Virus record (IMG/VR): IMGVR_UViG_2061766007_000135
Strand: one strand, 5' to 3'
DNA: 64,000 bases
From: an uncultured virus (IMG/VR IMGVR_UViG_2061766007_000135)
Taxonomy: Duplodnaviria > Heunggongvirae > Uroviricota > Caudoviricetes
Shown here: positions 1-64,000 of the stretch, piece after piece
How the letters are laid out: the number at the start of each line of letters is the position of its first letter
How positions within the stretch are numbered: position 1 is the stretch's first letter
Notes under the pieces: generated by a model
Database searches by the model: none
What the model was told of the DNA's origin: nothing
What the model saw: the letters and a program-made list of their open reading frames with translations, nothing else
Position numbers and translations under genes: made by a program

Positions 1-71
1 CTATAATTATACTTTTACATTAACTGTAATATAACTATAGTTATAACTATAGCTATAACTATTTATATATA

Positions 72-362
72 TCATATCAATTTATACACATCCACTAAAA
101 TCTCATCAGCTTCATCCATTAATTCTCCAAATACTCCACAAATATCTCCTACATCAATCCAAATCTCATAAACACTAGCATCCCACTCTTTAGGTATTAC
201 TTTAAATACACCTTCAGGATTAACAATCTTATATACTGTCCCTGGATATTCTATCTCAAATACATCAACTAAAAAAATCCCAGTTATTTCCTCTTTAGTC
301 TTATAATTACGCATAGTTCCAACAACAAAATTACTCTTTTTATATCTATACTTATGTTTCAT
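72..362 (-). CDS. hypothetical phage protein
   Basis: 96-aa ORF, co-oriented and tightly packed with neighbours. Confidence 0.6.
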   Translation of the reverse strand: MKHKYRYKKSNFVVGTMRNYKTKEEITGIFLVDVFEIEYPGTVYKIVNPEGVFKVIPKEWDASVYEIWIDVGDICGVFGELMDEADEILVDVYKLI

Positions 363-367
363 CTTAT

Positions 368-673
368 TTAGTCCTTTCTAATAATCTTAATATGTTCATC
401 TTCATATACAACATTTTCTTCGTGATACCATTCATCAATAGTAACAGCTTTCTCTAAACGTGTAACCTCATCCGTCATCACATTTAACTGCGCAATTACT
501 TTTCCACCTTGTACCAAAATATTATCATCTATAATACACCAATACCAAGGATTCAGTTGGTCATACTTATCCTTGTGCTTAAAGTATGTATCTTTAGTAC
601 AATAATATACACCCTGGCCATAATAAAGACCAATAACATATTTATCTTTATAGTCAAATAAATCTTTATTCAT
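368..673 (-). CDS. hypothetical phage protein
   Basis: 101-aa ORF with purine-rich SD-like sequence upstream. Confidence 0.65.
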   Translation of the reverse strand: MNKDLFDYKDKYVIGLYYGQGVYYCTKDTYFKHKDKYDQLNPWYWCIIDDNILVQGGKVIAQLNVMTDEVTRLEKAVTIDEWYHEENVVYEDEHIKIIRKD

Positions 674-706
674 ATACTCTTTCCCTCATGGTCTATAAAT
701 ATTATA

Positions 707-946
707 TCACAATTTTTCCTTTGTGTCAACTGCTTCTACATACACCTTCAAGTGATCTCGTATCATATCTTTTACATCCTCCATTAATTCACCAAAACTA
801 CTATAAAAAACATGATAAACATTATAATCCGTGATCATCTTTTCCAAATTACGTTGAATAACATCTTGATCATTTAATTCAACCTTAACTCTAATATTAA
901 CCTTTCTACCTTTATCACTATGCGTTTTGAATTCATTTTTTACCAT
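707..946 (-). CDS. hypothetical phage protein
   Basis: 79-aa ORF, GAGG SD upstream on minus strand. Confidence 0.6.
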   Translation of the reverse strand: MVKNEFKTHSDKGRKVNIRVKVELNDQDVIQRNLEKMITDYNVYHVFYSSFGELMEDVKDMIRDHLKVYVEAVDTKEKL

Positions 947-1087
947 AAGTCCACATACCTCACAATTCCCTTCATTTTCAAACCAAAATACCCCTAGTTT
1001 CCACCCTAGGAGGGGTAATATCGACCGAAGGGAGATATTACCCCGACNNNNNNNNNNNNNNNNTTATATTTAGTATTATTTAGATAT

Positions 1088-1175
1088 TGGTAGATTTTTT
1101 ACCTAAAGTATGGTAGACTTTTTACCCAAGTATGGTAGATTTTTTACCTAGAAGTATGGTAGATTTTTTACCTAA
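1088..1175. repeat. four tandem ~22-24 bp iteron-like repeats (AGTATGGTAGAYTTTTTACCYAA)
   Basis: Direct repeats read in sequence; further copy at about 1821-1865. Confidence 0.85.
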
Positions 1176-1767
1176 TTTCGCTTTTTATATACTGATGAGA
1201 CCAATTTGTTAAACGATACCGTGGCGATTTCCCATCAAAGAAATTTTCAAATGAAATTAGTCCATTGTTCTACAATAAATCAAGTGCGTTATGTATCATT
1301 TGCCGCCCACGGGGATTGCCAGCAAGTTTCATACCGAGATGTTGCGCAATTTCTTCTTGCGTAAATACATACATTGGCTTATATTTCCAACGTTGACCCA
1401 AATAAATATACACTTTAATTACTGACTCTTTGATGGTATCTGTAATAAACTGAATAGTTTCCAATGGCAACAATAAATATATATCTTCAACATTAGGAAG
1501 CTCATAACTTTCACCATGATCAATAACATATCCAGTATCTAACAGATATTGAAGATGCGCTCTTAAAGTTTTCGCACTTTTAATTCCAATTTTTTCACAT
1601 ATTTTGGCTTGCGCTGGTAATTCATTCTTCATTACAATAGTAGCCCCATCAATAGGATAAGATAAAGATTGTAAATATGAATATAATTCAGCATCAATGC
1701 GTTGATCTTTCAAAAACGTTATCTCCTTTGTTAAATCAGTATCAGCAGGAAATCGCTTCTAAACCAA
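1168..1767 (-). CDS. winged-helix DNA-binding / replication-initiator-like protein (TAG-recoded, 199 aa)
   Basis: SD GAAAGGGGGTGAG then TTG-GTT-TAG. Reading TAG as sense extends ORF 1270-1713 at both ends (ALDLL[Q]NNGLISF...EIR-TAA). Two wHTH-like segments. Confidence 0.7.
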
Positions 1768-1820
1768 AGACTCACCCCCTTTCTATAACATAAGAAAGTT
1801 GGTAAGGTAATATTAACATT

Positions 1821-1865
1821 TTTTACCCAAGTATGGTAGATATTTTACCTAATTTTTTTACCTAA
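1821..1865. repeat. further iteron-like copy upstream of the wHTH gene
   Basis: TTTTACCCAAGTATGGTAGATATTTTACCTAA matches the repeats at 1088-1175. Confidence 0.75.
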
Positions 1866-1903
1866 TAAAATATGGGCCTGCGGCAAAGCAGACCCAAAGT
1901 GAC

Positions 1904-2113
1904 TTACGCTTCGCTATCCATTGCCTTCGGCGCGGTCGTCTTGCGCTCATCCAAGATCGCTTGCAAATCACGTTCAAACTTATTATTTACCGGGAAAATC
2001 CAACATAGAAAATCTGGCTTACTTGGGTTAGGAGTTGTGCCACTCGGAATATTACCCATTTCAATTAACTTCATCGCAATGCGGCGAGTGTAAATAATCT
2101 TATTAGTCATCAT
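1904..2113 (-). CDS. small hypothetical protein
   Basis: SD AAGGAG before ATG-ATG; KIIYTRRIAMKLIEMG..PNPSKP..WIF. Confidence 0.6.
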   Translation of the reverse strand: MMTNKIIYTRRIAMKLIEMGNIPSGTTPNPSKPDFLCWIFPVNNKFERDLQAILDERKTTAPKAMDSEA

Positions 2114-2481
2114 ATCTTTTGATCTCCTTTTTCTCTCATTTGAAAGTAGTTTTGTTCTTCTCACTTTCTAGATTTATTATACCAAAATTTTCTTTTGAAA
2201 TCAAGTTTTTTCGTGCCGAATCGTATTATTTACCATACGACGTCCTATCATACCCTCACTTGATTTTTATTCAATTTTTTGTTATAATAACAATAGAGAA
2301 TAGTGAAGGAGGCATTTTGAGTTATGTACCCCGAATGCGATAATTGTAAATTTTATGGAAACGAAGATACTTGCGAACAATGCCGCAAGCGCCGTAAAGT
2401 AATTCCGCATCGCGATTACGAAGATTACAATTATGGTGAATATGAATCTCCTGACGACTCTAAAAATGAAACAGAAAACTG

Positions 2482-3216
2482 GTGAGAATATTGGCTACAC
2501 TTACAACTTCAAGTACTAATACTACTATTTGTTCTCCTACTATAACTACTGATGCATACACACTTACAATTCCGGCTTATACACTATATAATAATGAAAC
2601 CTCTGCTACTAATTATCTCAATACCGTAAATACTATTTACGATATGGCGCAAGATGCTTTGAAAAAAATTGATGAAGTTGAAGGGAAGAAAACTCCAATG
2701 AATAAGTTTAAATTTGGTCCAATTACCGACGGATCTGTCGCGCAGTCTATTTACGGAATTGCCGTAAAAAATTCCGCAAATGAATGGGTAGTTTATGATG
2801 CTAAACAAGACGAAATTATCTCTGTTGATGGTATGATTTTTGAGACGAAAAATACTATCTTTACTATGCCGGTATCTATGAAAGATGTACAAATTGGTGA
2901 TGTAATTCTTCATCATTGCCATTATTGTTACGTGATGGATGGCGACGAAAAGATGCTTAATGTTATCGACATTAGTGATGGTAGTGTAAAAGATATTCTT
3001 CCATCAAAAAGTCCTTTTGGATTTAATTTTGTAACTAAGGTCACTTCACTTTTACCAATAGGTGAACCATCTGCGGACAGCCCCTTTGGAGATAATTTTG
3101 TACTATATGCAATGATGGCAAATGGCGGGCTAGATAAGAATATGTTGCCGCTCTTGCTTATGCAAAATAAGGATAAAATTGATCCAATGATACTTATGAT
3201 GTTATGCTCAAAATAA
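2482..3216 (+). CDS. hypothetical phage protein (start uncertain)
   Basis: 244-aa ORF followed by hairpin 3227-3258. Confidence 0.7.
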   Translation: MRILATLTTSSTNTTICSPTITTDAYTLTIPAYTLYNNETSATNYLNTVNTIYDMAQDALKKIDEVEGKKTPMNKFKFGPITDGSVAQSIYGIAVKNSANEWVVYDAKQDEIISVDGMIFETKNTIFTMPVSMKDVQIGDVILHHCHYCYVMDGDEKMLNVIDISDGSVKDILPSKSPFGFNFVTKVTSLLPIGEPSADSPFGDNFVLYAMMANGGLDKNMLPLLLMQNKDKIDPMILMMLCSK

Positions 3217-3306
3217 AGGTGCGCGAATGGAGCCTCCAAGTCAATTGGAGGCTCCATTGATTTTTCTCAAAATTTTTGATATTATATATATAAAGAAAGG
3301 GGCGAT

Positions 3307-3540
3307 ATGATGATTAAAGTTATTCGGCAGGCGCATCGTCGTGAATTTACGCGTTTCACTTGTAAGAATTGTCATTCTGTGCTGGAAGCTGACATTAAAA
3401 GCATTCAGCACGAAGAGCATTATCCCGACACTGAAGATTTTATCACTTGTCCTGTATGTGCTCATCATATTGCAGTAACCATCAATGATTGGCCCTGGGA
3501 AATTGCTGAGTATGGCTGGAAACCCGAAGATTGGCACTAA
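3307..3540 (+). CDS. small zinc-ribbon protein
   Basis: CxxC...CxxC; promoter and SD upstream. Confidence 0.7.
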   Translation: MMIKVIRQAHRREFTRFTCKNCHSVLEADIKSIQHEEHYPDTEDFITCPVCAHHIAVTINDWPWEIAEYGWKPEDWH

Positions 3541-3557
3541 TCGAACCTCTCAGTCAT

Positions 3558-3604
3558 TTGAAAATTCAAAAAAAATTTGATATAATATTCTCGTAAGGTT
3601 GAGA
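3558..3604 (+). promoter_or_regulatory. representative of repeated sigmaA-type early promoter TTGAAA-N16/17-TATAAT, often followed by ATTCTTRYAAGGTTGAG
   Basis: Near-identical copies begin at 3558, 3914, 4480, 4956, 5589, 6824, 13509, 13833, 15192, 18182, 18466, 18648, 19537, 23574, 23715, 28747, 31867, 32134, 40473; TTGACT/TTGATT variants elsewhere. Confidence 0.9.
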
Positions 3605-3619
3605 AAGGAAGGAACCGTA

Positions 3620-3889
3620 ATGCAGAAGTATGAAATTGATGCTGAAGCCCTCTATCACGATCTGCGAGATTTTTATGGCACTGGTAAGACTTCGCTACCA
3701 GCTCAGTGGTTGGATGCGGCGCTCGGTGAACTTGACACAGCTTATGTTAATGAAGATTATGACAAGATTATCGAGATGGCTCTTGACGAAAATTTCGATA
3801 TGACCAAGTACTACGTTGACACCTCCTTCGAAGAGGATGAATTTGAACCTGGCCGCATCTATTGGGATCAGATGGCTGCGAACCCCTGA
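3620..3889 (+). CDS. acidic hypothetical protein
   Basis: SD AAGGAAGG, follows early promoter. Confidence 0.7.
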   Translation: MQKYEIDAEALYHDLRDFYGTGKTSLPAQWLDAALGELDTAYVNEDYDKIIEMALDENFDMTKYYVDTSFEEDEFEPGRIYWDQMAANP

Positions 3890-4007
3890 AAACCTACCGA
3901 AACCAATAGCGACTTGAAAATTCAAAAAAAATTTGATATAATATTCTTGTAAGGTTGAGAGAGAAAGAATGAAGAGGCCCCCAAGAGGGCAGAAAGAGAG
4001 TGATCTT

Positions 4008-4376
4008 ATGACCCAGAAGATGACCAAAAAGGCTGCTTTCGTTATCGCTCAGAACGCTCTGGAAAGCATCGAGACTGAGGAAGCCCGTCAGGCTTGGGAT
4101 GTAATCCAGAAGGAAATCGAGCGCCTGGAGCGCACCGCTCTGAAGGCGAAGACCACCGAGACCAAGGCCGATAAGGCCAAAGCCGAATTCCGGCAGACCG
4201 TGCTGGAGCTGGTTGCGGACAATGGCAACGCGATGCGTGCCGGCGATGTCGCTCAGGCTCTGGAAGTAAGTGTCCAGAAGGCAGCTGCTGCGCTGAATGC
4301 GCTGGTTGCCGAAGGTGCCCTGCGTAAGGTGGATGGCGAAAAGCGCACCGTGCTTTTCGCTACCATCGAGGGCTAA
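4008..4376 (+). CDS. winged-helix DNA-binding protein, paralog 1
   Basis: MRAGDVAQALEVSVQKAAAALNALVAEG HTH; own promoter. Confidence 0.8.
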   Translation: MTQKMTKKAAFVIAQNALESIETEEARQAWDVIQKEIERLERTALKAKTTETKADKAKAEFRQTVLELVADNGNAMRAGDVAQALEVSVQKAAAALNALVAEGALRKVDGEKRTVLFATIEG

Positions 4377-4562
4377 AACTCGTATGGCTGGTGGCGAAAA
4401 CTGACTCGCCTTAATTGCTGCTTAAGCGCTCAGTAGAGCCAGCCAAATCAACGAAAAACATAAGAAACGCACGAGTCACTTGAAAATTCAAAAAAATTTG
4501 ATATAATATATATGAACGATGAGGGAAGGAAAACCCTTAAACACCAGAAAGGAATTGATAAT

Positions 4563-4925
4563 ATGACTAATAAGCTGACTTACAACGATGCTCTGGCGAC
4601 TGTCCTGATGGCTGATAATCTCTCTGATGAAGTACGCGCCAAGCTGGTTGCGCTGCAGGAGCAGGTGAATAAGCGCAATAAGGCGGGCGTCACCAAGCCT
4701 ACCAAGAAGCAGGTTGAAAATGAGCAGATCAAGACCACTATGATCGACGTGCTGGCTGTGCACGATGGTCCGGTTCAGGCTAAGGTCATTGCGGCTGATA
4801 TGGCCCTGTCTGTCCAGAAGACTTCTGCTCTGCTGAAGCAGCTAGTGGCTGAAGGTGCCGTGATCAAGACCGAAGGTCCGCACAAGACTTCTCTGTTCGC
4901 GCTGGTTGAAGGTGATGCGGTGTAA
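4563..4925 (+). CDS. winged-helix DNA-binding protein, paralog 2
   Basis: VQAKVIAADMALSVQKTSALLKQLVAEG. Confidence 0.8.
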   Translation: MTNKLTYNDALATVLMADNLSDEVRAKLVALQEQVNKRNKAGVTKPTKKQVENEQIKTTMIDVLAVHDGPVQAKVIAADMALSVQKTSALLKQLVAEGAVIKTEGPHKTSLFALVEGDAV

Positions 4926-5063
4926 ACCGCATCACCGAGGAACACCGAAAGTGACTTGAAAATTCAAAAAAAATTTGATATAATATTCTTACAAGGTTGA
5001 GGGAGAAAGAAATCCCCTACCAAACATATGACGCGCCAAGAGCGCAGAAAGAGAGTGATCAAA

Positions 5064-5411
5064 ATGACTGAAAAGATGACTTACGCTAAGGCTCTGGAGA
5101 CTGTGCTGGGTTCCGTTGAGATGTCCGCTGAGGTTCGTGAGAAGCTGGAGGCTCTGAAGGCCCAGACTGAGAAGCGCTCTACCTCTACCAAGCCGACCAA
5201 GGCTCAGCGCGAGACTGCTGAGTTCACCGAGTCCGTGTTTGCGGCTCTGACCTCTGAGCCGGTGCGTTGCGGTGAACTGGCTACCAAGCTGGGTGTGTCT
5301 GGCCAGAAGGTTTCCGCGGCTCTGACCAAGCTGGTGAAGGCTGGCCGTGTGGTTAAGTCCGAAGGCGAGAAGCACGCTGCTCTGTTCGCTGTCAAAGCTG
5401 AAGTAGAGTAA
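5064..5411 (+). CDS. winged-helix DNA-binding protein, paralog 3
   Basis: VRCGELATKLGVSGQKVSAALTKLVKAG. Confidence 0.8.
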   Translation: MTEKMTYAKALETVLGSVEMSAEVREKLEALKAQTEKRSTSTKPTKAQRETAEFTESVFAALTSEPVRCGELATKLGVSGQKVSAALTKLVKAGRVVKSEGEKHAALFAVKAEVE

Positions 5412-5422
5412 CCATAAGCCCT

Positions 5423-5520
5423 CTTGGGCTTATGTGGGCAAGCCGGATGCATATCCTGCCTAGTAGCGGGAGCAAAGTTAAACTGGGGTTCGACTCCTTA
5501 GATGCCCACATAAGCCCAAG
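5423..5520 (+). ncRNA. tRNA-like element closed by an 18-bp perfect inverted repeat
   Basis: CTTGGGCTTATGTGGGCA...TGCCCACATAAGCCCAAG, internal T-loop GGTTCGACTCC, no CCA. Confidence 0.5.
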
Positions 5521-5537
5521 GCTCCTTTTTGTTGATA

Positions 5538-5570
5538 CCGTCCGGTTCCCGCGTGCCGGACGGACTTTTT
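5538..5570 (+). terminator. intrinsic terminator
   Basis: CCGTCCGG/CCGGACGG hairpin followed by T tract. Confidence 0.7.
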
Positions 5571-5651
5571 AGTTATTATGAAGTTCATTTGAAAATTTCA
5601 AAAAAATTTGATATAATATATATAGAAAATGAGGGAAGGAAAGTGATTTAG

Positions 5652-6515
5652 ATGGCAGTCGCTAAGTCTTATGAAAAGTTTGAGCAGGTTGGTCAGCCCT
5701 TTGAACGTGACGGAAAAATGTATGTGATCGTTCGTGGCGCCTGTCCGCGTTGCGGTGGATCTGGTCACTATTCCTATAATCAAATGGATGGCACTCGTTG
5801 CTATGGTTGTATGGGTAGCGGTATTACCAAGCAGACTGTGCGTTGGTATACCGAGTCTCAGCGTGCGGCTCTGGATCGTGCGGCTGAACGTCGTGCGGAA
5901 CAGGCCAAAATTAAGAAGGAACAGCGTCGCATTAAGTTTGCGGCTCGTAATGCTTTTGGTTTTGGCGAAGCGGGCTATATCACCCTGTATCGCGGCGATC
6001 TTGAGAAGATTACTGAGTTCTTTAAGAGCTTTGTAATTGATGAAGCCGGCCATCGTGCTGCGTGGTTTAATACCATTTTTAATTGGTATACTCCTTCTAC
6101 GATTACCTTTGATAAGCCTCTGCCCGAAGGCGTCGAACCCATTCGTTTGGATTGGGACACTGTTCGCGATCCTGAAGATGAAGAAAATCTGTCGATTCGT
6201 GACGATGCTTATCTGACCGAGTATATTACTAAGCTGCTGGCTGTGCCGTCCAAGAGTGAATATCAGGGCACTATTGGCGGTTGGTTGGAGCTGGATGTCA
6301 AAGTGGTCAAGCGTTTGGATTTCGATGGCCGCTATGGGGTGTCTCATATGCACATTCTGCAGGACTCTGCCGAGAATGTTTATGTGTGGACCACTGGCTC
6401 TAAGAGTCTTGACCCTGACACTACCCATCATATCAAGATGAAGGTCAAAGAGCATAAAGAATATAAGGGTGTCAAGCAGACCGTTGTTTGGTACTGTAAA
6501 GTAAAGGAGGAGTAA
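5652..6515 (+). CDS. protein with DnaJ-type CxxCxGxG zinc finger and probable C-terminal OB fold
   Basis: CPRCGGSG...CYGCMGSG; YVWTT...KVKEHKEYKGVKQT. Confidence 0.7.
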   Translation: MAVAKSYEKFEQVGQPFERDGKMYVIVRGACPRCGGSGHYSYNQMDGTRCYGCMGSGITKQTVRWYTESQRAALDRAAERRAEQAKIKKEQRRIKFAARNAFGFGEAGYITLYRGDLEKITEFFKSFVIDEAGHRAAWFNTIFNWYTPSTITFDKPLPEGVEPIRLDWDTVRDPEDEENLSIRDDAYLTEYITKLLAVPSKSEYQGTIGGWLELDVKVVKRLDFDGRYGVSHMHILQDSAENVYVWTTGSKSLDPDTTHHIKMKVKEHKEYKGVKQTVVWYCKVKEE

Positions 6516-6516
6516 T

Positions 6517-6810
6517 ATGTATACCGCAACCCAAGCGCGCAATATCGCTAATGAACGGTATCATCACAAGTATTATAATTATTATCGGTGGTTTGTTTCT
6601 ACAATCAATTATGGTATTCGGCGGGCCGTTAAACGCGGTTTGCTGCGTTATCAGTTTTATGCCCCAGATGCCAAACATCTTACGATGAGTGTTCTGCGGC
6701 AGATTGCAGACGAGTTTACTGAATATAATTATCGTACCGAAGTAATGATTGATGCTCGTGAAAATGGTAAGCATAAGCGTGGACTATTGACAATCTCGTG
6801 GGCTGAGTGA
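6517..6810 (+). CDS. hypothetical protein
   Basis: SD AGGAGG. Confidence 0.7.
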   Translation: MYTATQARNIANERYHHKYYNYYRWFVSTINYGIRRAVKRGLLRYQFYAPDAKHLTMSVLRQIADEFTEYNYRTEVMIDARENGKHKRGLLTISWAE

Positions 6811-6879
6811 ACATACAAGTCACTTGAAAATTTAAAAAAAATATGATATTATATATTCAGAAAGTGAGGGGATTGCTAA

Positions 6880-8634
6880 ATGACTGATTTCCGTTTGTTT
6901 GATGAGTATCGTCGTGAGAATACCACTATCAATGGTCGCAATGCTTCTTATTGTGATGTGGATTATCTGCTTCGTTTCTGGCGGGAAGCTAAGAATGAAT
7001 ATCTGATGCCGCTGTTCCCTGACTCTTTGATTATGGAACGGCCTATTGAATATACCCGCAATGACGATGAACTTGAGCGCGATATGGATCAAATGATTCA
7101 GGAGCAGCGCCCTCTGATCAATCAGCTTATGGAAGCCCTATTTTCTAAAACTCATGTGGATGATAGTCATTATACTCATGATCATTCGGATAAGGCTGCT
7201 TTGGTGCGGTATTTGTGTGCTATGCTGCAGCGTCCTAATGGTCTGGTAGAAAATGCGCTGGATCTGGATGATGTGCGGTATTATACTTATCATTGGGGCT
7301 ATGATTCTTCTGAGCCTTTTGGAAAGAATATTGAACTGGTTCCTGGTAAGATGATTAATCTTACCAATGGTCAGAAGATTACCCGTCTGTGGGGCCAGGT
7401 GGCCAAGATGCTTGATATATCTGATTTGTGGGAGCGTTTTCGTATTGCACATTCTCAGTGTCTGAATCAGAAAAAGCTGAAGGGTACTCTGTGTCTGTCT
7501 ATCCATCCTCTCGATTATGCTACCGCTTCTGACAATGACAATGGCTGGTCTAGCTGTATGTCTTGGCGTGAAGAGGGTTGCTATCGTATGGGCACTGTCG
7601 AAATGATGAATAGCCCTATGGTTATCTGTGCCTATGTCAAGAGTGATAAGCAGTATCTGACTATTGGCAATGCCAAGTGGAACTCTAAGAAGTGGCGCGC
7701 CTGGATTCTTGTGGATAAGAATGCTATTCTGTGTAATCGTCACTATCCTTATCATCAGGAAGAGTTCGCTAAGCAGGCTATCCAGTGGGTGCGCGATCTG
7801 GTTGGAGAAAAATATAATTGGCAGTATGAAGATATTTATACTGATTTCTACCAGCATATGGAAGATGTCGAACGCGAAATCCGCTATGAAACTACCTATA
7901 TGTATAACGATCTTGGCGGCAGTGATGTTATTGGTTGTTTGAGTATCAAAAATCACGCGCCTCGTTATATCAACTTCAGTGGCCCCGCTGAGTGTATGGT
8001 GTGCGGTGAAGAGTTCGGTAGTGGCGGCGAAGCTGATCGACTTGAATGTCAGGCTTGTAGCTCTGATTATATTTGTGAAGAATGTGGCTGCGCTTTGACC
8101 GAAGATGAAGTTTCTTTTGGTCCTAACGGTGAGCCTCTGTGCTCAGATTGTTTTGCAGATGAATGCGCAATTTGTGCACATTGCGATGATACTATATACC
8201 GTGATAATGCCAAGACATTGGTATTCCCTGTAAATTCTGATCTTGCCGCGCGGGATTTGAAGTCTTCACCTTATATGTCTAAGCGCCTTACTTCCTTCTG
8301 GGGACGTACTCATATTCCTCTTACCTATGGTGATGATCAGGTAGTTTGTGAGCATTGTTTGCATAAATTTGGCGCATTGGAAATTGCAGCAGATGCTCCG
8401 GTTTATGGTCAGAATCGTGAGCACCGTACCGAGGTGCTTGTACCGAATCCTGAGAAGGCTTCGATGGAAGAGGTCTTTAATCTGACTAATCCTGAAGGCT
8501 GGGCCTGGGCTACTAGTGGCTATGCTCAGAGTTGTCGTACTGAGGAGGCTAAGGAAGTAATTAAATTCTGGACTGCTCAGTGGGAATCTTTCGTTGCGAC
8601 AATGAAAGATATGAAGTATACGACTATTTGCTAA
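6880..8634 (+). CDS. phage protein with LSIHPLDY motif and C-terminal multi-CxxC zinc fingers
   Basis: 584-aa ORF; paralogous to 11118-12299. Confidence 0.8.
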   Translation: MTDFRLFDEYRRENTTINGRNASYCDVDYLLRFWREAKNEYLMPLFPDSLIMERPIEYTRNDDELERDMDQMIQEQRPLINQLMEALFSKTHVDDSHYTHDHSDKAALVRYLCAMLQRPNGLVENALDLDDVRYYTYHWGYDSSEPFGKNIELVPGKMINLTNGQKITRLWGQVAKMLDISDLWERFRIAHSQCLNQKKLKGTLCLSIHPLDYATASDNDNGWSSCMSWREEGCYRMGTVEMMNSPMVICAYVKSDKQYLTIGNAKWNSKKWRAWILVDKNAILCNRHYPYHQEEFAKQAIQWVRDLVGEKYNWQYEDIYTDFYQHMEDVEREIRYETTYMYNDLGGSDVIGCLSIKNHAPRYINFSGPAECMVCGEEFGSGGEADRLECQACSSDYICEECGCALTEDEVSFGPNGEPLCSDCFADECAICAHCDDTIYRDNAKTLVFPVNSDLAARDLKSSPYMSKRLTSFWGRTHIPLTYGDDQVVCEHCLHKFGALEIAADAPVYGQNREHRTEVLVPNPEKASMEEVFNLTNPEGWAWATSGYAQSCRTEEAKEVIKFWTAQWESFVATMKDMKYTTIC

Positions 8635-8690
8635 ACATAAAAAAAAATGATATAATATCCTTGTAAGTTAAACAAGAAAGGAAAATAGTT

Positions 8691-9110
8691 ATGGATAATA
8701 ATATTAAGATTACTAAGCGAGATAATTACAATACTTTGCGGACATTGGTGACAGATAGCAATCTGCCGACTGATACTTGTGAACGTCTTACCAAGTTCAT
8801 CGACCACGAAATTGATTTGCTGACTGCACGTGCGGCCAAGAGCCAGAAGTATCAGCAGGAGCATCGCATTAATCAGGATGATCCTATGACCAAGGCCATT
8901 CAGACTGCATTGGCGGCATCTGCAGAGCCTATGAGCGTATCTGATTTGGTGAAATGTATTGATGGTAGTACCAATCAGAAACTGGTTTATCGTCTTGGCA
9001 AGCTCTTTAAGAATGGTTATATTGCAAAGGAAACCAAGACAGTTAAATTTGAAGATGGTCGAGATTGTCGTATGACTTTCTATACGCCGGTAAATCCTGC
9101 GAATTGTTAA
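8691..9110 (+). CDS. winged-helix DNA-binding protein, distant paralog of the 4008-5411 trio
   Basis: KITKRDNY...PMSVSDLVKCI..NQKLVYRLGKLFKNG. Confidence 0.7.
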   Translation: MDNNIKITKRDNYNTLRTLVTDSNLPTDTCERLTKFIDHEIDLLTARAAKSQKYQQEHRINQDDPMTKAIQTALAASAEPMSVSDLVKCIDGSTNQKLVYRLGKLFKNGYIAKETKTVKFEDGRDCRMTFYTPVNPANC

Positions 9111-9175
9111 TATAGATAATATAACATACCCCGGCCTCACTTATCGAGACCGGGGTATTTGGAGTGATAAAAAAA

Positions 9176-10030
9176 ATGAAATGGTGTATATCTTATAGAG
9201 CTAATTAGGAAATTTAGCAAGAGGTAGACGAGATTCGTTTTTCTGATTTGAATCATATCCTTGATATACGTGAACAATCTTGGTTTGCGGAAAAACGAAT
9301 CATTTTAGAAATCCTTGATATAAATCGCACAACGTTAAATGGATAGCCATTAACTTATGATATGTTAAAAACATTATTAATTGGAATGGATAATCTATAT
9401 CTGGACTTTTATACTTTGTAGAGCCTAGAAGAATTTTTTGATACTACAAATAACGAATACAATACTCGTTGTATGTATCATAATCCAGTAGATAATTATA
9501 ATCTATTAAATTTTTTATTGAATTATAATGTTTCTGATATAACTTTAATGGAACCATTAGCGTTTGATATGAAGAATGTTTCACACTATATTAGATATGA
9601 TAATCCTAATTGTCGCATTCGAATTAGACCTTATATAGGTAGAACCTGGCCAGCCCCTATCACAGATGATATGTGTCACTTTTGGGTATTGCCGCAACAC
9701 CTTTATTTATATGAAGATTATGTTGATGTAATTGATATTTTGGCTGATGATATAGTGCGAGAAGAAACATTATATAAAATTTATAGATCTAAAAAATATG
9801 AACTATTATTGTCAGCTTTAATAGAATATTTTATTGCTGACACGCCTATTAATGCATTATGGATTGATGATGCTTTAGCTGCACATCGTGTAAATTGTAG
9901 GCAAATTTGTTAGTCCACGAAACCTTGTCGTTGTCATTTATGTGCTTTAGAATCTCAAATTTTATAGCATATGCCTCGTATGAAATATATGCTCAAACAT
10001 CCTGAGCTTTCACCCCAAAGTCAATCGTAA
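9176..10030 (+). CDS. TAG-recoded protein (284 aa) with Cys-rich C-terminus
   Basis: Six in-frame TAG and no TAA/TGA between ATG 9176 and TAA 10030; CRQIC[Q]STKPCRCHLC. Confidence 0.75.
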
Positions 10031-10093
10031 GTCGATTGACTTTTTTATAAAAAAATGATATAATATTCGTAGAAAAATGAAAGGAGATAGCGT

Positions 10094-11152
10094 ATGGGCA
10101 GCTTTACCAATAAGGAACGAGCAATATATGAGAATATTTGCCATTTGAATGAGCGAAGTGTCTTAGCTTATATGAAAGATTTGCTCACTTCTAAATATGG
10201 CAAAGAATCAGTAATTGCAACACACGCTTACGTAGTAGCTATTGGTGATATTCCTGTAGCACTAGTAGCGCACGCAGATACTGTTTTTAAAACCGTTCCA
10301 CGACTAGAAAAGTTCTTTTATGACCAAGAGGCTGATGTTATTTGGAATCCTGATGGCGCAGGGGCAGATGATAGAGCTGGTATATATAGTATCTCTTACA
10401 TTCTGCGTAAAACTAAATTGCGCCCACATATTATAATTACCACTGGTGAAGAATCAGGTTGCATTGGCGCAAGTAAATTAGCACTTTCAATGCACACTTT
10501 TCCTGCTGATTTACGATTTATGATTCAGTTGGATCGTCGTGGAGAAAAGGATAGTGTATATTATGACTTGGAGTCCCCCGATTTTGAAGAGTTTATCAAT
10601 AGCTATGGATTTGAAACAGATTGGGGCACCTTCACTGATATTAGTGTTTTAGCGCCAGCTTGGAAAATTGCGGCAGTTAATTTTTCAATCGGGTATACTA
10701 GTGAGCATAGTCAAATTGAACATTTGAATGTTCTATGGATGTATAACACAATTCATAAAACCATTCATATCCTTCAAGAGGTTAATGCTGACACTCCTAA
10801 GTTTGCTTATAAGGAAAAGCCTTATTCTTTAAGCTACTATAATCATTCAGCCTGGTATGATTATGACCCAGATTTTGTTTTACCAGATGGGCATTGCCAT
10901 TGCATGATGTGCAACACCGTCGAAAAACAGGCAGATATGTTGCCTATCTGGTATCCGCATGGCGTGCAACCTTATCATATCTGTCTCGAATGTTACAGCG
11001 GTTTAATCAATAGAATAGTGTGGTGTAAGACCTGTGGGAAGGGTATATTCCTATCTCAAGAAGAAGCAAGCAAAATTAAAGATGTTAATAACTGGACATG
11101 CGAGGAATGCAAGAAAAATGACACTAGATCAGAAGCTGCAAGAGCAATTTAA
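10094..11152 (+). CDS. M28/M20-like zinc metallopeptidase with C-terminal zinc fingers
   Basis: AHADTV, GADDRAG, GEESG, LDRRG, EHS motifs. Confidence 0.8.
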   Translation: MGSFTNKERAIYENICHLNERSVLAYMKDLLTSKYGKESVIATHAYVVAIGDIPVALVAHADTVFKTVPRLEKFFYDQEADVIWNPDGAGADDRAGIYSISYILRKTKLRPHIIITTGEESGCIGASKLALSMHTFPADLRFMIQLDRRGEKDSVYYDLESPDFEEFINSYGFETDWGTFTDISVLAPAWKIAAVNFSIGYTSEHSQIEHLNVLWMYNTIHKTIHILQEVNADTPKFAYKEKPYSLSYYNHSAWYDYDPDFVLPDGHCHCMMCNTVEKQADMLPIWYPHGVQPYHICLECYSGLINRIVWCKTCGKGIFLSQEEASKIKDVNNWTCEECKKNDTRSEAARAI

Positions 11153-12299
11153 TCAAGTACTAGAATATAGTCAGGGTTATGATACACACTATCATACTGA
11201 TCAACTTTTTGCCGCTTGGCGTGAACATAAACAGCGTTTTCTTGATTCAATGGGTGGTCCCATTTATGAGATGGAACAGCCTGTTACTTTTGAACTAGAT
11301 TATGCGGCACGTCTTGAAAAGGTTGATGAGTTTATTGAATGGGTTGGTCGCTCATATGGCGATCGTATGTGGAATTTTTTCAAGCAAAATTATGATGGCA
11401 TTTTAGAGAATAAATTGGTTTATCCCTGCGGAGATTTTCCAAGTGGCATGAAATTGTCTAAAGTGCTTATGAAAGAATTTGGTCTTGAGGCTGAAGATGT
11501 GCGACAGAAGCTAGCTATGCTTATTCAGTCTAATAAAATTAATGGTAAGTTATGTCTTTCTGTGCATCCTCTTGATTATCTGTCTGCATCTGAGAATACT
11601 CATGGTTGGCGCAGTTGTCATGCTTTGGATGGAGAATATCGAGCTGGTAATTTGAGCTATATGGTCGATAATGTTACTATTATGGCCTATTTGAAAAGTG
11701 AATCTGATAGTGTATTACCACGTTTTCCCTTCCCTTGGTCAGATAAAAAATGGCGTTGCTATTTTTACTGTGATCAAAATAATAAAGTTGTTTATGCGGG
11801 CCGTCAGTATCCTTTTCATAGTAATACTGCATTGGAATACGTAACTCAACTTTTGAAAAAGTTTCAATTTTTTGATCCAGATTATACTGGCCGTATTGAT
11901 TGGTATAATGGACGTATAGTACATTTTATTCACGCTGGTATTCGTGGTAATACAAACATTAATGATACGACGTGTTATTTCAATAGCACTAAAGTTATTT
12001 GCGGCAATACCGATGAAGAGCGTCGTATAGTACCAATGAAGCATTTTGTCACGACTCATCCTGAAGCATTTTGTTTTAATGATCTGATTGATAGTCATGT
12101 ATATGCTCCTTGGATTTTGACTTATGATTCTTATAATGAGTATTTGCCTACCTCGGTAAGTCAGAAGTTAATTGTTGGTGCGCCATTTAATTGTCTGCGT
12201 TGTAATGAGGCGCTCCCTTGCGATAGTGACACATTTTTTTGTGAATCTTGCCGCGATCATTTAAACGGAGACGATGAAGATAAACATCCTTGGGATTGA
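11118..12299 (+). CDS. phage protein with LSVHPLDY motif (paralog of 6880-8634)
   Basis: GKLCLSVHPLDYLSASEN.HGWRSC...KKWR...RQYP. Confidence 0.8.
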   Translation: MTLDQKLQEQFNQVLEYSQGYDTHYHTDQLFAAWREHKQRFLDSMGGPIYEMEQPVTFELDYAARLEKVDEFIEWVGRSYGDRMWNFFKQNYDGILENKLVYPCGDFPSGMKLSKVLMKEFGLEAEDVRQKLAMLIQSNKINGKLCLSVHPLDYLSASENTHGWRSCHALDGEYRAGNLSYMVDNVTIMAYLKSESDSVLPRFPFPWSDKKWRCYFYCDQNNKVVYAGRQYPFHSNTALEYVTQLLKKFQFFDPDYTGRIDWYNGRIVHFIHAGIRGNTNINDTTCYFNSTKVICGNTDEERRIVPMKHFVTTHPEAFCFNDLIDSHVYAPWILTYDSYNEYLPTSVSQKLIVGAPFNCLRCNEALPCDSDTFFCESCRDHLNGDDEDKHPWD

Positions 12300-12356
12300 C
12301 TTTTTAAGAAAAATAAGTTATAATAATGGTAGAAAATAAAGAAAGGAAATAAGTGT

Positions 12357-12659
12357 ATGGCGAAGGGTACTCAGGCAAAAGATGCATTGATGAAACGTTT
12401 TATTACTGCTGTAGGCAATGATTATTGCGGCCAGGAGGGCAAAGATTATTATTTCTGGAGCACGGAGAATGGTGAGCGTGTTCAGATTAAGATAAGTCTT
12501 ACTTGCCCTAAGACACCTGTTCAGTTCAATGGCAATGGCGGCGATCTGAATTTTGAGGATGAAGACACGTTGCCGAATGTGGCAAATATGAATCCAACGG
12601 CTATGTCTGAAGATGAAAAAGCAACTTTGGATCGTTTGATGAAAGAACTGGATCTATGA
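12357..12659 (+). CDS. hypothetical protein
   Basis: Promoter and SD upstream. Confidence 0.7.
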   Translation: MAKGTQAKDALMKRFITAVGNDYCGQEGKDYYFWSTENGERVQIKISLTCPKTPVQFNGNGGDLNFEDEDTLPNVANMNPTAMSEDEKATLDRLMKELDL

Positions 12660-13012
12660 ACATAAAAATGCTCCCCAATGGTAATGTCGTAGCTAATATT
12701 CCTGAATTGGATTTAAAGCCACGAACTACAAATGATATTGTATATGGACAATATTTTGGTTTAACCGCAGAGGAGTATGATAAATATGTAAAGTGGTGTC
12801 GTGAAATTGGGGCAGATAAATATGCTGGCGCAATTGGTGGCGATACCACTTTTCATATTACTCCAACCTCAATAGGAGAAATTATTACTGTTACTTGTCG
12901 TCGTGTAGCACGAGACATTAATGGTAAGCCAATCGAAAAGCGTAAGAGCCGCACAGGACAGAAACGGTATAAAATGCGCACATATAAATGTGTATTAAGA
13001 GATATATGGTAA
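12656..13012 (+). CDS. hypothetical protein
   Basis: ATGA overlap with the previous gene. Confidence 0.65.
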   Translation: MNIKMLPNGNVVANIPELDLKPRTTNDIVYGQYFGLTAEEYDKYVKWCREIGADKYAGAIGGDTTFHITPTSIGEIITVTCRRVARDINGKPIEKRKSRTGQKRYKMRTYKCVLRDIW

Positions 13013-13260
13013 CAGAAAATAAAGATATTGAAATTCTTATTAAACCTAAGACATTTGAGACGGAAGCAGAAATCACTTTTAAAAGCCGTATGGAGCCAAG
13101 AATTAAATTGATGCTTGGTTCTATTGATGCCGCAGATTTGATTGAGGATATTCTAAGTAAATTTCCACTTTATGACGCAGAAATGCAAACTTTGATTCTA
13201 TCTTATTTAAAAAATTTCTTTAAAGACTGTGGAATGAAGGTTGTGGAGGTACAAAAATGA
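13006..13260 (+). CDS. hypothetical protein
   Basis: Overlapping, co-oriented ORF. Confidence 0.55.
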   Translation: MVTENKDIEILIKPKTFETEAEITFKSRMEPRIKLMLGSIDAADLIEDILSKFPLYDAEMQTLILSYLKNFFKDCGMKVVEVQK

Positions 13261-13741
13261 GAGTTTGGTTTCAAGGAATGACTTATAAAGAGTATAAACA
13301 GGTGACTCATTGGGAAGAAATGGACCAATATTGGGTAGAACTTCTTGATGATGATGATCATTTGGTCACCGTAATTAATTGGACGCATGTCTTATATATG
13401 GAGCCCATGAGATAATGACATTAGTTGCACCATTTTTGATTTGTAGCTGGTGCATAATTGCTACAGCATTTTATATACAAGTACATTCTAAACTAAACTA
13501 TCAGTCATTTGAAAATCTTAAAAATTTTTGATATAATATTCTTACAAGGTTGAGGAAGAAAAGAACCAAAGAAAGGATGTATCATATGATGTATTCTGCC
13601 GATACGCATTACAACTATTGGACATATGATTCTCAGATCCGGTTCTCGCAGGCCAAAATTTCTTATGAGGATATTGAAGAAGAAGAAACAGAAGAAGAGC
13701 GCAATCCTTATATGGACTAATGGGGTTAAATCCCCATTCAT

Positions 13742-13818
13742 CGTTCCCTAGCTCAGGCGGTTAGAGCAGTGGTCTTATAAACCAAAGGTCCTCGGTTCGA
13801 GTCCGAGGGGAACGACCA
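13742..13818 (+). tRNA. tRNA-Ile(UAU)
   Basis: Cloverleaf, anticodon loop CT-TAT-AA, CCA end. Confidence 0.9.
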
Positions 13819-13937
13819 AAAGTACAAGTCACTTGAAAATCTTAAAAATTTTTGATATAATATTCTTGTAAGGTTGAGAAAGGACAAAAGCGCTTCAAAA
13901 GTGTTTGAGAATTTTCAAAAACCATACAACAATATAT

Positions 13938-14044
13938 GGGGTGTGATGCTGCATCGGGGTAGCAGCTGCGGTAAACCGAAAGGTGATTACAGTAGGGCCT
14001 TGCAAAAATGCCTGAGTGGAGTTCAAATCTCCCACATTCCACCA
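13938..14044 (+). tRNA. atypical 107-nt tRNA-like RNA (possible GCA or TGC anticodon)
   Basis: GGGGTGTG/CACATTCC acceptor, GGAG-TTCAAAT-CTCC T arm, ACCA end, extra hairpin insert. Confidence 0.55.
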
Positions 14045-14087
14045 TCCGTCTGAGTGCGGGACGACGTTAATCACAGCCGCACGTTAT

Positions 14088-14163
14088 GCCGATATAGCTC
14101 AGTTGGTAGAGTACGTCCTTGGTAAGGATGGGGTCACCAGTTCAAGTCTGGTTATCGGCTCCA
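14088..14163 (+). tRNA. tRNA-Thr(GGU)
   Basis: Cloverleaf, CCA. Confidence 0.95.
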
Positions 14164-14441
14164 CTACTCCTGGATGGTAGGGAGTATAATCAACAAGCCT
14201 TACAGCGTGCCGACTGTACAAGACTGGCAACACGCCTGACTCGGGCCGTTCAAGAGGGGACAAGGAACCCAGTCGCCAGAGTATTTTAAACCGAGTGTCT
14301 GGAGCGGAACTACACATCTTCAGCCGAAACGCACAAAAACTTGCGCCAAGTGTAGTGGTAGCTATTGGTGCAGCCTATAGACCAATAGGTAGAAGCAAGT
14401 TGCTGGATTTACATCCCTGCGGTTTGCCAGCATCTTTTTAT

Positions 14442-14781
14442 GGGGTAGTAAAAGGTTTCGACAGGTCGTGAAGAGTATTAAGAACGCGGGTAGGCGGCGC
14501 ACCTTACGCAGCAATCAAAAGAAACGATAACTACGATTATCTTCCTGCCGTAGCCTGATTAGGCTGGCATCCTAAACAGTGGGCTTCCTGGTCGGTGACC
14601 ACTTGCGGATCAGAGAATGAACCAGGAATAAGTTTCCTATTTCTTACAAAAATAGGTGGTGGAGGCTCGTGCAACCAAGTGCGGCCCTGGTTGCTGGATA
14701 CCTTAAATCCAGCTATCGCGTAAGTAATTCTTAGTATGTTTTGCGGTTTGGACAGGGGTTCGACCCCCCTCTACTCCACCA
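14442..14781 (+). ncRNA. ssrA: tmRNA
   Basis: 5' GGGGTAGTAAAAGGTTTCGAC, 3' GACAGGGGTTCGACCCCCCTCTACTCCACCA, G3-U70, tag frame ...DNYDYLPAVA-TGA. Confidence 0.92.
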
Positions 14782-14784
14782 TAT

Positions 14785-14859
14785 GGGTTGATAGTGATAA
14801 TGGTAGCACATCTGCTTAGCATGCAGAAAGTCGGAGTTCAATTCTCCGTCGATCCACCA
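14785..14859 (+). tRNA. tRNA-Ala(AGC)
   Basis: G3-U70, loop TT-AGC-AT, CCA. Confidence 0.88.
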
Positions 14860-14964
14860 ATAGTCCTCGTAAGGCTTGAAGTTACGACGAGGTGGCGGCC
14901 GCGTAAAAACCGCTATGATATTGAATAGTAAGCCCTATCATTCATATGAAAAGGAGCGGCCAAT

Positions 14965-15195
14965 ATGACAAAACAACAGAAATTGGAAAAAATGTTGATG
15001 TGTGTGCAGGCCATAGAAAAAGGAATCAAAAAAGATTATGAGTATCAGAACAATGCGGCAAAGCGTACTGATGGTACTGCAGATTGGTTTGCTGCCGCAG
15101 CTTATTTCTCGGATCTGATTGGTGAGAAGGTTAATTGCAATGATTTTGTCACGCTCTTCTCCCATACAAATTTCGCTAATGCGAAAGTCACTTGA
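14965..15195 (+). CDS. hypothetical protein
   Basis: SD AAGGAG. Confidence 0.65.
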   Translation: MTKQQKLEKMLMCVQAIEKGIKKDYEYQNNAAKRTDGTADWFAAAAYFSDLIGEKVNCNDFVTLFSHTNFANAKVT

Positions 15196-15420
15196 AAACT
15201 TTAAAAATTTTTGATATTATATATAAGGAAGATGAGGGAAGGACAAAAGTCCCCAACAAAATCTTCAGATTTTCAAAGATAAAACAGATGGGGCGACGCC
15301 CTGAAAGCTGAGGCTAGTAAGCCGAGTACGTGAACTGCAGTAAATCGTACAAAAGTGAGTAAGGAAACGGAGCTGGCGTCCACTGGCGAAGTGGCTAAAC
15401 GCTAACCATATGTACTTTAT

Positions 15421-15496
15421 GCGCCATTGGCTCAGTTGGTAGAGCAACTGACTCTTAATCAGTGGGTCCAGGGTTCGAGTCCCTGATGGCGCACCA
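15421..15496 (+). tRNA. tRNA-Lys(CUU)
   Basis: Cloverleaf, CCA. Confidence 0.95.
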
Positions 15497-15666
15497 ATAC
15501 CGGATGCTAAGCGGTTATAATACTTGGCGACGTAGAAGTGGCCGCCGCTCGCCATCAAATGCGGTAGTCCCTTACAGTTTGCTGCCATCCCAGTTAGGAC
15601 TTTAAACTGAACTGTTGTAAGACCAGGTGGGGTTAGCGCACCCTTCTGTAAACAAAAGCGCAATAT

Positions 15667-15742
15667 GCGGGGTTAGCTCAGTTGGGAGAGCATCTGCCTT
15701 ACAAGCAGAGGGTCGGCGGTTCGAGCCCGTCACTCCGCACCA
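15667..15742 (+). tRNA. tRNA-Val(UAC)
   Basis: Cloverleaf, CCA. Confidence 0.95.
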
Positions 15743-15834
15743 CACGGGCGGGAAGCTCAAAGGTGCGTAGATGGCCAATGCGGCCGTGAGAGTAAAAGCC
15801 AGCGCAAGAACCCGTAGGCAACCCGTGACCATAT

Positions 15835-15909
15835 GCCGGTGTAGCTCAGTGGTAGAGCAACGGACTCATACCCCGTAGGTCGGTGGTTCAACCCCACCCG
15901 CCGGTACCA
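15835..15909 (+). tRNA. tRNA(CAU), elongator Met or Ile2
   Basis: Loop CT-CAT-AC, CCA. Confidence 0.85.
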
Positions 15910-16089
15910 GGCCAATGTAGCTATCGAGAAGGCTTCGGAGATGTTCAATAGGTTAAGCTCCAGAAATCAAACCTGTAGGGATTAGGATAACCGTTGCTAC
16001 GCGGGAAATCTCCCATTCGTAAGTAGAAGGCGCGGCAGTACAGCGCCCCGTAAGGACAAAACCATTACAATATTCTACTTATTTTATAT

Positions 16090-16175
16090 GCGTCGGTATG
16101 CCTAGCGGCGAGGGCAAGGGACTGTAAATCCCCCACTGAGTAACACCGTTGGTTCGATTCCAACCCGGCGCACCA
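16090..16175 (+). tRNA. tRNA-Tyr(GUA)
   Basis: Long variable region, CCA. Confidence 0.9.
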
Positions 16176-16326
16176 TGACGAGGATTGGAGCAACGTCAAA
16201 AAATAAAGCCCCCAAGATGTTTTCCGGTATCAGAACATAACCGGCATAGAGCAGAAGGGTTAGTGGTGGTTTGTATAATAACCAGGCATGGAAATCTGCG
16301 GAAGTGCGAAAAACCACTATTTTTAT

Positions 16327-16401
16327 GCGCGTGTAGCCTAGAGGTAAGGCAACAGACTTTTAATCTGTGTACCGCGGGTTCGATTCCCGCCACGCGCACC
16401 A
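16327..16401 (+). tRNA. tRNA-Lys(UUU)
   Basis: Cloverleaf, CCA. Confidence 0.92.
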
Positions 16402-16404
16402 GAT

Positions 16405-16479
16405 GCTATGGATGCACGTCGGCCGGGCACAAGTCTGCAAAACTTGCGTTAGTGGGTTCAACTCCCACCCATAGCTCCA
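16405..16479 (+). tRNA. tRNA-Cys(GCA)
   Basis: U73, loop CT-GCA-AA, CCA. Confidence 0.9.
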
Positions 16480-16482
16480 TAT

Positions 16483-16556
16483 AGGAGTCTGGTGTAATGG
16501 TAGCATGTCGGTCTCCAAAACCGTTGGTCGGGGTTCAAATCCCTGGACTCCTGCCA
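16483..16556 (+). tRNA. tRNA-Trp(CCA)
   Basis: Cloverleaf, G73, CCA. Confidence 0.93.
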
Positions 16557-16575
16557 TAATAAAGGAGTATGATAT

Positions 16576-17721
16576 ATGGGAATGAATATTGTTAACTCTG
16601 GAAGCCGTTTCCAAGTTTACGGTGAAGATGTTAAAACATTCCGTAATTTGCCTGTGGGCTCTTACAATGTTGAATTTCACAAGATGATGGGTTTCTTCCT
16701 GACAGAACGTCATGATCTTGTGGTAACTGAAGATAAAATCTATGGTAATAGTGATTATAAGGTCGAGAAAGTAATGCGGTCATATGCACTTTCCGATCGT
16801 AATTTTGGTGTACTTCTCTCTGGTCAGAAGGGTATTGGTAAAAGTCTTTTTGTGCGTCTAGTTGCGCAAAAGGCGATTGCTAGTCAGCTCCCTGTGATTG
16901 TTGTGAGTTCTGCTATCCCTGGATTAGCGGATTTCATTTCTTCGATTGAGCAGGATTGCGTAGTTGTTTTCGACGAGTTTGAAAAAACTTTCGCAAAACA
17001 AGAAGATTGGAATCCACAAGATGAAATGCTATCTTTGTTCGATGGCATTGATGGCGGACATAAATTGTTCATTGTTACTTGTAACAAATTGGAAGATTTG
17101 AGCCAGTATATGCTTAACCGCCCTGGCCGCTTCCATTATCATTTCACGATGACTCCGCCTTCTCAAGATGAAGTGCGCGAATACCTTGAAGATAAAGTGG
17201 ATCCTGAATATCAAGGTGCTATCAATGACGTAGTAAATCTTGCTGGCGTAATTGATATGCCATATGATTTCTTGCGAGCTATTGCTTTTGAATTGAATCA
17301 AGGCTATGGCTTGAAAGAAGCAATGTCTGATCTGAATATCACTCGTGTCAACAGTATGAAGTTCGACATTAAGGTGTATCTCACTAATGGATTGTGCTTC
17401 GAAGCTTGGAGTGAACGAATCAACCTTAGTGATCATGATCTTCATTGGGTTCGTGTAAAGCGGTATCGTGATCGTGATAATAAGAATGATAACCTTCCGC
17501 TTGAATTGAGTATTCAGTTTGTTCCTGCTTTGGCTCATATGGTAGGAAGTGAATACATCATCAATGAACGGATTGTTTATCCGAAATGGGATTCTGATGA
17601 TTTTTTCGATGTATCTGATGAAGAAGCAAAGCAACTTGCAGACATCATGAATAAACAGCGCATCGAACGTATTGTACTTACAAAGGTGGCGGACTACGGT
17701 CCAGCAAGATACTTGGTATGA
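16576..17721 (+). CDS. AAA+ ATPase
   Basis: Walker A GQKGIGKS, Walker B VVVFDEFEK, NRPGR. Confidence 0.9.
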   Translation: MGMNIVNSGSRFQVYGEDVKTFRNLPVGSYNVEFHKMMGFFLTERHDLVVTEDKIYGNSDYKVEKVMRSYALSDRNFGVLLSGQKGIGKSLFVRLVAQKAIASQLPVIVVSSAIPGLADFISSIEQDCVVVFDEFEKTFAKQEDWNPQDEMLSLFDGIDGGHKLFIVTCNKLEDLSQYMLNRPGRFHYHFTMTPPSQDEVREYLEDKVDPEYQGAINDVVNLAGVIDMPYDFLRAIAFELNQGYGLKEAMSDLNITRVNSMKFDIKVYLTNGLCFEAWSERINLSDHDLHWVRVKRYRDRDNKNDNLPLELSIQFVPALAHMVGSEYIINERIVYPKWDSDDFFDVSDEEAKQLADIMNKQRIERIVLTKVADYGPARYLV

Positions 17722-18185
17722 GAATTTATACAAGCTACTTTTATCAAGTTCGATTTTTCCCTCAAAATCTTATTCCATTGTCTACGGCTATCTATGATCC
17801 TAAATGGTTTCACGCAAACCAAAGTCAAGCGTATCAATATGAAGATGGCCGTGGTGTAATCAATGGAATTCGAGCTGAGATTTTTAATCCTCATAATAGT
17901 GATTGTCGCGGTCCTGAGTGTTGTACTCAGGACCCGAGTTTGGGACGTTGTAGTTTTCTATTGAAATATAAAATTCAACTTAATGAATTAGATTTTCAGC
18001 TGGTGATGCAACGCTTTGAAAATTTACGGCAAACTTTAATTCAACGTAAAGGTTTTAATGATGTTAATTTTGCCCTTTTGGTGCATGAAGCTCCATACAA
18101 TCCTTGTAGTGAACGAGTGGTTATACAAGAGTGGTTCGCCGATAACGGTATACAAGTAACCGAGTGGTCACGAGAGTTAATTTGA
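17718..18185 (+). CDS. DUF488-like protein
   Basis: IYTSYF...LLVHEAP..PCSERVVIQEWF. Confidence 0.6.
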   Translation: MRIYTSYFYQVRFFPQNLIPLSTAIYDPKWFHANQSQAYQYEDGRGVINGIRAEIFNPHNSDCRGPECCTQDPSLGRCSFLLKYKIQLNELDFQLVMQRFENLRQTLIQRKGFNDVNFALLVHEAPYNPCSERVVIQEWFADNGIQVTEWSRELI

Positions 18186-18247
18186 AAATCTTAAAAAAAT
18201 TTGATATAATATTCTTACAAGGTTNNNNNNNNNNGGAGAAAAAACAA

Positions 18248-18469
18248 ATGCTCAATATCCTGTCTGTAGAACCGGGGCATAAAGTCACAGGCAAACAGAT
18301 CAACGATTGGTGCGCTGAACAGATCGCAACTAATGGATCTCATTTTGATGAAGCGCTCAAGTTTATTGATAAGAATTATCAGGATGAAACAATTTATGAG
18401 GCAATTCGCACTGAACTTCATTCTGGACATAACGCACCGAAGGTCTTAACCTTTAGAAAGGTCATTTGA
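18248..18469 (+). CDS. hypothetical protein
   Basis: Early promoter and GGAG SD (N gap upstream). Confidence 0.6.
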   Translation: MLNILSVEPGHKVTGKQINDWCAEQIATNGSHFDEALKFIDKNYQDETIYEAIRTELHSGHNAPKVLTFRKVI

Positions 18470-18872
18470 AAATCTTAAAAAAATTTGATATAATATTCTT
18501 GTAAGGTTGAGAGAGAGAAAGGAGCTGCTTCAAATGCCTGATGATTTCCTGATGAACGAATCCTATGATGCTTGGGATGAAGAGTTCGACAATGAAATGG
18601 CAGCCTGGGATGAATATTGTAAGGAACTGGCTGAAGAGAGCGGCGACTTGAAAAACTAAAAAAAATATGATATAATATTTAAGGAGAAGGAAAACTCCTC
18701 AAAAAACCCTGACCCAAGGAGCACAGAGGCCACGAAAAAAATATCAGCTCAACTCAAACTACGACAATGAGTATAAAAAATAGTTCAAGTCGCTTGGGTC
18801 CCGCGGCCAAGTAAAAGACACGTGGGGTCGAAGGAAGTGGCGCTGAGGATCGCCATTAAAATCCTCAGATAT

Positions 18873-18948
18873 GACCCGCTGGTCTAGTGGTTAGGACGGT
18901 TGCTTCTCCAGCAGCAAAGTTCGAGTTCAAATCTCGGGCGGGCCACCA
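18873..18948 (+). tRNA. tRNA-Glu(CUC), atypical (C37, A2-C71 mismatch)
   Basis: Cloverleaf, CCA. Confidence 0.75.
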
Positions 18949-19141
18949 ACGGAGAAAAGACTTTAGAAAAGTCGGTGCCACTCCTAAACTGGCAGAACAA
19001 AAATTCTTTGGTTCTCTTGAGTGCAGGGTCACACCCGTGGTAGCAGTGGTCCCGCAAGGAAGGCGACTTGCATACAAGTTCCGCGCTGCAGTTGTAAGAA
19101 CCACCAAGAGAACTTCCTATGGTATGCACATAGGTGATTAT

Positions 19142-19217
19142 GACGCGCTAGTCAAATGGTTAAGACGGTTGCCTCTCAAGCAACAGACCGTAGGTTCGAA
19201 TCCTCGGCGCGCCACCA
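19142..19217 (+). tRNA. tRNA-Glu(CUC), second copy
   Basis: Loop CT-CTC-AA, A2-C71 mismatch, CCA. Confidence 0.8.
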
Positions 19218-19593
19218 AGACCTAGGTATTCGTTTGGCAGCTACGCTTGGCTAGAGGTCGGTAAATAAAAGGCAAGGCAGTAACTGTCTCCGCTAGGGAG
19301 ATGTCCTTAGACAGTTTGGGGAGATTGCCCGATTAGATCCTCACCCCACAGTTCTGAAAAAACTGATACAAAGAAGTCTCTAATTGCGGATGCTCCTAAG
19401 TAGAGAGCTGGTTCGTGAGCAGGTGAGACTCCTGCCGAAGACAAATAAAAGGCTTACTTGCGCAAGGGGTTTGTAGGCTGATCCTCCTTTTGAGGGAAAA
19501 ACCTTCAAGTTCTTTTTGGACACAATTACGAACGACTTGAAAATCTTAAAAAAATTTGATATAATATTCTTACAAGGTTGAGAAAAGCAATAA

Positions 19594-19669
19594 TGCGGGA
19601 TGGACCAGTGGTTAAGTCATTTGCCTCATAAGCAAAAAATCGTCGGTTCAAATCCGACTCCCGCGACCA
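19594..19669 (+). tRNA. tRNA-Met(CAU), initiator-like body
   Basis: fMet-like acceptor/T arm, U1-G72, but TTTGC/GCAAA anticodon stem. Confidence 0.85.
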
Positions 19670-19679
19670 GTGTTATTCA

Positions 19680-20620
19680 TCCTTCTCACATTAGAAAAGT
19701 AAGGATGGTTCTTGCCTGACTCTCCTAAAAGAGTAGGTACTCAATAGATAGGAGTGAGAAGTTCTGTATGCAACAGTGGGGTTCGATACCCTCTCCGGCT
19801 CTGGATAGGGCTGGAGACTAGAGGGAAGTGGTTGGTCAGAATTGCTCTGACGAGAGCTAGCTCCCATTCAAAGGTAGCTTCTTTGAATGCTCAAATTAAA
19901 GTGTGATGGCATAGGGAAGGCCCTAGTTGGTATCGGAGTCATGACCGAATCCAGAAAAGTAGCTGCCGGCTACTACACACGAACCTTTCAGGTACTAGGA
20001 GGAGCGCCTGGCACATTGCGAACGTTGAAGATCCTCCCCGCGGATTTTTAAATTGATGTAGCTAAGCCGTGAAGAACGGTCATACCTAGTGGGGTTAGGC
20101 CTATTAGGTTATGAAAGAAGGTAGATGGGAAGGAAACTCGCGTCCTTCATCGAAGTAGGTCAGGCCCCCTATGGAGATAAACCAGAGAGCAGAGAGTCGC
20201 TGGGCTACCTTATTGCTGAAAAACGGGATGGTAGGAAACTTTAATGTCCTTGCTGGTTGAGGAGTTATAACCGAAGACCAGAGAAGCAGTTAAGATTAAG
20301 CGCTGCACCCGTCACGATGTGTAGGCACGCAGTTAGTGAGGTCTGCGTTATCAAAACCAAGGCACCTTATCCCGAACCTCCACGTGGTGGTGCTGGAAAC
20401 AGGTTTCAGAGTAAAGCTAAGTCTATGAAATGAACCTGACTAAGAGGGAACCCGTAGGCTGTGAGCAGGGTCAAAGCTCGGACAGTCCGAGTGATTGCCG
20501 TTGAAGCAATTCGGCAAAGGCCGAGTCGATACTAGGCGCTGCAGAGCCTAGACGCCATATCTGATGTACCTAGTGTACAAACAGTTCCCGATAATGATAA
20601 ATATGAATCAGCGAGAAGTC
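19680..20620 (+). ncRNA. candidate large structured ncRNA (GOLLD/ROOL-like size and context)
   Basis: No ORF of 60 aa or more in any frame in the track, raised GC, many hairpins, lies between tRNA genes; boundaries approximate. Confidence 0.65.
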
Positions 20621-20658
20621 AATTTAAGTGGCCCAATGACATAATTATTATTATCTAT

Positions 20659-20733
20659 GCTGCCCTAGTCCAGAGGTTAAGACGCTGGCCTTTCAAGCCA
20701 GATAGAGGGGTTCAATTCCCCTGGGCAGTACCA
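20659..20733 (+). tRNA. tRNA-Glu(UUC)
   Basis: Cloverleaf, CCA. Confidence 0.93.
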
Positions 20734-20954
20734 GCGCTCGTGCGCTTAAGAATGGTAATTCAATACCTCCGTACCATTCAAATCTTAGAGGTATGACAGC
20801 TGGGAGAGACCGCCAGGGTGGTACTAAAGCAGTACCTTAATGAGGCAGAGACACTTGCGCCGCCAATGCATCAATGATGCAAGTGGATACATGACCCACT
20901 ATAAAAAGGTGCCGCGCTGATAGGCCGCAAGTTCGCAATAGTCTATCAATTTAT

Positions 20955-21030
20955 GGGGGTGTAGCTCAGTTGGTAGAGCATCTGCCCTGCAAGCAGAGGG
21001 TAGTGAGTTCGAATCTCATCACTTCCACCA
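20955..21030 (+). tRNA. tRNA-Ala(UGC)
   Basis: G3-U70, C33, CCA. Confidence 0.92.
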
Positions 21031-21178
21031 TTGGCTTTCCACTGGTCTTGTGCCATAAACAAGGTCTTAGTGAGCGATCACTCACTATAATCTCTAATAG
21101 TACGGTGATGGAAATCTTAAATGATGACTGCATTTGACAGCCGTAATGATCCAAGCCGGGGGTGGGCCTGGCAACTAT

Positions 21179-21255
21179 GGCACATTAGTTCAGATGGTTA
21201 GAATGCCAGCTTGTCACGCTGGAGGTCGTGGGTTCGATTCCCACATGTGTCGCCA
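21179..21255 (+). tRNA. tRNA-Asp(GUC)
   Basis: Cloverleaf, CCA. Confidence 0.95.
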
Positions 21256-21352
21256 TATCAAACGCCAGTCAGACAGAAAAGATTCTGGCGGTCGGTATAG
21301 AGACCTAAAACCTATACCATAGGCGAGCGGAGCGCCTAACCTCCGCTTATAT

Positions 21353-21428
21353 GGCCCTAGAGCTCGGGTGGTAGAGCAGCTGACTGTTAATCAGAAGGTC
21401 GTAGGTTCGAACCCTACTGGGGCCGCCA
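21353..21428 (+). tRNA. tRNA-Asn(GUU)
   Basis: Cloverleaf, CCA. Confidence 0.93.
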
Positions 21429-21579
21429 TTGTCGCTCCTTTAGCGCAGTTCAGAGCGACTCATAAATAGTTAACTGGCACCGCTACTACGGATTTAGCAC
21501 TTAAACTACCACCGGCATCTTTAGATGATATGTGGCTTAGTGAAAGGCGGTATATAAGAAGCAAAGTAAAGTGCGTTAT

Positions 21580-21655
21580 GGGTCAGTAGCTCAACTGGTA
21601 GAGCACGTGCCTGAAGAGCACGGTGTAGGTAGTTCGACTCTACCCTGACCCACCA
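21580..21655 (+). tRNA. tRNA-Phe(GAA)
   Basis: Cloverleaf, G37, CCA. Confidence 0.93.
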
Positions 21656-21870
21656 TTAAATCAAAATCCATCTGACATGACTGTGGCTACAAGGTGCAGA
21701 AGGATGGCGGTAGTTTGACGCCAAGATTGGTGAAACGATAGCCGGTTTTGGATGAAATAACGCACGGGATGCAAGAGAGTCAAACACTACGAGAATTATA
21801 TTATAGAGATATGTAGCCGCACTCCCTATGGTACGTTACTGCATATTACTTTGGACATAGGGACGATCGT

Positions 21871-21947
21871 CGGAATGTAGCACAGTCGGTTAGTGCAGCG
21901 CTCTGATAAGGCGAAGATCGTTGGTTCGAATCCAACCATTCCGACCA
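21871..21947 (+). tRNA. tRNA-Ile(GAU)
   Basis: Cloverleaf, CCA. Confidence 0.92.
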
Positions 21948-21950
21948 TAT

Positions 21951-22024
21951 GCATCATTAGTGTAATGGTAACATCTCTGCCCTCCAAGCAGATGTTGTGG
22001 GTCCGAGTCCCATATGATGCTCCA
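21951..22024 (+). tRNA. tRNA-Gly(UCC)
   Basis: U73, C33, CCA. Confidence 0.9.
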
Positions 22025-22078
22025 CTACCCCAAGAATAGAGCGGGGTAAATAAAAGGTTAGAAAGAAGAGAAACTAAC

Positions 22079-22396
22079 ATGAAGTATTTTAGTGATGTAA
22101 CCCATAAGATATATGAAACTGTCGAGTAGCTTGAGACTGCTGAGAAGCAGCTAACCGAGCAGAAGAAAGCAAAGGAACTTGCGGAAGCCAAGAAGAAGGA
22201 AGAGCGTGAAGCAAGAGCTAAGGAAGTAGATGCGGCAATTAAAGCAGCTGTTGAAGCGCAGAAAGAAGCAACTGCTAAACTTAATGCTTTCTGTAAGGAT
22301 TATGGTGTTTTTCATACCTCAGTTGAAAATGCTAATGCCCTCTTGGGTAATGTAAATCCTTTCGATAATTTCTTTAGAACCTTTTGGGGTTTCTAA
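22079..22396 (+). CDS. coiled-coil hypothetical protein (one in-frame TAG)
   Basis: MKYFSDVTHKIYETVE[Q]LETAEK...FCKDYGVFH; paralog fragment at 27956-28129. Confidence 0.75.
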
Positions 22397-22425
22397 CCAT
22401 CACGCGGGGTTTGTCCCCGCGATGT

Positions 22426-22499
22426 GCCTCGCTAGTTCAATGGCAGAACAACAGTTTCGTAAACTGTGAATGTAGGTTCGATTCCCACGCAAGGCTCCA
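22426..22499 (+). tRNA. tRNA-Thr(CGU)
   Basis: Cloverleaf, CCA. Confidence 0.88.
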
Positions 22500-22504
22500 G
22501 CCGC

Positions 22505-22581
22505 AGACGTGTCAGCAATGATTTTTTCTTGTGCATTTTAATGAGAGAAGCGGGATCGGCTCCGTGGATATAAACGCGTCT
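22505..22581 (+). ncRNA. stem-CAGCAA RNA copy 1
   Basis: AGACGTGT-CAGCAA...ACGCGTCT. Confidence 0.7.
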
Positions 22582-22614
22582 AGTTTATTTTAAAAATTAG
22601 AATTGGAGTATCGT

Positions 22615-23577
22615 ATGTATAAATTCATTGATCTTTTTGCTGGTATTGGCGGGTTTCGGTTAGCATTTGAAGCTAATACTTGTTAGTGTGTATTCTCAAG
22701 TGAAATTGATAAATTCGCTTAGTAGACTTATGCTGCTAATTTTGGAGACACTCCTGCTGGAGATATAACATAGATTTCTACAGATGATATTCCTGATTTT
22801 GATATTTTAGTAGGCGGTTTCCCTTGTTAGCCATTTTCTTTGGCAGGTATCGGCACTAAAAAGTTTCTTGACCGACCAACAGGTTTTGAAGATAAAACAT
22901 CAGGAACTTTATTTTTTGATATTTGCCGCATACTGCAAGCGAAACAACCTAAAGCCCTCTTATTAGAGAATGTAAAGAATTTAGCTTCACATGATCAAGG
23001 TAAAACTTTCAAAATTATTTTGGAATCACTTTCTGAATTAGGCTATAAAGTTTTTTATCAAGTGATTGATGGAAAATTATATGTGCCGCAACATCGAGAG
23101 CGTATGGTAATAGTAGGATTTAGAAAGGATATAATTGGTGATGAATCATTTGATTTCGCACTTAATCCTCCTGTGGGACGACTTTTGAATGTAGGCGATA
23201 TTCTTGAAAATAACGTGGAAGCTAAATATACCTTAAGTGATACAATGTGGAATTGGATTCAAAACCATACTGCTAAACATTAGGCTCTTGGACACGGTTT
23301 TTCATTTGGATTAATTTCTCCAGAAGGTATCACAAATACTTTAACTGCACGTTATTATAAAGATGGTAAAGAAATATTGGTGCCGCAAGAAGGTATGAAT
23401 CCACGACGTTTAACTCCTCGTGAATGTGCAAGGTTATAGGGATTTCCAGATTCATTTAAGATTGTTTGTTCAAATACTCAAGCTTATAAGCAATTTGGCA
23501 ATTCTGTGGTAGTACCTTTAATGCAAGATGTAGCAAGATTAATTGTTTTAAAGCTAGATGAATTAACTACTATTTGA
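22615..23577 (+). CDS. dcm: DNA (cytosine-5)-methyltransferase, TAG-recoded (7 TAG)
   Basis: [13 protein letters not shown][TAG][22 protein letters not shown][TAG]GFP, QFGNSV. Confidence 0.93.
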
Positions 23578-23615
23578 AAATCATAAAAAAAAATGATATA
23601 ATATATATAGGAAAT

Positions 23616-23708
23616 GGGGAGATACCCAAGTGGTTGAAGGGGGCCGCCTACTAAGCGGTTAGGTGCTAGCGATAGCACGCCTGGGTTCGAATCCCAGTCT
23701 CCCCGCCA
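23616..23708 (+). tRNA. tRNA-Ser(ACU)
   Basis: Long variable arm, G73, loop CT-ACT-AA, CCA. Confidence 0.88.
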
Positions 23709-23776
23709 GTTAATTTGAAAATCTTAAAAAAATTTGATATAATATTCTTACAAGGTTGAGAGAAAGGAAGTGCGAT

Positions 23777-23989
23777 ATGTTCTTTTTCAAAGTTGAGTAT
23801 TGGGATAGTATTGAGAGTGAACCGAAACAGGTCGCTGGTTTGCTAAAGGCCAGATCTTACAAAGAAGCGACTGCGACTCTTGCTGAAGAATATGAAAGCA
23901 TTATTTCCCTGTATCTTGAAGAGTGGGAAAGTGTCCTGACGACTGAAGAAATCCTTGATGGTTTCGCCCGCAACGAACAAGAGACTTAA
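23777..23989 (+). CDS. small acidic hypothetical protein
   Basis: Early promoter and SD. Confidence 0.65.
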   Translation: MFFFKVEYWDSIESEPKQVAGLLKARSYKEATATLAEEYESIISLYLEEWESVLTTEEILDGFARNEQET

Positions 23990-23998
23990 GTCTCATAT

Positions 23999-24085
23999 GC
24001 CCAGGTGATGGAACTGGCAGACGTAGCGGACTTAAAATCCGCTGTCCGAAAGGACGTACGGGTTCAAATCCCGTCCTGGGCACCA
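23999..24085 (+). tRNA. tRNA-Leu(UAA)
   Basis: Class II cloverleaf, CCA. Confidence 0.95.
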
Positions 24086-24176
24086 CCACTCCGCAAGCTA
24101 TTTTCTTACCTTCACCTCCACCTTCTTGTTCATGACAATATACCTCCACCTAGCTTGCGGAGTTTTTTCTTTCTAT

Positions 24177-24261
24177 GGCCGTGTGATGGAATTGGCAGAC
24201 GTGCTTGACTCAAAATCAAGTGTCGCGAGACGTGTGGGTCCGAGTCCCACCATGGCCACCA
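24177..24261 (+). tRNA. tRNA-Leu(CAA)
   Basis: Class II cloverleaf, CCA. Confidence 0.93.
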
Positions 24262-24264
24262 TAT

Positions 24265-24340
24265 GCTCCATTAGCCCAATGGCAGAGGCGATGCGCTTAG
24301 AACGCATAAAGTGTGGGTTCGAATCCCATGTGGAGTACCA
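24265..24340 (+). tRNA. tRNA-Leu(UAG), short variable loop
   Basis: Loop CT-TAG-AA, A73, 5-nt variable loop. Confidence 0.85.
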
Positions 24341-24498
24341 AGGGCACTGCCATCCAGGGAAAAACTCAAGGCGGCGGAGAAGCTGATCCTCCGACAGGTA
24401 GGGACTCTAATTTGTAATACAGTAGCCAGAGATGCTGTATGAGGTTATAGAGGTTAAATGAGGAGCCACTGGGATCTACCTACTAGACAGCTTTTTAT

Positions 24499-24573
24499 GC
24501 CCGGTTAGCTCAACGGATAGAGTACACGGCTACGAACCGTGCGATGTAGGTTCGATTCCTATACCGGGTACCA
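24499..24573 (+). tRNA. tRNA-Arg(ACG)
   Basis: Cloverleaf, CCA. Confidence 0.93.
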
Positions 24574-24645
24574 TCACCTACGCAAGAGCAATGGCTGCAA
24601 TGCAGGAGCCCGTAGGTTTTATAAGGGGCTTATTAAGCCCCACTT

Positions 24646-24731
24646 GGGGAGTTGCTGGAATTGGCAGACAGGCATGCTTGAGGTGCATGTGTCACAATGG
24701 CGTATCGGTTCAAATCCGATACTCCCCACCA
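24646..24731 (+). tRNA. tRNA-Leu(GAG)
   Basis: Class II cloverleaf, CCA. Confidence 0.93.
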
Positions 24732-24736
24732 TTCAA

Positions 24737-24797
24737 GAGATGCGCACAGCAATGATTTTACATTCTTACCATTTATTGAGAACAAGTAAGGCATCTC
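24737..24797 (+). ncRNA. stem-CAGCAA RNA copy 2
   Basis: GAGATGC-GCA-CAGCAA...GCATCTC. Confidence 0.65.
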
Positions 24798-24808
24798 GTA
24801 AATAATAA

Positions 24809-24883
24809 CTCCTGGTAGGCTAACGGATAGACCAAGAGACTTCTAATCTCTATATCGAGGTTCAATTCCTCGTCAGGAGACCA
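24809..24883 (+). tRNA. tRNA-Arg(UCU)
   Basis: Cloverleaf, CCA. Confidence 0.9.
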
Positions 24884-24885
24884 AC

Positions 24886-24994
24886 AGACCGTTTCAGCAA
24901 GTGCCGCAAGGCTTTAGCATTTGTCAAGTGGATAAGACATAACTTTGGAAGAGTTAGAACACGGGTCCGAATCCCGTATGCGATTAAGCGGTCT
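24886..24994 (+). ncRNA. stem-CAGCAA RNA copy 3 with embedded CCA-less tRNA body (GGA loop)
   Basis: AGACCGTT/AGCGGTCT stem; internal D arm, TAACT-TTGGAAG-AGTTA arm, ACGGG-TCCGAAT-CCCGT T arm. Confidence 0.7.
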
Positions 24995-25000
24995 AGATAT

Positions 25001-25075
25001 GTGGTGCGTCGTCCAATGGTAGGACAACAGATTGTGGCTCTGTGAACGTAGGTTCGATTCCTATCGCTCCACCCA
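25001..25075 (+). tRNA. tRNA-His(GUG)
   Basis: G-1/C73, CCA. Confidence 0.9.
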
Positions 25076-25181
25076 ATATTGCCGCCACGGTTAATGGTTC
25101 AAATTCTGCCGGCAAAAGCGTAACAATAGAAGTCCCGCATGGTGAAAGCGTCCCAATAGGATGTTCGGCGGTTAGCTTTAT

Positions 25182-25255
25182 GCGGTTATAGTTTAGGGGT
25201 AAAATTTCTGCTTGCCATGCAGAGGTCACGGGTCCGAATCCCGTTAACCGCTCCA
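25182..25255 (+). tRNA. tRNA-Gly(GCC)
   Basis: Cloverleaf, CCA. Confidence 0.92.
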
Positions 25256-25260
25256 TTTTA

Positions 25261-25375
25261 AAGACCTGTCAGCAATTTTCTTTTGTTTAGTGGAAACCGA
25301 GGTTATCAGTTCGAGTCTGATCGTCCCCACCGTGGGGATGTAGCTCAAGTGGCAGAGCACGTAATAGCGGGTCTT
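25261..25375 (+). ncRNA. stem-CAGCAA RNA copy 4 with circularly permuted tRNA module (YrlA-like)
   Basis: T arm 25305-25321, closed acceptor hairpin CGTCCCCA-CCG-TGGGGATG, D arm TAGCTCAAGTGGCAGAGC, inside AAGACCTGT/GCGGGTCTT stem. Confidence 0.8.
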
Positions 25376-25403
25376 GTATTTATATTTTACAAGGAGAAAA
25401 ATT

Positions 25404-25943
25404 ATGAGCGACGCGAGACTCAAGATCCTCCCGCCTTGGACGATTGTAATACGAAAGTTTGAGGCCCTATTTGATGGCGATCCACTGATTGCTTGTAATT
25501 GCAATTTCAGTGGCGCTGAACCTTCTATCGTGCTTGCTTGTGGCAATGGCGATAAGACTGCTGCTCTCCAGCAGATTCTCCCCGACGAGATTGACTTTGG
25601 TAATGTAAAGCTCAAGGTCATGGTTGATGGCACTCCTAGCAACAAGGCATTTACTAGTAAGGTAGAGCTATTTGAAACTGCCTTTAAGGGCAATCCTGCA
25701 TTTGCATATGCGGTATGTCCTGCTGAAGAAGGCTATATGTGGATTGGCACAACCTATGTGGTATTCAAGAATTGTGTTGTGCAGTTTGCTGCGGACAATT
25801 TGAATGATTGCCACGGTATCATTAGTACTCTCTATCAGGATATTGCTGAGGAACTTCTTAGAGGTCCTGCAACTCAGGGTGTATTTTACAACACTGATGT
25901 TGAGCGTGCTAATCTCGGTAAGCCACTGGGTGAATGGCCGTAA
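25404..25943 (+). CDS. hypothetical phage protein
   Basis: SD AAGGAG, 179 aa. Confidence 0.75.
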   Translation: MSDARLKILPPWTIVIRKFEALFDGDPLIACNCNFSGAEPSIVLACGNGDKTAALQQILPDEIDFGNVKLKVMVDGTPSNKAFTSKVELFETAFKGNPAFAYAVCPAEEGYMWIGTTYVVFKNCVVQFAADNLNDCHGIISTLYQDIAEELLRGPATQGVFYNTDVERANLGKPLGEWP

Positions 25944-26230
25944 TAATTAAAGCGCCGTGATTGTCAGTCCAGTACCAGTCCGGAAGGTGTGGGCGCATTA
26001 CAAATTGAAATCGACGTAAATCTCATCCCTTAATAGAGATAATCGTTGAAACCTGGCTAGGGACTGATTAAGCCAGGTTTTGTTTTATAAATAAGTAGTT
26101 GCGCGAAAGCATCAGCTGGCACGCGCGCACAGGGTCGTACCCGCGAAAGCAAATTTAGATTTACAATTTTTAATTCTAAATAGGGCATATGCAGTAAAAA
26201 AAAATGAATCCCGAAAAGGAGAGAACATCT

Positions 26231-26734
26231 ATGAAGAAGATTTTGGCTATTTTGTTAGCAATTATGTTGGCATTTTGCTTGATCCCTAATGCTACAGCCA
26301 CAGGAGGCTCAGGTTCAGGTACAAGTGGTTTAAGTTCAGGTACAAGCGGCAGTACTCCATCCATTACAGTGCATGATCTCTTGTATTTTACTCCGAACTA
26401 TACTTGGGAAGAAATTGTGCCAACTTGGGAAGAAGTGGAATTTGCTCGCCCAATGTTAAGTTATTTCTTAGGTGAGCCTTATGATATGGTTGAAGCTCTC
26501 AGCTTAAATGTCGAATATAGATATGGTATTGTAAGTTTGAACGCTCCTACTATTTTCCTCTCAGATAATTATCTATTTCTTTTAGTGAATGCCACGAATA
26601 CTTATTATATGACACCAATTTTATTTAACGATAAGGAAACAAAAACTGGTTGTGCATTGTTAGATTTTACCAATGTTGAACCAGGTATTTATAATGCTTA
26701 TTTGTTTAATTCAGATAATACGGTTCCACAGTGA
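26231..26734 (+). CDS. secreted/surface protein with signal peptide and Gly/Ser linker
   Basis: MKKILAILLAIMLAFCLIPNATA-TGGSGSGTSG. Confidence 0.75.
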   Translation: MKKILAILLAIMLAFCLIPNATATGGSGSGTSGLSSGTSGSTPSITVHDLLYFTPNYTWEEIVPTWEEVEFARPMLSYFLGEPYDMVEALSLNVEYRYGIVSLNAPTIFLSDNYLFLLVNATNTYYMTPILFNDKETKTGCALLDFTNVEPGIYNAYLFNSDNTVPQ

Positions 26735-26813
26735 GCCGTATTTTTTTATATCAAAATTAATTAATTGATCTACTTAATTTTTGAAATATATAGATGAAAG
26801 GAGTTGTTTTTTT

Positions 26814-27845
26814 ATGGCACAATTATTATCTATTGCCACATTCGTTAAAGAATTAGAAGCAGCTTTAAATCGTAAAGATGGTTATATTATGGGTTCAAGA
26901 GGACAAAATCCAAGAACAGGTTCCTTAGATTTAAGTGTCACTAAAGAATCATCTTCTTGGAAAACTACTGGTTGGTATTATACTCAGTATAAAGATCGTA
27001 AAGAATATACTGCCGAGCAAGAGCAAAAGGCTTTATATTGGCGTGAACATGCTACAAGAGTATGGGATTGCAATGGAATGGCAGAGGGCATATATGAACT
27101 TCATACTGGTATAAATATCAATGCTCGTGCTCGTAATAATTATAATGAATGGTGTAATCCAAAAGGCACAGGTATAGTCCCTGCATCTATGCGCAAACCT
27201 GGTGTTGCAGTATTTTGGGGTCCAAGCGCTTCTGGTATTACACATGTAGCTTATCTTTGGAAGCCAGTTGTAGAAAATAAACCTGAAGGTGACTGGTATT
27301 TAATTGAAGCATAGGGTGTCTTAAAAGGTGTAGTAAGTTCTAAATTATTGTCACGTAAGCCTGGCTATTGGGGCTATATGACTAAATATTTTGATTATGA
27401 AAATGCTATTCCAGAGCCATATCCAGCAAATTCAATTCATATTGGTATGGAAGGCGCCGAAGTTAAAAAATTACAATAGGACTTAATGGCAGCTGGTGAG
27501 AAATTGCCTAAATATAAAGACGATGGCGATTTTGGACAAGAAACCTTAGCTGCGGTTAAGAGTTTTTAGAAGAAACATTCATTACCAGAAACTGGCATTG
27601 TAGATGATGCTACTAAAGAAATGTTGGCTAAAGTTTTAAACGCAGAAGTAACAAAAATGGTAGAAGTTACTGGTGGTCGCGTGAATGTGCGCAAAGGCCC
27701 ATCTGTTGCATATACTGCAATTGGTGTTGCTAAGCAAGGTGAAAAGTATTCTTATAATAATGAAACATATAATGAATGGTATTGTATTGTTTATAAAGGC
27801 CAAAAGGCTTGGATTTCAGGTAAATACAGTAAACTTTTGACTTAA
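26814..27845 (+). CDS. endolysin: NlpC/P60- or CHAP-like domain + PG-binding domain + SH3b, TAG-recoded (3 TAG)
   Basis: WDCNG...THVA; VKKLQ[TAG]DL..DGDFGQETLAAVKSF[TAG]KKH..TGIVD; VNVRKGPS..WISGKY. Confidence 0.88.
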
Positions 27846-27896
27846 ATAAAAAAATTTGTTATAATATATACACAAGATGAAAAAAGTCTTGTGTTT

Positions 27897-27945
27897 AGCC
27901 CCTTAGTTCAACGGCAGAACACCGGTCTCTAAAACCGTTATATCC
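27897..27945 (+). tRNA. amber suppressor tRNA(CUA), copy 1, cut by N gap
   Basis: AGCCCCTTAGTTCAACGGCAGAACACCGGT-CT-CTA-AA-ACCGT. Confidence 0.75.
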
Positions 27946-27955
27946 NNNNNNNNNN

Positions 27956-28129
27956 GCTCTTGCCGCAGAAGTAGATACTGCTCGTAAAGCATATCTAGAA
28001 GCACAGAAAACCTATCGTGAAAAGCTAGAAGGTTTCTGTAGTAAGTATGGTACCTATCACTATACAGTTGAAAATGGTGAAGAAATTCCTTCTCTCTTTG
28101 ATTTCTTTGGTAATCTTCTAAGATTCTAA
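27956..28129 (+). CDS. 3' part of paralog of 22079-22396 (5' end lost in N gap)
   Basis: AEVDTARKAYLEAQK..KLEGFCSKYGTYH. Confidence 0.65.
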   Translation, partial: ALAAEVDTARKAYLEAQKTYREKLEGFCSKYGTYHYTVENGEEIPSLFDFFGNLLRF

Positions 28130-28169
28130 GAAAGGCTTATGGACTGAGCCTATCAGTCCTTTCTTTTAT

Positions 28170-28263
28170 AGCCCCTTAGTTCAACGGCTAGAACACCGGT
28201 CTCTAAAACCGTTATATCCCTCTGAAGGAGGTAGTCTGGGTTCAAATCCCAGAGGGGCTGCCA
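28170..28263 (+). tRNA. amber suppressor tRNA(CUA), copy 2, long variable region
   Basis: Full cloverleaf, CUA anticodon, A1-U72, G73, CCA. Confidence 0.9.
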
Positions 28264-28269
28264 TAATAA

Positions 28270-28342
28270 AAGACGCTTCTATCAGCAATTAACCTTACAG
28301 GATGGGTTAATATCCTGTGCCATTTAGAATATATGGCGTCTT
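28270..28342 (+). ncRNA. stem-CAGCAA RNA copy 5
   Basis: AAGACGC...CAGCAA...GCGTCTT. Confidence 0.65.
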
Positions 28343-28403
28343 GTTTGATTTTTCTTAAAAAATATGATATTATTTATATATAAGGTTGAGGGAGGAAAGT
28401 CAA

Positions 28404-28745
28404 ATGGCAAAATGGTATGTTTATGTTGATGATGAACGCAAAATTGATCCCGCGACCAATACTCAGTATATTTGGTCATGTTATGTACATGGCCTTTCAG
28501 TTTGTTTGACTTGCCGCGATTATTGGGCGACAATTAATACTCTGAAAGAATTGGCTGAGCACAATGACCAAGTGGTGATTGATCTTGATCATGATCTTGG
28601 TCCTGGTAAGAATGGATATGATATTTGCAAATGGATTTTGGAAAATCATTATCCGATTGTCGCGTTTCATATCCACTCTATGAATCCGGTCGGAGTGTTT
28701 AATATGCGGCAATTACTTAAACGGTATGGGTATAAAGAGTTTTAA
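28404..28745 (+). CDS. cyclic-phosphate-processing receiver-like domain protein
   Basis: VYVDDER, DLDHDLG, NGYDICKWI, IHSMNPVG. Confidence 0.8.
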   Translation: MAKWYVYVDDERKIDPATNTQYIWSCYVHGLSVCLTCRDYWATINTLKELAEHNDQVVIDLDHDLGPGKNGYDICKWILENHYPIVAFHIHSMNPVGVFNMRQLLKRYGYKEF

Positions 28746-28832
28746 CTTGAAAATTTCAAAAATTTTTGATATAATATATATAGAAGATGAGGAAAGGCGA
28801 TGATTCCATTGTTCTAAATCTTCTGTAAATTT

Positions 28833-28894
28833 TAGGCACTATCAGCAATCATTCATAAGTCATATTTGGTAGTATATGGGTGAAAAAGTGCCTA
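28833..28894 (+). ncRNA. stem-CAGCAA RNA copy 6
   Basis: TAGGCACT-AT-CAGCAA...AGTGCCTA. Confidence 0.7.
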
Positions 28895-28900
28895 GTTTAT

Positions 28901-28977
28901 CGGGGTGTAGCGCAGTTTGGTAGCGCACCTGATTTGGGATCAGGGGGTCGCAGGTTCGAATCCTGTCGCCCCGACCA
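28901..28977 (+). tRNA. tRNA-Pro(UGG)
   Basis: Cloverleaf, CCA. Confidence 0.95.
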
Positions 28978-28980
28978 TAT

Positions 28981-29091
28981 TAGACAATTACAGCAAATAA
29001 GATTTAATCTTAATGTTATGGGTTCGACTCCCATTAGTTGTGCATTACAAGTATAGCTCAGTTGGTAGAGCGTAAGAATATGAATTGTCTA
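28981..29091 (+). ncRNA. stem-CAGCAA RNA copy 7 with circularly permuted tRNA module (YrlA-like)
   Basis: TAGACAATT/AATTGTCTA stem; T arm 29018-29034, closed acceptor hairpin, D arm TAGCTCAGTTGGTAGAGC 29054-29071. Confidence 0.8.
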
Positions 29092-29120
29092 GGAATAATA
29101 ATATAAAGGTGGTTGAGACA

Positions 29121-29375
29121 ATGGAGCGTGTTCGCATGCACCTTCGTCTTGTGACCAGTGCGGACGCCGCAGAATTTGTTAGTATTCTAAATCACGATGG
29201 ATCTACAGTACGTTGGATGCTTGAAGATGCCAGTGGTAATTGTCGTGTTAATGCTCGCAGTCTAATCGGTGTTCTTTATTTTTCCACTGAGCACAATGAC
29301 GAAACCTATTTGGTAAATGCTACTGATGGTAGTGGCGATTTCCCAAAGGGGTTAGATCAGTTTAGGGTACTGTAA
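29121..29375 (+). CDS. HPr-like protein
   Basis: AAEFV...RVNARSLIGVL (HPr Ser46 region). Confidence 0.65.
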   Translation: MERVRMHLRLVTSADAAEFVSILNHDGSTVRWMLEDASGNCRVNARSLIGVLYFSTEHNDETYLVNATDGSGDFPKGLDQFRVL

Positions 29376-29386
29376 AACCCTATTAT

Positions 29387-29460
29387 AGGTGACTAGCGTA
29401 ATGGTAGCGCAAACGGCTCTGACCCGTTATGTCGGGGTTCAATTCCCTGGTCACCTGCCA
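29387..29460 (+). tRNA. tRNA-Gln(CUG)
   Basis: Cloverleaf, G73, CCA. Confidence 0.9.
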
Positions 29461-29464
29461 ATAT

Positions 29465-29538
29465 TGGGGTATAGCCAAATGGTAAGGCACGGGACTTTGA
29501 CTCCCGCATTGCAGGTTCGATCCCTGCTACCCCAGCCA
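29465..29538 (+). tRNA. tRNA-Gln(UUG)
   Basis: U1-A72, CCA. Confidence 0.95.
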
Positions 29539-29546
29539 TATTATAT

Positions 29547-30083
29547 GCCGTCGTGGCTCAATGGTAGAGCAGCTGATTTGTTAGCCAAATTTATATCTAT
29601 GATTGAATTAGCTCCTAAACAAAAAGGTAACTTAACTGAATTACAATGCTTAACTGCATTTTATGAATTAGGTTATCAGTGTAGTATCCCCTATGGTGAG
29701 AACTCACGGTATGATTTGATTGCAGATATAGACGGTAAGCTAATACGAGTACAATGTAAAACCTCACGAGAGGTTGAACCTGGAGTAATTGAATTTCCTT
29801 GTAGAAGTTCTCGTAGTAATACTCAATCTAATTTGCAACGTCGTTATACCGCAAATGAAATTGATTACTTTTGCACTTTTTGGAATGGACAATGTTATTT
29901 AGTACCAATTTCAGAATGTTCAGTAAGTAAAAAATTACGATTTGTTCCACCTAAAAATGGGCAGAAAGTAGGAATTACTTATGCAAAAGATTATGAACTT
30001 CAAGGACAACTTGAAAAATTGAAAGGTTAAACATTGGCTAACAAATCAGCAGGTTGTAGGTTCGACTCCTATCGGCGGCTCCA
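29547..30083 (+). tRNA. tRNA-Thr(UGU) interrupted by a ~462-nt insertion (exons about 29547-29581 and 30044-30083)
   Basis: Joined exons give a canonical cloverleaf with GCTGA-TT-TGT-AA-TCAGC and TCCA end. Confidence 0.85.
29599..30030 (+). CDS. PD-(D/E)XK homing endonuclease (group I intron-associated, I-Ssp6803I-like family)
   Basis: KGNLTE...SIPYGENSRYDLIAD..LIRVQCKT...YTANEIDYF..YLVP. Confidence 0.85.
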   Translation: MIELAPKQKGNLTELQCLTAFYELGYQCSIPYGENSRYDLIADIDGKLIRVQCKTSREVEPGVIEFPCRSSRSNTQSNLQRRYTANEIDYFCTFWNGQCYLVPISECSVSKKLRFVPPKNGQKVGITYAKDYELQGQLEKLKG

Positions 30084-30115
30084 ACGTGAAGCGATAACAC
30101 CATAATAACACTTTT

Positions 30116-30221
30116 AAGATGACTTTCCGGCCTACTTCAGCAATGCTTAGCCAGGATGGTGTAAAAGGTTAGCATACCCGTAAGGGAGATTCCGGTTCGA
30201 CTCCGGATCAATAGTCATCTT
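30116..30221 (+). ncRNA. stem-CAGCAA RNA copy 8 with D-arm/T-arm (elbow-like) module
   Basis: AAGATGACT/AGTCATCTT stem; GGTGTAAAAGGTTAGCAT, CCC-GTAA-GGG, TCCGG-TTCGACT-CCGGA. Confidence 0.7.
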
Positions 30222-30225
30222 GTAT

Positions 30226-30310
30226 GGGAGCGTGGCCGAGTGGCTTAAGGCGGCGGTCTTGAAAACCGTTGACCCGAGAGGGTCCGTGGGTTCAAATCCT
30301 ACCGCTCCCG
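30226..30310 (+). tRNA. tRNA-Ser(UGA), CCA in N gap
   Basis: Class II cloverleaf. Confidence 0.92.
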
Positions 30311-30347
30311 NNNNNNNNNNNNNNNNNNNNNNNNNNNNTACAATAAA

Positions 30348-30443
30348 GGGCTTGCAGCAATTAACATATAAAAAAGAAATTAATTTATTTTATTGTAATT
30401 GCAAAATAAATTTTATGACATATAAATTCAGGAGTTTAAGCCC
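30348..30443 (+). ncRNA. stem-CAGCAA RNA copy 9
   Basis: GGGCTT-G-CAGCAA...AAGCCC with AU-rich interior. Confidence 0.6.
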
Positions 30444-30477
30444 CGCGTAAGCGCACAAATGAATGAATATTTATATG

Positions 30478-30561
30478 AAGAGCACTACAGCAATGTTTAC
30501 AAGTTATTTTTGACAGTATATAATAATATAGGTTTATTAATAAAAGTGAATTGATGCTCTT
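30478..30561 (+). ncRNA. stem-CAGCAA RNA copy 10
   Basis: AAGAGCA-CTA-CAGCAA...TGCTCTT. Confidence 0.65.
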
Positions 30562-30756
30562 GTAATCATATTCAATTTGCTGGAAAAATAAATCAATACT
30601 GCGTCTGGTCAGCGCAGTGTAAACGTCCCTTCATTCTTTCCTTCCTTTCTATCTGTGTTGGTGCGTTGTAAAAATTAGGGTTAGTCGTCATAAGGGTGTG
30701 AGGCGATTAGCCCTAATTTTTTTTATAAATTTATTATTGGAAAGGAGATAAATAAT

Positions 30757-31863
30757 ATGGCCAATGCTTGGCTTACAAAAAGTTATACTCAATTAGGCGA
30801 TGAGTATTAGGGAACCTATGGAACATTAACTGTTAATCATAGAGTTACTCAAGCGGATATTAATGGTAGCGGTTATTGGTGCACTGCTAATGGCGCCTGG
30901 AGTAGCGGTCTATATAATACTAGCCAGTATAATTATTCTGACGGTTCTGTAACTATTACAATTAACAAAATGCAAAATTATTCCGAATATAGTTATTTGA
31001 GTTTTTATGATTAGAATGGTAATTATATTTTTGCAGGTACATTTAGTTATGTTAGTGGTGATGATAGTGTAGTATGGGAGTTTAGCTCTGGTTTATCGAA
31101 TACTTATTTATAGCGAGCTATTGAATGTACAAAATTATATGTCTATCCTCAATATTCAGGAGGTACAGGACCTTATTGTAATTTACGTAGTAGCTCTCAT
31201 GTAGTACAAATGGAGATTCAATGGACTTAGAGCGCGGCTAACCAAGCGCCAAATACTCCAACTTTAATTTATCCACAATATCGAGTAAGTAATGGTGATA
31301 ATGTTTGGGTACATACATATAATACATAGCCTTATTTTTATGGCAAATTTACTGATCCTGATGGAAACAATATGACTCCATATGCAGCAATGCGATATGT
31401 AACTAATAATACTTGGAAAGATTATAATACATATAGCGGTTCTACTGTGGCCAATAATGGTTATGCTACAATATAGCCTTCTTCTGCTTTAAGTTATAAC
31501 ACATCTTATAATGTTCGTTTATATGCAAAAGATACTTCAAATGCAAAAGGTGGAGAAACCGCGAAATAGCATTTCACAGTTTATGAAAGACCACTTGAAA
31601 TGTCCAGTGGTAGGTCTGTTACAGCCGCAGATTTTAATACTTTAAGATCAGCCGTATTAACACAAACTGATTATTATGTACCTACAATTCCAGAATTACC
31701 TAATGTCACTACTGGTACTCAAATACAAGTAAGTTAGATTAATGCACTTAAAAATGCTTTAAATGGTTTACCATATCATTCTAGCTCACAAGTAAGTGCA
31801 ACTAATCAATATAGTAGCTTAGTGCCTGCTAATTTTAACAATACGCGCGCAAAATTATGGTGA
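30757..31863 (+). CDS. TAG-recoded beta-rich, Ig/FN3-like, probably virion-associated protein (368 aa)
   Basis: SD AAGGAG; 8 in-frame TAG, no TAA/TGA until 31861; NQAPNTPTLIYP...TDPDGN; missing from the standard-code ORF track. Confidence 0.8.
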
Positions 31864-31919
31864 TATTTGAAAATTTTAAAAATAAATGATATAATATATT
31901 TAGAAAGTGAGGAGATTAT

Positions 31920-32156
31920 ATGGCTTGGCAAAAAGTTGACGAAATGCACGCGGCTTGTTTAGTAGTTTTAATTGCCGCAAGGGCACTTCCAGATGATGCT
32001 CGTATTGTTTGGAAAGCGCAACAGCCCGAAGATAATATTATCTTCCTAGCAACAATCGATTCACTTCCAGATATGATTCCTGAGACACCTCAGCCAAATG
32101 ATATATTTGAAATTTGGAGTGATACCGAATCACTTGAAAATAAAGAAAAAATTTGA
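31920..32156 (+). CDS. hypothetical protein
   Basis: Early promoter and AGGAG SD. Confidence 0.6.
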   Translation: MAWQKVDEMHAACLVVLIAARALPDDARIVWKAQQPEDNIIFLATIDSLPDMIPETPQPNDIFEIWSDTESLENKEKI

Positions 32157-32233
32157 TATAATATATTTACAAGGTTGAGAAATAAAGGCTTGTCCAAGCC
32201 TTGGACTGAAAAATAAAGGAGAGAGAAAAAGGA

Positions 32234-33748
32234 ATGAATACTTTGCTGAATGGTATGAAGGCTGCTTCTAACTACACTTTGACCGAGAATGGTGGCATCA
32301 CTCATAAGACTACCAATAGTGATCTGTTGGATATGTTCGCTATGGGCGCCGCTATGCGCAATCGCTCTGACGAGGATGTTATCCTCATGTTCCAGAAGGC
32401 GTTTGCAGAGAACGCTGAACTGGCTATGAAGATGCTCTTCTATATCCGTGACGTGCGCGGCGGCCAGGGTGAGCGTCGTTTCTTCCGCGTTGTAATGAAG
32501 TGGGCAGCTGGTAACAAGGCTACCCGTGAGTCCGTGCGCAAGAATATTCAGTATATCCCTGAGTTCGGTCGTTGGGATGATCTGTATACTTTGTGCGATA
32601 CTGCACTGGAACAGGATATGTTTGCCTTCATGAAGAGCCAGTTGGTTCTGGATTTGGAGTGCAAGACTCCTTCTCTGTTGGCTAAGTGGATGAAGTCTGA
32701 GAATGCAAGTTCTCAGGAAACTGCTCGTTTGGCCGAGAAGACTCGTTGTTATCTGCATATGACCCATAAGGAGTATCGTAAGATGCTCTCTATCATGCGT
32801 GCGCGCATTAACGTTCTTGAGGTTTTGATGTCCGCTAATCGTTGGGATGAAATCGAATTCGATAAGATCCCTTCTAAGGCTGGTCTGATCTATAAGAATG
32901 CTTTTGCCCGTCGTGACATCATTAAGGCAAAGTATGAACAGTTCGCTAAGGATGAGAATACTAAGGTAAATGCCGGTGCTCTATATCCTTACGAAGTGGT
33001 AGAAAAGGCTATCCAGCTTATGGGTGGCTATTATCGCGGTGGTCGTGTGGCCCTCGATAATACTGACCGCCTGATGATCAATAAGTACTGGGAGAATTTG
33101 ACTGACTTCTTCGCGGGAGCCAAGTTGAATGCTCTGTGTATGATTGATACCTCTGGCTCTATGAGCGGTACTCCTATCAATGTCGCTACGGCACTTGGTA
33201 TGTACTGCGCAGAGCGTAATCAGGGTCCTTGGGCCAACCACTATATCAGCTTCAGCTCTCGTCCTCAGTTGATCGAGACCTCTGGTGTCGACTTCTGTGA
33301 CAAGGTACAGCGTATTGTGGATACCAACCTATGCGAGAACACCAATATCGAAGCCGCCTTCGATATGGTGCTGAACACCTGTCTGCGCAATCATCTGTCT
33401 CAGAGCGCTCTGCCTGAGTATATGATTGTTATCAGTGATATGGAATTCGATCAGGCTACCGGCAATTACTGGCGTCGTAGCGGTTCTAGTATGTGCACCG
33501 CAAATGCTGAGACCGTTATGGAGACCATTGAGCGTAAGTTCAATGCCGCAGGCTATCGTATGCCTAAGCTGATTTATTGGAATGTGGATGCTCGTCAGGC
33601 CAACATTCCTATGATCGGTAATCACTATGTAAGCTATGTGTCTGGCTTCAGTCCTTCTATCTTCAAGAGCATCTTGACCGGCAAGTCTGGTTGGGACTTG
33701 ATGCTGGAAGCGATTGATTGTGAGCGCTATGCTTGCATTCACGCCTAA
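32234..33748 (+). CDS. DUF2828-family helical + vWA protein (Ro60/TROVE-like architecture)
   Basis: TENG, FYIRDVRGGQGER, FGRWDDL, LAKW, MIDAS DTSGSM, ISDMEFD, IYWNV, VSGFSPSIF. Confidence 0.85.
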   Translation: MNTLLNGMKAASNYTLTENGGITHKTTNSDLLDMFAMGAAMRNRSDEDVILMFQKAFAENAELAMKMLFYIRDVRGGQGERRFFRVVMKWAAGNKATRESVRKNIQYIPEFGRWDDLYTLCDTALEQDMFAFMKSQLVLDLECKTPSLLAKWMKSENASSQETARLAEKTRCYLHMTHKEYRKMLSIMRARINVLEVLMSANRWDEIEFDKIPSKAGLIYKNAFARRDIIKAKYEQFAKDENTKVNAGALYPYEVVEKAIQLMGGYYRGGRVALDNTDRLMINKYWENLTDFFAGAKLNALCMIDTSGSMSGTPINVATALGMYCAERNQGPWANHYISFSSRPQLIETSGVDFCDKVQRIVDTNLCENTNIEAAFDMVLNTCLRNHLSQSALPEYMIVISDMEFDQATGNYWRRSGSSMCTANAETVMETIERKFNAAGYRMPKLIYWNVDARQANIPMIGNHYVSYVSGFSPSIFKSILTGKSGWDLMLEAIDCERYACIHA

Positions 33749-33832
33749 TAGATTTAGGGTGTCATCTTGACACCCTTCTTTTTTTTTGATATAATATATA
33801 CGATAAATAAAAACAATAAAGGAGATAACTGC

Positions 33833-34351
33833 ATGAAAGCATATCTGGCAGGTAGTATTTTTTATTTGGGTGATAAATTTAGAAATGAATACTTTTCACA
33901 AAAAATAAGAGAAGCTTTCCCTTCAATTGATCTATACAATCCTTTAGAAAATAAAGCTATTAATGATAAAACGAAATTTGCAGATGCTCGTGCTATAGCC
34001 GATGGAGATAATCATAGACTAGATGAAGCTGATATTCTAATTGCTTGTATTGATGGTGATGTTTTACCTTCGGGCACTTGTTCAGAAATTGGTAAATTTC
34101 ATGAAAAAATTGCTAGAGGAGATAAGAAACTTCTTGTTGGAATTTGTACTGATACGCGTCAGCAATATCTGACCCATAGCGCAGAAAAAGATTTAACATT
34201 TACCGAACCCGGCGAATGTCAATACTGTTATGAAAATCTTTATGTCACAGGACTAATTAAACAAGCAGGTTCTCTTGTTACTACTATTGAAGAAGCCATT
34301 GCGGCAATAGCACTTTGGTGTTTAAAAAATCCAGAAGTGGAGGCTAAGTAA
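33833..34351 (+). CDS. nucleoside 2-deoxyribosyltransferase family protein
   Basis: AYLAGSIF, YNP, SGTCSEIG, NLYV.G. Confidence 0.85.
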   Translation: MKAYLAGSIFYLGDKFRNEYFSQKIREAFPSIDLYNPLENKAINDKTKFADARAIADGDNHRLDEADILIACIDGDVLPSGTCSEIGKFHEKIARGDKKLLVGICTDTRQQYLTHSAEKDLTFTEPGECQYCYENLYVTGLIKQAGSLVTTIEEAIAAIALWCLKNPEVEAK

Positions 34352-34353
34352 TA

Positions 34354-35718
34354 ATGGCAACATATTCTTTACATGAAAAACCACGTAATTGGAAAGATGC
34401 TGTTGGTTACACTTTACAATTTGTCTTTGCAGTTTTAACTGCGACAATTTTAATTGCTACTATATGCGGTACTAGTATTGCAGCAGGCTTAGTAGCAGCC
34501 GGTATTGGTACTTTAACTTTTCTTTGCATTACAGGTTTTAAAGCGCCTATCGTAATTAGTAATAGTGGCGCAACAGTTTCAGCAGTTATTGGCGCACTTG
34601 CATTAACATCAACAGTAGCTACAAATTTTGCTGGAGTTATTATTGGTGGTGCCGTAATCGCAATAATTTATGGACTTGCGGCACTAGCGATTAAGAAGTT
34701 CGGTGTTACTTGGTTACAGCGTGCAATTCCACCATTGATCTCAGGAACAACGATTCTAATTATTGGTGTAACATTAGCCGCGTTTATTCCTACATATGCA
34801 TTAGTTGGAGGAGCATATTCATTATGGGGACTGTTGATTGCTGGGATAACTGCCGTAACTACGATGCTTTGTATGCATTATGGAAAAGGCTTGGTGAAAA
34901 CAATGCCATTCCTGATCGGCCTTCTCGTGGGTTACGCGTGCTCATTCATCCTTACTGTGACTGGGGTAGCGCCTTTAGTTGCGATCAGTGCACTAAGCGT
35001 TTCGAGTGTCTTTATGGTTCCCCAGTTTGCTTTCCTTAATTGTAGTTTCGCCGCATTTAATTGGGCCACATTACCACAAATTATCTTATCATTTGGTATG
35101 GTTGCTTTAGCTGCATTAACTGAACATGTTGGTGATATGACAACTGCATCCGCAGTTACTGGTTATAATTTGCTGGAAGAGCCTGGACTACATCGTACAT
35201 TACTTGGTGATGGTTTAGGTAGCTTAATGGGTACTATTATTGGCGGACAACCCAATACGACATATTCTGAATACACATCTACAATGGCTATTAGTGGTGT
35301 TTATTCTACACACTTTACATTCTATACCGCACTTGTTTTAATTGCTCTTGGTTTTATTGCTCCTTTTAATGCCTTTTTAATGGCACTGCCTAATGCAGTG
35401 TTTGCGGGTGTCTCAATAGTAGCATACGGTATGATTGCTCTTGCGGGACTAAGAACAATTATTAATGGTATGGTAGATTTTACAAGAACTAAAAATCAGA
35501 TTATATTTGCCGCAATGATAACAACTGGTTTAAGCGGCTTAGCAATTACTGCCGGTGCTTTCCATTTAACTGGTATTGCTCTTGCGATGATTGTCGGTGT
35601 AATTTTAAATTTGGCATTACGAGATCATACTATGGGTTGGCGAGGACCTAGAATTAATAATATCGCAGATGATTATCTTAAAACAGCTTATGATTTGAAG
35701 CGACACGAGGGAGACTAA
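34354..35718 (+). CDS. NCS2 uracil/xanthine permease (UraA-like)
   Basis: Polytopic; EHVGD, PGLHRTLLGDG, PNTTYSE. Confidence 0.9.
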   Translation: MATYSLHEKPRNWKDAVGYTLQFVFAVLTATILIATICGTSIAAGLVAAGIGTLTFLCITGFKAPIVISNSGATVSAVIGALALTSTVATNFAGVIIGGAVIAIIYGLAALAIKKFGVTWLQRAIPPLISGTTILIIGVTLAAFIPTYALVGGAYSLWGLLIAGITAVTTMLCMHYGKGLVKTMPFLIGLLVGYACSFILTVTGVAPLVAISALSVSSVFMVPQFAFLNCSFAAFNWATLPQIILSFGMVALAALTEHVGDMTTASAVTGYNLLEEPGLHRTLLGDGLGSLMGTIIGGQPNTTYSEYTSTMAISGVYSTHFTFYTALVLIALGFIAPFNAFLMALPNAVFAGVSIVAYGMIALAGLRTIINGMVDFTRTKNQIIFAAMITTGLSGLAITAGAFHLTGIALAMIVGVILNLALRDHTMGWRGPRINNIADDYLKTAYDLKRHEGD

Positions 35719-35777
35719 AAAGTCTCCCTTGATTTTTTTTATATTTTTTGATATAATATAGAAAAGGAGATGAGAGA

Positions 35778-36611
35778 ATGGCTGTAATGGATAAAATTTA
35801 TGAGCATGTGCAAGCTGTAGATACTTATTGCAAGAGCATCGGAGCTGTGCGTATATTAACTGCGCTATATGGTTCTCAAAATTATAATTTACATACACCG
35901 ACAAGCGATGTTGATACTAAAAGTATAATTATTCCCAATTTACAAGATTGGCTTTGGGGAGAAGATCAACAGACAAATAAAGTTTTAACTTTAGCTGATG
36001 GTTCTCATGCAGAATGTAAACCAGTAGTTGATATGTTCAAACAATATCTTAAAGGCAATATTAATTTTCTCGAAACATTAATCACTCCTTTTCGGCAAGT
36101 CAATTCTCGATGGGGATGGCTAGATGAAGAATTGCGTCAACACGCAGATGATATTGCCAATTATAATCTATATCGTCAATCCTCAGTATGGTTTGGTTAT
36201 ATTGATCAAATGATTACTCGCACTACACGTTGCTCTATGACTTCAAAACCTAATACTGATGGTATAGATGCTCTTGGATATAATTATAATTTACACTATA
36301 ATCCCAAAGCCTTGATGAATGCTTTAAGAATTAAAGAGACATTTATTCGTCATTTTGAATTTAATAGATCTTTTAAAGACTCACTTGATATGAGTATTAT
36401 TCGTAATGAATTATTAAACATTAAAAGTGGGTGCTTAGATAGAGAAGGAGTAAAGCAAGTTCTTGATTCACTTAATAAATGGATAATTAAAGAAAAAGAC
36501 TATGTTAATTCACACTATATAGATGTAGAGAACTTTCATGCAAAACTGTATTTCCAAAATTTAACAACTCAAATTTTCACCAGTGCTAATCACTTGCAAG
36601 TTCTTAATTGA
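35778..36611 (+). CDS. Pol-beta superfamily nucleotidyltransferase (RlaP-like)
   Basis: LYGSQNYNL..PTSDVD; KGNINFLETL. Confidence 0.8.
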   Translation: MAVMDKIYEHVQAVDTYCKSIGAVRILTALYGSQNYNLHTPTSDVDTKSIIIPNLQDWLWGEDQQTNKVLTLADGSHAECKPVVDMFKQYLKGNINFLETLITPFRQVNSRWGWLDEELRQHADDIANYNLYRQSSVWFGYIDQMITRTTRCSMTSKPNTDGIDALGYNYNLHYNPKALMNALRIKETFIRHFEFNRSFKDSLDMSIIRNELLNIKSGCLDREGVKQVLDSLNKWIIKEKDYVNSHYIDVENFHAKLYFQNLTTQIFTSANHLQVLN

Positions 36612-36661
36612 TTTTTATAAAAAAATTTGATATAATATATATAGAAAGTGAGGGAGTGAAT

Positions 36662-36958
36662 ATGGCTGTGAGAGTTTGGTTTGAAAATGCTAATGGTGAA
36701 CAGCGTGTCATTAAGAATACTGCTAATACTTGGGCTGAAGTAAATCAAGCAATAGATGAGTTCATAGCAAGATGTAACCATAATAAGACCAATGCGCGCA
36801 AGCGTGCTTATGGCGTAGCCTACAATCCCGCATATGATAAGCCTTTTGTGCGTTATTACACTCGTATATGGCAGCAAGAAGATGGACGTTGGCGCATTGA
36901 TGTAGGTTCGCATAGTGAATTTTTTCTTTGGGAAGGCAATTATGAAGCAACTCTCTAA
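36662..36958 (+). CDS. hypothetical protein
   Basis: Promoter and SD; IDVGSHSEFF. Confidence 0.7.
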   Translation: MAVRVWFENANGEQRVIKNTANTWAEVNQAIDEFIARCNHNKTNARKRAYGVAYNPAYDKPFVRYYTRIWQQEDGRWRIDVGSHSEFFLWEGNYEATL

Positions 36959-37217
36959 TAATCCTTATGGTTGGATTGATCGAGAAGGTGTTTTCTATGG
37001 ATGTAATTATCATGAGCATAGTATTTGCGCTGCTCGTTATTTTGGTTATTCTGAAGCCGCCGCGGAATCCTCCGGCTATATAAAAATTTATTTAGATAAA
37101 ACAATGGCAAAATATGATCCACAACATTTTTTGCCAAATGGCTATGGATGGTATTGTTCAAATCACATTACTCAAAAGCAAGCTAATACTTTAGCCGAAT
37201 TAGGGCTACCAATTTAA
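36942..37217 (+). CDS. hypothetical protein
   Basis: YGWIDREGVFYGC..EH. Confidence 0.65.
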   Translation: MKQLSNNPYGWIDREGVFYGCNYHEHSICAARYFGYSEAAAESSGYIKIYLDKTMAKYDPQHFLPNGYGWYCSNHITQKQANTLAELGLPI

Positions 37218-37234
37218 AATGGGAGGTAATATAA

Positions 37235-38644
37235 ATGGCATATGTTGGATATGTAGTCAAAGTTGAGCATCTGCGCAAACATTTGAATGCTGATCGTTTG
37301 CAAATTGCTACCTTTTTTGGTAATGATACCATTGTTGGTATGAATACCAATTATGGCGATATGGGCATTTATTTTCCTGTAGATGGTCAGCTTTCTGAGC
37401 GTTATTGCGCAGTTAATGATCTTGTGCGTCGTAAGGATGAAAATGGCAAGCAGTGTGGTGGCTATTTGAGTCCTGAGAAGCGCAATATTAAAGCTTTGAA
37501 GCTTCGTGGTGAAAAATCTGATGGTCTATTTATGCCTTTGACTTCTTTGGCAGATTTTTGTAAAATTTCTGATTTGAAAGTCGGAGATACCATTAGTGTC
37601 ATTAATGGTGAAGAGATTTGCCGCAAATATATTCCTAATGTAAATATTGCAGTTCATACCAAAGGTGCTGAGACTCCACGCAAGGCCAAGGCTAATATTG
37701 CTCCTACTTTTTATGAGCATGTTGATACTGCGCAGTTGGCTTATAATCTTAATGCTTTTAAGCCTGGGGATATAATTCAGTTAACTCTTAAGATGCACGG
37801 CACCTCTGGACGTACTGGTTATCTTCCTCTTGTACATATTAAAAAGACTTGGCTTGATAAACTGCTTCATCGTGCAGGCAAAGAATATAAAGAATATGGC
37901 TATATAACTGGCACCCGTCGTGTAGTTTTGGATGACACTCATAAGGGTGGCTTCTATGAATCTGATGATTTCCGTCACGCAATGGCTGCAAAGTTTGAAG
38001 GTAAGCTTCATAAGGGTGAAGTCGTTTATTATGAAATCGTTGGATTCCAAGGCCCTAATGGTGCTCCTATTATGGGACAGGTTCAGAACTCTAAGGTAAA
38101 GGATCCTGAGTTCACTAAGCAGTATGGCGCAGTTACTACTTTCGCATATGGCTGCGATCCTGCCGGCACCTATGAAATGCAGACTAATGAAGCTGGCGAT
38201 ATGGTAATGCCTCCTTGCTGCGAAGTATATGTATATCGTATGACTATGGTCAATGAGGATGGCGACGTTACTGAATATTCTCCTGCTCAGATTAAAGAAC
38301 GTTGTGAGCAGATGGGTGTTCATACCGTTATGGAATTTGAAACCTTCATTATTCCTAAGAAAGAACCCGATTCTCCATTCTCACCACGTGAACCTGAATA
38401 TTATCACGATGTTAACCCTGGCGAATATGTTACTCGTAGAGTAGAAAGATACTTTGATGGACCTGACCCTATTGGTCAGATTCATGTGCGCGAAGGTGTT
38501 GTTATACGTATTCTTAACCGTACTAATTTCGCAGTATATAAGCATAAGAATTTTAATTTTAAGGTGCTAGAAGGCATTGCCAAAGATGAAGCTACCGCAC
38601 CTGATATAGAGGAGGCTCAGGATGTAGGAGAAATGGTGGTTTAA
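37235..38644 (+). CDS. ATP-dependent RNA ligase (Rnl2/DRB0094-like) with N-terminal tRNA-binding OB-like domain
   Basis: KHLNADRL; motif I TLKMHGTS; YYEIVG; REGVVIR; YKHKNFNF. Confidence 0.85.
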   Translation: MAYVGYVVKVEHLRKHLNADRLQIATFFGNDTIVGMNTNYGDMGIYFPVDGQLSERYCAVNDLVRRKDENGKQCGGYLSPEKRNIKALKLRGEKSDGLFMPLTSLADFCKISDLKVGDTISVINGEEICRKYIPNVNIAVHTKGAETPRKAKANIAPTFYEHVDTAQLAYNLNAFKPGDIIQLTLKMHGTSGRTGYLPLVHIKKTWLDKLLHRAGKEYKEYGYITGTRRVVLDDTHKGGFYESDDFRHAMAAKFEGKLHKGEVVYYEIVGFQGPNGAPIMGQVQNSKVKDPEFTKQYGAVTTFAYGCDPAGTYEMQTNEAGDMVMPPCCEVYVYRMTMVNEDGDVTEYSPAQIKERCEQMGVHTVMEFETFIIPKKEPDSPFSPREPEYYHDVNPGEYVTRRVERYFDGPDPIGQIHVREGVVIRILNRTNFAVYKHKNFNFKVLEGIAKDEATAPDIEEAQDVGEMVV

Positions 38645-38752
38645 AATACATTACGCCATATGGCGATTTATTAAATGTATATGCGGTCATAAATATGGAT
38701 GTTGTGACCGCATATACAAACGTTGCACTTGGTGCAATATTTGGAGGTTCAA

Positions 38753-39058
38753 ATGAATAGAGAACAGCGACGTCGTTTTCAAAAGAAAGTGCATAAAAAT
38801 CCTGCTTTGAGCATATGTCCAGAGTGCGGTTATCAGACTTTGTTTTATACTACTAGATTAGATAATCACACAGTAGTTAAATGTGAAATTTGTGATAAAA
38901 CTATTCGTGAAGGTGCAGAAGTAGAAAAGCTAGTACCGCCAGGTATTATATTACCTTTAACTCTTGAAGCATTTGATAAAGCATTGCTATGGGAAGCTTC
39001 ACATCCTAGTGAGGAGAAAAAAGATGAGACTACCGTGGAAGAGAAAGCAGAGGACTGA
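38753..39058 (+). CDS. zinc-ribbon hypothetical protein
   Basis: MNREQRR; CPEC...CEIC. Confidence 0.7.
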   Translation: MNREQRRRFQKKVHKNPALSICPECGYQTLFYTTRLDNHTVVKCEICDKTIREGAEVEKLVPPGIILPLTLEAFDKALLWEASHPSEEKKDETTVEEKAED

Positions 39059-39477
39059 TTTTTTTAAAGATTGGCCCACAATGATCGTCATACCAGAAGA
39101 TTTTGTAAAAAAGTGTTTAGAAAGTATGATGGTTTGTCGTTTTATTCATGATCTTAATCAAGGCCGCAATGGCGATCTTCATTTAAACGCTTTTTTGCTT
39201 GATGGAGCTCATGAAGCTATTGCAGAAGGTGTACAAAAGGCGATCGAAAAAATGAATCAAAATGCACTGGAAGTTGAAAATGGAAAATTTAAAGTCTGGG
39301 GTATTGAATTTGATGAACAACATCAGCCAAAGGAGCGAGTAATTATATGAATAAAGAAGTGAAAATTAAAATGCTGCTGGGGAGGATTCATCTACTAGAG
39401 GCACGAGGTCCGCATAACACAAAGATCTGTAATAAACTGCGTAGACAAATTCGCAAAATGGAAAAGGAGATTTAAGA

Positions 39478-40449
39478 ATGGCCGGATTGATTATTGGCGT
39501 TATTTTTCTGATTGCTGGTTTTGCTTTTGGTGCATATGCTTCTAAAGTATATAAAAATAAAACTAAGGGCAAAGTAATTGGCAATATCGCACGAACTCTT
39601 GGTTGTCTAGTGTGCATTGCTGCAATACTTACTTCTTGCATCTCATATGTGCCGACTGGTTATACCGGCATCGTAACTACATTTGGTAAAGTACATGCTG
39701 AAACTTTGGATGCCGGTATTAATTTTCATGCACCCTGGGATAGTGTAATTACAATGGATAATCGTGAACAGCGTGGTGCTTTTACTTTGGAAGCATTCTC
39801 TAAAGATATTCAGCAGGTTAATGTCCAGGGATCTATTAACTATAATATTGATAAAACCACTGCGATGAATTTGTATCGTGATGTCGGTGTAGGATATGCT
39901 ACAATTTTGATTAGTCCTCGTATTCAAGAGGATGTTAAGATCATTATTGCTAAGTATACCGCTGAAAATCTGATTGAAAATCGCCAAGCGGCAGCTGATG
40001 CTATTTTCGAACTCATTAAAAATGAATTGGCCCCCAAGGGTATTAATGTAATTTCTCTGGCTGTAGAAAATATTGATTTTACTGATGCCTTTGAATCTGC
40101 TGTTGAAGCTAAGCAGGTAGCAACCCAAGAGAAACAGCGTGCTCAGACTCTGCAAGAGCAGCAGACTATGGAAGCTACTCAGAAAGCTGAACGTGACCGC
40201 ATCGCCGCACAGGCGCAGGCTGATATTGCCAAAATTGCGGCACAGGCTGATTTGGAAGTTGTAAAGATCCAGGCTGAAGCTGCGCTATATGCTGGCGAAA
40301 AAGAAGCCGAAATGAATAAGCGTATTGCTGAAGGTCTGACCGAAGAGCTTATCCATTATTATGAGATTAAACAGTGGGATGGCCAGTTGCCTACCTTCGT
40401 CGGTGGAGAAGGCACTTTGCCGATCTTGAACTTTGAAGTGGCGGAGTAA
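39478..40449 (+). CDS. SPFH/prohibitin (band 7) membrane protein
   Basis: TM segments, VPTGYTGIVTTFGKV, FESAVEAKQVA, WDGQLP. Confidence 0.9.
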   Translation: MAGLIIGVIFLIAGFAFGAYASKVYKNKTKGKVIGNIARTLGCLVCIAAILTSCISYVPTGYTGIVTTFGKVHAETLDAGINFHAPWDSVITMDNREQRGAFTLEAFSKDIQQVNVQGSINYNIDKTTAMNLYRDVGVGYATILISPRIQEDVKIIIAKYTAENLIENRQAAADAIFELIKNELAPKGINVISLAVENIDFTDAFESAVEAKQVATQEKQRAQTLQEQQTMEATQKAERDRIAAQAQADIAKIAAQADLEVVKIQAEAALYAGEKEAEMNKRIAEGLTEELIHYYEIKQWDGQLPTFVGGEGTLPILNFEVAE

Positions 40450-40558
40450 AATCCGCCCCTCTTCTTTTTTATTTGAAAATTTTGAAAATAAATGATATAA
40501 TATATATAGAAAGTGAGAAGAGAACTATGAATCCGTATGCTTGGGAGTATGTATTAAA

Positions 40559-40819
40559 ATGATTACTCATGCAGCAGTTATAATCGTGGACAAGCGTCGC
40601 AATAAAGAATGTGTCATTCCCTGCCATCGTCATTGCGATGCTTTCTATATTCTCAAAATTCTTGGCTTTAAGAGATCAGACTATGATATTGTGGCACAAG
40701 GATTTTTAGATGAAAATGAAAATTTCTTAACAAGAGTAGAAGCTAAGAGACACGCACAAGCCTGTGGGCAGATAATTGAAACTGAATTTTCAGAACTTTA
40801 TAGCGAAGATCTATGGTGA
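40559..40819 (+). CDS. hypothetical phage protein
   Basis: HRHCD..QGFLD..FLTRVEA..LYSEDLW. Confidence 0.7.
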   Translation: MITHAAVIIVDKRRNKECVIPCHRHCDAFYILKILGFKRSDYDIVAQGFLDENENFLTRVEAKRHAQACGQIIETEFSELYSEDLW

Positions 40820-41129
40820 GGAGTGATAATATGGGCAAATCCAAAAAATCACAAGTTCCTGATTATATCCGCAAACAACGCGGTGATTGGGGTGCGATTT
40901 CTCCGGTAACAAAAGTAATTCCTAATAAGAAGAAAAATCCTAAGATTAAACATAAAAATAAGGAGTTTGATTAGAATGCTGTTGAAATAAAGGAGCAATT
41001 AAAATGACGTGGTGTTTTTGGTTCTGGTGTATTGTGGGACTAATTTTTGTTGTAATGGGTTATTCTTGTTGTGCAATTTCTAGCAAATTATCAAGATACG
41101 AAGAACGAAACGAAAAAAGGTGAGTAGTA

Positions 41130-41996
41130 ATGCATGATGTATTTTATTTCACTGATTTGCACGGTCGTATGGATCTTTTCAATATGATGCGTGATTGGTG
41201 TTATAGTCAAGATACCGAATGTACCATTATTTATGGTGGCGATGCTTGCGATCGTGGCGAAAATGGGTACGAAATAATCCAAGAATTACTTGCTGATCCG
41301 CAAATTGTTTATCTCTATGGTAATCATGAAGATCTTTTTGTTCAAGCAGTAGATGCAATTATTGGATATTGCGCAAGTAGTGATGAAGCATATGCGCAAT
41401 TACATAATTTTCACACTGAAGAAGATGCTTGTAATTTTATCGCAACCTTAGAGCATAATGAAGCTGTTTATTTACATTTGGCTAATGGTGGTCTGTTAAC
41501 TTTGGTACATTGGCTTCTGGATGGTGCCAATGAAGAAATCATAGATCAGCTTCGTAATTTGCCTCGGGTATATAGATATAATCAAATTGATATTAGCCAT
41601 GCAGGATATACTGCTTCTGCTTTTGATGGAATTTGGGCAGCTGATGAGCAAACTGCGGCTAATGCATATGATTTACACGAAATTATTTGGAATCGTAGTT
41701 GTCTAGCATTAGGCTGGGCTACTGATCGTATTGGTGTATTTGGACATACTCCTACTGCTTCTTTGCCAGCTGGAATCTATGGACGTGACAAGAGTCTTGC
41801 AAGAATTCGTCCCTGCGCTTGGCAAGATAAGATGGGTGCCATAGAAAAGCGTGGTGGATGGAAGATTGATATGGATACTGGCGCAGTATGGACTGGTCGT
41901 GCATATGTCCTAAATCTTTTAACTCTCAATGTTATTGGATTTTATGCTGATCCTAACATAACTGCAAGTGCGTTTGAAACTTATAAAATAATATGA
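41130..41996 (+). CDS. calcineurin-like metallophosphoesterase (Ser/Thr phosphatase type)
   Basis: DLHG, GDACDRG, GNHE, HAG, GHTP, DTGA. Confidence 0.9.
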   Translation: MHDVFYFTDLHGRMDLFNMMRDWCYSQDTECTIIYGGDACDRGENGYEIIQELLADPQIVYLYGNHEDLFVQAVDAIIGYCASSDEAYAQLHNFHTEEDACNFIATLEHNEAVYLHLANGGLLTLVHWLLDGANEEIIDQLRNLPRVYRYNQIDISHAGYTASAFDGIWAADEQTAANAYDLHEIIWNRSCLALGWATDRIGVFGHTPTASLPAGIYGRDKSLARIRPCAWQDKMGAIEKRGGWKIDMDTGAVWTGRAYVLNLLTLNVIGFYADPNITASAFETYKII

Positions 41997-42158
41997 TATA
42001 ATATAAAAAATGAGAAAAGGAGTAATTGTTATGCCAACTTTTTGGATGTTTGCTTTGCTCATTGTTCTTCAGAGCTATTACCTGTATCCAGAAATGTGGA
42101 AATTTTGGAAGCAGTATTTACTGCTTTTTGTAAGAAAAGCCTCGACTAAGAAGGCGAG

Positions 42159-42464
42159 GTGAGGATGATGGGAAAGAAGGCCAATCTATTTACCATACAT
42201 GATTTTTATTGTATCAACTGTGGAGAGAAGGGAATTCCGCTTACCCGTCAGCAGTCTAAACAGCATGAAGCATTTCATCGTAAGCGCATGTATTGTTGGC
42301 ATTGTCGACACACCGTAAATCATATTGAATGTCGCAATGAAGTTGAACGTCAAGAATTTCTTCTACAGTTTAAAATGGGGGCATTTGCTGATGAAGCAAG
42401 AGCAGAATTGGAGTATGAAATTGCCCACCCTAAATTTCAAAATTATCTAAAGGAGATGCGATAA
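42159..42464 (+). CDS. zinc-ribbon protein
   Basis: CINC...CWHC. Confidence 0.7.
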   Translation: MRMMGKKANLFTIHDFYCINCGEKGIPLTRQQSKQHEAFHRKRMYCWHCRHTVNHIECRNEVERQEFLLQFKMGAFADEARAELEYEIAHPKFQNYLKEMR

Positions 42465-42947
42465 ATGCCTACTTTGTATATGATGATTGGTTCTCCTGGT
42501 TCTGGCAAGTCTACTTGGGCCCATAAGTTCCAGCAGAATCGTTTGAATACTATGTATATTTCTCGTGATGAGATTCGTATGTCTATTTTGGCAGATAATG
42601 AGCAGTATTTTTCACATGAGGATGACGTATATGAACACTTCGTAGAGGCTATTGTAAATGGATTGGTGCATAACTATGATGTAATTGCTGACGCTACTCA
42701 CCTTTCTCGTAATTCACGTATTAAGTTGGTTAAGTCTTTGCAGGCCCATGCTCTTTTAGCTGAGCAGTATGAAATTATTTTTATACATATGCTAACTCCA
42801 CTCGATGAATGTGTGCGGCGTGATGCTTTGCGCCAGGGACGTGCGCATGTAACTGACACAGTAATTCGTCGTATGTGGTATCAGGCTCAAGCACCGCAGA
42901 TACACGAATTTCCTAATGTTAAAGGAGTATGGAGTATTTATGAGTGA
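42465..42947 (+). CDS. P-loop polynucleotide-kinase-like protein (AAA_33)
   Basis: GSPGSGKST, SRDEIR, IADATH, RDALR. Confidence 0.85.
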   Translation: MPTLYMMIGSPGSGKSTWAHKFQQNRLNTMYISRDEIRMSILADNEQYFSHEDDVYEHFVEAIVNGLVHNYDVIADATHLSRNSRIKLVKSLQAHALLAEQYEIIFIHMLTPLDECVRRDALRQGRAHVTDTVIRRMWYQAQAPQIHEFPNVKGVWSIYE

Positions 42948-43554
42948 AATTTGGTTTACTAGTGATACCCATTTTGGGCATCAACAAGAATTTCTTTATG
43001 GCCCTCGACAATGTTCTACCCTACAAGAAATGGAAGAAAAGATTGTCGAACATTGGAATCAATTCGTGCGGCCAACTGATATTGTTTATCATTTGGGTGA
43101 TATTAGTATGGGAGTACCGCAAAACTTTGAATTTATTAACACGCTAAATATACTATCACGTCTTAATGGACAAATTCATTGGATACGGGGTAATCATGAT
43201 AGCGATAATAAGGTTCAAACAATTTGTAAAGCATTTCATAATATTACTTTACCTATTTGGTCTGACCTATTGGTAGTAAGTAAACATAAATTTTTTCTAT
43301 GCCATTATCCTACACTCACCGCTAATTTTGATGATAAACATTTCAGTCAACATGTGATTAGTTTACACGGTCATACACATCAAACTAAGAATTGGCTATT
43401 TGCTGATAATCCTTTTGTCTATCACGTTGGTCTTGATTCTCATGATTGTTATCCAGTCCATATTGAAACTGTCTTGGGTGATATTCGCAGTCGTTGGAAC
43501 TCTTTGGGCATGTTAAATATTACTCCTACCGGTATTTATAATGAATATCCATAA
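42940..43554 (+). CDS. metallophosphoesterase
   Basis: FTSDTHFGH, HLGD, RGNHD, HYP, HGHTH. Confidence 0.9.
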   Translation: MSEIWFTSDTHFGHQQEFLYGPRQCSTLQEMEEKIVEHWNQFVRPTDIVYHLGDISMGVPQNFEFINTLNILSRLNGQIHWIRGNHDSDNKVQTICKAFHNITLPIWSDLLVVSKHKFFLCHYPTLTANFDDKHFSQHVISLHGHTHQTKNWLFADNPFVYHVGLDSHDCYPVHIETVLGDIRSRWNSLGMLNITPTGIYNEYP

Positions 43555-43750
43555 AGCGATAATTCGCTTGAAAGTTGAAAGCTCTCACCAAAACGTGGGA
43601 GCTTTCCGCATAACAATTTCTTGATCTACGTTTACGAGCGTTGCTGCCCCCGCGATCGCCCCAGCAATTTTTTTTACCAAAAGGGGTAGATTGACTTTTC
43701 TCAAAAATTATTGTATACTATAAATATAGTGAAGCAAAGGAGATATTAAG

Positions 43751-44191
43751 ATGATGACAGATCCAAAAATTACTTTCACTTATGATCCTGAATTACATAA
43801 AACAATTTGTCAACGTGCTGTGCATAATAAAATTTATATTGGTGTAGCACAATGCCATCCCCACGACTATGACTTTGAGAATAAATTAACTGGACAACAT
43901 TATGCATATACGCGTTCTATGATTAAAGAAATGTGTAGTATGCGCGATGAATATAAATCTCAGTTAAAAATTCTTAATCACTTATACAATATTTATCAAC
44001 AAAGTCCAACTATTGATTTAAATTCTGAAGAATGTTATTATCTGCGTCGTCAAATTCAGTATTTGGAAAGAGATATTGCAGATATGAAGCGATTAATTGG
44101 CGAAACAAGAGGCGATTTAAGAAGTACCATTTTAGAAAAGGATAAGTTATATGCTAAACTGCGCGCCAACCGTACGAGCAGCAACAAGTAA
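43751..44191 (+). CDS. hypothetical protein
   Basis: Promoter and SD; GVAQCHPHD. Confidence 0.7.
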   Translation: MMTDPKITFTYDPELHKTICQRAVHNKIYIGVAQCHPHDYDFENKLTGQHYAYTRSMIKEMCSMRDEYKSQLKILNHLYNIYQQSPTIDLNSEECYYLRRQIQYLERDIADMKRLIGETRGDLRSTILEKDKLYAKLRANRTSSNK

Positions 44192-44520
44192 ATATATCCT
44201 TTCGGTAGCCTAGCATTTTAGTGATAATCGTTGGAAAAACTTGTTAGCACGTCCTCTATATGTACATTGGCAAACTCTAATTAATAATTTGCAAGAAATT
44301 ACTATTTCAGAAAGCAAAGTCGCTCGTCGTATTCTTAAAGCCTGGGAAGAAGATTTAATTCTTCCTATTCCCGATGGCGATAATATGGATGAACTCCCAT
44401 CCATAGTAAGTTTAAATACAAGATTTCCGGACAATGTACGCGTTTTGTGTCAAACGGTCGGCGAGTATGTAAATTTACGAAAAAGCTTCGGTAAAGAAGA
44501 CATAGGAGGATTTACACTTG

Positions 44521-45147
44521 ATGAAATATAAAGATTTGGAAGATTTGGTTTCCTTAATAGACACTTAGAGTATTGATCCCGCAGCATTTTAGTATTTTCA
44601 AAAACTTTTAAATGACCGTACCATTATTTTCAATCAAGAGGTTGATGAACGTATTGTTGAAAGAGTGGCAATTCCTTTATTAGATTTTGAAAAAGATAAT
44701 AGTAATGATCCAGTAACACTTATTTTAGCAACTGTAGGTGGCTCTGTAAGTGATGGTTTTGTTTTATGCAATATTATTGATACTTATACTAAACCTCTCA
44801 ATATTATTGTTTTAGGATATGCCGCCTCAATGGGAACAATTATGTTAGCTGCAGGAGCTCATAATCCTAACGTAAAACGTAAATGTTATCCTTTTACTTA
44901 TTCATTATTACACGCGGGTTCTACAGCTTTTAGTGGTGAATCTTTATCAGTATAGGACACTTTAGAATTTAATAAACGTGTAGATGAAAAAGTAAAAAAC
45001 TTTATTATTACCCATACTAATATATCAGAGGAGGAATATTCTCAACATGAGCGCAAGCAGTGGTTCCTTGATGCTGATGACATGTTAAAATATGGCTTCA
45101 TTGATGAGATTATTGGTAAAGAGGGCGATAATATTGCCAACAATTAA
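44521..45147 (+). CDS. clpP: ClpP-like serine protease, TAG-recoded (3 TAG)
   Basis: DRTIIF, VGGSV, GYAASMG, LLH, WFLDADDMLKYGFIDEII join only if TAG is read through. Confidence 0.85.
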
Positions 45148-46384
45148 GTTTTTCGATACAAGTGCGCTATTAGGTGGTTATAAATTATCTGCTGATGATG
45201 ATAATTATATAAGTAATATTGTATTTCAAGAGTTGGAGCATATAAAAATTTCTGCTAATAAAGATGAGTTTATAAAATATAAAGCACGTTCCTTAGTGCG
45301 ATATTTAATGAAACATCAAGAACTATGGAGTCAAACGAATATTATTCGTAATCGTATAGAAAAACTCCTTTCTAAGTCTCCATAGTTAGAAGAAAATAAT
45401 GATGGTTTGTTAATTTGTGAAGCTTTATTGCTTTCTAAAGCCAATAAACAGCCTGTTGAGTTTATTACTGCTGATGCATCTCAGTATTTACTTGCGGCAA
45501 ATTATGATTTACATTTAAACGCCATATATTATAAAGAAACAGCTCCGAAAGAAAATTTATGGACAGGATATAAAGAAATTTATTATACAGATAGTAATAA
45601 AATGGCGTAGCTTTATGAGCATCCAGAAACTAATACATTAGATTTGGATGTAAATGAATACGCCTTAATTTATTTAGATAATGAATTAGTTGATTTAATT
45701 AAATGGACAGGCGACAACAATGAGATTATTAAATACAAGGAACAAAATACTGATTGGTTTGGTAAAATAAGTCCGCGTAATGTCTAGTAGAAACTATTCT
45801 TTGATTTACTACAAAATCGTAATATTCCTATTAAATTAGCGCGAGGACAATATGGATCAGGTAAAACATTCTTAGCATTAATACATGCTTTTAATTTAAT
45901 CAAATGGCACAAATTTGATAAGATTGTATTTGTGAGAAATAATGTGGAAGTATATGGTAGTCAAAAACTTGGTGCACTTCCGGGAGAGCAAGAGGACAAA
46001 TTACTTCCATTCTTAATGCCGCTAGCGGATATCTTGGGCGATGTAGAAGCATTGCGGCAATAGATTGAAGAAGGCACTATTGAACCAGAACATTTAGGAT
46101 TTATTCGTGGACGTAGTTTTAAAAACTCAATTATCTTAGTAGATGAAGCCGAGAATCTTACGACAGATAATGTAAAATTAATTTTGGGTCGTGTTGGAGA
46201 AGGTAGTGAACTTTGGTTCTTGGGTGATGAGTCACAAACCGATTCTGATATTTTCCGAAAAAATAGCGGCATTGCTTCACTTATCCATAGCTTAAAGGGA
46301 GACCCCCACTTCGGCACAGTAGAGTTACAAAAATCTGAGCGAAGCGCTGTGGCACAACTTGCTGCTAAAATAAAGGAAGCCTAA
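45134..46384 (+). CDS. phoH: PIN-domain + PhoH ATPase protein, TAG-recoded (5 TAG)
   Basis: FDTSALL; PRNV[TAG][TAG]K; GQYGSGKT; GALPG; RGRSF; VDEAEN; GRVGEGS; GDESQTD. Confidence 0.88.
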
Positions 46385-46484
46385 AGGCTTCCTTTTTTAT
46401 TATTACAATTGCTAACAAGAGAGTTGCAAAAATAAAAAATATATGGTATAATATAGATAGAAAATGTAGAGAAAGGATGAAAAA

Positions 46485-48413
46485 ATGGCTGATATAATTG
46501 ATTATGGTGTAAATGATATTAAAACACTTGAAGGTATAGAAGCTATTCGAATGCGGCCAGGTATGTATATTGGTGCCGTAGATGCTGAAGGTGTTTGGCA
46601 AATTACACTGGAAATAATTTCAAATGCCATTGATGAATATCTTGTTGGTGCTTGTAATAAAATTAATATTACTCTGGACGGCCCTAGAGTTATTGTTAGT
46701 GATAACGGACGAGGTGTGCCTTTTGGTAAAAATGCTGAGGGTGAAGAAGTTCTGGTTAACATTTATACTAAATTGCATACTGGCGCTAAGTTCGACAGTA
46801 ATGGTAATACTGGTTATAATACTTCTGGCGGTATGAATGGTGTTGGTGCAAAAGCAACTAACGCATTGTCATCTATGTTTCGAGTAGATAGTTATCGTGA
46901 TGGTCAAGTTGCTTCGGCAATGTTTGCCAAAGGTGAGCTTTTTGATTTTAAAGTCCGGGCACAAAACAAAAATGATAAACCTCATGGCACGGTAGTACAA
47001 TTTATTCCCGATGAAGAAATTTTTAAAGAGGGTATTACACCCGATTATGCAAGATTAAAAAAGCAACTTTGGGAATTGGCATATCTTTCTCCAGGACTGC
47101 ATTTTACTCTTCAGTATACTGGGGATGAAACAGGTAATGGTAGCTGCACAGAGGAAATTGAAAGTAAAAATGGACTACTTGATTATCTTACTACCCTTAC
47201 CTCTGACAAAGAGCTATTGACTACACCATTTTATGCGGAAACTGCAGAAAATAGAATTAGTGTTAGAGTAGCTATGCAATATACTGCGCAATTTTCTGAC
47301 ACATATCGTATTTTTACAAATAGTATTCCTAATATTAGTGGTACTCATTTGACTGGCTTCCGCACAGCTTTAACTCAAGCAATTAATGTATATGCGCGCA
47401 ATAAAAACTTACTTAAAGAAAAAGATAGTAATTTCACTGGTGATGATTTGAAAGAAGGTTTAACGCTTGTCCTTAGTCTCACAATGCCCGATCCAGTGTT
47501 CAGTGGACAAACAAAAGGTACACTCACCTCAGCCGAAGGGCGCACAGTTGTGCAACGACTTTGTTCACAAGCCTTGGCAACTTGGTTTGAAAGTCATGAA
47601 AAAGATGCAAAAGCTATCATTAATAAAGCCATTCTTGCACGCACCGCAAGAGAGAAAGCCCGCAAAGCCAAAGAAACTGTGCGGTCAGCAACTCTCAAGG
47701 CAACTCGTGTTACACTACCAGGGAAACTCGCGGACTGCTCCAGTAAAATACGTTCCAACTGTGAAGTATTTATCGTCGAGGGAGATTCGGCGGCTGGCTC
47801 AGCGAAAGAAGCTCGTGATAGAGACACCCAAGCTATCTTACCTATTCGCGGTAAAATTCTTAATGTACTCAAAGCTGATCTTAGTAAAGCAATGGCTAAT
47901 GAAGAAATTAAAAGTATGATTATTGGTTTCGGTCTACAAGTTCAAAATAATAAAGTAATACTTGATGAAAGTAAACTCCGCTATGGAAAGATTATTATTA
48001 TGGCTGATGCTGATGTAGATGGAGATCATATTCGCTGTTTGTTTTTAACTTTTATTTGGAAGTTCTGTCCAGAACTCATTCAGAAAGGGTATGTATATGC
48101 GGCTGTACCTCCTCTATATAGAATTATTCGTGGAAAAAGTTCAATCTACATTAAAGATGACGCTGCGCTTGCCGATTATCGTGCCAAGAATACGGGATCC
48201 TATGAATTACGTAGATTTAAGGGGCTTGGTGAACAATCGGTGGAGGAACTCGCTGAGTCTACAATGGCTCCCGCTACGCGCACTCTTAAACTTATCACAA
48301 TGGAAGACGCAAATGCCGCAAGTAATACATTCAATTCATTAATGGGCGAAAGCGCGACTATGCGTAAAAAATTTATAGAGGAGAATGCATTCCGTGCAAA
48401 AATTGACATTTAA
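46485..48413 (+). CDS. gyrB: type II topoisomerase subunit B
   Basis: RPGMYIG, EIISNAIDE, DNGRG, EGDSA, PIRGK, DADVDG, RFKGLGE. Confidence 0.95.
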   Translation: MADIIDYGVNDIKTLEGIEAIRMRPGMYIGAVDAEGVWQITLEIISNAIDEYLVGACNKINITLDGPRVIVSDNGRGVPFGKNAEGEEVLVNIYTKLHTGAKFDSNGNTGYNTSGGMNGVGAKATNALSSMFRVDSYRDGQVASAMFAKGELFDFKVRAQNKNDKPHGTVVQFIPDEEIFKEGITPDYARLKKQLWELAYLSPGLHFTLQYTGDETGNGSCTEEIESKNGLLDYLTTLTSDKELLTTPFYAETAENRISVRVAMQYTAQFSDTYRIFTNSIPNISGTHLTGFRTALTQAINVYARNKNLLKEKDSNFTGDDLKEGLTLVLSLTMPDPVFSGQTKGTLTSAEGRTVVQRLCSQALATWFESHEKDAKAIINKAILARTAREKARKAKETVRSATLKATRVTLPGKLADCSSKIRSNCEVFIVEGDSAAGSAKEARDRDTQAILPIRGKILNVLKADLSKAMANEEIKSMIIGFGLQVQNNKVILDESKLRYGKIIIMADADVDGDHIRCLFLTFIWKFCPELIQKGYVYAAVPPLYRIIRGKSSIYIKDDAALADYRAKNTGSYELRRFKGLGEQSVEELAESTMAPATRTLKLITMEDANAASNTFNSLMGESATMRKKFIEENAFRAKIDI

Positions 48414-48969
48414 AAAAATGTGGCATCACTTGCGGACAATACAGACCCACCGCAAGTGGGCCCGATATTATTGTAATCTTGCCGGCATTAGATGGCGAGG
48501 TTTAACACATGATTTAAGTAAATATCATCCAGTAGAATTTTTTGAATCGGCACGCTATTGGACAGGTACACATTCGCCAATAGAGGAAGCTAAACAAGCT
48601 CAAGGATATTCACGTGCTTGGTTACATCATCGAGGTCGTAATCCGCATCATTGGGCTTATTGGGCAGATAATTTTAGTGAAGGATTAACTGTAGCTTGTA
48701 TGCCCGAAAATGATTTTGTCGAAATGATATGCGATTTTTTGGCTGCCGGAAAAGCATATTGTAATAAAAATTTTATTTTTGAAGCTGAGAATCAATGGTG
48801 GCAAAAGGAACGAGAAAAAGGTTGCAAAGCTATGAATGAAAAGAATAAAATTATGTGTGATATTATCTTTTCAGATTTAGCTAATGCAGAAGCTTTAGCA
48901 TATATCCAATCACCACATAAATTAATTAAATCGGGATATTTGCAAGACATTTGGAGGACAAATGCATGA
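48385..48969 (+). CDS. HD-domain protein (DUF5662-like)
   Basis: HDLSKY, AWLHH..RNPHH, EMICD. Confidence 0.75.
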   Translation: MHSVQKLTFKKMWHHLRTIQTHRKWARYYCNLAGIRWRGLTHDLSKYHPVEFFESARYWTGTHSPIEEAKQAQGYSRAWLHHRGRNPHHWAYWADNFSEGLTVACMPENDFVEMICDFLAAGKAYCNKNFIFEAENQWWQKEREKGCKAMNEKNKIMCDIIFSDLANAEALAYIQSPHKLIKSGYLQDIWRTNA

Positions 48970-49556
48970 TTGAGATTTATACAGATGGTAGCTCTACTAA
49001 ACATCGGTCCGGATGGGGCTTTGTAGCCTTTTGGGACTTAACGTGCGGTTCTCCTATCTGTGAAGCAGGACAAGAAAATGGAGCTACTAATCAACGAATG
49101 GAATTAATGGCCGCATTAAAAGCTTTAGAATGGTGGCAAGAATTTACCGATGCAAGTCAAATATATGAAGATGTAACTATTTATAGTGATAGTGCTTATT
49201 TATATAATTGTTATACAGCAAAATGGTGGGTTAATTGGGAGTGTAATGGATGGCGTAATGCACGTAATGAGCCTGTTGCAAATCAAGATTTATGGGAACA
49301 ATTAATCGTTTATTTTAAAAATCCTCAAGTTAAAATTGAAAAAGTAAAAGGACATAGTGGTCATACATATAATGAATGGGCAGATAAATTAGCTACTGGC
49401 GCATTATCGCCGTTAAATTCTAATAACTTGACCAGAGATGAAAAAAATGATAAAATAAATATAGAATTAAGTGAAATTCTTTTAGATTATTCTTTGAAGA
49501 AATATCCTGTAGACGAAATAATTAAAAGAATTAGAAAGGCGTGTAATTGTGGATAA
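48966..49556 (+). CDS. rnhA: ribonuclease HI
   Basis: IYTDGS, TNQRMEL, SDSAY, NQDLW, VKGHSG..NE.AD. Confidence 0.93.
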   Translation: MIEIYTDGSSTKHRSGWGFVAFWDLTCGSPICEAGQENGATNQRMELMAALKALEWWQEFTDASQIYEDVTIYSDSAYLYNCYTAKWWVNWECNGWRNARNEPVANQDLWEQLIVYFKNPQVKIEKVKGHSGHTYNEWADKLATGALSPLNSNNLTRDEKNDKINIELSEILLDYSLKKYPVDEIIKRIRKACNCG

Positions 49557-51927
49557 TATTATTCAGTCTCCAATAGTTGAGGAAGTAGAACAATCATTTT
49601 TGGATTATTCGCTATCAGTTATTACAGACCGAGCCATACCTGCAGTAGAAGATGGTTTAAAACCAGTTATGCGTCGCATACTTTGGTGCATGCTAGAAAG
49701 TGGATACACTAATAATAAAAATTATGTAAAATGCGCTCGACCTGTTGGTGATACGATGGGTAAATATCATCCACATGGTGATAGTTCAATATATGGCGCA
49801 CTCGTTGGAGCAAGTCAGCCTTGGAATATGCGGTATCCATTAATTGAATTTCACGGTAATAATGGTAGTCGTGATGGTGATGGCCCTGCCGCAATGCGAT
49901 ATACAGAATGTCGCTTAAGTAAAATAAGTGAGGCCACACTAAATGAAATTAAAAAAGATACCGTGGATTGGGCGCCGAACTTTGACGAAACAACCAAAGA
50001 GCCAGTGTATCTTCCAGGGCTATTCCCAAATCTCCTCTGTAATGGAACAAGTGGTATCGCCGTTGCAATGGCTTGTTCATTTGCTCCACATAACCTTGGG
50101 CAAGTTATGGATGCAGCAATCGCATACCTTAATGGAACTGCTAGAGATAGCGGAGCACTTGCGGACATTATTCAAGGGCCTGACTTTCCCACAGGGGGAC
50201 AAATTATTAATCAACGAGAGCTTCGTAGCATCTATACAACAGGTAAAGGAAGAGTAAAGCTACGTGCTGAATATAAAGTGGAAAAGAATAAAGCTGGTCA
50301 AGAGTCTCTTGTCTTCACTAGTATTCCATATAAAATTAGTAAAGAAGATCTCACAAGCACAATTGATGCATTGTGCGAAGAAGGTAAACTTTCTGGAGTG
50401 GCAGAAATTAGAGATGAAAGCAATAAAGATGGCATACGCTTTGTACTTATACCACAAAAAGGAACTAATCCTGATGTACTTGCATCCAGATTGTTTGAGT
50501 TAACTGATCTTGAAACGACTTTTAATGTAAATATGGTCGGATTGGTGGACAAAACTCCAAAACAGTTAACTCTTGTAGATTTAATTAAATATTATGTAGA
50601 ACATCAAGAAGATGTTTTACGTAGACTGAATGAACATGAATTAAGAGAACTTAATGCTAGAATTCATATTCTTGAAGGATTATGCAAAGCACTTGAAGAT
50701 ATTGATAATATTATTGCATTAATTAAAGCATCTCAGAATAAAGGAGAAGCACATAGTAATTTGATAACAAAATATCAATTTACGGCTCCGCAAGCTGATG
50801 CAATTCTTGCAATGACATTAAGTCGTTTAGCTAATATGGAAAAGTTAGCTATTGAACAAGAGAAAAGAGACAAAGAAGATCAACGAGCTTTAATTCTTGA
50901 GCGATTAAATGATGAAACTATATTTACTGCATATATCGGTGAATACTTCAATAGTTTTAAAACCAGATTTGCGGATGCTCGTTTAACTCAAATCACAAAT
51001 ATTGAAGTTACAAAAGAAGAGAAAGAAATCGCACAAATTATTCCGGAAGATGTTGTTGTAATAATTACTGAAGCTGGAAATGTAAAACGTGTACCCGCAA
51101 AGAATTTTAAAGTACAGAAACGGAATGGTAAAGGTGTTAAAACGCAAGATGATATAGTACTTACTACAATAGACACTAACACCAGAGACGTTGTCTTGGC
51201 CTTCACTAACAAAGGTAAGGTTTATAGATTAGGTGTAGATACAATTCCTGAAGGCACACAGACGACACGTGGAGTAAGTATTAACACCCTTGTTGATATG
51301 GAACCTAATGAAATTGTGGTTGCAGCAACTAATGTGGCACGTAATGAAAAAACTGGTAAATTTGTATGGTTTGTCACTCGTAATGGTTTAATTAAGAAAA
51401 CCAATATTAGTGAATATGTTGGAACAAAACGTAAAGCTGGAGTACAAGCTATTGGATTGCGCGAGGGCGATAGTATTGTTAGTGTATGGGTCAGCGAAAA
51501 TACTGATGTATTAATGTTGACCGAAAAAGGTATGAGCATTAGATTTGATGGCGCTGCGATGGGCGCCACTGGTCGAACTTCAGTTGGAGTACAAGGTATT
51601 AAACTCAATGCTGATGATGCTGTTGCCGTTGGTTTAGGCTGTACACAAGATGAACAGATTTTCATTGGATATAGTGATGGATCTGGTAAACGTTGCTTAG
51701 TGAGTGAGTTTACTAAACAGAATCGAGCAGGCAAGGGGCTAAAAGTTGGTTGTGTCGGTCAATTAGTAACAGGAGTATCACATATTACAGATGAAGATAG
51801 TTTATTCTTGAGTGGCAACACTGGTGCAATTTGTATTAAAGCAAGTGACATTGCTTTAAGTGGACGCATAGGAAGTCCTGTCAAAGTAATTAAAGGCAGT
51901 AAATTAATTACCGCAGCGAGGGTATAA
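49549..51927 (+). CDS. gyrA: type II topoisomerase subunit A
   Basis: DGLKPV, YHPHGD, AAMRYTE, GPDFPTGG, C-terminal beta-pinwheel repeats. Confidence 0.95.
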   Translation: MDNIIQSPIVEEVEQSFLDYSLSVITDRAIPAVEDGLKPVMRRILWCMLESGYTNNKNYVKCARPVGDTMGKYHPHGDSSIYGALVGASQPWNMRYPLIEFHGNNGSRDGDGPAAMRYTECRLSKISEATLNEIKKDTVDWAPNFDETTKEPVYLPGLFPNLLCNGTSGIAVAMACSFAPHNLGQVMDAAIAYLNGTARDSGALADIIQGPDFPTGGQIINQRELRSIYTTGKGRVKLRAEYKVEKNKAGQESLVFTSIPYKISKEDLTSTIDALCEEGKLSGVAEIRDESNKDGIRFVLIPQKGTNPDVLASRLFELTDLETTFNVNMVGLVDKTPKQLTLVDLIKYYVEHQEDVLRRLNEHELRELNARIHILEGLCKALEDIDNIIALIKASQNKGEAHSNLITKYQFTAPQADAILAMTLSRLANMEKLAIEQEKRDKEDQRALILERLNDETIFTAYIGEYFNSFKTRFADARLTQITNIEVTKEEKEIAQIIPEDVVVIITEAGNVKRVPAKNFKVQKRNGKGVKTQDDIVLTTIDTNTRDVVLAFTNKGKVYRLGVDTIPEGTQTTRGVSINTLVDMEPNEIVVAATNVARNEKTGKFVWFVTRNGLIKKTNISEYVGTKRKAGVQAIGLREGDSIVSVWVSENTDVLMLTEKGMSIRFDGAAMGATGRTSVGVQGIKLNADDAVAVGLGCTQDEQIFIGYSDGSGKRCLVSEFTKQNRAGKGLKVGCVGQLVTGVSHITDEDSLFLSGNTGAICIKASDIALSGRIGSPVKVIKGSKLITAARV

Positions 51928-51930
51928 TAT

Positions 51931-52602
51931 ATGGACCATACAAGACGAATGCAATTAATGTCTAATCCCATTTATCATCGAGTAAATCAATGCATACATA
52001 AAATTTTAAAGGAACAAGGTACTGCTGGTTTGCAAATGATTAATTTAATACCTGCATTAAGTACATATAATGTATTAGATAGTTTAGAACCACCAGTACA
52101 AAAAATCTATAATGATAAATGTAAATTGTTAGGATATTATGGTATGCTACAAGCTGATTTACCAATTGTAACTAAAGCGCAAGTATTAATTGATTATTAT
52201 TATGATAGCGAATATACACATTATAATAAACAATCAATGTCGGTAAAAACACCAATTAAAAATAACCTGACAACATCTATTGATTCCAACATACATTATA
52301 TTTATTTAATTTATCATATAAATACTATACAATATCCTACTAAAAAATATGTTGGCCGTACAATTGATGTTATTCGTCGTATGAATGAAGAGCATTTTAA
52401 TCCTAAATACTGGGATCGGTCACCTAATAAATTATTATATTGGAATATGCGTTTAGATGGTGTTGACCAATATGCTTACAAGATATTAGAAATATGTCAT
52501 AGCGAACAGCAAGCCAAAGAACGAGAAAATTATTGGATAGAAAAATTACATACTCTATCTAAATATGGTGGTTTCAATGAAAGAAAAGAAATTGCCGCAT
52601 AA
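51931..52602 (+). CDS. GIY-YIG family nuclease
   Basis: YIYLI...YVGRT..R...ERENYWI..GFN. Confidence 0.75.
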   Translation: MDHTRRMQLMSNPIYHRVNQCIHKILKEQGTAGLQMINLIPALSTYNVLDSLEPPVQKIYNDKCKLLGYYGMLQADLPIVTKAQVLIDYYYDSEYTHYNKQSMSVKTPIKNNLTTSIDSNIHYIYLIYHINTIQYPTKKYVGRTIDVIRRMNEEHFNPKYWDRSPNKLLYWNMRLDGVDQYAYKILEICHSEQQAKERENYWIEKLHTLSKYGGFNERKEIAA

Positions 52603-52630
52603 ATAATGTGTATATTGAGGACTTTAAAAA

Positions 52631-53776
52631 ATGAGTAATATTCTTTGCATTGAACCTATGAAAATAAATAAAATTCCAGAGGGAAAAGAAGATCTCTTTC
52701 CCTCTATTTGCGCATCAGGTCAATATTTTGCACAGTTAAAGAAAGATGGATATTGGTATCAATATGAAAAACAAGAAGATCAAGCTTATTTATGGTCACG
52801 CACCACATCTAAAGTTACCGGCATTTTGGCTGAAAAAGGTGCATGCGTCCCACATATTATGGAGACACTTAATCTATTGCCTGCGGGCACCGTAGTTATT
52901 GGAGAAATATATTATCCAGGAAAACGATCCAAAGATGTTACACCTATCATGGGGTCGCTCCCAGAAAAAGCAATAGAGCGTCAAACTAATGAGTATGGAT
53001 GGCTCCATTATTATATGCACGACATCATCTACTACAATGGAGTAAATTTGATGAATTATGGCGCTTGGGTGCGCTATAAAATTTTAGAAGCAATTTGGCA
53101 CAAATATAATTTAAATCAAAATCCATATTTGGAATTGGCGGCAATAGTTGAAGATAATATTCAAGAAGCTGTATCTGCGGCCCTAGCTGCTGGAGAAGAA
53201 GGAATGGTTCTTAAAAAAAGAACTGCTCCATATACTCCAGGTAAACGTCCAGTGTGGGATACAATTAAAATTAAAAAAACTGATACTTGTGATGCTATTA
53301 TAATTGGTACGTTTCCAGCGACTAAATACTATGATGGAAAATTAGATGTAAAAGAAAATTGTCAAGGACAAGACGCTTCAGAATGGCCCTATTGGATTAT
53401 TGAAAGAACTAGTGATATATGGACTCAAAATATTAAATGGGAAGACTGGGAGAAAGAACCAATAGGAAAGCCCACAGTAATAAGAGGCATTAATTATCGC
53501 ACAATGCCAGTAACTAAAGCCTATTATAATGGCTGGGATACCGCTATTGAAATTGGAGCATATGACGATAAAGGTAATATTGTTTCCATTGGCAGTGTTA
53601 GTTCCGGGCTTAGTGATAATGATAAGATGCATTTAAAGACTTATATCGGACGCGTTGCTGAATTAGCTGGGATGGAAAAGGATCGAAATGCACATACATT
53701 ACGGCATTTCCATTTCCTTAGATTACGCGAAGATAAAGACCCGTCTGAATGTTCGATTAATTCGATATTTGGTTGA
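52631..53776 (+). CDS. ATP-dependent DNA ligase
   Basis: KKDG, IGEIY, HDI, EGMVLK, KIKK, VSSG, FLRLREDK. Confidence 0.9.
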   Translation: MSNILCIEPMKINKIPEGKEDLFPSICASGQYFAQLKKDGYWYQYEKQEDQAYLWSRTTSKVTGILAEKGACVPHIMETLNLLPAGTVVIGEIYYPGKRSKDVTPIMGSLPEKAIERQTNEYGWLHYYMHDIIYYNGVNLMNYGAWVRYKILEAIWHKYNLNQNPYLELAAIVEDNIQEAVSAALAAGEEGMVLKKRTAPYTPGKRPVWDTIKIKKTDTCDAIIIGTFPATKYYDGKLDVKENCQGQDASEWPYWIIERTSDIWTQNIKWEDWEKEPIGKPTVIRGINYRTMPVTKAYYNGWDTAIEIGAYDDKGNIVSIGSVSSGLSDNDKMHLKTYIGRVAELAGMEKDRNAHTLRHFHFLRLREDKDPSECSINSIFG

Positions 53777-53835
53777 TTTTTCTAAAAAAAAATTATATAA
53801 TATGTACGTAAGATAAAGAAAGGAACTTCTTACAA

Positions 53836-54036
53836 ATGACTAAGAAACAGTTGAAGCAACTTGCTCGTACTTTGGCAGATTGTGAAATAATTATCCAGAC
53901 TAGTACTGATCAAAGCGCTCGTTCATTAGCGGAAAAGAAAGTAATGAAGTTACAAGAGTCTGCTAATTTGTCACTGGATGAAATGGTTGCTCTCGATGAA
54001 CTTATCAAAACGTATTTAAGTGAAAAAAATATTTGA
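53836..54036 (+). CDS. hypothetical protein
   Basis: Promoter and SD. Confidence 0.6.
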   Translation: MTKKQLKQLARTLADCEIIIQTSTDQSARSLAEKKVMKLQESANLSLDEMVALDELIKTYLSEKNI

Positions 54037-54150
54037 TCTCTTAAAAAAATTTTGATATAATACTTTCAGATAATAACTGAGGTAAGACCCTTAGATTATT
54101 ATAAGAAAAATAATATGTAGAAGCTCTATGGAGCAAAAGGAGAATTAATT

Positions 54151-54429
54151 ATGGCTGCTATGAAGGAAAATACTAAGAAGGTTATTACGTATTTGCAGGG
54201 TCTCAACCCAACTGAGAATGTAACTGCCGCTGATGTGGCTGATGAGCTTGGTCTTGAAAAGCGTTCCGTTGATGGTATCTTTACTAGTGCTATTCAGCGC
54301 AAGAGTCTTGGCGAGCGTGTTGAGGCTGAGATTGAGCTTGAGGATGGTACTCATAAGAAGGTTAAGTTCCTTAAGCTTACTGATGCAGGCCGTGCGATTG
54401 ATGTTAACGCCGATCCCGATGCTGAGTAA
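54151..54429 (+). CDS. small winged-helix DNA-binding protein
   Basis: TAADVADELGLEKRSVDG...LTDAG. Confidence 0.8.
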   Translation: MAAMKENTKKVITYLQGLNPTENVTAADVADELGLEKRSVDGIFTSAIQRKSLGERVEAEIELEDGTHKKVKFLKLTDAGRAIDVNADPDAE

Positions 54430-54504
54430 GTAATTTAAATTCACATAATAAAAGGGAATTGGTATAATGCTAATTCCCTTTTTATACTAATTGGAGTGGA
54501 ACCT

Positions 54505-55479
54505 ATGGAAACTACAATTTTAATATTTATTTGTATTTTATTGGGTTTATTAATTCTTATTTATATAGCAGGATAGAAATTAATACATTTAAAATAGAAT
54601 ATACAAAAAAGTAATGAAAAATTAGATGCTATTAAATATGAAGAAAACGAACGACAAAAAGATCTATGTATTGTTAAAGATATAATTGCAGATAATAAAA
54701 AACAAGTATAGCAATTAGAAAATTGTAAACAAGAGCTAAATAACGATATTGCCGCACAAGTAGATAATGTTGAACGACTCAAATCTTCTTTTGAATCAAT
54801 TGAAGAAGAATTTAAAAAGAAATATATGAGTGAACGTAAACAGTGGATGGATGAACGGCAAGCCGAATATCTAAAAATGCAAGAGGATTTCGTAACTCAA
54901 TTTCGTGAAAATAATAGACGTAAATTAGATGCGGCGAATGAATTAAATGCTACTCTTGAACAATTAAGACATACTGTAGATGCAGCAACAGAAATAGCTA
55001 AACAACATGCAGAAGAAGAAAATTTTGCATTATATCATTCTCTACAATTAGCTGATAATGCTAAAAATGATATAACTATGTTAGAAAATGTTTTACCATC
55101 TGTAAGTGCCGAAGCTGCTTTAGCTATTGCTAAAGTTATTTGGAAAGTTTATTATGAAAAACCATATACTGATTTAGTAGGTCGTTTACTAGGAAATACA
55201 GTCCATACAGGCATTTATCGTATTGTAAATACTAAAACAAAAATGTGCTATATAGGACAGGCAGTTGATATAAGTGATCGTTGGAAGCAACATATAAAAA
55301 GAGCATTAGGTGCAGAACCTCGAACTCAAAATAAATTATATCCAGCAATGATAAAAGATGGTTTAGAAAATTTTACATTTGAAGTTGTTGAAGAATGTGC
55401 AAGGGAGAAGTTAAATGAACGAGAAGATTATTGGCAAGAATTTTATCACGCAAAATCCTACGGATATTCAATTAAATAA
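54505..55479 (+). CDS. membrane-anchored coiled-coil protein with C-terminal GIY-YIG domain, TAG-recoded (3 TAG)
   Basis: N-terminal TM helix joins ORF 54826-55479 through TAG readthrough; GIYRI..YIGQA..RWKQH. Confidence 0.75.
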
Positions 55480-55806
55480 AATTCCTACTGAATGGGTAAA
55501 TGAAGAAGCTATAAAGGATATGACAACTCCTATCCCTACTCAATGGACTATACCAACAAATCCTTTGATTTATAAAAATGAACCATATAGTCCAGATCTA
55601 TATGCTGAAGAATTTTTAAAAGAATATTTACAAGGATTAAATTATTTACGTTTAGATTTTTTAAAAACAAAAAATATGGATCTTTATTATTTACTTCAAG
55701 AATTGCTACCTGTAGGTATATATGCTGACCGCTATCCTGATTTAGTTGACGAAAGTGAAAAAATTTGATATAATAATAACAGAAAATGAGGAAAGGATTA
55801 TATGAG

Positions 55807-56172
55807 ATGACTAAACAGCAAGAGTTCCTTAATTTCTGGGATTATCTCACTAAAGAATTGGCAGGCCCCGTTGAAGTGCCGGAGAATGTCAAGGCATATG
55901 TTGATGCACTTCGAAATGTTGATAACATTGAGAAACCTGCATTTACTGAAAATGGGGGAATGATTCTTCACTATTTGCAAACTCAGCCGCCTCAGATGTA
56001 TAAGGCACGTGATATTGCAGAAGGTATGGGAATTACTTCTAAAGCAGTTTCTGGTGCTATGCGTAAACTTGTAACTGACGGTTATGTTGAAAAGGTTGGT
56101 AAAGACCCCGTAGTTTACATGATTACAGAAAAAGGTAAAAATGTTCAATTTGATGAAGGAGAAAATGAGTAA
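55807..56172 (+). CDS. winged-helix DNA-binding protein
   Basis: KARDIAEGMGITSKAVSGAMRKLVTDGYVEK. Confidence 0.8.
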   Translation: MTKQQEFLNFWDYLTKELAGPVEVPENVKAYVDALRNVDNIEKPAFTENGGMILHYLQTQPPQMYKARDIAEGMGITSKAVSGAMRKLVTDGYVEKVGKDPVVYMITEKGKNVQFDEGENE

Positions 56173-57107
56173 TGAAAAAGAATTTGATTAATGAGACACA
56201 TATTGAGGGTTATCTTTACGACCACAAATTGGAACTGAAAGTTTCTGGTACTCAGTCTAAGAATCCTGGTACAGAATTTATTGCTGGTACAATTAGCGTG
56301 GCCACCGATAATAAAATGGAAAATGTGGTAACTATTCATTTTACTTATGTTACTGCAACTACCGCTAAAGGTAATGCAAATGCAACGTTTACTGCATTAA
56401 ACAAGATTATTAACGAGAATCCTACGGTGCTTAATGTGGGCGCAGAAAAAGCTGTCATTGTTCGTTGTGATTCAGCAGTAGCACTGAATGAATGGTTCCG
56501 TGAACTAACAGATGAAAAGCCACAGTCAGTTACTCGTAATGAAGGTGGTTTTGTACATATTGTAACACAGATGAATGAAAATGAGAAGCAGCGTAATACT
56601 TTTAAGACCGACATTGTTATCGCCAATGTTAAAGATATTGACGCAGATCCTGAGAAGAACACCGAAGCATATGTTAAGGTTCGTGGCGCAATTTTTGATT
56701 TCAAGAAGGCTCTTCTTCCTGTTGAATTTGTTGCCCGTAGTAAGGGTGCAATGTCCTATTTCCAGAATTTGGATGTAAGCGCTAAGCATCCAGTATTTAC
56801 TTGTGTGTGGGGTCATCAGCAGAATCAGACAGTGGTAACTCGGACTGTTACTGAATCTGCTTTTGGTGAGGATGAAGTACGTGAACGTCAGACTACCACT
56901 CGTGAATTTGTAATTACTGGCGCAAGTAAAACTCCTTATATTTGGGATGATGAGGATTATATCACTGCCGCAGAATTTTCTCAGGCAATTAGTGATCGTG
57001 AACTCTATCTTGCTTCAATTAAGAAGCGTCAGGAAGAGTATCAGGCTTCTAAGGCTGGCGGTTCTGCAGCAGCAGTTTCTACCGAAACAACTGGATATAA
57101 CTTCTAA
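56172..57107 (+). CDS. probable single-stranded DNA-binding protein
   Basis: OB-like NETHIEGYL pattern, position in the replication module. Confidence 0.6.
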   Translation: MKKNLINETHIEGYLYDHKLELKVSGTQSKNPGTEFIAGTISVATDNKMENVVTIHFTYVTATTAKGNANATFTALNKIINENPTVLNVGAEKAVIVRCDSAVALNEWFRELTDEKPQSVTRNEGGFVHIVTQMNENEKQRNTFKTDIVIANVKDIDADPEKNTEAYVKVRGAIFDFKKALLPVEFVARSKGAMSYFQNLDVSAKHPVFTCVWGHQQNQTVVTRTVTESAFGEDEVRERQTTTREFVITGASKTPYIWDDEDYITAAEFSQAISDRELYLASIKKRQEEYQASKAGGSAAAVSTETTGYNF

Positions 57108-57125
57108 TAAAGGAGGATACGATTT

Positions 57126-58112
57126 ATGGGCATTCTAACTAATCTTAAACCGCATGTCGTAAGTCGTGATCTCCGAGGTTATAGTGTACTTTTCTATGGT
57201 ACTCCTAAATCTGGTAAGACCACTATTGCCTCTCAGTTCCCTGGTGCAGTCATTTTCGCCTTTGAGAAGGGCTATAGTGCCCTTCCTGGCGTAATGGCGC
57301 AGCCGATCAATAGTTGGAATGAATTTCGCAGACTATTGGTTGAATTAAAAGAAGAAGAAACAAAGCAGATGTTCCAAACTATTGTTATTGATACCGTTGA
57401 TATTGCTTATGATTATTGCGCAAAGTTTATTTGTGATGATCAGGGTGTAGACACTATTGGCGATATTGATTATGGTAAAGGCTATGGTTTGGTGGAAGAT
57501 GAATTTGATTCCGCACTTAGAAAAATTATTCAGCTTGATTATGGTCTAGTTTTGATTTCACATAGTACAGAACGTACTGAAAAAGATGAACGTGGTCAAG
57601 AGTATAGTAAAATTGAACCTACTTTGGATAAACGTGGCCGTAAAATTTGTGAACGTACTTGCGATATTATTGGCTTGTCTCGTCCGGTAATGGATCCAGC
57701 TACTGGACAAATGGAAACACGTTTGTTTATGCGTGAAACTCCTCGATTTGTTGCAGGTAGTCGTTTCAAATACGTGCCCGACAGCATTAAATTTACTTAT
57801 GATAATTTGGTACAAGCTATCAGTGATGCTATTGATAAAGAAGCTAATGAACACGATAATAAGTTTGTAACCAATGAACGTAAGAATGAATATGCTGAGC
57901 ATGAGATTCAGATGCCAAAGTTTTCTGATATGAAAGCTGAAGCAGAAGTACTATTTGGAACACTTATTCAGAAAGATGCTGGTAATAAAGTCAAGATTTC
58001 TAAAATTATTCAGGAATATCTTGGTGCTGGAAAGAAGTTTTCTGATACTACTGAACTTGATGCTGAAAAAGTATGGTTGATTATTCAAGAGCTTCGAGTA
58101 CTTAATAAGTAA
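57126..58112 (+). CDS. AAA_24 / Sak4-like ATPase
   Basis: YGTPKSGKTT, IVIDT, ISH, CDII. Confidence 0.8.
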   Translation: MGILTNLKPHVVSRDLRGYSVLFYGTPKSGKTTIASQFPGAVIFAFEKGYSALPGVMAQPINSWNEFRRLLVELKEEETKQMFQTIVIDTVDIAYDYCAKFICDDQGVDTIGDIDYGKGYGLVEDEFDSALRKIIQLDYGLVLISHSTERTEKDERGQEYSKIEPTLDKRGRKICERTCDIIGLSRPVMDPATGQMETRLFMRETPRFVAGSRFKYVPDSIKFTYDNLVQAISDAIDKEANEHDNKFVTNERKNEYAEHEIQMPKFSDMKAEAEVLFGTLIQKDAGNKVKISKIIQEYLGAGKKFSDTTELDAEKVWLIIQELRVLNK

Positions 58113-58378
58113 TAAATCAAGCGAGTGTTATGACTACACTCGCTTGACATTTTTCTTTTTTTATGGTATAATATAAATAGAAATTTAGGAGAGAGGACAT
58201 AAGAAAAAGAAATGTTTTTTACGCCTTCACAAATTGGTATTATTGTTTTAGCTATTATTGCAGCAATTGTATCAATATATCAAATAAAGCAACGGCCTAA
58301 AAAAGCTTGGCCTTGGATTATTGCTTATTGGGTAGTATTAACAATAAAAAATCTTCTAGATCTGGTGGCGACCTTATA

Positions 58379-58918
58379 ATGGCTACAAAGAAGAAATTAC
58401 CTTTAGTAAAATGCCCTTATTGTAATAAGTCTTTTTCACGAGAAGTAGAAGAATTTGTACAGATTAATCAGAAGCGTTATGCGCATAAAAGTTGTTATGA
58501 TCGACACAATGCTGAATTAACGCAAGAAGAACGTGATTTGAATGTATTAAAAGAGTTTATTAAAAAATTATTTAACATCAATTCACTATCTGAAAAGATT
58601 AATCGACAAATTAAAGATTACCACGAAAATAAAAATTATTCATATAGTGGGATATATAAAAGTTTAGTTTGGTTTTATCAAATCAAAAAACACCCAATAG
58701 AGAAAGCAAATGGCGGCATTGGTATAGTGCCATATATCTATGAAGATGCTCGTAATTATTATACAGCAATGGCGATGGCGCAAGAACAGAATAAAGCTAA
58801 ACCTATTGAGCAATATCAACCGGTTGTAGTTGAAATTCATATTCCTCCGCCAGTGCGTAAACCTATGCGAACTCATAAATTTGCATTCCTAGATGAAGAT
58901 ATAAAAGAGGAGAATTAA
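58379..58918 (+). CDS. zinc-binding replication-module protein
   Basis: CPYC..HKSC; GIGIVPYIY; directly upstream of the helicase. Confidence 0.7.
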   Translation: MATKKKLPLVKCPYCNKSFSREVEEFVQINQKRYAHKSCYDRHNAELTQEERDLNVLKEFIKKLFNINSLSEKINRQIKDYHENKNYSYSGIYKSLVWFYQIKKHPIEKANGGIGIVPYIYEDARNYYTAMAMAQEQNKAKPIEQYQPVVVEIHIPPPVRKPMRTHKFAFLDEDIKEEN

Positions 58919-60466
58919 ATGGCATCTAAATATGTAGATACAACAGCCATTGTACAAGTACTTGGTTGTATTTATAACGATCCAAGCATATTGGATGCGC
59001 AAGATGTTTATAATATCAATGAAGATGATTTCCCAGAAATTTTTCATCGTACAATTATGGGAGCTTTCTTAAAATTACACGAAGATGGTGTAGATCATTT
59101 CACTTTTGCTATTATAAATGATTATCTGGATAATCATCCAAAATCTAAAGCGTTATTTGACGCTAATCATGGCAATGATTATTTGCAAAAGATAAGTGAT
59201 GTAGCTACTCGCGCTACTTTTGATTATTATTATAAACGTATGCGCAAAATGACATTGCTACGTATGTATGATAATCTTGGTATGGATGTTTCTTGGCTAT
59301 ATGATCCGGATAATCTTTTAGATACAAAGAAAAAAGAAGCACAAGAGGAATGGTTAGATAATGTAACCCTAGCAGCTATTGCTGAAAAAATAGATGAAAA
59401 AATAGAACTCATTAAAGTCAAATATGTAGACAATGATGATGGAGCTGGATCTTTCCAAGCTGGCGACGGTATTGAAGAACTTATACAAGAATTTGAAACT
59501 CGGCCTGACATTGGTGTGTCTTTGTATGGTAATTATATCAATACCATTACCAGAGGGGCGCGACTGGGAAAATTTTATCTCCGTTCTGCGCCTACAGGAG
59601 TAGGAAAAACTCGTAGTATGATCGCAGATGCTTGTTATATTGGTTGCGATTGGATCTATGATGAGCAGTTTGGTTGGATAAAAAATGGTTTGGGCTTTCC
59701 TACTTTATTTATTGGAACCGAGCAAGATAAAAGTGAAATCCAAACTATGATGCTTGCATTTTTATCTAATGTAGATGAAGAACATATCTTAAGAGGCAAA
59801 TATGAAAATGATGAACGTGAACGTGTAATGCGCGCCGCGAAAATCATTAAAGAAAGTCCGTTATATATAGAAGTGTTACCGGAATTTAACTTGCAAGATG
59901 TAGAGAATACAATTAGACGTAATCTGCGTGAAAAGAATATTCAATACGTTTTTCATGATTATATACATACGTCTATTAAGATTCTTGAAGAAATTAGTCG
60001 TCGCGCAGGCAAGGTAACTTTGCGTGAAGATAACATTCTTTTTCTTTTGAGCGCAAAAATTAAGGATATATGCGTAAAAGAAAATGTATTTATTATGAGC
60101 GCAACTCAACTTAATGGTGATTATCAAGATAGTAAAACACCAGATCAAAATTTATTGCGTGGTGCCAAAGCTATCGCGGATAAGATAGATTATGGGTCTA
60201 TACTTTTGCCGGTAAAAGAACAAGATTTAGGTAGTTTGGAAACTATTCTTCAAAAAAATCCACAATTTCCAGTACCTAAAATTAAATTATCTATTTATAA
60301 AAATCGTCGTGGCAGATATAAGAGTGTTATTTTGTGGTGCGATGCTGATCTTAGTACTTGCCGCATTAAACCAATGTTTATGACTGATTTTGCATATGAA
60401 TGGATTGGAATTGAAGATTTTAAAGTAATTGTAAATGATTTTAGTGCCTTTGAGGAGGAAGAATAA
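58919..60466 (+). CDS. DnaB-like replicative helicase
   Basis: SAPTGVGKT, HDYIH, ATQLN, KNRRG. Confidence 0.88.
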   Translation: MASKYVDTTAIVQVLGCIYNDPSILDAQDVYNINEDDFPEIFHRTIMGAFLKLHEDGVDHFTFAIINDYLDNHPKSKALFDANHGNDYLQKISDVATRATFDYYYKRMRKMTLLRMYDNLGMDVSWLYDPDNLLDTKKKEAQEEWLDNVTLAAIAEKIDEKIELIKVKYVDNDDGAGSFQAGDGIEELIQEFETRPDIGVSLYGNYINTITRGARLGKFYLRSAPTGVGKTRSMIADACYIGCDWIYDEQFGWIKNGLGFPTLFIGTEQDKSEIQTMMLAFLSNVDEEHILRGKYENDERERVMRAAKIIKESPLYIEVLPEFNLQDVENTIRRNLREKNIQYVFHDYIHTSIKILEEISRRAGKVTLREDNILFLLSAKIKDICVKENVFIMSATQLNGDYQDSKTPDQNLLRGAKAIADKIDYGSILLPVKEQDLGSLETILQKNPQFPVPKIKLSIYKNRRGRYKSVILWCDADLSTCRIKPMFMTDFAYEWIGIEDFKVIVNDFSAFEEEE

Positions 60467-60669
60467 TGGCTCAGCTTTCTACAAGAATTGTTTCTCAGAA
60501 AAGAGAAAGATTTTATGGTAAAGAATTGGAATATGTAATGCCTAAGCGCATTTTTGAAGAAATGACAAAAGATGTACATGGTGACCGAGGTCAATGGATG
60601 ATTGATTATATTAATGATATGTACGGTCTATTAGGGCATGTAACAAGTATTACGCTTGAAGGAGCATAA
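60466..60669 (+). CDS. hypothetical protein
   Basis: Translationally coupled ORF. Confidence 0.6.
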   Translation: MAQLSTRIVSQKRERFYGKELEYVMPKRIFEEMTKDVHGDRGQWMIDYINDMYGLLGHVTSITLEGA

Positions 60670-60671
60670 GT

Positions 60672-61778
60672 ATGCGTTTTGATAAAGATGAAATTAAAGA
60701 GCAAATTACTTCAGAACAAATTGAAGATATTGTTCGTGATTTCGGTGGTGACCCGCATCGAACTAACTTTGGCTTCGTTGCGGGCACTATTTGTCATAAC
60801 CATCCTGGAGAAGGAAGTCATAAATTATACTATTATGAAAATACAAAACTATTCAGATGTTATACTGGCTGTGATGCAACATTCGATATTTTTGAACTTA
60901 TATGTAAAATCCATAATCTCAGCAATCCTCAAGGGCGTCAATGGCAACTTTATGATGGAGTGAAATACGTTGCTTCAACTTTAGGAATTGAAGGAAGTAT
61001 TATTGATGATGAAGATTCCTTTGGAAGTATGCCTGACTGGACAGTTTTTGAAAAATATGAAAAAATAAAAATAGGTAAAGAAGATCAAAAACGAGTACAA
61101 CTTAAAGAATATGATGTAGCGATTTTAGATAGATTATGTTATCCCCGCATAGGAAATTGGATAGACGAAGGAATGACAGATGAAGTTTTAAAATATAATC
61201 GTATTGGTTTTTGTCCATCAACAGACCAGATTACAATCCCACATTTTGATATGGATAAACGATTTGTGGGATTGCGCGGCAGATTTCTTGGTAAGCAAGA
61301 AGCTGAATTATATGGTAAATATCGCCCTATGTTTCTAAATGGACAAATGTATAATCATCCTCTTGGATTTAATCTTTATAACTTAAACAATAGTAAGCAA
61401 CAGATAAGCAAAATGAAAAAAGTCATAATCTTCGAGGGCGAAAAATCATGTTTATTGTATCAATCCTATTTTGGATTAGATAATGATATTTCTGTAGCTT
61501 GTTGTGGTAGTGCGGTTAGTACTTGGCAAATGCAAACTTTAATTGATTTAGGTGCTACTGAAGTCATAATTGCGTTTGATAGACAGTTCCAAGCTAGAGG
61601 CGATGATGAATTTAAACATCTTACGAATAATCTAATTAAAATAAATAATAAATGGAAAAATTATGTAAATGTATCCTTCGTTTTCGATAAAGGAATGATT
61701 ACAGGATACAAAGATAGCCCAATTGATTGCGGGGCGGAGACCTTTGTTAAATTATTTAAGAATAGAGTGGTTTTATAA
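60672..61778 (+). CDS. DNA primase
   Basis: CHNH..FRCYTGC zinc finger; TOPRIM FEGEKS, IAFD. Confidence 0.88.
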   Translation: MRFDKDEIKEQITSEQIEDIVRDFGGDPHRTNFGFVAGTICHNHPGEGSHKLYYYENTKLFRCYTGCDATFDIFELICKIHNLSNPQGRQWQLYDGVKYVASTLGIEGSIIDDEDSFGSMPDWTVFEKYEKIKIGKEDQKRVQLKEYDVAILDRLCYPRIGNWIDEGMTDEVLKYNRIGFCPSTDQITIPHFDMDKRFVGLRGRFLGKQEAELYGKYRPMFLNGQMYNHPLGFNLYNLNNSKQQISKMKKVIIFEGEKSCLLYQSYFGLDNDISVACCGSAVSTWQMQTLIDLGATEVIIAFDRQFQARGDDEFKHLTNNLIKINNKWKNYVNVSFVFDKGMITGYKDSPIDCGAETFVKLFKNRVVL

Positions 61779-63512
61779 ATGGAGATTAAGCTGAAGCGTG
61801 GGTTTGAAGACTGGGATACTATGGGTCGCATTTTAAAATTACGCGGCACTGATTATGGATATTTAAATCCAAGCCCAGGTGATGAAATTGATTATAAAGA
61901 ATTAAATAATATTGAAGCTGCGGCAAGACGTTTATTAAGAGCGCTTGTGCATCAAGAAGATGTATATGTACAAGTTGATAGCGATTGTGATGGCTATACA
62001 TCTGCAGCGCTGCTTTTAAATTATATGCATGATATTGCACCATCCACAGTAGAGGAGCATTGGAAATATGGGCTACATAAGGTCAAGACTCATGGCATCG
62101 ACATGGACAATATCCCCGAAGGAACTAAACTTGTCGTCGCGCCAGATAGTTCCAGTAATGAGCAAAACAAGCATTACGAACTCTGCGCCAAAGGTGTGGA
62201 TGTCATCGTACTCGATCACCATGAAGCCGACAACACAGTTGGCGATCCAGCAATTATCGTCAACAACCAGTTGTGCGCCTATCGGAACAAGTTCCTCTCG
62301 GGTGTTGGAGTGGTCTATAAAACCTTGCAATGTTGCGACTCTTTACGACACATTCACGGAGCCGTAAATTGGTTTTTAGATTTGGTTGCGCTTGGTTTAA
62401 CCGGCGATATGATGGACGTGCGCTCTCCTGAAACAAATTATTATATTACAGAAGGTTTTACTCAAGTTCGGAATCCATTTTTTGTATATCTTGCAGATAA
62501 AAATGAATATTCTATGGAAGGGAAGTTTACTCAGCATTCTGTGGCTTGGTATATTGTACCATTCATTAATGCAGTTACAAGAATTGGGACTGATGAAGAT
62601 AAATTATTAGTATTTGAAGCAATGCTTTCTTGGAAAGCTGGTCAGCTTATTTTAAGTGATAAGCGTGGCGCAAAAGGAGAAGAAGAACTTCGTGTTGTAC
62701 AAGCTGTACGACATGCTTCAAATGTAAAACGACATCAAGATGAAGAGAAGAAAAAGTTACTTGATGCCATGTATGTTAAAATTGAAAAATATCACTTGGC
62801 CGACGAGCCACTAATTATAATTCAGAATAAGGGAGTAGAAGATGATGATCCTATTCGTGGTATTACTGGGCTTGTGGCTAATAGTATCATGGCCACCTAT
62901 ACTAAACCAACTCTCATACTTAATGAGATTACGAATCCAGAGACTGGCGAAATTACTTGGTCGGGAAGTGGAAGAGGTTTCAATACTGGCCGTGTTGATA
63001 ATTGGCGTGATTATATTAACAATACCGGCTGTGCCATTTTCGCTGAAGGCCATGCTATGGCTTTTGGTGTCGCTTTTACTCCGGATGGACTCGAACAATT
63101 CAAGACCCGCGTAAGAGAAGACTTCGGAACAACTCAGTTTGAGACTATATATGAAGTCGATTTTGTTTGGACTATGGCAGATAATTTTGATGATATTATC
63201 ATAAATATCGGTCGATATAAAGATATATGGGGACAAGGCGTGCCAGAGCCCCTAGTTGCGATTGAACATATTAAAATTGACGATCCTATTCAAATTAATT
63301 TACTTAATAAAGGTGCATTAAGAATTGATTTAAAACCATCACAAACTTCATTATTGAAATTTGGTAGTAATATAGAAGAATATCAAGAATTACTTGGTAA
63401 AACAATTACAGTAGTTGGTACTTGTGATATTAATGATTATGGTGGACATGAATATCCACAAATTCGTATTAAGGATTATTTCTTTGAAACTGTTTCAGCA
63501 TGGGATTTTTGA
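61779..63512 (+). CDS. recJ: RecJ-like DHH exonuclease
   Basis: DSDCDG, DHHE, SGVGV, GSGR, GHAMAFG. Confidence 0.88.
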   Translation: MEIKLKRGFEDWDTMGRILKLRGTDYGYLNPSPGDEIDYKELNNIEAAARRLLRALVHQEDVYVQVDSDCDGYTSAALLLNYMHDIAPSTVEEHWKYGLHKVKTHGIDMDNIPEGTKLVVAPDSSSNEQNKHYELCAKGVDVIVLDHHEADNTVGDPAIIVNNQLCAYRNKFLSGVGVVYKTLQCCDSLRHIHGAVNWFLDLVALGLTGDMMDVRSPETNYYITEGFTQVRNPFFVYLADKNEYSMEGKFTQHSVAWYIVPFINAVTRIGTDEDKLLVFEAMLSWKAGQLILSDKRGAKGEEELRVVQAVRHASNVKRHQDEEKKKLLDAMYVKIEKYHLADEPLIIIQNKGVEDDDPIRGITGLVANSIMATYTKPTLILNEITNPETGEITWSGSGRGFNTGRVDNWRDYINNTGCAIFAEGHAMAFGVAFTPDGLEQFKTRVREDFGTTQFETIYEVDFVWTMADNFDDIIINIGRYKDIWGQGVPEPLVAIEHIKIDDPIQINLLNKGALRIDLKPSQTSLLKFGSNIEEYQELLGKTITVVGTCDINDYGGHEYPQIRIKDYFFETVSAWDF

Positions 63513-63539
63513 CAAACTAAGAAAGTTATGGTATAATAT

Positions 63540-63800
63540 ATGAAGAATGAGAAATTTGTAGTTGTTCAATTCCCGTTTGAAGAATATGATGCTTGTAGAA
63601 TACAAGATATTTTTGAAGCAATTAGCACACGAGTCGCCAATGTTACTGGTATGGAAACTATTATGATTCCAAGCGATTGTACTTGGAATCTTTTAACAAG
63701 AGAACAGTTAATTAATATAAGAAATACGATTGATATATTATTGGAGAACAAAAATGACTTTAACAGCGAAACAAGAGCAAGGATTGAAAATTGCGGTTGA
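63540..63800 (+). CDS. hypothetical protein
   Basis: 86-aa ORF after a TTGACA promoter. Confidence 0.5.
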   Translation: MKNEKFVVVQFPFEEYDACRIQDIFEAISTRVANVTGMETIMIPSDCTWNLLTREQLINIRNTIDILLENKNDFNSETRARIENCG

Positions 63801-64000
63801 ACGCTATAATAACCATGAGCCTTATACTGTCATTGCTGGTTATGCGGGTGTTGGTAAATCTACATTAATTCGTTTTATTATCGCCGCATTGAATTTAAAT
63901 CCTTGGGAACTGGCTTATATCGCATATACTGGTAAAGCTGCGCAAGTATTACGAAATAAAGGCTGCCCCAATGCAATGACTGCTCATAGACTTTTATATA
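63754..64000 (+). CDS. RecD/Dda-like SF1 helicase (5' part; runs off window)
   Basis: LTAKQ, GYAGVGKST, AYTGKAA, TAHRLLY. Confidence 0.85.
   Translation, partial: MTLTAKQEQGLKIAVERYNNHEPYTVIAGYAGVGKSTLIRFIIAALNLNPWELAYIAYTGKAAQVLRNKGCPNAMTAHRLLY

Follow-up and report, generated by a model that had tools for sequence, protein, structure and literature searches.

What occupies the long gap between a tRNA-Met gene and a tRNA-Glu gene in the tRNA array of an uncultured phage, and is it one large RNA? We addressed this question in the window, by which we mean the whole stretch of 64,000 nucleotides that was analysed (IMG/VR record IMGVR_UViG_2061766007_000135). The original prediction placed a densely paired, ORF-free RNA of about 950 nt at positions 19680-20620 and likened it to the giant phage RNAs GOLLD and ROOL. 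Our best reading is that the spacer is not one conserved giant RNA and that its domains measure roughly 80-170 nt. We give about even weight to the view that its 989 nt are transcribed as the spacer within a divergent tRNA cassette and consist of a chain of separately folding small RNA modules.

Locus and coding status

The window belongs to a huge-phage-like genome with gyrase, DnaB, RecJ and RNA ligase genes. Its tRNA array spans 13.7-30.3 kb and contains 36 tRNA genes and a tmRNA, every one on the + strand (ARAGORN); a suppressor tRNA with a CUA anticodon lies in the same array. TAG is read as Gln by this phage, as seen from the C5 methylase gene (22603-23577), where 7 TAG codons lie in frame and the Pfam match is full-length. 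The phage further encodes a DUF2828-vWA protein (32234-33748) that PHROGs label 'RNA-binding protein'. No TROVE domain was detected in this protein, and a search of the literature on DUF2828 returned nothing relevant. With a tmRNA, a suppressor tRNA, an RNA ligase (37235-38644) and the DUF2828-vWA protein, the phage is heavily invested in RNA handling.

The predicted interval falls within a real gap between two tRNA genes:

19594-19669, + strand: tRNA-Met(CAU), identified by ARAGORN and Rfam, CCA encoded
19670-20658, + strand: ORF-free stretch of 989 nt, the exact gap between tRNA-Met and tRNA-Glu(UUC)
20659-20733, + strand: tRNA-Glu(UUC), identified by ARAGORN and Rfam, CCA encoded

The absence of any ORF of 60 aa or more is borne out for the gap under table 11. 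A long code-15 (TAG=Q) ORF, named in the original prediction as counter-evidence, was looked for across the 989 nt and none was found. Stop-to-stop frames reach at most 118 aa with TAG=Q, the longest extending into a tRNA, and at most 149 aa under table 4, again overlapping tRNAs. A relative of about 95% identity carries single-base indels after 19949 and at 20091. Because no long frame is present under any of the three codes and such indels occur, the stretch is non-coding. The claim that its GC content exceeds that of coding DNA also holds, at 0.47 compared with 0.31-0.44 in most 1-kb coding bins, and this value is sustained over about 920 nt. No tRNA or tRNA pseudogene was found within 19670-20658, either as an ARAGORN call or as an Rfam tRNA match at E≤10.

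An upstream phage promoter

A promoter-like sequence lies 29 nt upstream of tRNA-Met:

19537-19565, + strand: phage promoter, a copy of a 29-nt motif in which TTGAAA and a TG-extended TATAAT stand 17 nt apart

All 15 copies in the window are on the + strand (≤3 mismatches allowed), and shuffles give an expectation of 0. A terminator-like hairpin (19489-19509) sits just upstream of this copy. Since no terminator-like site is predicted on the + strand from 19510 to 22600 and the promoter motif next recurs at 23574, we infer a single precursor, and the stretch should be co-transcribed with the tRNAs from the upstream promoter. No promoter, terminator, ORF or tRNA interrupts the 989 nt.

The promoter motif also bears on a GC-rich region at 4000-5500. 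Three in-frame small ORFs (~115-120 aa) were read there by eye, each with its own promoter copy; the motif search placed copies at 3914 and 4956, and a third was located by eye near 4481. We considered this region as a second giant RNA and rejected it as probably coding on account of these ORFs behind promoters.

Search for known RNA families

The Rfam comparison proposed with the original prediction was carried out against GOLLD, ROOL, OLE, HEARO and group I/II models, and none of them matched at any threshold. The Rfam 15 models covered also include HDV-like ribozymes and tRNA. The stretch gave no match at gathering score, none at E≤1 in a search of 13000-31000 (18 kb) and none of note at E≤10 in a search of 19660-20665, where SNORD125, DUF805b and MEG8 were the only three hits and were set aside as noise. 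Membership of the GOLLD, ROOL, OLE, HEARO, intron, HDV-like and tRNA families is thus ruled out as far as the Rfam models see.

The proposed likeness to GOLLD and ROOL stands in part. The stretch is non-coding, lies on the tRNA strand within a phage tRNA array and so shares the location of GOLLD in phages near tRNA genes. It matches neither the GOLLD covariance model nor, at any threshold, that of ROOL, and our analysis does not support a single RNA of ~950 nt. The suggestion that the family may be new fares similarly: the stretch has no Rfam match and includes a conserved, covarying element (module C, below), and the single long RNA to which the suggestion was attached is unsupported.

Two alternatives were weighed. 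One is that the stretch is a single structured RNA of about 1 kb from an undescribed class, released whole by the enzymes that process tRNAs and acting like GOLLD or ROOL (for example as a multimer); module C would be the conserved core of this RNA, and its periphery would evolve fast. Its size and location fit those described for GOLLD and ROOL (bioRxiv 10.1101/2024.12.08.627333), and the 989 nt form an unbroken unit. Because neither model matches even at E≤10, and on the structural and comparative grounds given below, we consider this reading unlikely.

[quoted passage not shown] The context would suit a theta ribozyme, in a recoded phage with an RNA ligase gene. The HDV-like models, like those of OLE, HEARO and the group I/II introns, gave no match at E≤10, and no reverse transcriptase, homing endonuclease or transposase ORF was found in or adjoining the stretch. 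Inspection by eye of the first 60 nt after tRNA-Met found no 7-bp partner for a P1 helix starting at G19670 (19670-19676). Both flanking tRNAs encode CCA, which the theta ribozyme report gives for just 4.5% of theta-associated tRNAs (PMC10879173). We regard a diverged ribozyme or mobile RNA as very improbable.

Predicted folding of the spacer

All seven hairpins named in the original prediction are present in the sequence, and six of the seven are predicted as helices with pairing probabilities of 0.63-0.96. The T-loop-like GGGTTCGATACCC is also present, at 19780-19792. With pairing limited to a 200-nt span, the prediction gives successive domains, each closed by a helix, at 19682-19761, 19763-19917, 19922-19999, 20006-20165 and 20446-20589. 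The main predicted elements are:

19777-19793, + strand: T-arm-like hairpin (TGGGG / TTCGATA / CCCTC), from the pairing prediction and blastn matches to tRNA T-arms of other loci
20006-20165, + strand: predicted helix-closed domain with four inner hairpins, closing helix 20006-20021 / 20150-20165 (P 0.87)
20446-20589, + strand: predicted helix-closed 3' domain, closed by GGGAAC/GUUCCC (P 0.79), with hairpins at 20476-20492, 20509-20526 and 20533-20552
20590-20655, + strand: long A+U-rich hairpin of 18 pairs (P 0.98), ending 3 nt before tRNA-Glu

The T-arm-like hairpin is directly followed by a strong hairpin at 19792-19817. Seven T-arm-like hairpins occur outside tRNA and tmRNA genes on the + strand of the window, an excess over the 0.9 expected by chance. 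The 3' domain is a prediction for which no comparative support was found.

Dense pairing, as first described, could not be confirmed as going beyond chance, the fold energy being no better than that of one of three coding controls. Over the whole length, the minimum free energy (MFE) has a z score of -2.74 on the + strand, where none of 20 shuffles was as good, and -1.15 on the - strand (20 shuffles). Three 989-nt coding controls from the window gave z scores of -0.95, -0.02 and -2.43; the + strand value is the lowest among the five stretches tested. In 150-nt windows the mean z is -0.77 for the stretch and -0.50 for gyrB. The 150-nt windows over module C score +0.02 and +1.73, despite module C being the sole proven RNA here. 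Given this poor score and the overlap with the coding controls, folding energy decides nothing at this locus, and the stretch is only weakly unusual in its structure.

Substitutions were compared with the predicted fold in relatives of 88-96% identity. MFE-paired positions make up 62% of those covered and received 14 of the 24 listed substitutions (58%), so loops are not enriched, and 9 of the 14 break the predicted pair.

These results bear on the reading as one giant RNA in both directions. The better fold on the + strand than on the - strand is in its favour, as is a hairpin loop with the palindrome CUGCAG (20540-20545), a trait of kissing-loop multimers, and variable peripheral hairpins are usual in large RNAs. 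It is opposed by the lack of any robust long-range helix across the stretch: the helix that closes the 5' and 3' ends in the unrestricted MFE is missing from the centroid.

Module C, a conserved and covarying element

Comparative evidence for a structured RNA comes from one segment of the stretch, with a weaker match in a second:

20211-20330, + strand: module C, ~110-125 nt, GGCUGAAAAACGGGA ... CCCGUCAC ... GUAGGCC, in which P1 and P2 enclose three hairpins
19903-19980, + strand: weak second copy of the core, in which a GUGUG/CACAC helix encloses three hairpins; 16.2 bits with model R1

Module C was first aligned between the window and two relatives, L003 and L012. A pattern made from its two conserved ends then recovered four further copies in IMG/VR tRNA arrays. 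The resulting covariance model, R1, has a seed of 7 sequences and consists of P1 (GGCU/GGCC), a GAAAA junction, P2 (ACGGG/CCCGU) around the three hairpins, and a 3' CAC..GUA. Its score for the window copy, 104.5 bits, is that of a seed member. Across 85 sources (827 kb), R1 finds 9 copies at E≤1e-5, all inside phage tRNA arrays. Copies from outside the seed are a second one in L083 (2705-2815; 64.9 bits) and one in L052 (29.7 bits).

In the module C alignment, which was fitted to R1 and hence leans towards the structure, pairing extends to 93.5% of cells, and double changes occur in 11 of 21 pairs. None of 500 shuffles reaches this level, and no more than 2 such pairs survive when the partners are shifted by 1-3 columns. 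An extra hairpin adjoining the 3' strand of P2 also covaries by eye (GCAG/CUGC, GUAG/CUAC, GCGA/UCGC). The search for homologues and covariation suggested with the original prediction thus succeeded for module C; apart from the weak ~80-nt copy it found no homologues elsewhere in the stretch, and covariation was found in module C only.

The weak copy has its three hairpins in the same order as module C. Its R1 match has an E value of 0.13 in the 827 kb and 1.5e-4 in a search of the 989 nt alone, on a rough calibration. A possible outer helix, GCUC 19889-19892 / GAGC 20002-20005, was noted by eye. Module C may perhaps have been duplicated within the stretch.

In other phages, module C occurs without the surrounding sequence, in other slots and beside other neighbours. 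We also searched prokaryote genomes (596 Gb) with the pattern. The 5 hits are taken as chance because about 4 were expected, because R1 gives them 10.7-16.7 bits or nothing, and because no tRNA lies nearby.

The same slot in relatives

Relatives were gathered through the AAA ATPase gene at 16576-17721, 2 kb upstream, and comprise 1 IMG/VR locus and the best 80 of 170 confirmed metagenome relatives. Among these 81 loci, the tRNA-Met / tRNA-Glu(UUC) neighbourhood is kept in at least 8 distinct relatives. Their slots measure 127, 216, 412, 458, 486, 506, 634 and 644 nt, against 989 nt here, and differ in content while the neighbouring genes are 79-97% identical. In the closest relative, L002, the spacer measures 216 nt and the ATPase shows 97% protein identity and 88% DNA identity. 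The spacers of the relatives are mosaics of blocks combined in different ways. The blocks are 71-95% identical, which equals or exceeds the 68-88% DNA identity of the ATPase region.

The 989 nt are largely absent from this set. Blastn of the stretch against the 81 loci gave 0 hits at E≤0.01, and the single nhmmer hit (L003, E 0.001) is module C. Of the stretch, only the module C piece was found in five whole viral records, which include two complete genomes. No homologue was found by blastn in INPHARED (50,697 phage records). In IMG/VR, exact matches to an 18-mer were confined to 1 locus, and a 23-mer and a 20-mer had none; that lone locus has nothing else in common with the window and was taken as chance. 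Homology of the 5' half with the L003 and L012 spacers was also tried, and the global alignment was unconvincing. About 85% of the stretch, all except 20211-20330 and 19903-19980, is without comparative support. Homologues of the neighbouring spacers at 18186-18872, 19218-19593, 20881-20954 and 22025-22425, by contrast, occur in between 3 and at least 8 relatives.

Divergence extends to the two flanking tRNAs. The tRNA-Met is ~79% identical to the syntenic tRNA-Met of L002, and tRNA-Glu(UUC) has diverged from the copies in relatives, with a best identity of 78-81% over part of its length. The sequence flanking the pair is 86-94% identical to L002. On this contrast, we read about 19594-20883 as a probable swapped, divergent tRNA cassette.

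The comparative picture makes plain filler a serious rival, given the large share of the stretch that lacks comparative support. The slot would then be a hot spot for recombination, with function limited to module C and perhaps its degenerate copy, the rest being debris of swapped cassettes, decayed tRNA or module copies, and leader or trailer sequence degraded after RNase P/E cleavage. The variable slot length, local fold scores equal to those of a coding control, and substitutions that show no enrichment in loops and often break predicted pairs (9 of 14) all agree with this account, as does the presence of homologues for the neighbouring spacers. The lone T-arm-like hairpin without a recognisable tRNA and the weak module C-like copy resemble decayed duplicates, and the last 70 nt are A+U-rich like the neutral DNA of this genome. 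Filler explains less well the raised GC content sustained along the stretch and the whole-length z score, the lowest of those tested. Nor does it readily account for the strain-level evidence given below, in which pieces recur at 95-100% identity in runs of other studies, RNA libraries included, and variant joints lie near predicted hairpin borders and are not randomly placed. We rate filler as possible if rather doubtful.

Modules A, B, D and E

Further modules lie outside the stretch or in the relatives. The nearest is in the next spacer of the window:

20893-20949, + strand: module D (outside the stretch), 5 nt ahead of tRNA-Ala; a hairpin whose loop, CGCAAGUUCGCAAUA, is invariant and whose stem covaries

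Module D has an invariant 15-nt loop, and 4 of its 7 stem pairs covary over 10 copies. It precedes tRNA-Ala in the window and tRNA-Glu in L003 and L012. Folding was carried out for three blocks of the relatives. Module A, of about 163 nt, is closed by a helix and has a T-arm-like hairpin; module E, of about 110 nt, shows double changes in 7 of 25 pairs; module D is the third. Module B is also found in relatives. The blocks shared among the relatives' spacers look like real RNA modules.

We asked whether the 3' domain at 20446-20589 is a diverged module E, as the two have GAACCCGUAGGC in common in a MAFFT alignment. Covariance model R2, for which 5 relatives supplied module E, has no match in 13000-31000 (its best E value, 0.44, falls elsewhere), and the candidate was rejected. 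A kissing interaction of UUGCGAAC (20016-20023) with the module D loop was rejected as well. It is the sole long-range complementarity that we found, and its complement is present in only 1 of 10 module D loci.

These observations weigh against the stretch as one giant RNA in three respects: the one long-range complementarity found is present in 1 of 10 module D loci, module D like module C occurs in other phages without the surrounding sequence, and the closest relative lacks the entire stretch.

Strain variants and RNA-library contigs

The whole stretch was found in one sample only, the probable source, in 4 runs (word share 0.62-0.99), and 16 runs of other studies hold small shares. We compared contigs from two RNA-library runs (one study) and two DNA runs (two other studies) at a likeness threshold of 85%. 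RNA-library contigs match 19693-19860 with 1 difference and 20118-20328 with 0 differences. Among the DNA contigs, one covers 19930-20238 with 16 differences and others cover 20308-20400 and 20361-20501. Runs X6 and X8, like the uncovered parts of the stretch, were given no weight as evidence of absence.

Related strains join the sequence at 20022>20118, 20049>20118, 20049>20214 and 20361>20904, and several of these joints fall at, or a few bases from, predicted hairpin borders. At 20049>20118, where 29 other letters lie between, the GCCGU/ACGGU hairpin is kept and the hairpin at 20081-20113 is lost. At 20049>20214, 26 letters lie between and the 3' strand of the closing helix predicted for 20006-20165 is removed. 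The joint 20361>20904 yields the same order, module C then module D, as L003.

In the RNA libraries, module D runs straight into a module C-like start on a contig of depth 214, and a module C variant is on a contig of depth 41, against 2-13 for the remaining spacer pieces; these contigs speak to presence and mosaicism, not to transcription, ends, stability or abundance. At least two modules are thus at raised contig depth in rumen RNA libraries.

Proposed origin and processing of the spacer

Our reading of the spacer as a chain of small RNA modules counts in its favour the shared strand of all 36 tRNAs and the tmRNA, the promoter motif, the lack of a predicted terminator, the mosaic slots of relatives, the covariation of module C, its weak second copy, the joints at or near hairpin borders, the near-identical pieces and deeper module C and D variants among RNA-library contigs, and the divergence of the two flanking tRNAs. 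Counted against it are the ~85% without a homologue, covariation confined to module C, a folding energy like that of coding DNA, the 9 of 14 pair-breaking substitutions and the joint 20049>20214. The position of the stretch, its non-coding nature, the upstream promoter, covarying module C and the mosaic slot content in relatives are observations that do not depend on this balance.

Transcription would start at the promoter at 19537-19565 and pass through tRNA-Met, the spacer and the following tRNAs. The spacer would be freed by RNase P cleavage at 20659 together with 3' maturation of tRNA-Met at 19669, and would then be trimmed to stable small RNAs, as with T4 RNAC and RNAD. Modules would be gained, lost and swapped among phage arrays through recombination. 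As to function, our guess, held with low confidence, is that the modules are stable protein-binding or scaffold RNAs, or insulators for the folding and processing of tRNA precursors; we do not expect ribozymes or riboswitches.

A more ambitious proposal, which we think improbable, is a single large phage RNA of a new kind or a set of co-acting modules. Two module C-type junction domains and a T-loop domain would be released whole and would either self-assemble through CUGCAG kissing dimers or dock on the DUF2828-vWA protein and the RNA ligase in the service of tRNA supply or repair. If true, a role like that of GOLLD and ROOL would have been attained by an unrelated, modular and fast-evolving RNA.

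Comparison with known systems

ROOL is about 580 nt long, and a minimal HDV-like ribozyme has less than one-tenth the length of the 989-nt stretch. The conserved unit here, ~120 nt, falls far below ROOL in length, and it has no Rfam match. The stretch resembles ROOL in its rumen and phage origin, its place near tRNA islands and its ornate multi-hairpin look, as ROOL is described in bioRxiv 10.1101/2024.12.08.627333. The same source reports that GOLLD and ROOL are often near tRNA islands, that the GOLLD example env-38 lies downstream of a Met-tRNA, and that the 3' part of GOLLD is conserved and the 5' part less so. The likeness to GOLLD as described there thus includes a phage-borne setting near tRNA islands, in one example after Met-tRNA, a length of more than 800 nt and a variable 5' part. 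The stretch differs from GOLLD in having no Rfam match and no large conserved 3' domain, and its closest relatives lack it. Size and tRNA context are therefore insufficient for calling a GOLLD- or ROOL-type RNA.

Theta ribozymes are reported to lie within 5 nt of phage tRNA 3' ends, more than 70% of them adjoining tRNA-Met, a suppressor tRNA or tRNA-Leu, and the recoded gut phages that carry them often have a DRB0094-type RNA ligase (PMC10879173). On that description the present locus is similar, with a structured RNA right after a phage tRNA, often tRNA-Met, in a recoded gut phage with an RNA ligase. It differs in lacking an HDV-like match in Rfam and in its CCA-encoding tRNAs.

The Y RNA-like YrlA (RF02553), which has a tRNA-like module, offers a further parallel through the T-arm-like hairpins outside tRNAs and the PHROG 'RNA-binding protein' with its vWA domain. 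Two other array spacers give weak YrlA matches, at 25296-25366 (31.8 bits) and 29010-29077 (29.4 bits), and both carry T-arm-like hairpins. These scores are far under the gathering score of 69, no YrlA match falls inside the stretch, and the protein lacks a detectable TROVE domain.

Module C belongs to no Rfam 15 family, and our literature search found no published description of such spacer modules in phage tRNA arrays; catalogues of candidate RNAs from metagenomes may already include module C. Non-tRNA structured RNAs in phage tRNA clusters are themselves already known. The tRNA region of T4 contains the small RNAs RNAC and RNAD, whose roles are given as still unknown (PMC3014915). On that account, T4 RNAC and RNAD appear to be the nearest precedent for the stretch, as non-tRNA RNAs within a phage tRNA cluster, on the tRNA strand and presumably cut from the same precursor; the two are likened by description, with no sequence relation claimed. 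The phage studied here differs in being a huge, recoded rumen phage with several modules in a row within 1 kb, whose stable products we infer.

Annotation of phage tRNA arrays usually treats whatever lies between the tRNAs as empty. In the arrays studied here, conserved, covarying small RNAs occupy the spacers, with modules C and D in the window and A, B and E in relatives shuffled among arrays in the manner of cassettes. Module C, with 9 copies and clear covariation, is a concrete family open to synthesis, probing and pull-downs. Together these modules widen the observation made with RNAC and RNAD in T4 to huge, stop-codon-recoded gut phages.

Structured elements of the tRNA-array spacers

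The tRNA-array spacers contain several small folded RNA blocks, of which module D lies outside the ORF-free spacer at 19670-20658. Its copies in the window and in related phage loci (L numbers) are as follows.

Window 20893-20949: module D, a hairpin with loop CGCAAGUUCGCAAUA
L001 ~12853-12916: module D
L002, L003, L009, L012, L020, L034, L082 and L083: further copies of module D

Ten copies were found when the window and ~832 kb of loci were searched. The loop is invariant in all 10, the 7-bp stem covaries, with double changes in four of its seven pairs, and the sequence AAAGGUGYCGCG is conserved on the 5' side. Identity between copies is 85-93%, above that of the flanking tRNAs, and a tRNA starts a few bases 3' of the module in the window, L003, L012 and L034. 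Module D has no match in Rfam. Two further blocks, modules A and E, occupy opposite ends of the spacer after tRNA-Met in relatives and are absent from the window.

L001 12619-12781, L009 2131-2293 and L020 12663-12825: module A, 5' end of the spacer
L001, L002, L004, L009 and L020: module E, 3' end of the spacer

When folded, module A is a helix-closed RNA of ~163 nt with five hairpins, one of them resembling a tRNA T-arm, while module E is a multi-branch RNA of ~110 nt with double changes in 7 of 25 pairs.

Other spacers and T-arm-like hairpins are present in the window.

19218-19510: ORF-free stretch 3' of tRNA-Glu(CUC)
22025-22425: ORF-poor 400-nt spacer between tRNA-Gly and tRNA-Thr
5484, 14017, 25305, 29018, 30056 and 30191 (+): six T-arm-like hairpins outside annotated tRNAs, besides that of the 19670-20658 spacer

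The first stretch ends in a terminator-like hairpin (19489-19509), is partly conserved (72-88% identity) in L001, L002, L004, L012 and L020, and occurs in contigs assembled from rumen RNA libraries. Possibly this stretch is a small RNA in its own right, closing the preceding transcription unit. The 400-nt spacer, a candidate for another structured spacer RNA, is kept at 68-70% in L001, L003 and L009; it has homologues, in contrast to the spacer at 19670-20658. Of the six hairpins, two (25305 and 29018) fall within weak YrlA-like Rfam matches, and that at 5484 sits within a long terminator-like stem 3' of a small gene. All six may represent elements resembling tRNAs or Y RNAs.

Promoters and candidate protein partners

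3558-32162 (+): 15 sites of the 29-nt promoter motif TTGAAAAnCTwAAAAAAATwTGATATAAT
4009-5410: three paralogous-looking, GC-rich small ORFs (~115-120 aa)
32234-33748: DUF2828 and DUF7788/vWA protein (phrog_850 'RNA-binding protein', E 4.7e-126)
37235-38644: RNA ligase (phrog_968)

Copies of the motif, which is also found in related phages, precede tRNA blocks and small genes in the window and probably mark early or host-sigma70 transcription units. One copy lies ahead of each of the three small ORFs, whose GC-richness accounts for the GC peak at 4-6 kb. Candidate partners of the structured RNAs in the array are the ligase and the phrog_850 protein. A domain search detected no TROVE domain in the latter; its layout, a helical domain plus vWA, is reminiscent of Ro60.

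Follow-up and report, generated by a model that had tools for sequence, protein, structure and literature searches.

The window analysed here is a stretch of 64,000 nucleotides of DNA from an uncultured virus of the Caudoviricetes. The source is a cattle-gut phage; the window DNA was carried by nine sequencing runs, all of them of DNA and mostly of bovine gut metagenome. A megablast search of positions 28000–30500 against phage records returned tRNA-sized matches only, indicating the lack of a close cultured relative. The element under study lies within a phage tRNA array, and the features of the locus and of the wider window are as follows:

14442–14781: ordinary one-piece tmRNA
24734–24800, 28267–28345, 28830–28897 and 30475–30564: stem-only versions of the element, between tRNAs
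24886–24994: stem enclosing a normal-order tRNA-like sequence, called by ARAGORN as tRNA-Ser(GGA)
25261–25375, + strand: sister copy with the same architecture and other stems, directly 3′ of tRNA-Gly
28386–28745: cREC domain gene
28747–28775, + strand: promoter-like site (TTGAAA, 17-base spacer, TATAAT, with TG), a consensus match only
28830–28897, + strand: stem-only relative (AGRC...CAGCAA...GYCU) lacking the tRNA-like insert (30.2 bits, E 7e-4)
28901–28977, + strand: tRNA-Pro(TGG), stopping 3 bases before the element
28981–29091, + strand: the whole element, 111 bases, read directly from the sequence
32234–33748, + strand: gene for a 504-aa protein with DUF2828 and DUF7788/vWA domains (Pfam), PHROG 850 'RNA-binding protein'
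37235–38644: RNA ligase gene
41130–43554: kinase and phosphoesterase genes

The 3-nt gap between tRNA-Pro and the element suggests shared transcription; the stem-only relative at 28830–28897 lies on the opposite side of the same tRNA. From its sequence, the site at 28747–28775 is a candidate start of the transcript carrying the element, promoter-like sites as a class being no more numerous than in shuffled sequences (42 vs 34.9 ± 5.5). Homing-endonuclease-like genes are present elsewhere in the window.

Layout of the element and its sister copy

The element can be divided into the following parts:

28981–28989, + strand: closing helix, 5′ strand TAGACAATT; its AGAC core is kept across the family
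28990–28996, + strand: ACAGCAA, conserved single-stranded motif beside the closing stem
28998–29012, + strand: local hairpin TAAGA/TTTAA/TCTTA, occupying the place of the YrlA 'V arm'
29008–29012, + strand: TCTTA, 5′ strand of the anticodon-stem stand-in, pairing with 29073–29077 (5/5)
29013–29017, + strand: five-base variable loop ATGTT, the last base being position 48, partner of position 15
29018–29034, + strand: T arm ATGGG/TTCGACT/CCCAT
29035–29053, + strand: acceptor-like hairpin TAGTTGT/GCATT/ACAAGTA, 6/7 paired, sealed by its loop, without CCA
29056–29071, + strand: D arm GCTC/AGTTGGTA/GAGC, followed by G29072 (position 26)
29073–29077, + strand: TAAGA, 3′ strand of the anticodon-stem stand-in
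29083–29091, + strand: closing helix, 3′ strand AATTGTCTA, pairing with 28981–28989 (9/9)

The initial annotation had described the T and D arms, a closing helix of 9 bp and a TCTTA/TAAGA anticodon-stem equivalent, and each of these was found in the sequence as described. The acceptor it had given as TAGTTGT-GCATT-ACAAGTA does form a hairpin but is not fully paired, owing to a G29037·G29051 mismatch that it did not mention. Also absent from that annotation were the ACAGCAA stem signature, the downstream Ro60-like gene and a competing local hairpin: the second TAAGA (28998–29002) is able to pair with TCTTA at 29008–29012, so that the local hairpin and the long-range stem compete for the same strand. 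A complete 7-nt anticodon loop is absent from either arrangement, the local hairpin having a loop of 3–5 nt and the long-range stem being loopless.

When aligned to the YrlA model, the T loop TTCGACT and the D loop AGTTGGTA, which carries A14, G18 and G19, present the tRNA invariants, and T29054 and A29055 correspond to tRNA positions U8 and A9. Thermodynamic folding alone gave a weak signal (z-score −2.21); the minimum-energy fold (−25.6 kcal/mol) was not cloverleaf-like, the cloverleaf-like fold lying at −19.6 or −22.5 kcal/mol, and single-sequence folding did not recover the tRNA-like fold for the 28981 or the 25261 copy.

The sister copy is built from the T stem ATCAG/CTGAT, the acceptor stem CGTCCCC/GGGGATG and the closing helix AAGACCTGT/GCGGGTCTT. 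The T, acceptor and closing-helix stems thus all differ between the two copies, in agreement with the initial description of 28981–29091 as a second copy with divergent stem sequences.

Covariation and the stem signature in phage homologues

We analysed the conservation of the fold with a covariance model, R2, trained on 72 matches in other phage contigs and containing no window row; this training set had been gathered with model R1, which was seeded with 10 rows, both window copies among them. R2 scored positions 28978–29094 at 104.8 bits (E 6.6e-19) and the sister copy (25258–25378) at 78.4 bits (E 1.4e-13). In alignment A4, with 32 rows including both window copies, 96.3% of pair cells were paired and 25 of the 27 pairs showed changes on both sides, against 35–45% pairing in slid controls. 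In alignment A5, with 64 distinct homologue rows and no window row, the corresponding values were 96.1% of 1704 pair cells, 26 of the 27 pairs and 36–45%; both alignments were fitted to the structure of the model, which favours that structure.

Compensation extended over individual helices of the fold. In A5, the closing helix (helix 1) was paired in 99.1% of cells, with double-sided changes in 7/7 pairs, and the acceptor-like helix (helix 4) in 95.1%, with double-sided changes in 6/6 pairs; such changes were also seen in 5/5 pairs of helix 2 (TCTTA/TAAGA). In the family alignment, the closing-helix bases downstream of AGAC covary with their partners on the 3′ strand. G-U pairs were frequent in the helices of A5, showing that pairing acts on RNA. 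These observations establish a family whose fold is conserved through covariation. They bear out the earlier proposal that the architecture rather than the sequence is conserved and under selection; homologues losing pairing without compensation, which that proposal had named as the outcome that would speak against it, were not what we found, given 96.1% pairing against 36–45% in the controls.

The tRNA-like features are likewise shared. Among 66 members, T8, A14 and the D-loop GG were present in all 66 and the T loop TTCRANT in 64. The tertiary pair 15–48 was A-U in 32 members and G-C in 25, G15·U48 occurring in the 28981 copy alone. Twenty-seven of the 66 have CCA among the seven loop bases that directly follow the 3′ acceptor strand. 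Ahead of the variable loop, some members have a stem of 5 bp closed by an anticodon-like loop of 7 nt:

L110, 5334–5462: anticodon-like loop TTGAAAC
L114, 9938–10065: anticodon-like loop ATGATAA

The family is marked by the signature AGAC-N4-ACAGCAA ... N4-GUCU, which replaces the GNCGAA motif of YrlA. Exact CAGCAA was present in 62 of the 64 distinct members, with one mismatch in the remaining two, the motif having been included in the pattern used to retrieve loci L081 and above. Stems of the form RGRC-N3–5-CAGCAA with a 7-bp complement occurred six times on the + strand and never on the − strand of the window, and 87 times and never, respectively, across 80 loci, a total of 93, all of them on the coding strand. 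We propose ACAGCAA at 28990–28996 as the putative docking site for a Ro-like protein.

The Ro60-like protein and its linkage to the RNA

The element lies 3.1 kb upstream of the DUF2828 gene at 32234–33748, on the same strand and separated from it by tRNAs and ORFs. The AlphaFold2 model of its 504-aa product (pLDDT 77, pTM 0.70) is predicted to form a helical-repeat ring plus a vWA domain, as in Ro60 and TROVE proteins. The top 12 Foldseek matches were all Ro60, Rsr, the Ro60 of phage phiLo or TROVE (E 1e-6 to 3e-5). VIA-align superposed model residues 11–485 on Xenopus Ro60 with Z 19.9 and rmsd 4.4 over 388 aligned residues; the phiLo Ro60 gave Z 13.7 and Deinococcus Rsr Z 13.0, while matches confined to the vWA domain reached Z 11.7 at most. 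The MIDAS motif of vWA domains has the form DxSxS, and in 28 homologues the motif DTSGS (D305, T306, S307 and S309) was invariant.

At the sequence level, Pfam searches to E 10 matched DUF7788, DUF2828 and VWA_2 only, with no TROVE (PF05731); phmmer against PDB sequences returned no Ro60 and only a chance-level fibrillarin match, and NCBIfam gave no match. The identification of the 504-aa protein as Ro60-like is based on its predicted fold. Homologues were found in 704 cultured-phage records, annotated as 'RNA-binding protein', 'Ro-like RNA binding protein', 'putative ribonucleoprotein' or DUF2828. Burroughs and Aravind are said to have possibly grouped DUF2828 with Ro/TROVE proteins already in 2016; a literature search on DUF2828, at the level of titles and the opening parts of abstracts, yielded none on phages or Ro60.

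The RNA and the Ro-like gene lie close together and on the same strand in many phages. Starting from the protein, 107 R1 matches were detected across the window and 80 loci, and every one shared the strand of the gene. Starting from the RNA, with 10-kb flanks, 51 of the 80 loci contained a Ro-like gene, in all 51 cases on the strand of the RNA, at a median RNA–gene distance of 538 nt and within 700 nt in 28 loci. The other 29 loci had no Ro-like gene within 10 kb, and for six of these, shared contig names place a Ro-like gene elsewhere on the same contig.

Twelve loci from named phages were also assessed. In five, R2 matches were strong (E < 1e-8) and adjoined the Ro-like gene or lay in a tRNA array beside it: Mycobacterium phage Nicholas (79.8 bits, L207 positions 6541–6674, directly after gene 54, annotated 'Ro-like RNA binding protein'), Klebsiella phage phi1_175008 (a tandem pair 3′ of the Ro-like gene, at 69.6 and 69.2 bits), Bacillus phage Thrax1 (two matches, at 89.7 and 56 bits), Sinorhizobium phage phiN3 (69.1 bits) and Enterococcus phage VRE9_2 (55.4 bits). 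The RNA is unannotated in all five records. Two further matches, in Staphylococcus and Campylobacter phages, were moderate; those in two Listeria loci, Felixounavirus and an Aeromonas phage were weak or doubtful, and the Vibrio phage ValKK3 locus gave no R2 match. In Nicholas, Staphylococcus phage S-CoN_Ph6 and many contigs, the RNA is the immediate neighbour of the Ro-like gene in surroundings with few or no tRNAs.

Probable assignment as a Y-RNA-like element, and its alternatives

The initial annotation had termed the element a permuted tRNA module. The rotated T-acceptor-D shape was confirmed, but tRNA identity was not, as a 7-nt anticodon loop and CCA are missing and the acceptor is sealed. 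A true tRNA gene was ruled out on these features together with the lack of an ARAGORN call. A piece of a tmRNA was likewise ruled out, neither RF04321 nor ARAGORN calling anything at 28981–29091 and no tag reading frame being present.

The closest known relative is YrlA (Rfam RF02553; PMC4201824). Both RNAs follow the same order of parts: a 5′/3′ stem, a motif beside the stem, a small hairpin, a variable loop, the T arm, a sealed acceptor-like hairpin and the D arm. Both carry tRNA invariants in the T and D loops, show covariation of the 15–48 pair (for the window RNA at the level of the family, the 28981 copy itself having G·U), are encoded near and on the same strand as a protein of Ro60 fold (predicted in the present case), and can occur more than once per genome alongside simpler, YrlB-like forms. 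YrlA was the best non-tRNA Rfam family at both window copies, although its scores of 29.4 bits (28981 copy) and 31.8 bits (sister copy), with 37.9 and 37.5 bits for named-phage homologues, stay below the gathering score of 69; the matches span model positions 22–89 of 114 (23–87 in the alignment of the 28981 copy) and cover the tRNA-like core and not the stem. YrlA itself is bound by Ro60/Rsr in cells and carries base modifications of the tRNA type, pseudouridine 55 and dihydrouridine having been mapped in it. The two RNAs differ in that YrlA has GNCGAAN0–1G near its 5′ end whereas the window RNA has ACAGCAA after an AGAC-N4 stem, and in that the window RNA, unlike YrlA, sits in a phage tRNA array. 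The partner of YrlA is a TROVE-domain Ro60 encoded within 4 kb, while the candidate partner here is a DUF2828 protein with no Pfam TROVE match. Of the 22 phages listed in Table S2 of Chen et al. (PMC4201824), none belongs to the DUF2828-bearing groups found here.

The rotated tRNA-like shape, the conserved closing stem and the probable Ro60-like partner suggest a variant of the known bacterial Y RNAs. We consider it likely, taking identity and mechanism jointly, that the element encodes a small YrlA-type non-coding RNA, some 111 nt long, acting as follows. The ends of the RNA would pair through AGAC and about four covarying pairs, with N4-GUCU on the 3′ side and ACAGCAA left unpaired, and the middle would fold as a circularly rotated tRNA comprising the anticodon-stem stand-in, variable loop, T arm, loop-sealed acceptor stem and D arm. 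The RNA would be transcribed together with the tRNA array. It probably partners the Ro60-like protein encoded 3 kb downstream, to judge from gene order and the predicted fold, and the stem and motif would dock on the outer face of the ring. Y RNAs tether Ro60 to PNPase; here, the tRNA-shaped domain may recruit tRNA-handling or RNA-degrading enzymes, and the particle could survey or repair tRNAs and other structured RNAs during infection. Expression, binding and this cellular role are inferred. The RNA ligase, kinase and phosphoesterases encoded nearby form the context of the surveillance and repair proposal.

The tRNA-like features of the family allow another reading, in which the RNA functions as a tRNA-like molecule in split or permuted form: RNase P would cut the acceptor loop, the 3′ piece would end in or receive CCA, and the two pieces, held by the acceptor stem and closing helix, would be charged or serve as a decoy, as with two-piece tmRNA. 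The 27 members with CCA in the loop, the anticodon-like loops of L110 and L114, and the cutting of Mycobacterium smegmatis YrlA by RNase P with gain of CCA (PMC4201824) agree with this. The 28981 copy itself, with its CCA-less GCATT loop, G·G acceptor mismatch and local hairpin loop of 3–5 nt in place of an anticodon loop, and without a call by ARAGORN or Rfam tmRNA_permuted, makes this reading unlikely; it would in any case be compatible with Ro-like protein binding too. Less likely again is that the AGAC...CAGCAA...GUCU stem works in cis within the phage tRNA operons to direct processing or confer stability, perhaps as a nuclease entry site or protective clamp, without any link to the Ro-like protein and with tRNA-like inserts as mere passengers. 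The positions of the elements within a few bases of tRNA genes, the four stem-only sites between tRNAs and the stem around tRNA-Ser(GGA) would be expected of such a signal, but the RNA adjoins the Ro-like gene also where few or no tRNAs are near (median 538 nt), and the insert keeps a 15–48 tertiary covariation that a passenger would not need.

Two further explanations deny the element a function as RNA. A decayed junction of tandem tRNA genes, joining the 3′ part of one to the 5′ part of the next, could account for the CCA-plus-spacer loops of relatives, which resemble tRNA–tRNA junctions and may reflect the origin of the family, and for the 28.3 bits of the Rfam tRNA model on 28984–29042 (cut-off 29); according to Chen et al., tRNA dimers may score as YrlA (PMC4201824). 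Yet all five helices are kept with compensation in 64 distinct homologues, the stem and motif belong to no tRNA, and ARAGORN called no tRNA between 28977 and 29387, which renders a functionless junction very improbable. We give least weight of all to an inverted-repeat site acting at the DNA level in recombination, homing or replication: the terminal inverted repeats, the many copies per genome and the homing-endonuclease-like genes of the window are met by a strict strand specificity (93 coding vs 0 other), by many G-U pairs that would be A-C mismatches on the other strand, and by internal arms that are tRNA arms.

Under the preferred Y-RNA-like assignment, several other systems can be compared. 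Chen et al. (2014, PMC4201824) reported YrlA close to the Ro60 genes of 254 bacteria and 22 phages, and the Ro60 of Thermus phage phiLo binds two Y-like RNAs and host PNPase (Hu et al. 2025, PMC12135203). In phiLo, as here, the gene of the Ro60-fold protein has Y-like RNAs upstream on the same strand (Yrl1 and Yrl2), whose stem flanks a bulge with a short conserved motif. These RNAs were chosen by a CGAA motif in a stem-bulge-stem, no tRNA-like domain being mentioned in the available portion of that paper; binding of protein and PNPase was experimental there (PMC12135203), whereas the present pair is known from sequence and predicted fold. In Listeria phage CKA15, a homologous gene is preceded within less than 2 kb by three regions of high transcription, for which Y RNAs were suggested (mSystems 2025, PMC12282133); the homologous protein (HHpred match to Rsr) and the non-coding transcribed regions upstream are again on the same strand. 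CKA15 relatives were among the tblastn matches of the window's protein. The two related Listeria loci gave only 23.7 and 23.9 bits with R2, just upstream of the gene, and a ROOL-like RNA (89.8 bits vs a cut-off of 99.1) lies upstream of the gene in one Listeria locus, L205, suggesting that the abundant Listeria RNAs may be something else.

Permuted arrangements are also found among tRNAs and tmRNAs. Circularly permuted tRNA genes were reportedly described by Soma and co-workers in 2007 in the red alga Cyanidioschyzon merolae; once processed, their products are ordinary tRNAs that have an anticodon loop. In these genes, as in the window RNA, the T arm and the 3′ strand of the acceptor come first and are followed by its 5′ strand and the D arm, but the window RNA lacks the anticodon loop and CCA and has an extra closing stem with a protein-type motif. 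With two-piece tmRNA (Rfam RF04321) it shares a permuted tRNA-like domain, the acceptor end of that tmRNA arising by processing. A literature search yielded no description of the window RNA family.

Y RNAs and Ro60 make up a conserved RNA-surveillance pair that is still poorly understood. Its phage examples have so far been tied to canonical TROVE proteins, namely those of the 22 phages (PMC4201824) and of phiLo (PMC12135203). The present results would add a different and much commoner phage protein family, with a predicted Ro60 fold, its own Y-like RNA family and a distinct putative docking signature. The RNA falls under the Rfam cut-off, and named phages of Mycobacterium, Bacillus, Klebsiella, Sinorhizobium and Enterococcus carry it without annotation. 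The family offers candidate RNA partners in phages of tractable hosts such as M. smegmatis and Bacillus subtilis, a clean covarying sequence set for structural work, and grounds to revisit phage tRNA mimics reported without a Ro60 partner.

A broader reading, which we regard as doubtful, is that phages have a large, uncatalogued class of RNAs, recognisable by the AGAC-N4-ACAGCAA stem, that are dedicated partners of Ro60-like proteins of the DUF2828 branch. The stem would be a universal handle loading exchangeable cargo (rotated tRNA mimics, normal-order tRNA-like units or nothing) onto the ring, and RNase P would split the CCA-bearing members into two-piece mimics whose acceptor end is free; if so, these mimics could be charged, or could bait host enzymes that attack or repair tRNAs. 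The stem-only copies scattered among the tRNAs of the window would also fit a role in RNA processing.

Parts of the element and their setting

The element at 28981-29091 (+) is genuine, and it is both structured and conserved. It sits in a phage-like window that carries, between 13.7 and 30.3 kb, a tmRNA of the one-piece type together with 36 tRNA genes, each on the + strand, and it starts 3 bases past a tRNA-Pro (28901-28977). Direct reading of the sequence located every piece quoted in the initial annotation, each at its place in the following order.

Parts of the element, read from the sequence
28981-28989 (+), closing helix, 5' strand, TAGACAATT
28990-28996 (+), ACAGCAA
28998-29012 (+), small hairpin, TAAGA/TTTAA/TCTTA
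29013-29017 (+), ATGTT
29018-29034 (+), T arm, ATGGG/TTCGACT/CCCAT
29035-29053 (+), acceptor-like hairpin, TAGTTGT/GCATT/ACAAGTA, with one G.G mismatch
29054-29055 (+), T and A between acceptor-like hairpin and D arm
29056-29071 (+), D arm, GCTC/AGTTGGTA/GAGC
29072 (+), G after the D arm
29073-29077 (+), TAAGA, downstream copy
29078-29082 (+), ATATG
29083-29091 (+), closing helix, 3' strand, AATTGTCTA

The sister copy (25261-25375, +), immediately 3' of a tRNA-Gly, has the identical order of parts and different stem sequences, as described earlier. Single-sequence folding of the element gave a z-score of -2.21, which is unconvincing taken alone; cloverleaf-like folds reached -19.6 kcal/mol with the long-range stem and -22.5 with the local hairpin, and the minimum-energy fold -25.6.

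Within the tRNA array, the phage's own tmRNA (14442-14781) scored 82.9 bits and encodes the tag peptide GAPYAAIKRNDNYDYLPAVA. The 94-nt tRNA at 28170-28263 (anticodon CTA, 'Pyl' according to ARAGORN, Rfam tRNA 57.9 bits) is a candidate amber-suppressor tRNA of a gut phage. Also among the tRNAs, a 147-aa ORF (22840-23283) matches a C-5 cytosine DNA methylase profile only at positions 82-214 of 324 and reads as a fragment or split gene.

Covariation and tRNA-like shape of the family

A protein-first scan of viral contigs returned 236 relatives, from which 80 loci were retained. A regular expression (T loop, then D arm) hit 47 sites across the window and these loci; the ten with hairpin-forming intervening bases, including both window copies, were aligned as the seed of covariance model R1. 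This model gave 107 matches at E <= 0.01 in the window and the 80 loci, all sharing their strand with the Ro-like gene. In alignment A4 (the 32 best matches, including both window copies), 96.3% of pair cells were paired and 25 of 27 pairs were double-changed, against 35-45% in slid controls. Alignment A5 (72 matches, 64 distinct, without the window rows) had 96.1% of 1704 cells paired and 26/27 pairs double-changed, against 36-45% in slid controls, with support for all five helices; the stand-in for the anticodon stem was 88.1% paired, with 5/5 pairs double-changed. Both alignments were fitted to the structure of the model, which biases them toward it, and the margin over the slid controls is still very large. 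Model R2, trained on A5 only, detected the element at 104.8 bits (E 6.6e-19) and the sister copy at 78.4 bits (E 1.4e-13). The covariation in A5 and these scores favour selection on the architecture, as the initial annotation had argued: the homologues keep the pairing by compensatory change rather than losing it.

The shape of the family is that of a tRNA with rotated arms. Across 66 members (the 64 distinct rows and the two window copies), A at position 14, T at position 8 and GG in the D loop were invariant (66/66 each), the T loop was TTCRANT in 64 and the variable loop had 5 bases in 62. The tertiary 15-48 pair was A-U in 32 and G-C in 25, the element being the sole G-U case; the same covariation was used for YrlA by Chen et al. 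2014 (PMC4201824). CCA directly follows the 3' acceptor strand in 27/66 members, and a 7-nt anticodon-like loop occurs in a few; the element has neither. These two features point to an origin of the family from tandem tRNA genes. By analogy with Mycobacterium smegmatis YrlA, for which RNase P cleavage was reported (PMC4201824), they leave room for cleavage of such members into a two-piece mimic. In three members (L110:5334-5462, L114:9938-10065 and L081:9070-9198), a hairpin precedes the variable loop, its stem being 5 bp long and its anticodon-like loop 7-8 nt (e.g. TTGAAAC and ATGATAA), and the long-range stem is absent; their layout resembles that of an entire tRNA whose permutation point falls between D arm and anticodon arm.

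The TCTTA of the element has two possible partners, the upstream TAAGA (local hairpin) and the downstream TAAGA (long-range stem). The upstream complement was perfect in 22/65 members (permuted control, 5.6%), and the long-range stem in 33/57. In the subfamily with both TAAGA-type strands, both track changes in the middle strand (e.g. L058:3823-3938, TCTTT with AAAGA on each side), suggesting two alternative conformations or a 'V arm' of the YrlA type.

The closing stem and its linkage to a Ro-like gene

All members share a stem foreign to tRNAs, with 5' (A/U)AGRC, approximately four covarying pairs and an unpaired (A)CAGCAA, and 3' N4-GYCU(U/A)G. CAGCAA was exact in 62/64 distinct members and had a single mismatch in the remaining two, a count that is partly circular because the motif was in the retrieval pattern for loci L081 and above; among the non-window A4 rows, from protein-retrieved loci, 28/30 were exact. 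A stem search (RGRC-N3-5-CAGCAA, then a 7-bp complement within 35-230 nt) gave 6 + strand matches in the window and 87 in the 80 loci; the - strand gave 0 in either set. Short elements with this stem are interspersed among the window tRNA genes, on the + strand throughout.

Short CAGCAA-stem elements in the window
28830-28897 (+), stem-only version, R2 30.2 bits
24734-24800 (+), stem-only version, R2 25.6 bits
30475-30564 (+), stem-only version, R2 23.4 bits
28267-28345 (+), stem-only version, R2 22.6 bits
22505-22581 (+), CAGCAA stem without tRNA-like insert
30348-30443 (+), possible further short element with CAGCAA stem

The long tRNA-like and short stem-only forms recall the YrlA/YrlB pair, and the short elements are possible counterparts of the short Y RNAs of YrlB type. 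At 24886-24994, a 9-bp AGAC...CAGCAA...GUCU stem surrounds a tRNA-like unit of normal order, a 72-nt tRNA-Ser(GGA) (24914-24985, ARAGORN; Rfam tRNA 41.7 bits) without a long variable arm, so the stem, as read from these sequences, carries cargo of different kinds.

An RNA-first pattern (stem signature plus T loop) matched at least 123 stretches of viral contigs, and linkage was counted over the 80 with 10-kb flanks. Among these listed loci, 51 encoded a protein related to the Ro-like one (identity 26-63%), with RNA and gene on one strand in 51/51, at a median distance of 538 nt (28 within 700 nt, 37 within 4 kb); several loci overlap on one contig (e.g. L126, L127 and L158), so the independent cases are fewer than 51. 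Six of the 29 listed loci without the gene lie on contigs that, going by names also present in the protein-first set, have it in another place. By tblastn, the protein was detected in 704 records of phages, among them Escherichia and Salmonella Felixounavirus and phages of Mycobacterium, Listeria, Staphylococcus, Vibrio, Campylobacter, Enterococcus and Bacillus. Its annotations there are DUF2828, 'RNA-binding protein', 'Ro-like RNA binding protein', 'putative ribonucleoprotein' and 'hypothetical protein'.

R2 matches at 12 named-phage loci (strong, E below 1e-8, 5/12)
Bacillus phage Thrax1, strong, 89.7 and 56 bits, between annotated tRNAs; stem-only copies just 5' of the gene
Mycobacterium phage Nicholas, strong, 79.8 bits, 100 nt 3' of the gene
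Klebsiella phage phi1_175008, strong, 69.6 and 69.2 bits, tandem pair 3' of the gene
Sinorhizobium phage phiN3, strong, 69.1 bits
Enterococcus phage VRE9_2, strong, 55.4 bits
Staphylococcus phage S-CoN_Ph6, moderate, three tandem stem-only copies directly 3' of the gene, 37.3, 31.9 and 31.6 bits
Campylobacter phage CP30A, moderate, three in an unannotated gap 5' of the gene, 34.6 to 25.9 bits
Two Listeria phages, Felixounavirus and an Aeromonas phage, weak or doubtful; the best Felixounavirus match overlaps annotated tandem tRNAs
Vibrio phage ValKK3, no match in the R2 search

No annotated RNA feature covers any of the strong matches in the five phages. Small 'hypothetical protein' CDSs annotated over RNA matches in the Klebsiella (L214:6536-6996) and Staphylococcus (L210:6519-6866) records are probably false gene calls.

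A Ro60-like protein and the relation to YrlA

The Pfam scan covered 54 ORFs of the window and, with PHROG, placed the following genes around the element.

Protein genes around the element
28386-28745 (+), cyclic-phosphate-processing receiver domain (cREC, defined by Iyer et al. 2021, PMC7824862), Pfam
32234-33748 (+), DUF2828 + DUF7788 protein, 504 aa (the Ro-like gene), Pfam
37235-38644 (+), RNA ligase, PHROG 968, weak match to the DRB0094 ligase family
41130-43554 (+), P-loop kinase and two phosphoesterases, Pfam

By sequence, the DUF2828 protein matched neither Pfam TROVE, even at E 10, nor any Ro60 chain. Its AlphaFold2 model (28 homologues; pLDDT 77, pTM 0.70) had as its top 12 Foldseek matches Ro60, Rsr, the Ro60 of Thermus phage phiLo or 'Trove domain' exclusively. 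VIA-align gave Z 19.9 with Xenopus Ro60 (rmsd 4.4, 388 residues), 13.7 with the phiLo protein and 13.0 with Deinococcus Rsr; matches spanning the vWA domain alone were at most Z 11.7. Together with the DTSGS metal-site motif, invariant across the 28 homologues, and the PHROG 850 label 'RNA-binding protein', the predicted structure indicates that the window encodes, 3.1 kb 3' of the element and likewise on the + strand, a protein of Ro60 fold.

YrlA as defined by Chen et al. 2014 (PMC4201824) has a GNCGAAN0-1G motif, T and D stem-loops that hardly vary, an acceptor-like stem-loop separating the two, and a position <=4 kb from, and on the strand of, a gene for a TROVE protein; tandem tRNAs are named there as false positives of such searches. 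Rfam YrlA (RF02553) scored 29.4 bits on the element and 31.8 on the sister copy, against a gathering score of 69, and both matches span the tRNA-like core only (model positions 22-89 of 114); the RNAs of Nicholas and Thrax1 (37.9 and 37.5 bits) were likewise below the cut-off. The Rfam tRNA model falls just short of its cut-off at 28984-29042 (28.3 bits against 29), pairing ACAATTA with TAGTTGT as an alternative. The initial description of a 'permuted tRNA module' thus stands for the shape, with its rotated tRNA arms and 15-48 covariation, and the element as a tRNA gene is rejected. The element is instead a variant of the YrlA-type Y RNAs, with its own putative docking signature and a divergent Ro60-like candidate partner family. 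We found no description of the CAGCAA-stem family in the literature searched. The 22 YrlA phages reported by Chen et al. (20 Bxz1-like mycobacteriophages, Bacillus phage G and Caulobacter phage CcrColossus; Ro proteins of 469-552 aa) include none from the groups carrying this family here (PMC4201824).

The element RNA quite probably serves as a Y-RNA-like scaffold for the Ro-like ring in RNA surveillance or repair. The stem and ACAGCAA motif would dock on the ring, the tRNA-shaped domain would engage tRNA-binding or RNA-degrading enzymes, and the particle, if expressed, would act during infection, in line with the surrounding ligase, kinase, phosphoesterase and cREC genes. In a Thermus phage, Ro60 is reported to bind two Y-like RNAs, chosen by a CGAA motif, and to bind and dampen host PNPase (Hu et al. 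2025, PMC12135203), and for some jumbo phages Iyer et al. 2021 (PMC7824862) note a tRNA-like partner of ROT/TROVE proteins.

A Band 7/SPFH gene lies a few kb from the Ro-like gene in the window (39478-40449) and in Nicholas (gene 48, L207:2752-3684), and may be a coincidence or a recurrent neighbour. GIY-YIG endonuclease-like ORFs adjoining the gyrase A and DNA ligase genes (51931-52602 and 54826-55479) are probably homing endonucleases. In Listeria phage vB_Liva_VAfA18, a ROOL-like RNA (L205:3469-4020; 89.8 bits against a cut-off of 99.1) lies between a tRNA-Pro and the DUF2828 gene, with its 3' part under a CDS (4055-4291) annotated as 'putative ribonucleoprotein'. Three highly transcribed regions 5' of the homologous gene were reported in the related Listeria phage CKA15, Y RNAs being one explanation raised (PMC12282133); a ROOL-like RNA may explain some of these abundant transcripts.

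What the first reader, a model, noticed from the sequence alone, without database searches (positions are those of the whole stretch)
29547..30083. tRNA-Thr(UGU) split by a ribozyme-less homing endonuclease insertion sealed in a perfect 17-bp helix
Seen: a ~462-nt insert lies immediately 3' of the TGT anticodon. It is almost wholly a 143-aa PD-(D/E)XK ORF (17 nt before ATG, 13 nt after TAA), leaving no room for a group I or II core outside the ORF. GCTGATTTGTTAGCCAA (29572-29588) and TTGGCTAACAAATCAGC (30034-30050) are exact reverse complements and extend the anticodon stem; there is no bulge-helix-bulge. Both exons are intact and no other Thr(UGU) gene is in the window. Established: this nuclease family is known from group I introns in bacterial tRNA genes. 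Inference: a minimal protein-spliced tRNA intron (for example dsRNA cleavage plus the phage RNA ligase/kinase), or a mobile element that uses the tRNA scaffold to stabilise its mRNA.
Basis: partly seen in the sequence, partly recalled or inferred. Interest (0 to 1): 0.88.

Follow-up and report, generated by a model that had tools for sequence, protein, structure and literature searches.

The report
Ribozyme-less endonuclease insert splitting phage tRNA
A phage threonine-tRNA gene is cut in two, right after its anticodon, by a mobile DNA-cutting-enzyme gene that has no self-splicing RNA but keeps a conserved RNA hairpin, and the same design recurs in many gut and rumen phages, so these tRNAs may be spliced by proteins, which is not known in bacteria or their viruses.

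Summary
Window 29547-30083 is a tRNA-Thr(UGU) gene split between nucleotides 36 and 37 by a 462-nt insert. A related phage carries the same 75-nt gene uninterrupted, which fixes the boundaries. The insert is almost entirely a 143-aa PDDEXK_5 (I-Ssp6803I-family) homing endonuclease gene. The 17-bp perfect helix is real.

It is not a one-off. By a strict filter, 102 of 160 fetched loci from phage and gut or rumen metagenome contigs have the same design. The tRNAs hit include Thr, Lys, Asn, Arg, Gly, Pro and Gln.

In every case the last three intron bases pair with the anticodon. The helix is selected as RNA: G·U 68 against A·C 5, with many compensatory changes. It ends at a conserved internal loop, followed by a second helix that encloses the ORF.

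No group I, group II or bulge-helix-bulge features were found, and no conserved structure or synonymous-site constraint inside the ORF.

Whether the tRNA is spliced remains open. Exon intactness is uninformative because the element hops between alleles, and the RNA-run contigs were ambiguous.

- **Best reading (about 0.45):** a protein-dependent tRNA intron, cut by an unidentified endonuclease and sealed by an RNA ligase.
- **Main rival (about 0.35):** an unspliced selfish gene that uses the tRNA as an RNA scaffold.

I found no published description.

The parts
29547..29581 (+). 5' exon of tRNA-Thr(UGU): positions 1-36, ending in the anticodon TGT (29579-29581)
   Evidence: Read. By my reading it is identical to L007 1501-1535. 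Acceptor, D and anticodon stems pair in 50 of 50 aligned relatives at 99.5-100% of cells.
29582..30043 (+). 462-nt intervening sequence inserted between tRNA positions 36 and 37
   Evidence: The empty allele L007 fixes both boundaries. ARAGORN intron mode gives a 462-nt intron. The joint 29581->30044, 'skips 462', is seen in one RNA-run contig, but this is not attributable to splicing.
29572..29588 (+). P1, 5' strand: anticodon stem 27-31, loop 32-33, anticodon 34-36, and intron bases +1 to +7
   Evidence: 17-nt perfect inverted repeat. Covariation and G·U bias in relatives. Recovered de novo by RNAalifold.
30034..30050 (+). P1, 3' strand: intron bases -10 to -4 (TTGGCTA), the anti-anticodon ACA (30041-30043), then exon positions 37-43
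   Evidence: The motif CATTG...GGTT occurs once in the window against 0 expected.
29589..29593 (+). Conserved unpaired A (29589), then the P2 5' strand TTTA (29590-29593)
   Evidence: In alignment A2, column 45 is unpaired. Columns 46-50 pair with 538-543, with changes on both sides in 4 of these 5 pairs.
30028..30033 (+). P2 3' strand TAAA (30028-31, containing the stop codon TAA), then the conserved unpaired CA (30032-33)
   Evidence: For example, pair 46-543 is C-G in 28 sequences and U-A in 21.
29599..30030 (+). 143-aa PD-(D/E)XK homing endonuclease gene of the I-Ssp6803I family
   Evidence: Pfam PF11645, E 2.8e-30. PDB 2OST, E 4.6e-7. D39, Q52 and K54 are invariant in 27 homologues. 494 homologues at E<=1e-3.
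30044..30083 (+). 3' exon of tRNA-Thr(UGU): positions 37-76 including the encoded CCA
   Evidence: Read. By my reading it is identical to L007 1536-1575. The T stem pairs in 96.8% of cells in relatives.
37235..38644 (+). Phage RNA ligase, a candidate sealing enzyme only; its link to the intron is inferred
   Evidence: phrog_968 'RNA ligase', E 1.7e-66. Homologues in 5 of 5 related phage records, including the intron-less one.
42465..43554 (+). Polynucleotide kinase (42465-42947) and metallophosphoesterase (42916-43554), candidate RNA end-healing enzymes; their link to the intron is inferred
   Evidence: Pfam AAA_33 and Metallophos_2. phrog_505 'polynucleotide kinase' and phrog_547 'phosphoesterase'.

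Best explanation
This is a mobile, ribozyme-less tRNA intron. A homing endonuclease gene of the I-Ssp6803I family has inserted at DNA level into the anticodon loop, between positions 36 and 37, of the phage's only tRNA-Thr(UGU) gene. It spreads by cutting uninterrupted alleles.

In the transcript, the last three intron bases pair with the anticodon and the next seven pair with the first seven intron bases. The anticodon stem therefore continues as a 17-bp helix (P1). P1 ends at a conserved internal loop and a short second helix (P2) that closes off the ORF.

P1 is centred on the middle anticodon base. The two splice sites lie symmetrically about that centre, staggered by 3 bp.

Inferred, not shown: a protein endonuclease, probably a symmetric dimer, reads this helix and cuts both strands. 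An RNA ligase then joins the halves into a working tRNA. Candidates for the cut are the intron's own nuclease, whose DNA target has the same length and centre, or a host enzyme. Candidates for the sealing are the phage ligase at 37235-38644, helped by the kinase and phosphoesterase, or host RtcB.
For: **Mobility is shown.**
- A precise empty site with identical exons exists in L007.
- PDDEXK_5 genes in five related phage records lie only at split tRNA genes (5 copies). There is none in the intron-less record.
- Near-identical ORFs sit in divergent tRNA alleles.

**The family is shown.**
- 102 of 160 fetched loci pass a strict filter for the design, giving 79 distinct junction pairs.
- 13 of 13 inserts in tRNAs other than Thr(UGU) are PF11645.
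- The register is 36|37 throughout: U33 in 78 of 79 and A37 in 76 of 79.

**The RNA structure is shown.**
- Over the ten intron-involving P1 pairs, G·U is 68 against A·C 5.
- On 50 Thr genes, 94.9% of cells pair against 75.1% in shuffles (0 of 500 shuffles reach the observed value). Slid registers give 29-46%.
- P1 extension pairs at 92.2% and P2 at 86.4%, with changes on both sides in 6 of 7 P2 pairs.
- RNAalifold recovers P1 and P2 unaided.
- The anti-anticodon changes with the anticodon across tRNA types, sometimes through wobble pairs only, for example UGG with CUG or UUG.

**No ribozyme was found.**
- No Rfam intron hit in the window or in 0 of 20 relatives.
- Synonymous sites vary freely: mean ratio 0.88, with no long suppressed tract.
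- No conserved pairing inside the ORF.
- The base before the 5' splice site is U, C or G and the last intron base is A, C or G, depending on the tRNA.

**The tRNA appears to matter (suggestive).**
- Exon loop bases stay tRNA-like: U33-A37 is invariant, and C32·A38 is tolerated in 19 of 50, while neighbouring intron pairs covary.
- 0 of 79 inserts carry a nested tRNA, and 0 of 79 have a same-anticodon tRNA in their flanks.
- In the 40 kb fetched around the array of each of four related phages and in the window, Thr(UGU) occurs once, intact only in the intron-less phage. One phage's only tRNA-Asn found is also split.

**Sealing enzymes are present.** RNA ligase, polynucleotide kinase and phosphoesterase are encoded in the window.
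Against: - No direct evidence of splicing. The joined form in RNA-run contigs cannot be assigned to this gene. Uninterrupted alleles exist as DNA, the uninterrupted 21-mer is in at least 117 viral contigs, and the joined contig has a different upstream sequence from the unspliced one.
- Unspliced contigs of 440-969 nt are present in all 4 RNA runs.
- Exon intactness is uninformative. Exon and ORF distances barely correlate (Spearman 0.10; 157 of 2000 permutations reach it), so exons are constantly refreshed by new invasions.
- No splicing endonuclease is identified. EndA (PF01974) was found in 0 of 5 and RNase III (PF14622) in 0 of 5 related phage records.
- PD-(D/E)XK homing enzymes are DNA nucleases, and cutting an A-form RNA helix would be unprecedented for this family.
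- The RNA ligase is also present in the intron-less phage, so it is not intron-specific.
- An RNA-level helix is equally expected if the tRNA only serves as a scaffold.
Confidence: 0.45

Rival explanations
1. An unspliced selfish gene. The endonuclease gene spreads by homing into tRNA genes and destroys them. The RNA helix is selected for the element's own benefit: it lets the two tRNA halves fold into a tRNA-shaped scaffold. That scaffold is trimmed by RNase P and RNase Z out of the tRNA-array transcript, and it protects and presents the endonuclease mRNA. The phage simply loses that tRNA and relies on the host's.
For: - The element is highly mobile and exons are refreshed by new invasions, so intact exons need no tRNA function.
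- Uninterrupted alleles are far more common: at least 117 viral contigs carry the uninterrupted 21-mer.
- Unspliced contigs are present in 4 of 4 RNA runs.
- No splicing nuclease was found.
- All ORFs are intact and under selection. The only in-frame stops are 19 TAG codons in TAG-recoding phages.
- Start and stop codons sit at the base of P2.
- Earlier notes of this scan describe relatives that carry a replacement tRNA, which implies no splicing there (unverified).
Against: - A scaffold does not need the anticodon itself to be paired, nor a helix of fixed length ending in a conserved internal loop.
- No replacement tRNA accompanies the insert: 0 of 79 nested and 0 of 79 in the flanks.
- The insert occupies the only Thr(UGU) gene found in the window and in the 40 kb fetched around each related phage's array of 33-37 tRNAs. 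In one phage it also occupies the only tRNA-Asn found.
- As recalled, homing endonuclease genes inside functional genes are almost always paired with a splicing element.
Confidence: 0.35
2. An RNA mimic of the homing site. P1 copies the length (17 bp), the centre (position 35) and the left ten base pairs of the DNA target (tRNA positions 27-43). The endonuclease therefore binds its own transcript. The purpose is to repress its own translation or to mask the anticodon, not to splice.
For: - The geometry is read from the sequence.
- I-Ssp6803I recognises a 23-bp pseudo-palindromic site as a tetramer (PMC3384342, passages).
- Some members add a NUMOD1 DNA-binding module, a typical homing enzyme feature.
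Against: - The right half of P1 (TAGCCAA/TTGGCTA) is unrelated in sequence to the right half of the DNA site.
- No test of RNA binding is possible with these tools.
- This reading does not explain what becomes of the tRNA.
Confidence: 0.1
3. A new small self-splicing or self-cleaving RNA, built from P1, the internal loop, P2 and perhaps the tRNA body.
For: - Three unpaired bases (A | CA) are conserved at a fixed distance from the splice sites.
- The precursor folds more stably than shuffles (z = -5.3).
Against: - Both splice sites lie inside a continuous Watson-Crick helix, 7 and 10 bp from the only conserved unpaired bases.
- There is no conserved structure or synonymous constraint in the ORF.
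- There is no Rfam ribozyme hit in the insert.
- The bases flanking the splice sites vary with the tRNA.
Confidence: 0.05

Closest known systems
I-Ssp6803I and the group I intron of the Synechocystis tRNA-fMet gene
   Same: - Same nuclease family (PF11645; PDB 2OST hit).
- Same kind of target: the pseudo-palindromic anticodon stem-loop DNA of a tRNA gene (PMC3384342 passages).
- Same size of ORF: 150 codons in a 655-nt intron (PMC1995217 table).
   Different: - That intron has about 200 nt of group I ribozyme around the ORF and self-splices. Here only 30 nt lie outside the ORF and no group I feature is met.
- The host is a cyanobacterial chromosome there and phages here.
- I could not verify the insertion position and cut geometry of I-Ssp6803I, because the primary papers are not held.
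Mobile archaeal bulge-helix-bulge introns carrying homing endonuclease genes in rRNA and tRNA genes (recalled; mentioned in PMC3984707 passages)
   Same: - A ribozyme-less intron in a structural RNA gene that carries a homing endonuclease ORF.
- Removal there depends on a symmetric protein endonuclease plus an RNA ligase.
- The splice sites are symmetric about a helix dyad.
   Different: - There are no bulges here: the splice sites sit in a continuous helix, 3 bp apart instead of 4 bp between two 3-nt bulges.
- The position is 36/37, not 37/38.
- The nuclease is PD-(D/E)XK, not LAGLIDADG.
- The setting is the bacterial/phage world, where no EndA-type enzyme is known. None was found in 0 of 5 related phages.
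Intervening sequences of bacterial 23S rRNA, excised by RNase III (recalled; named in PMC3984707 passage)
   Same: An ORF-bearing or ORF-less insert replaces a hairpin loop of a structural RNA. Its complementary ends extend the native helix, and a host double-strand RNase removes it.
   Different: - rRNA pieces are not rejoined and still work. A tRNA nicked in its anticodon loop would need ligation.
- RNase III leaves 2-nt overhangs, whereas the geometry here requires 3.
Phage T4 tRNA repair (Pnkp plus Rnl1 resealing an anticodon loop cut by PrrC; recalled)
   Same: A phage-encoded kinase/phosphatase and RNA ligase can reseal a tRNA broken in the anticodon loop. Homologous functions are encoded in the window.
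   Different: That pathway is repair after a host attack, not removal of an insert. No link between these enzymes and the intron is shown here.
'Split-and-replace' endonuclease cassettes in phage tRNA genes
   Same: A PD-(D/E)XK or HNH endonuclease gene sits in the anticodon loop of a phage tRNA gene without a ribozyme.
   Different: Those cassettes bring a spare tRNA. Here 0 of 79 inserts contain a tRNA and 0 of 79 have a same-anticodon tRNA nearby.

Membership tests
Group I intron | Match to the Rfam group I covariance model | tested here: not met
   No hit at gathering score in the window. No hit at E<=10 in 29400-30250. No hit at E<=0.01 in 0 of 20 related loci.
Group I intron | U before the 5' splice site and G as the last intron base | tested here: not met
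   In the window the intron ends in A (30043). Across the family the base before the 5' site is U, C or G, and the last intron base is the complement of position 34.
Group I intron | Conserved catalytic core helices (P3-P8) within the intron | tested here: not met
   Only 30 nt lie outside the ORF. RNAalifold on 50 sequences finds no conserved helices inside the ORF beyond two 2-bp hairpins. Synonymous sites are not constrained.
Group II intron | Rfam group II models; conserved 5' GUGYG | tested here: not met
   No Rfam hit. The intron starts TAGCC, TTCTC, TCATC or CAATC in different members.
Archaeal/eukaryal protein-spliced tRNA intron (bulge-helix-bulge) | Two 3-nt bulges separated by a 4-bp helix at the splice sites | tested here: not met
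   P1 is a perfect 17-bp helix in the window. Mismatches in relatives are scattered and do not form bulges at the splice sites.
Archaeal/eukaryal protein-spliced tRNA intron (bulge-helix-bulge) | An EndA/Sen-type splicing endonuclease is available | tested here: inconclusive
   PF01974 was found in 0 of 5 related phage records, while the control rang in 4 archaea. The host genome is unknown.
Archaeal/eukaryal protein-spliced tRNA intron (bulge-helix-bulge) | The intron is removed by proteins and the exons are ligated | not testable with these tools
   RNA-run contigs show both the joined and unjoined forms but cannot assign the joined form to this gene.
PDDEXK_5 / I-Ssp6803I homing endonucleases | Pfam PF11645 above the curated cut-off, with conserved D...QxK catalytic residues | tested here: met
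   105.6 bits against a cut-off of 26.1. D39, Q52 and K54 are invariant in 27 sequences and aligned to 2OST.
PDDEXK_5 / I-Ssp6803I homing endonucleases | Presence/absence polymorphism at a precise site in an otherwise identical target gene | tested here: met
   L007 has the uninterrupted gene with identical exons. The same ORF lineage occurs in divergent tRNA alleles.
PDDEXK_5 / I-Ssp6803I homing endonucleases | Cleaves the uninterrupted target DNA | not testable with these tools
   This needs an enzyme assay.
RNase III-excised intervening sequence | Complementary insert termini extend a native helix of the structural RNA | tested here: met
   P1 extends the anticodon stem.
RNase III-excised intervening sequence | Cut by RNase III with 2-nt 3' overhangs, and the pieces are not rejoined | not testable with these tools
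   The geometry needed for a 7-nt anticodon loop is a 3-nt stagger (read). No phage RNase III was found in 0 of 5 records.
Split-and-replace endonuclease cassette | The insert carries, or is accompanied by, a substitute tRNA for the same codon | tested here: not met
   0 of 79 introns contain a tRNA. 0 of 79 have a same-anticodon tRNA in the held flanks. None is present in the window or in the 40 kb fetched around each related phage's array.

The most novel reading that the evidence does not exclude
[quoted passage not shown] This would be the first protein-dependent tRNA splicing in the bacterial world. The boldest form is that the intron's own PD-(D/E)XK homing endonuclease doubles as the splicing nuclease. 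It would cut an RNA helix that copies the length and symmetry centre of its DNA homing site, leaving 3'-OH and 5'-phosphate ends that the phage RNA ligase seals directly.
Probability: 0.4. Interest if true: 0.95.

Novelty: new variant of a known kind. Interest (0 to 1): 0.8.

Why it matters
A 2014 review states that all phage introns observed to that date lie in protein-coding genes, despite the many phage tRNA genes (PMC3984707, passage). As recalled, known bacterial tRNA introns are group I ribozymes.

Here a homing endonuclease occupies tRNA anticodon loops in many phages with no ribozyme. It still keeps a precisely built RNA helix that pairs the anticodon.

If the tRNA is spliced, bacteria or their phages have a protein-based tRNA splicing route like that of archaea and eukaryotes. 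That would bear on how such splicing arose and on what phage RNA ligases are for.

If it is not spliced, this is a clear case of a selfish gene that uses a tRNA as an expression scaffold and freely destroys phage tRNA genes.

There is also a practical consequence. Standard tRNA finders miss these genes, so phage tRNA sets are under-counted. The endonuclease genes are listed as 'stand-alone' in at least one published survey (80 PDDEXK_5 genes in Jug phages; PMC12880540 passages; its supplementary tables were not seen).

Tried and rejected
- **Whole-genome tools.** No genome is held for this window.
- **GenBank phage collection.** blastn of 29300-30400 found only tRNA-sized matches and no relative of the insert.
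- **RNA evidence.** One run search and one read-laying run. RNA runs held only 0.08-0.13 of the sampled words. They contained unspliced contigs (4 of 4 runs), one contig with the exact joint 29581->30044, and loose ends showing the joined form. The joined contig has a different upstream sequence from the unspliced one, and intron-less alleles are common, so I count this as no evidence either way.
- **Matching loose ends.** Six loose-end strings matched none of my loci.
- **I-Ssp6803I cut geometry.** The primary papers PMC1864971 and PMC3008403 are not held, and the reviews read in passages do not give it. I therefore do not use my recollection of its overhang.
- **Exon intactness as proof of splicing.** Rejected after the weak exon-ORF distance correlation.
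- **Degenerate ORFs with a retained helix.** These would have favoured splicing, but none exist. The apparent breaks are all TAG codons in TAG-recoding phages.
- **Ligase co-occurrence.** Uninformative: the RNA ligase is in 5 of 5 related phages, including the intron-less one.
- **RNase P or RNase Z as splice-site nucleases.** Considered and not pursued. The sites lie in a closed helix, and the 3-nt tail does not fit RNase Z.
- **Literature.** Six full-text searches found no description of a ribozyme-less endonuclease insert in a phage tRNA gene (one search failed on syntax). All papers were read as passages only, except search listings.
Full report
**1.

Window 29547-30083 reads as a tRNA-Thr gene in two pieces.
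- The 5' exon is 29547-29581: acceptor GCCGTCG, D arm, anticodon stem GCTGA, loop TT, anticodon TGT.
- The 3' exon is 30044-30083: AA, TCAGC, AGGTT, T arm, CGGCGGC, T, CCA.
- Between them lie 462 nt (29582-30043).
- The ORF is 29599-30030 (143 aa). It leaves 17 nt before the ATG and 13 nt after the TAA.
- The repeat finder gives a single inverted repeat in the region: 29572-29588 / 30034-30050, 17 nt, 100% complementary.
- The ORF is Pfam PDDEXK_5 (E 2.8e-30). Its best solved relative is 2OST, deposited as 'Putative endonuclease', which I take to be I-Ssp6803I (recalled) (E 4.6e-7).

Default ARAGORN and Rfam do not call this gene. The 37 called tRNA and tmRNA genes include Thr(GGU) and Thr(CGU) but no other Thr(UGU).

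**2. The boundaries are fixed by an empty site**

A 35-base search with the 5' exon found one IMG/VR contig. Its locus L007 carries the gene uninterrupted at 1501-1575. By my reading it is identical to the joined exons, with the loop TTTGTAA. Prefix and suffix matching allow only one insertion point, between T36 and A37. This is the classic signature of a mobile insertion.

**3. It is one member of a large family**

- The protein has 494 homologues at E<=1e-3 in the 5.8-billion-protein set. Many are 161 aa long. In the window an ATG at 29545 would add exactly such an 18-aa extension through the tRNA 5' exon, which I take to be the reason (inferred).
- I fetched 80 metagenome loci and 80 IMG/VR loci with a 27-sequence profile.
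- I scanned them with ARAGORN in intron mode and re-parsed every call from the tRNA geometry.
- By a strict filter (at least 2 of 3 anticodon pairs and at least 5 of 7 extension pairs), 60 of 80 metagenome loci and 42 of 80 viral loci have the design. That gives 79 distinct junction pairs.
- The loci that fail include contig ends, variant architectures, one allele with a stem mismatch (L013), and distant free-standing homologues such as L005 and L006.
- Of the 79, 56 are Thr(UGU). My parse reads the rest as Lys(UUU) 7, and Thr(AGU), Arg(UCU), Pro(UGG), Gln(UUG) and GCU two each. Gly(GCC) in L017 and Asn(GUU) (L116; G003) were read by eye. A few single calls were not checked by eye.
- 13 of 13 inserts tested from tRNAs other than Thr(UGU) are PF11645, one with an added NUMOD1 module.
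- The run search suggests a bovine and other animal gut habitat.

**4. Anatomy of the RNA**

In all family members the insert lies between positions 36 and 37 (U33 in 78 of 79, A37 in 76 of 79). Three features recur:
- The last three intron bases pair with the anticodon.
- The preceding seven pair with the first seven intron bases.
- The helix then stops at a conserved internal loop: one A on the 5' side and CA on the 3' side. A second helix (P2) follows, whose 3' strand holds or abuts the stop codon. The start codon follows a short A-rich leader.

In the window:
- P1 is 29572-29588 / 30034-30050.
- The loop is A29589 | C30032 A30033.
- P2 is 29590-29593 / 30028-30031.

P1 has 17 bp, and its middle pair is G35 with the central base of the anti-anticodon. 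The 5' splice site lies 1.5 bp to one side of that pair and the 3' splice site 1.5 bp to the other, a 3-bp stagger. The helix runs 8 bp to each side. That is the same length and the same centre as the DNA site, tRNA positions 27-43, which is a 7-bp palindrome around TGT. These points are read directly from the sequence.

**5. The helix is selected as RNA**

- Over the ten intron-involving pairs of P1 in 79 junction pairs, G·U occurs 68 times and A·C 5 times. A DNA-level inverted repeat would decay into both equally.
- On an alignment of 50 Thr(UGU) split genes (A2), my structure pairs in 94.9% of cells against 75.1% in shuffles (0 of 500 shuffles reach it). Slid registers give 29-46%.
- The P1 extension pairs at 92.2%, with five pairs changed on both sides. 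P2 pairs at 86.4%, with six of seven pairs changed on both sides. For example, pair 46-543 is C-G in 28 sequences and U-A in 21.
- RNAalifold, given no structure, returns the cloverleaf, P1 and P2, and nothing else beyond two 2-bp hairpins.
- Across tRNA types the anti-anticodon follows the anticodon, in some cases by wobble pairs only (UGG with CUG or UUG).
- These sequences are related, so the counts overstate the number of independent events.

**6. It is not a known self-splicing intron**

- No Rfam intron model hits the window at gathering score, at E<=10, or in 0 of 20 relatives at E<=0.01.
- Synonymous-site entropy along the ORF averages 0.88 of expectation. Dips occur only at the very start (the leader) and around codons 78-89. 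There is no tract of the size a catalytic core would need.
- The base before the 5' splice site (U, C or G) and the last intron base (A, C or G) vary with the tRNA. That is incompatible with the group I rule of U at the 5' site and terminal G.
- There is no bulge-helix-bulge.

**7. Is the tRNA made?**

Arguments for:
- Exon loop bases keep tRNA character instead of optimising the helix. U33-A37 is invariant in 50 of 50, and C32·A38 is present in 19 of 50, while adjacent intron pairs covary.
- No insert carries a spare tRNA (0 of 79), and none has a same-anticodon neighbour (0 of 79), although the flanks hold 3.6 tRNAs on average.
- I searched five related phage records and scanned 40 kb around the tRNA array of each. 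In four of them (33-37 tRNAs found) and in the window, Thr(UGU) occurs once at most as an ordinary gene. It is intact only in the intron-less record. In the fifth (G004) only 9 ordinary tRNAs lay in the part fetched.
- One of these phages also has the only tRNA-Asn found in that stretch split by a second family member.

Arguments against:
- The exon and ORF distances barely correlate (Spearman 0.10; 157 of 2000 permutations reach it). ORFs less than 10% apart sit in exons up to 35% apart. The element therefore hops between alleles, and intact exons may simply be fresh.
- In four metatranscriptome runs the unspliced form is present in all four as contigs.
- The joined form is also present: one contig with the exact joint, plus loose ends in three runs. 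It has a different upstream context from the unspliced contig.
- The uninterrupted 21-mer is in at least 117 viral contigs.

I treat the RNA data as undecided.

**8. Who could do it?**

- The window encodes an RNA ligase (37235-38644, phrog_968), a polynucleotide kinase and a metallophosphoesterase (42465-43554), and a cyclic-phosphate-processing receiver domain protein (28386-28745).
- It also encodes a 504-aa protein of phrog_850, labelled 'RNA-binding protein' (32234-33748), with Pfam DUF2828/DUF7788, which I recall as Ro60-like.
- The ligase homologue is in 5 of 5 related phages, including the intron-less one. It is available but not intron-specific.
- No EndA-type enzyme and no RNase III were found in those five records.
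- The only intron-specific protein is the PD-(D/E)XK nuclease itself. A metal-dependent cut would leave ends that an ATP-dependent ligase can seal directly (established chemistry; its application here is inferred).

**9. Verdict**

The structure and its breadth are solid. The mechanism is not. My estimates are:
- protein-dependent splicing, about 0.45;
- an unspliced selfish gene using the tRNA as a scaffold, about 0.35;
- an RNA mimic of the homing site for autoregulation, about 0.10;
- a new small ribozyme, about 0.05.

Six full-text searches found no description of such elements. A 2014 review says phage introns known then were all in protein-coding genes. A 2026 survey lists 80 PDDEXK_5 genes of Jug phages as stand-alone and does not mention tRNA in its main text (supplements not seen). 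One of my split tRNA-Lys loci (L134) lies in a 402-kb contig of that size class.

Earlier notes of this scan describe endonuclease cassettes in phage tRNA genes that bring a spare tRNA. I tested that idea here and it does not apply.

Noticed in passing
window 22603-23577; 28170-28263: Under the standard code the C5 cytosine methylase gene is a fragment. With TAG read as Gln it is a full 324-aa ORF with 7 in-frame TAG codons. A suppressor tRNA(CUA) gene lies at 28170-28263. Of 25 family-matched genes, 17 end in TAA, 7 in TGA and 1 in TAG. The phage probably reads TAG as sense in some genes.
   Followed up: partly
L001, L052, L064, L067, L081, L084, L086, L088, L098, L103, L112 (intron ORFs): The only in-frame stops inside the endonuclease ORFs of relatives are TAG (19 TAG, 0 TAA or TGA). 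By eye most sit where the window protein has Gln and a few where it has Glu. The endonuclease genes have adapted to TAG-recoding phages.
   Followed up: partly
window 30115-30222: A tRNA-like RNA lies directly after the split tRNA. It has a 10-bp closing stem (AAGATGACTT/AAGTCATCTT) and a T-arm-like hairpin (CCGGTTCGACTCCGG). A similar element follows the gene in L007. In L088 the same position gives a sub-threshold Rfam YrlA (Y RNA-like) hit (36 bits, E 3e-4). A phrog_850 'RNA-binding protein' with Pfam DUF2828/DUF7788 lies at 32234-33748; I recall DUF2828 as Ro60-like.
   Followed up: partly
window 13742-30311: A tRNA array of 36 ordinary tRNA genes plus a tmRNA (14442-14781, 82.9 bits). It includes unusual A34 anticodons, Ala(AGC) and Ser(ACU).
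   Followed up: no
L017 1148-1687 and 1792-2330; record G003: Two family members can sit in one phage. In L017, neighbouring tRNA-Thr(UGU) and tRNA-Gly(GCC) genes are each split. In G003, tRNA-Thr(UGU) and the only tRNA-Asn(GUU) found in the 40 kb scanned are both split.
   Followed up: yes
L013 1150-1685: A split tRNA-Thr whose anticodon stem has a C31·U39 mismatch. The 5' half looks like one allele type and the 3' half like the window's type. This is possibly a co-conversion scar of homing.
   Followed up: no
L088 290-868: A full-length ROOL RNA (312.5 bits) lies in the tRNA array just upstream of a split tRNA-Thr.
   Followed up: no
L003 5953-6019: A type-P1 twister ribozyme match below the gathering score (58.2 against 67.2 bits, E 1.6e-10) lies in the tRNA region of a related phage.
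   Followed up: no
window 51931-52602 and 54826-55479: Two ORFs with GIY-YIG nuclease domains flank the DNA ligase gene (52631-53776), among replication genes. They are probably free-standing homing endonucleases.
   Followed up: no
window 27897-28263; G001 and G002 arrays: ARAGORN intron mode also proposes 170-300-nt 'introns' in other tRNA genes, including the CUA suppressor. At least some are merges of neighbouring or duplicated genes. The window shows a near-duplicate 5' part of the suppressor tRNA at 27897.
   Followed up: no
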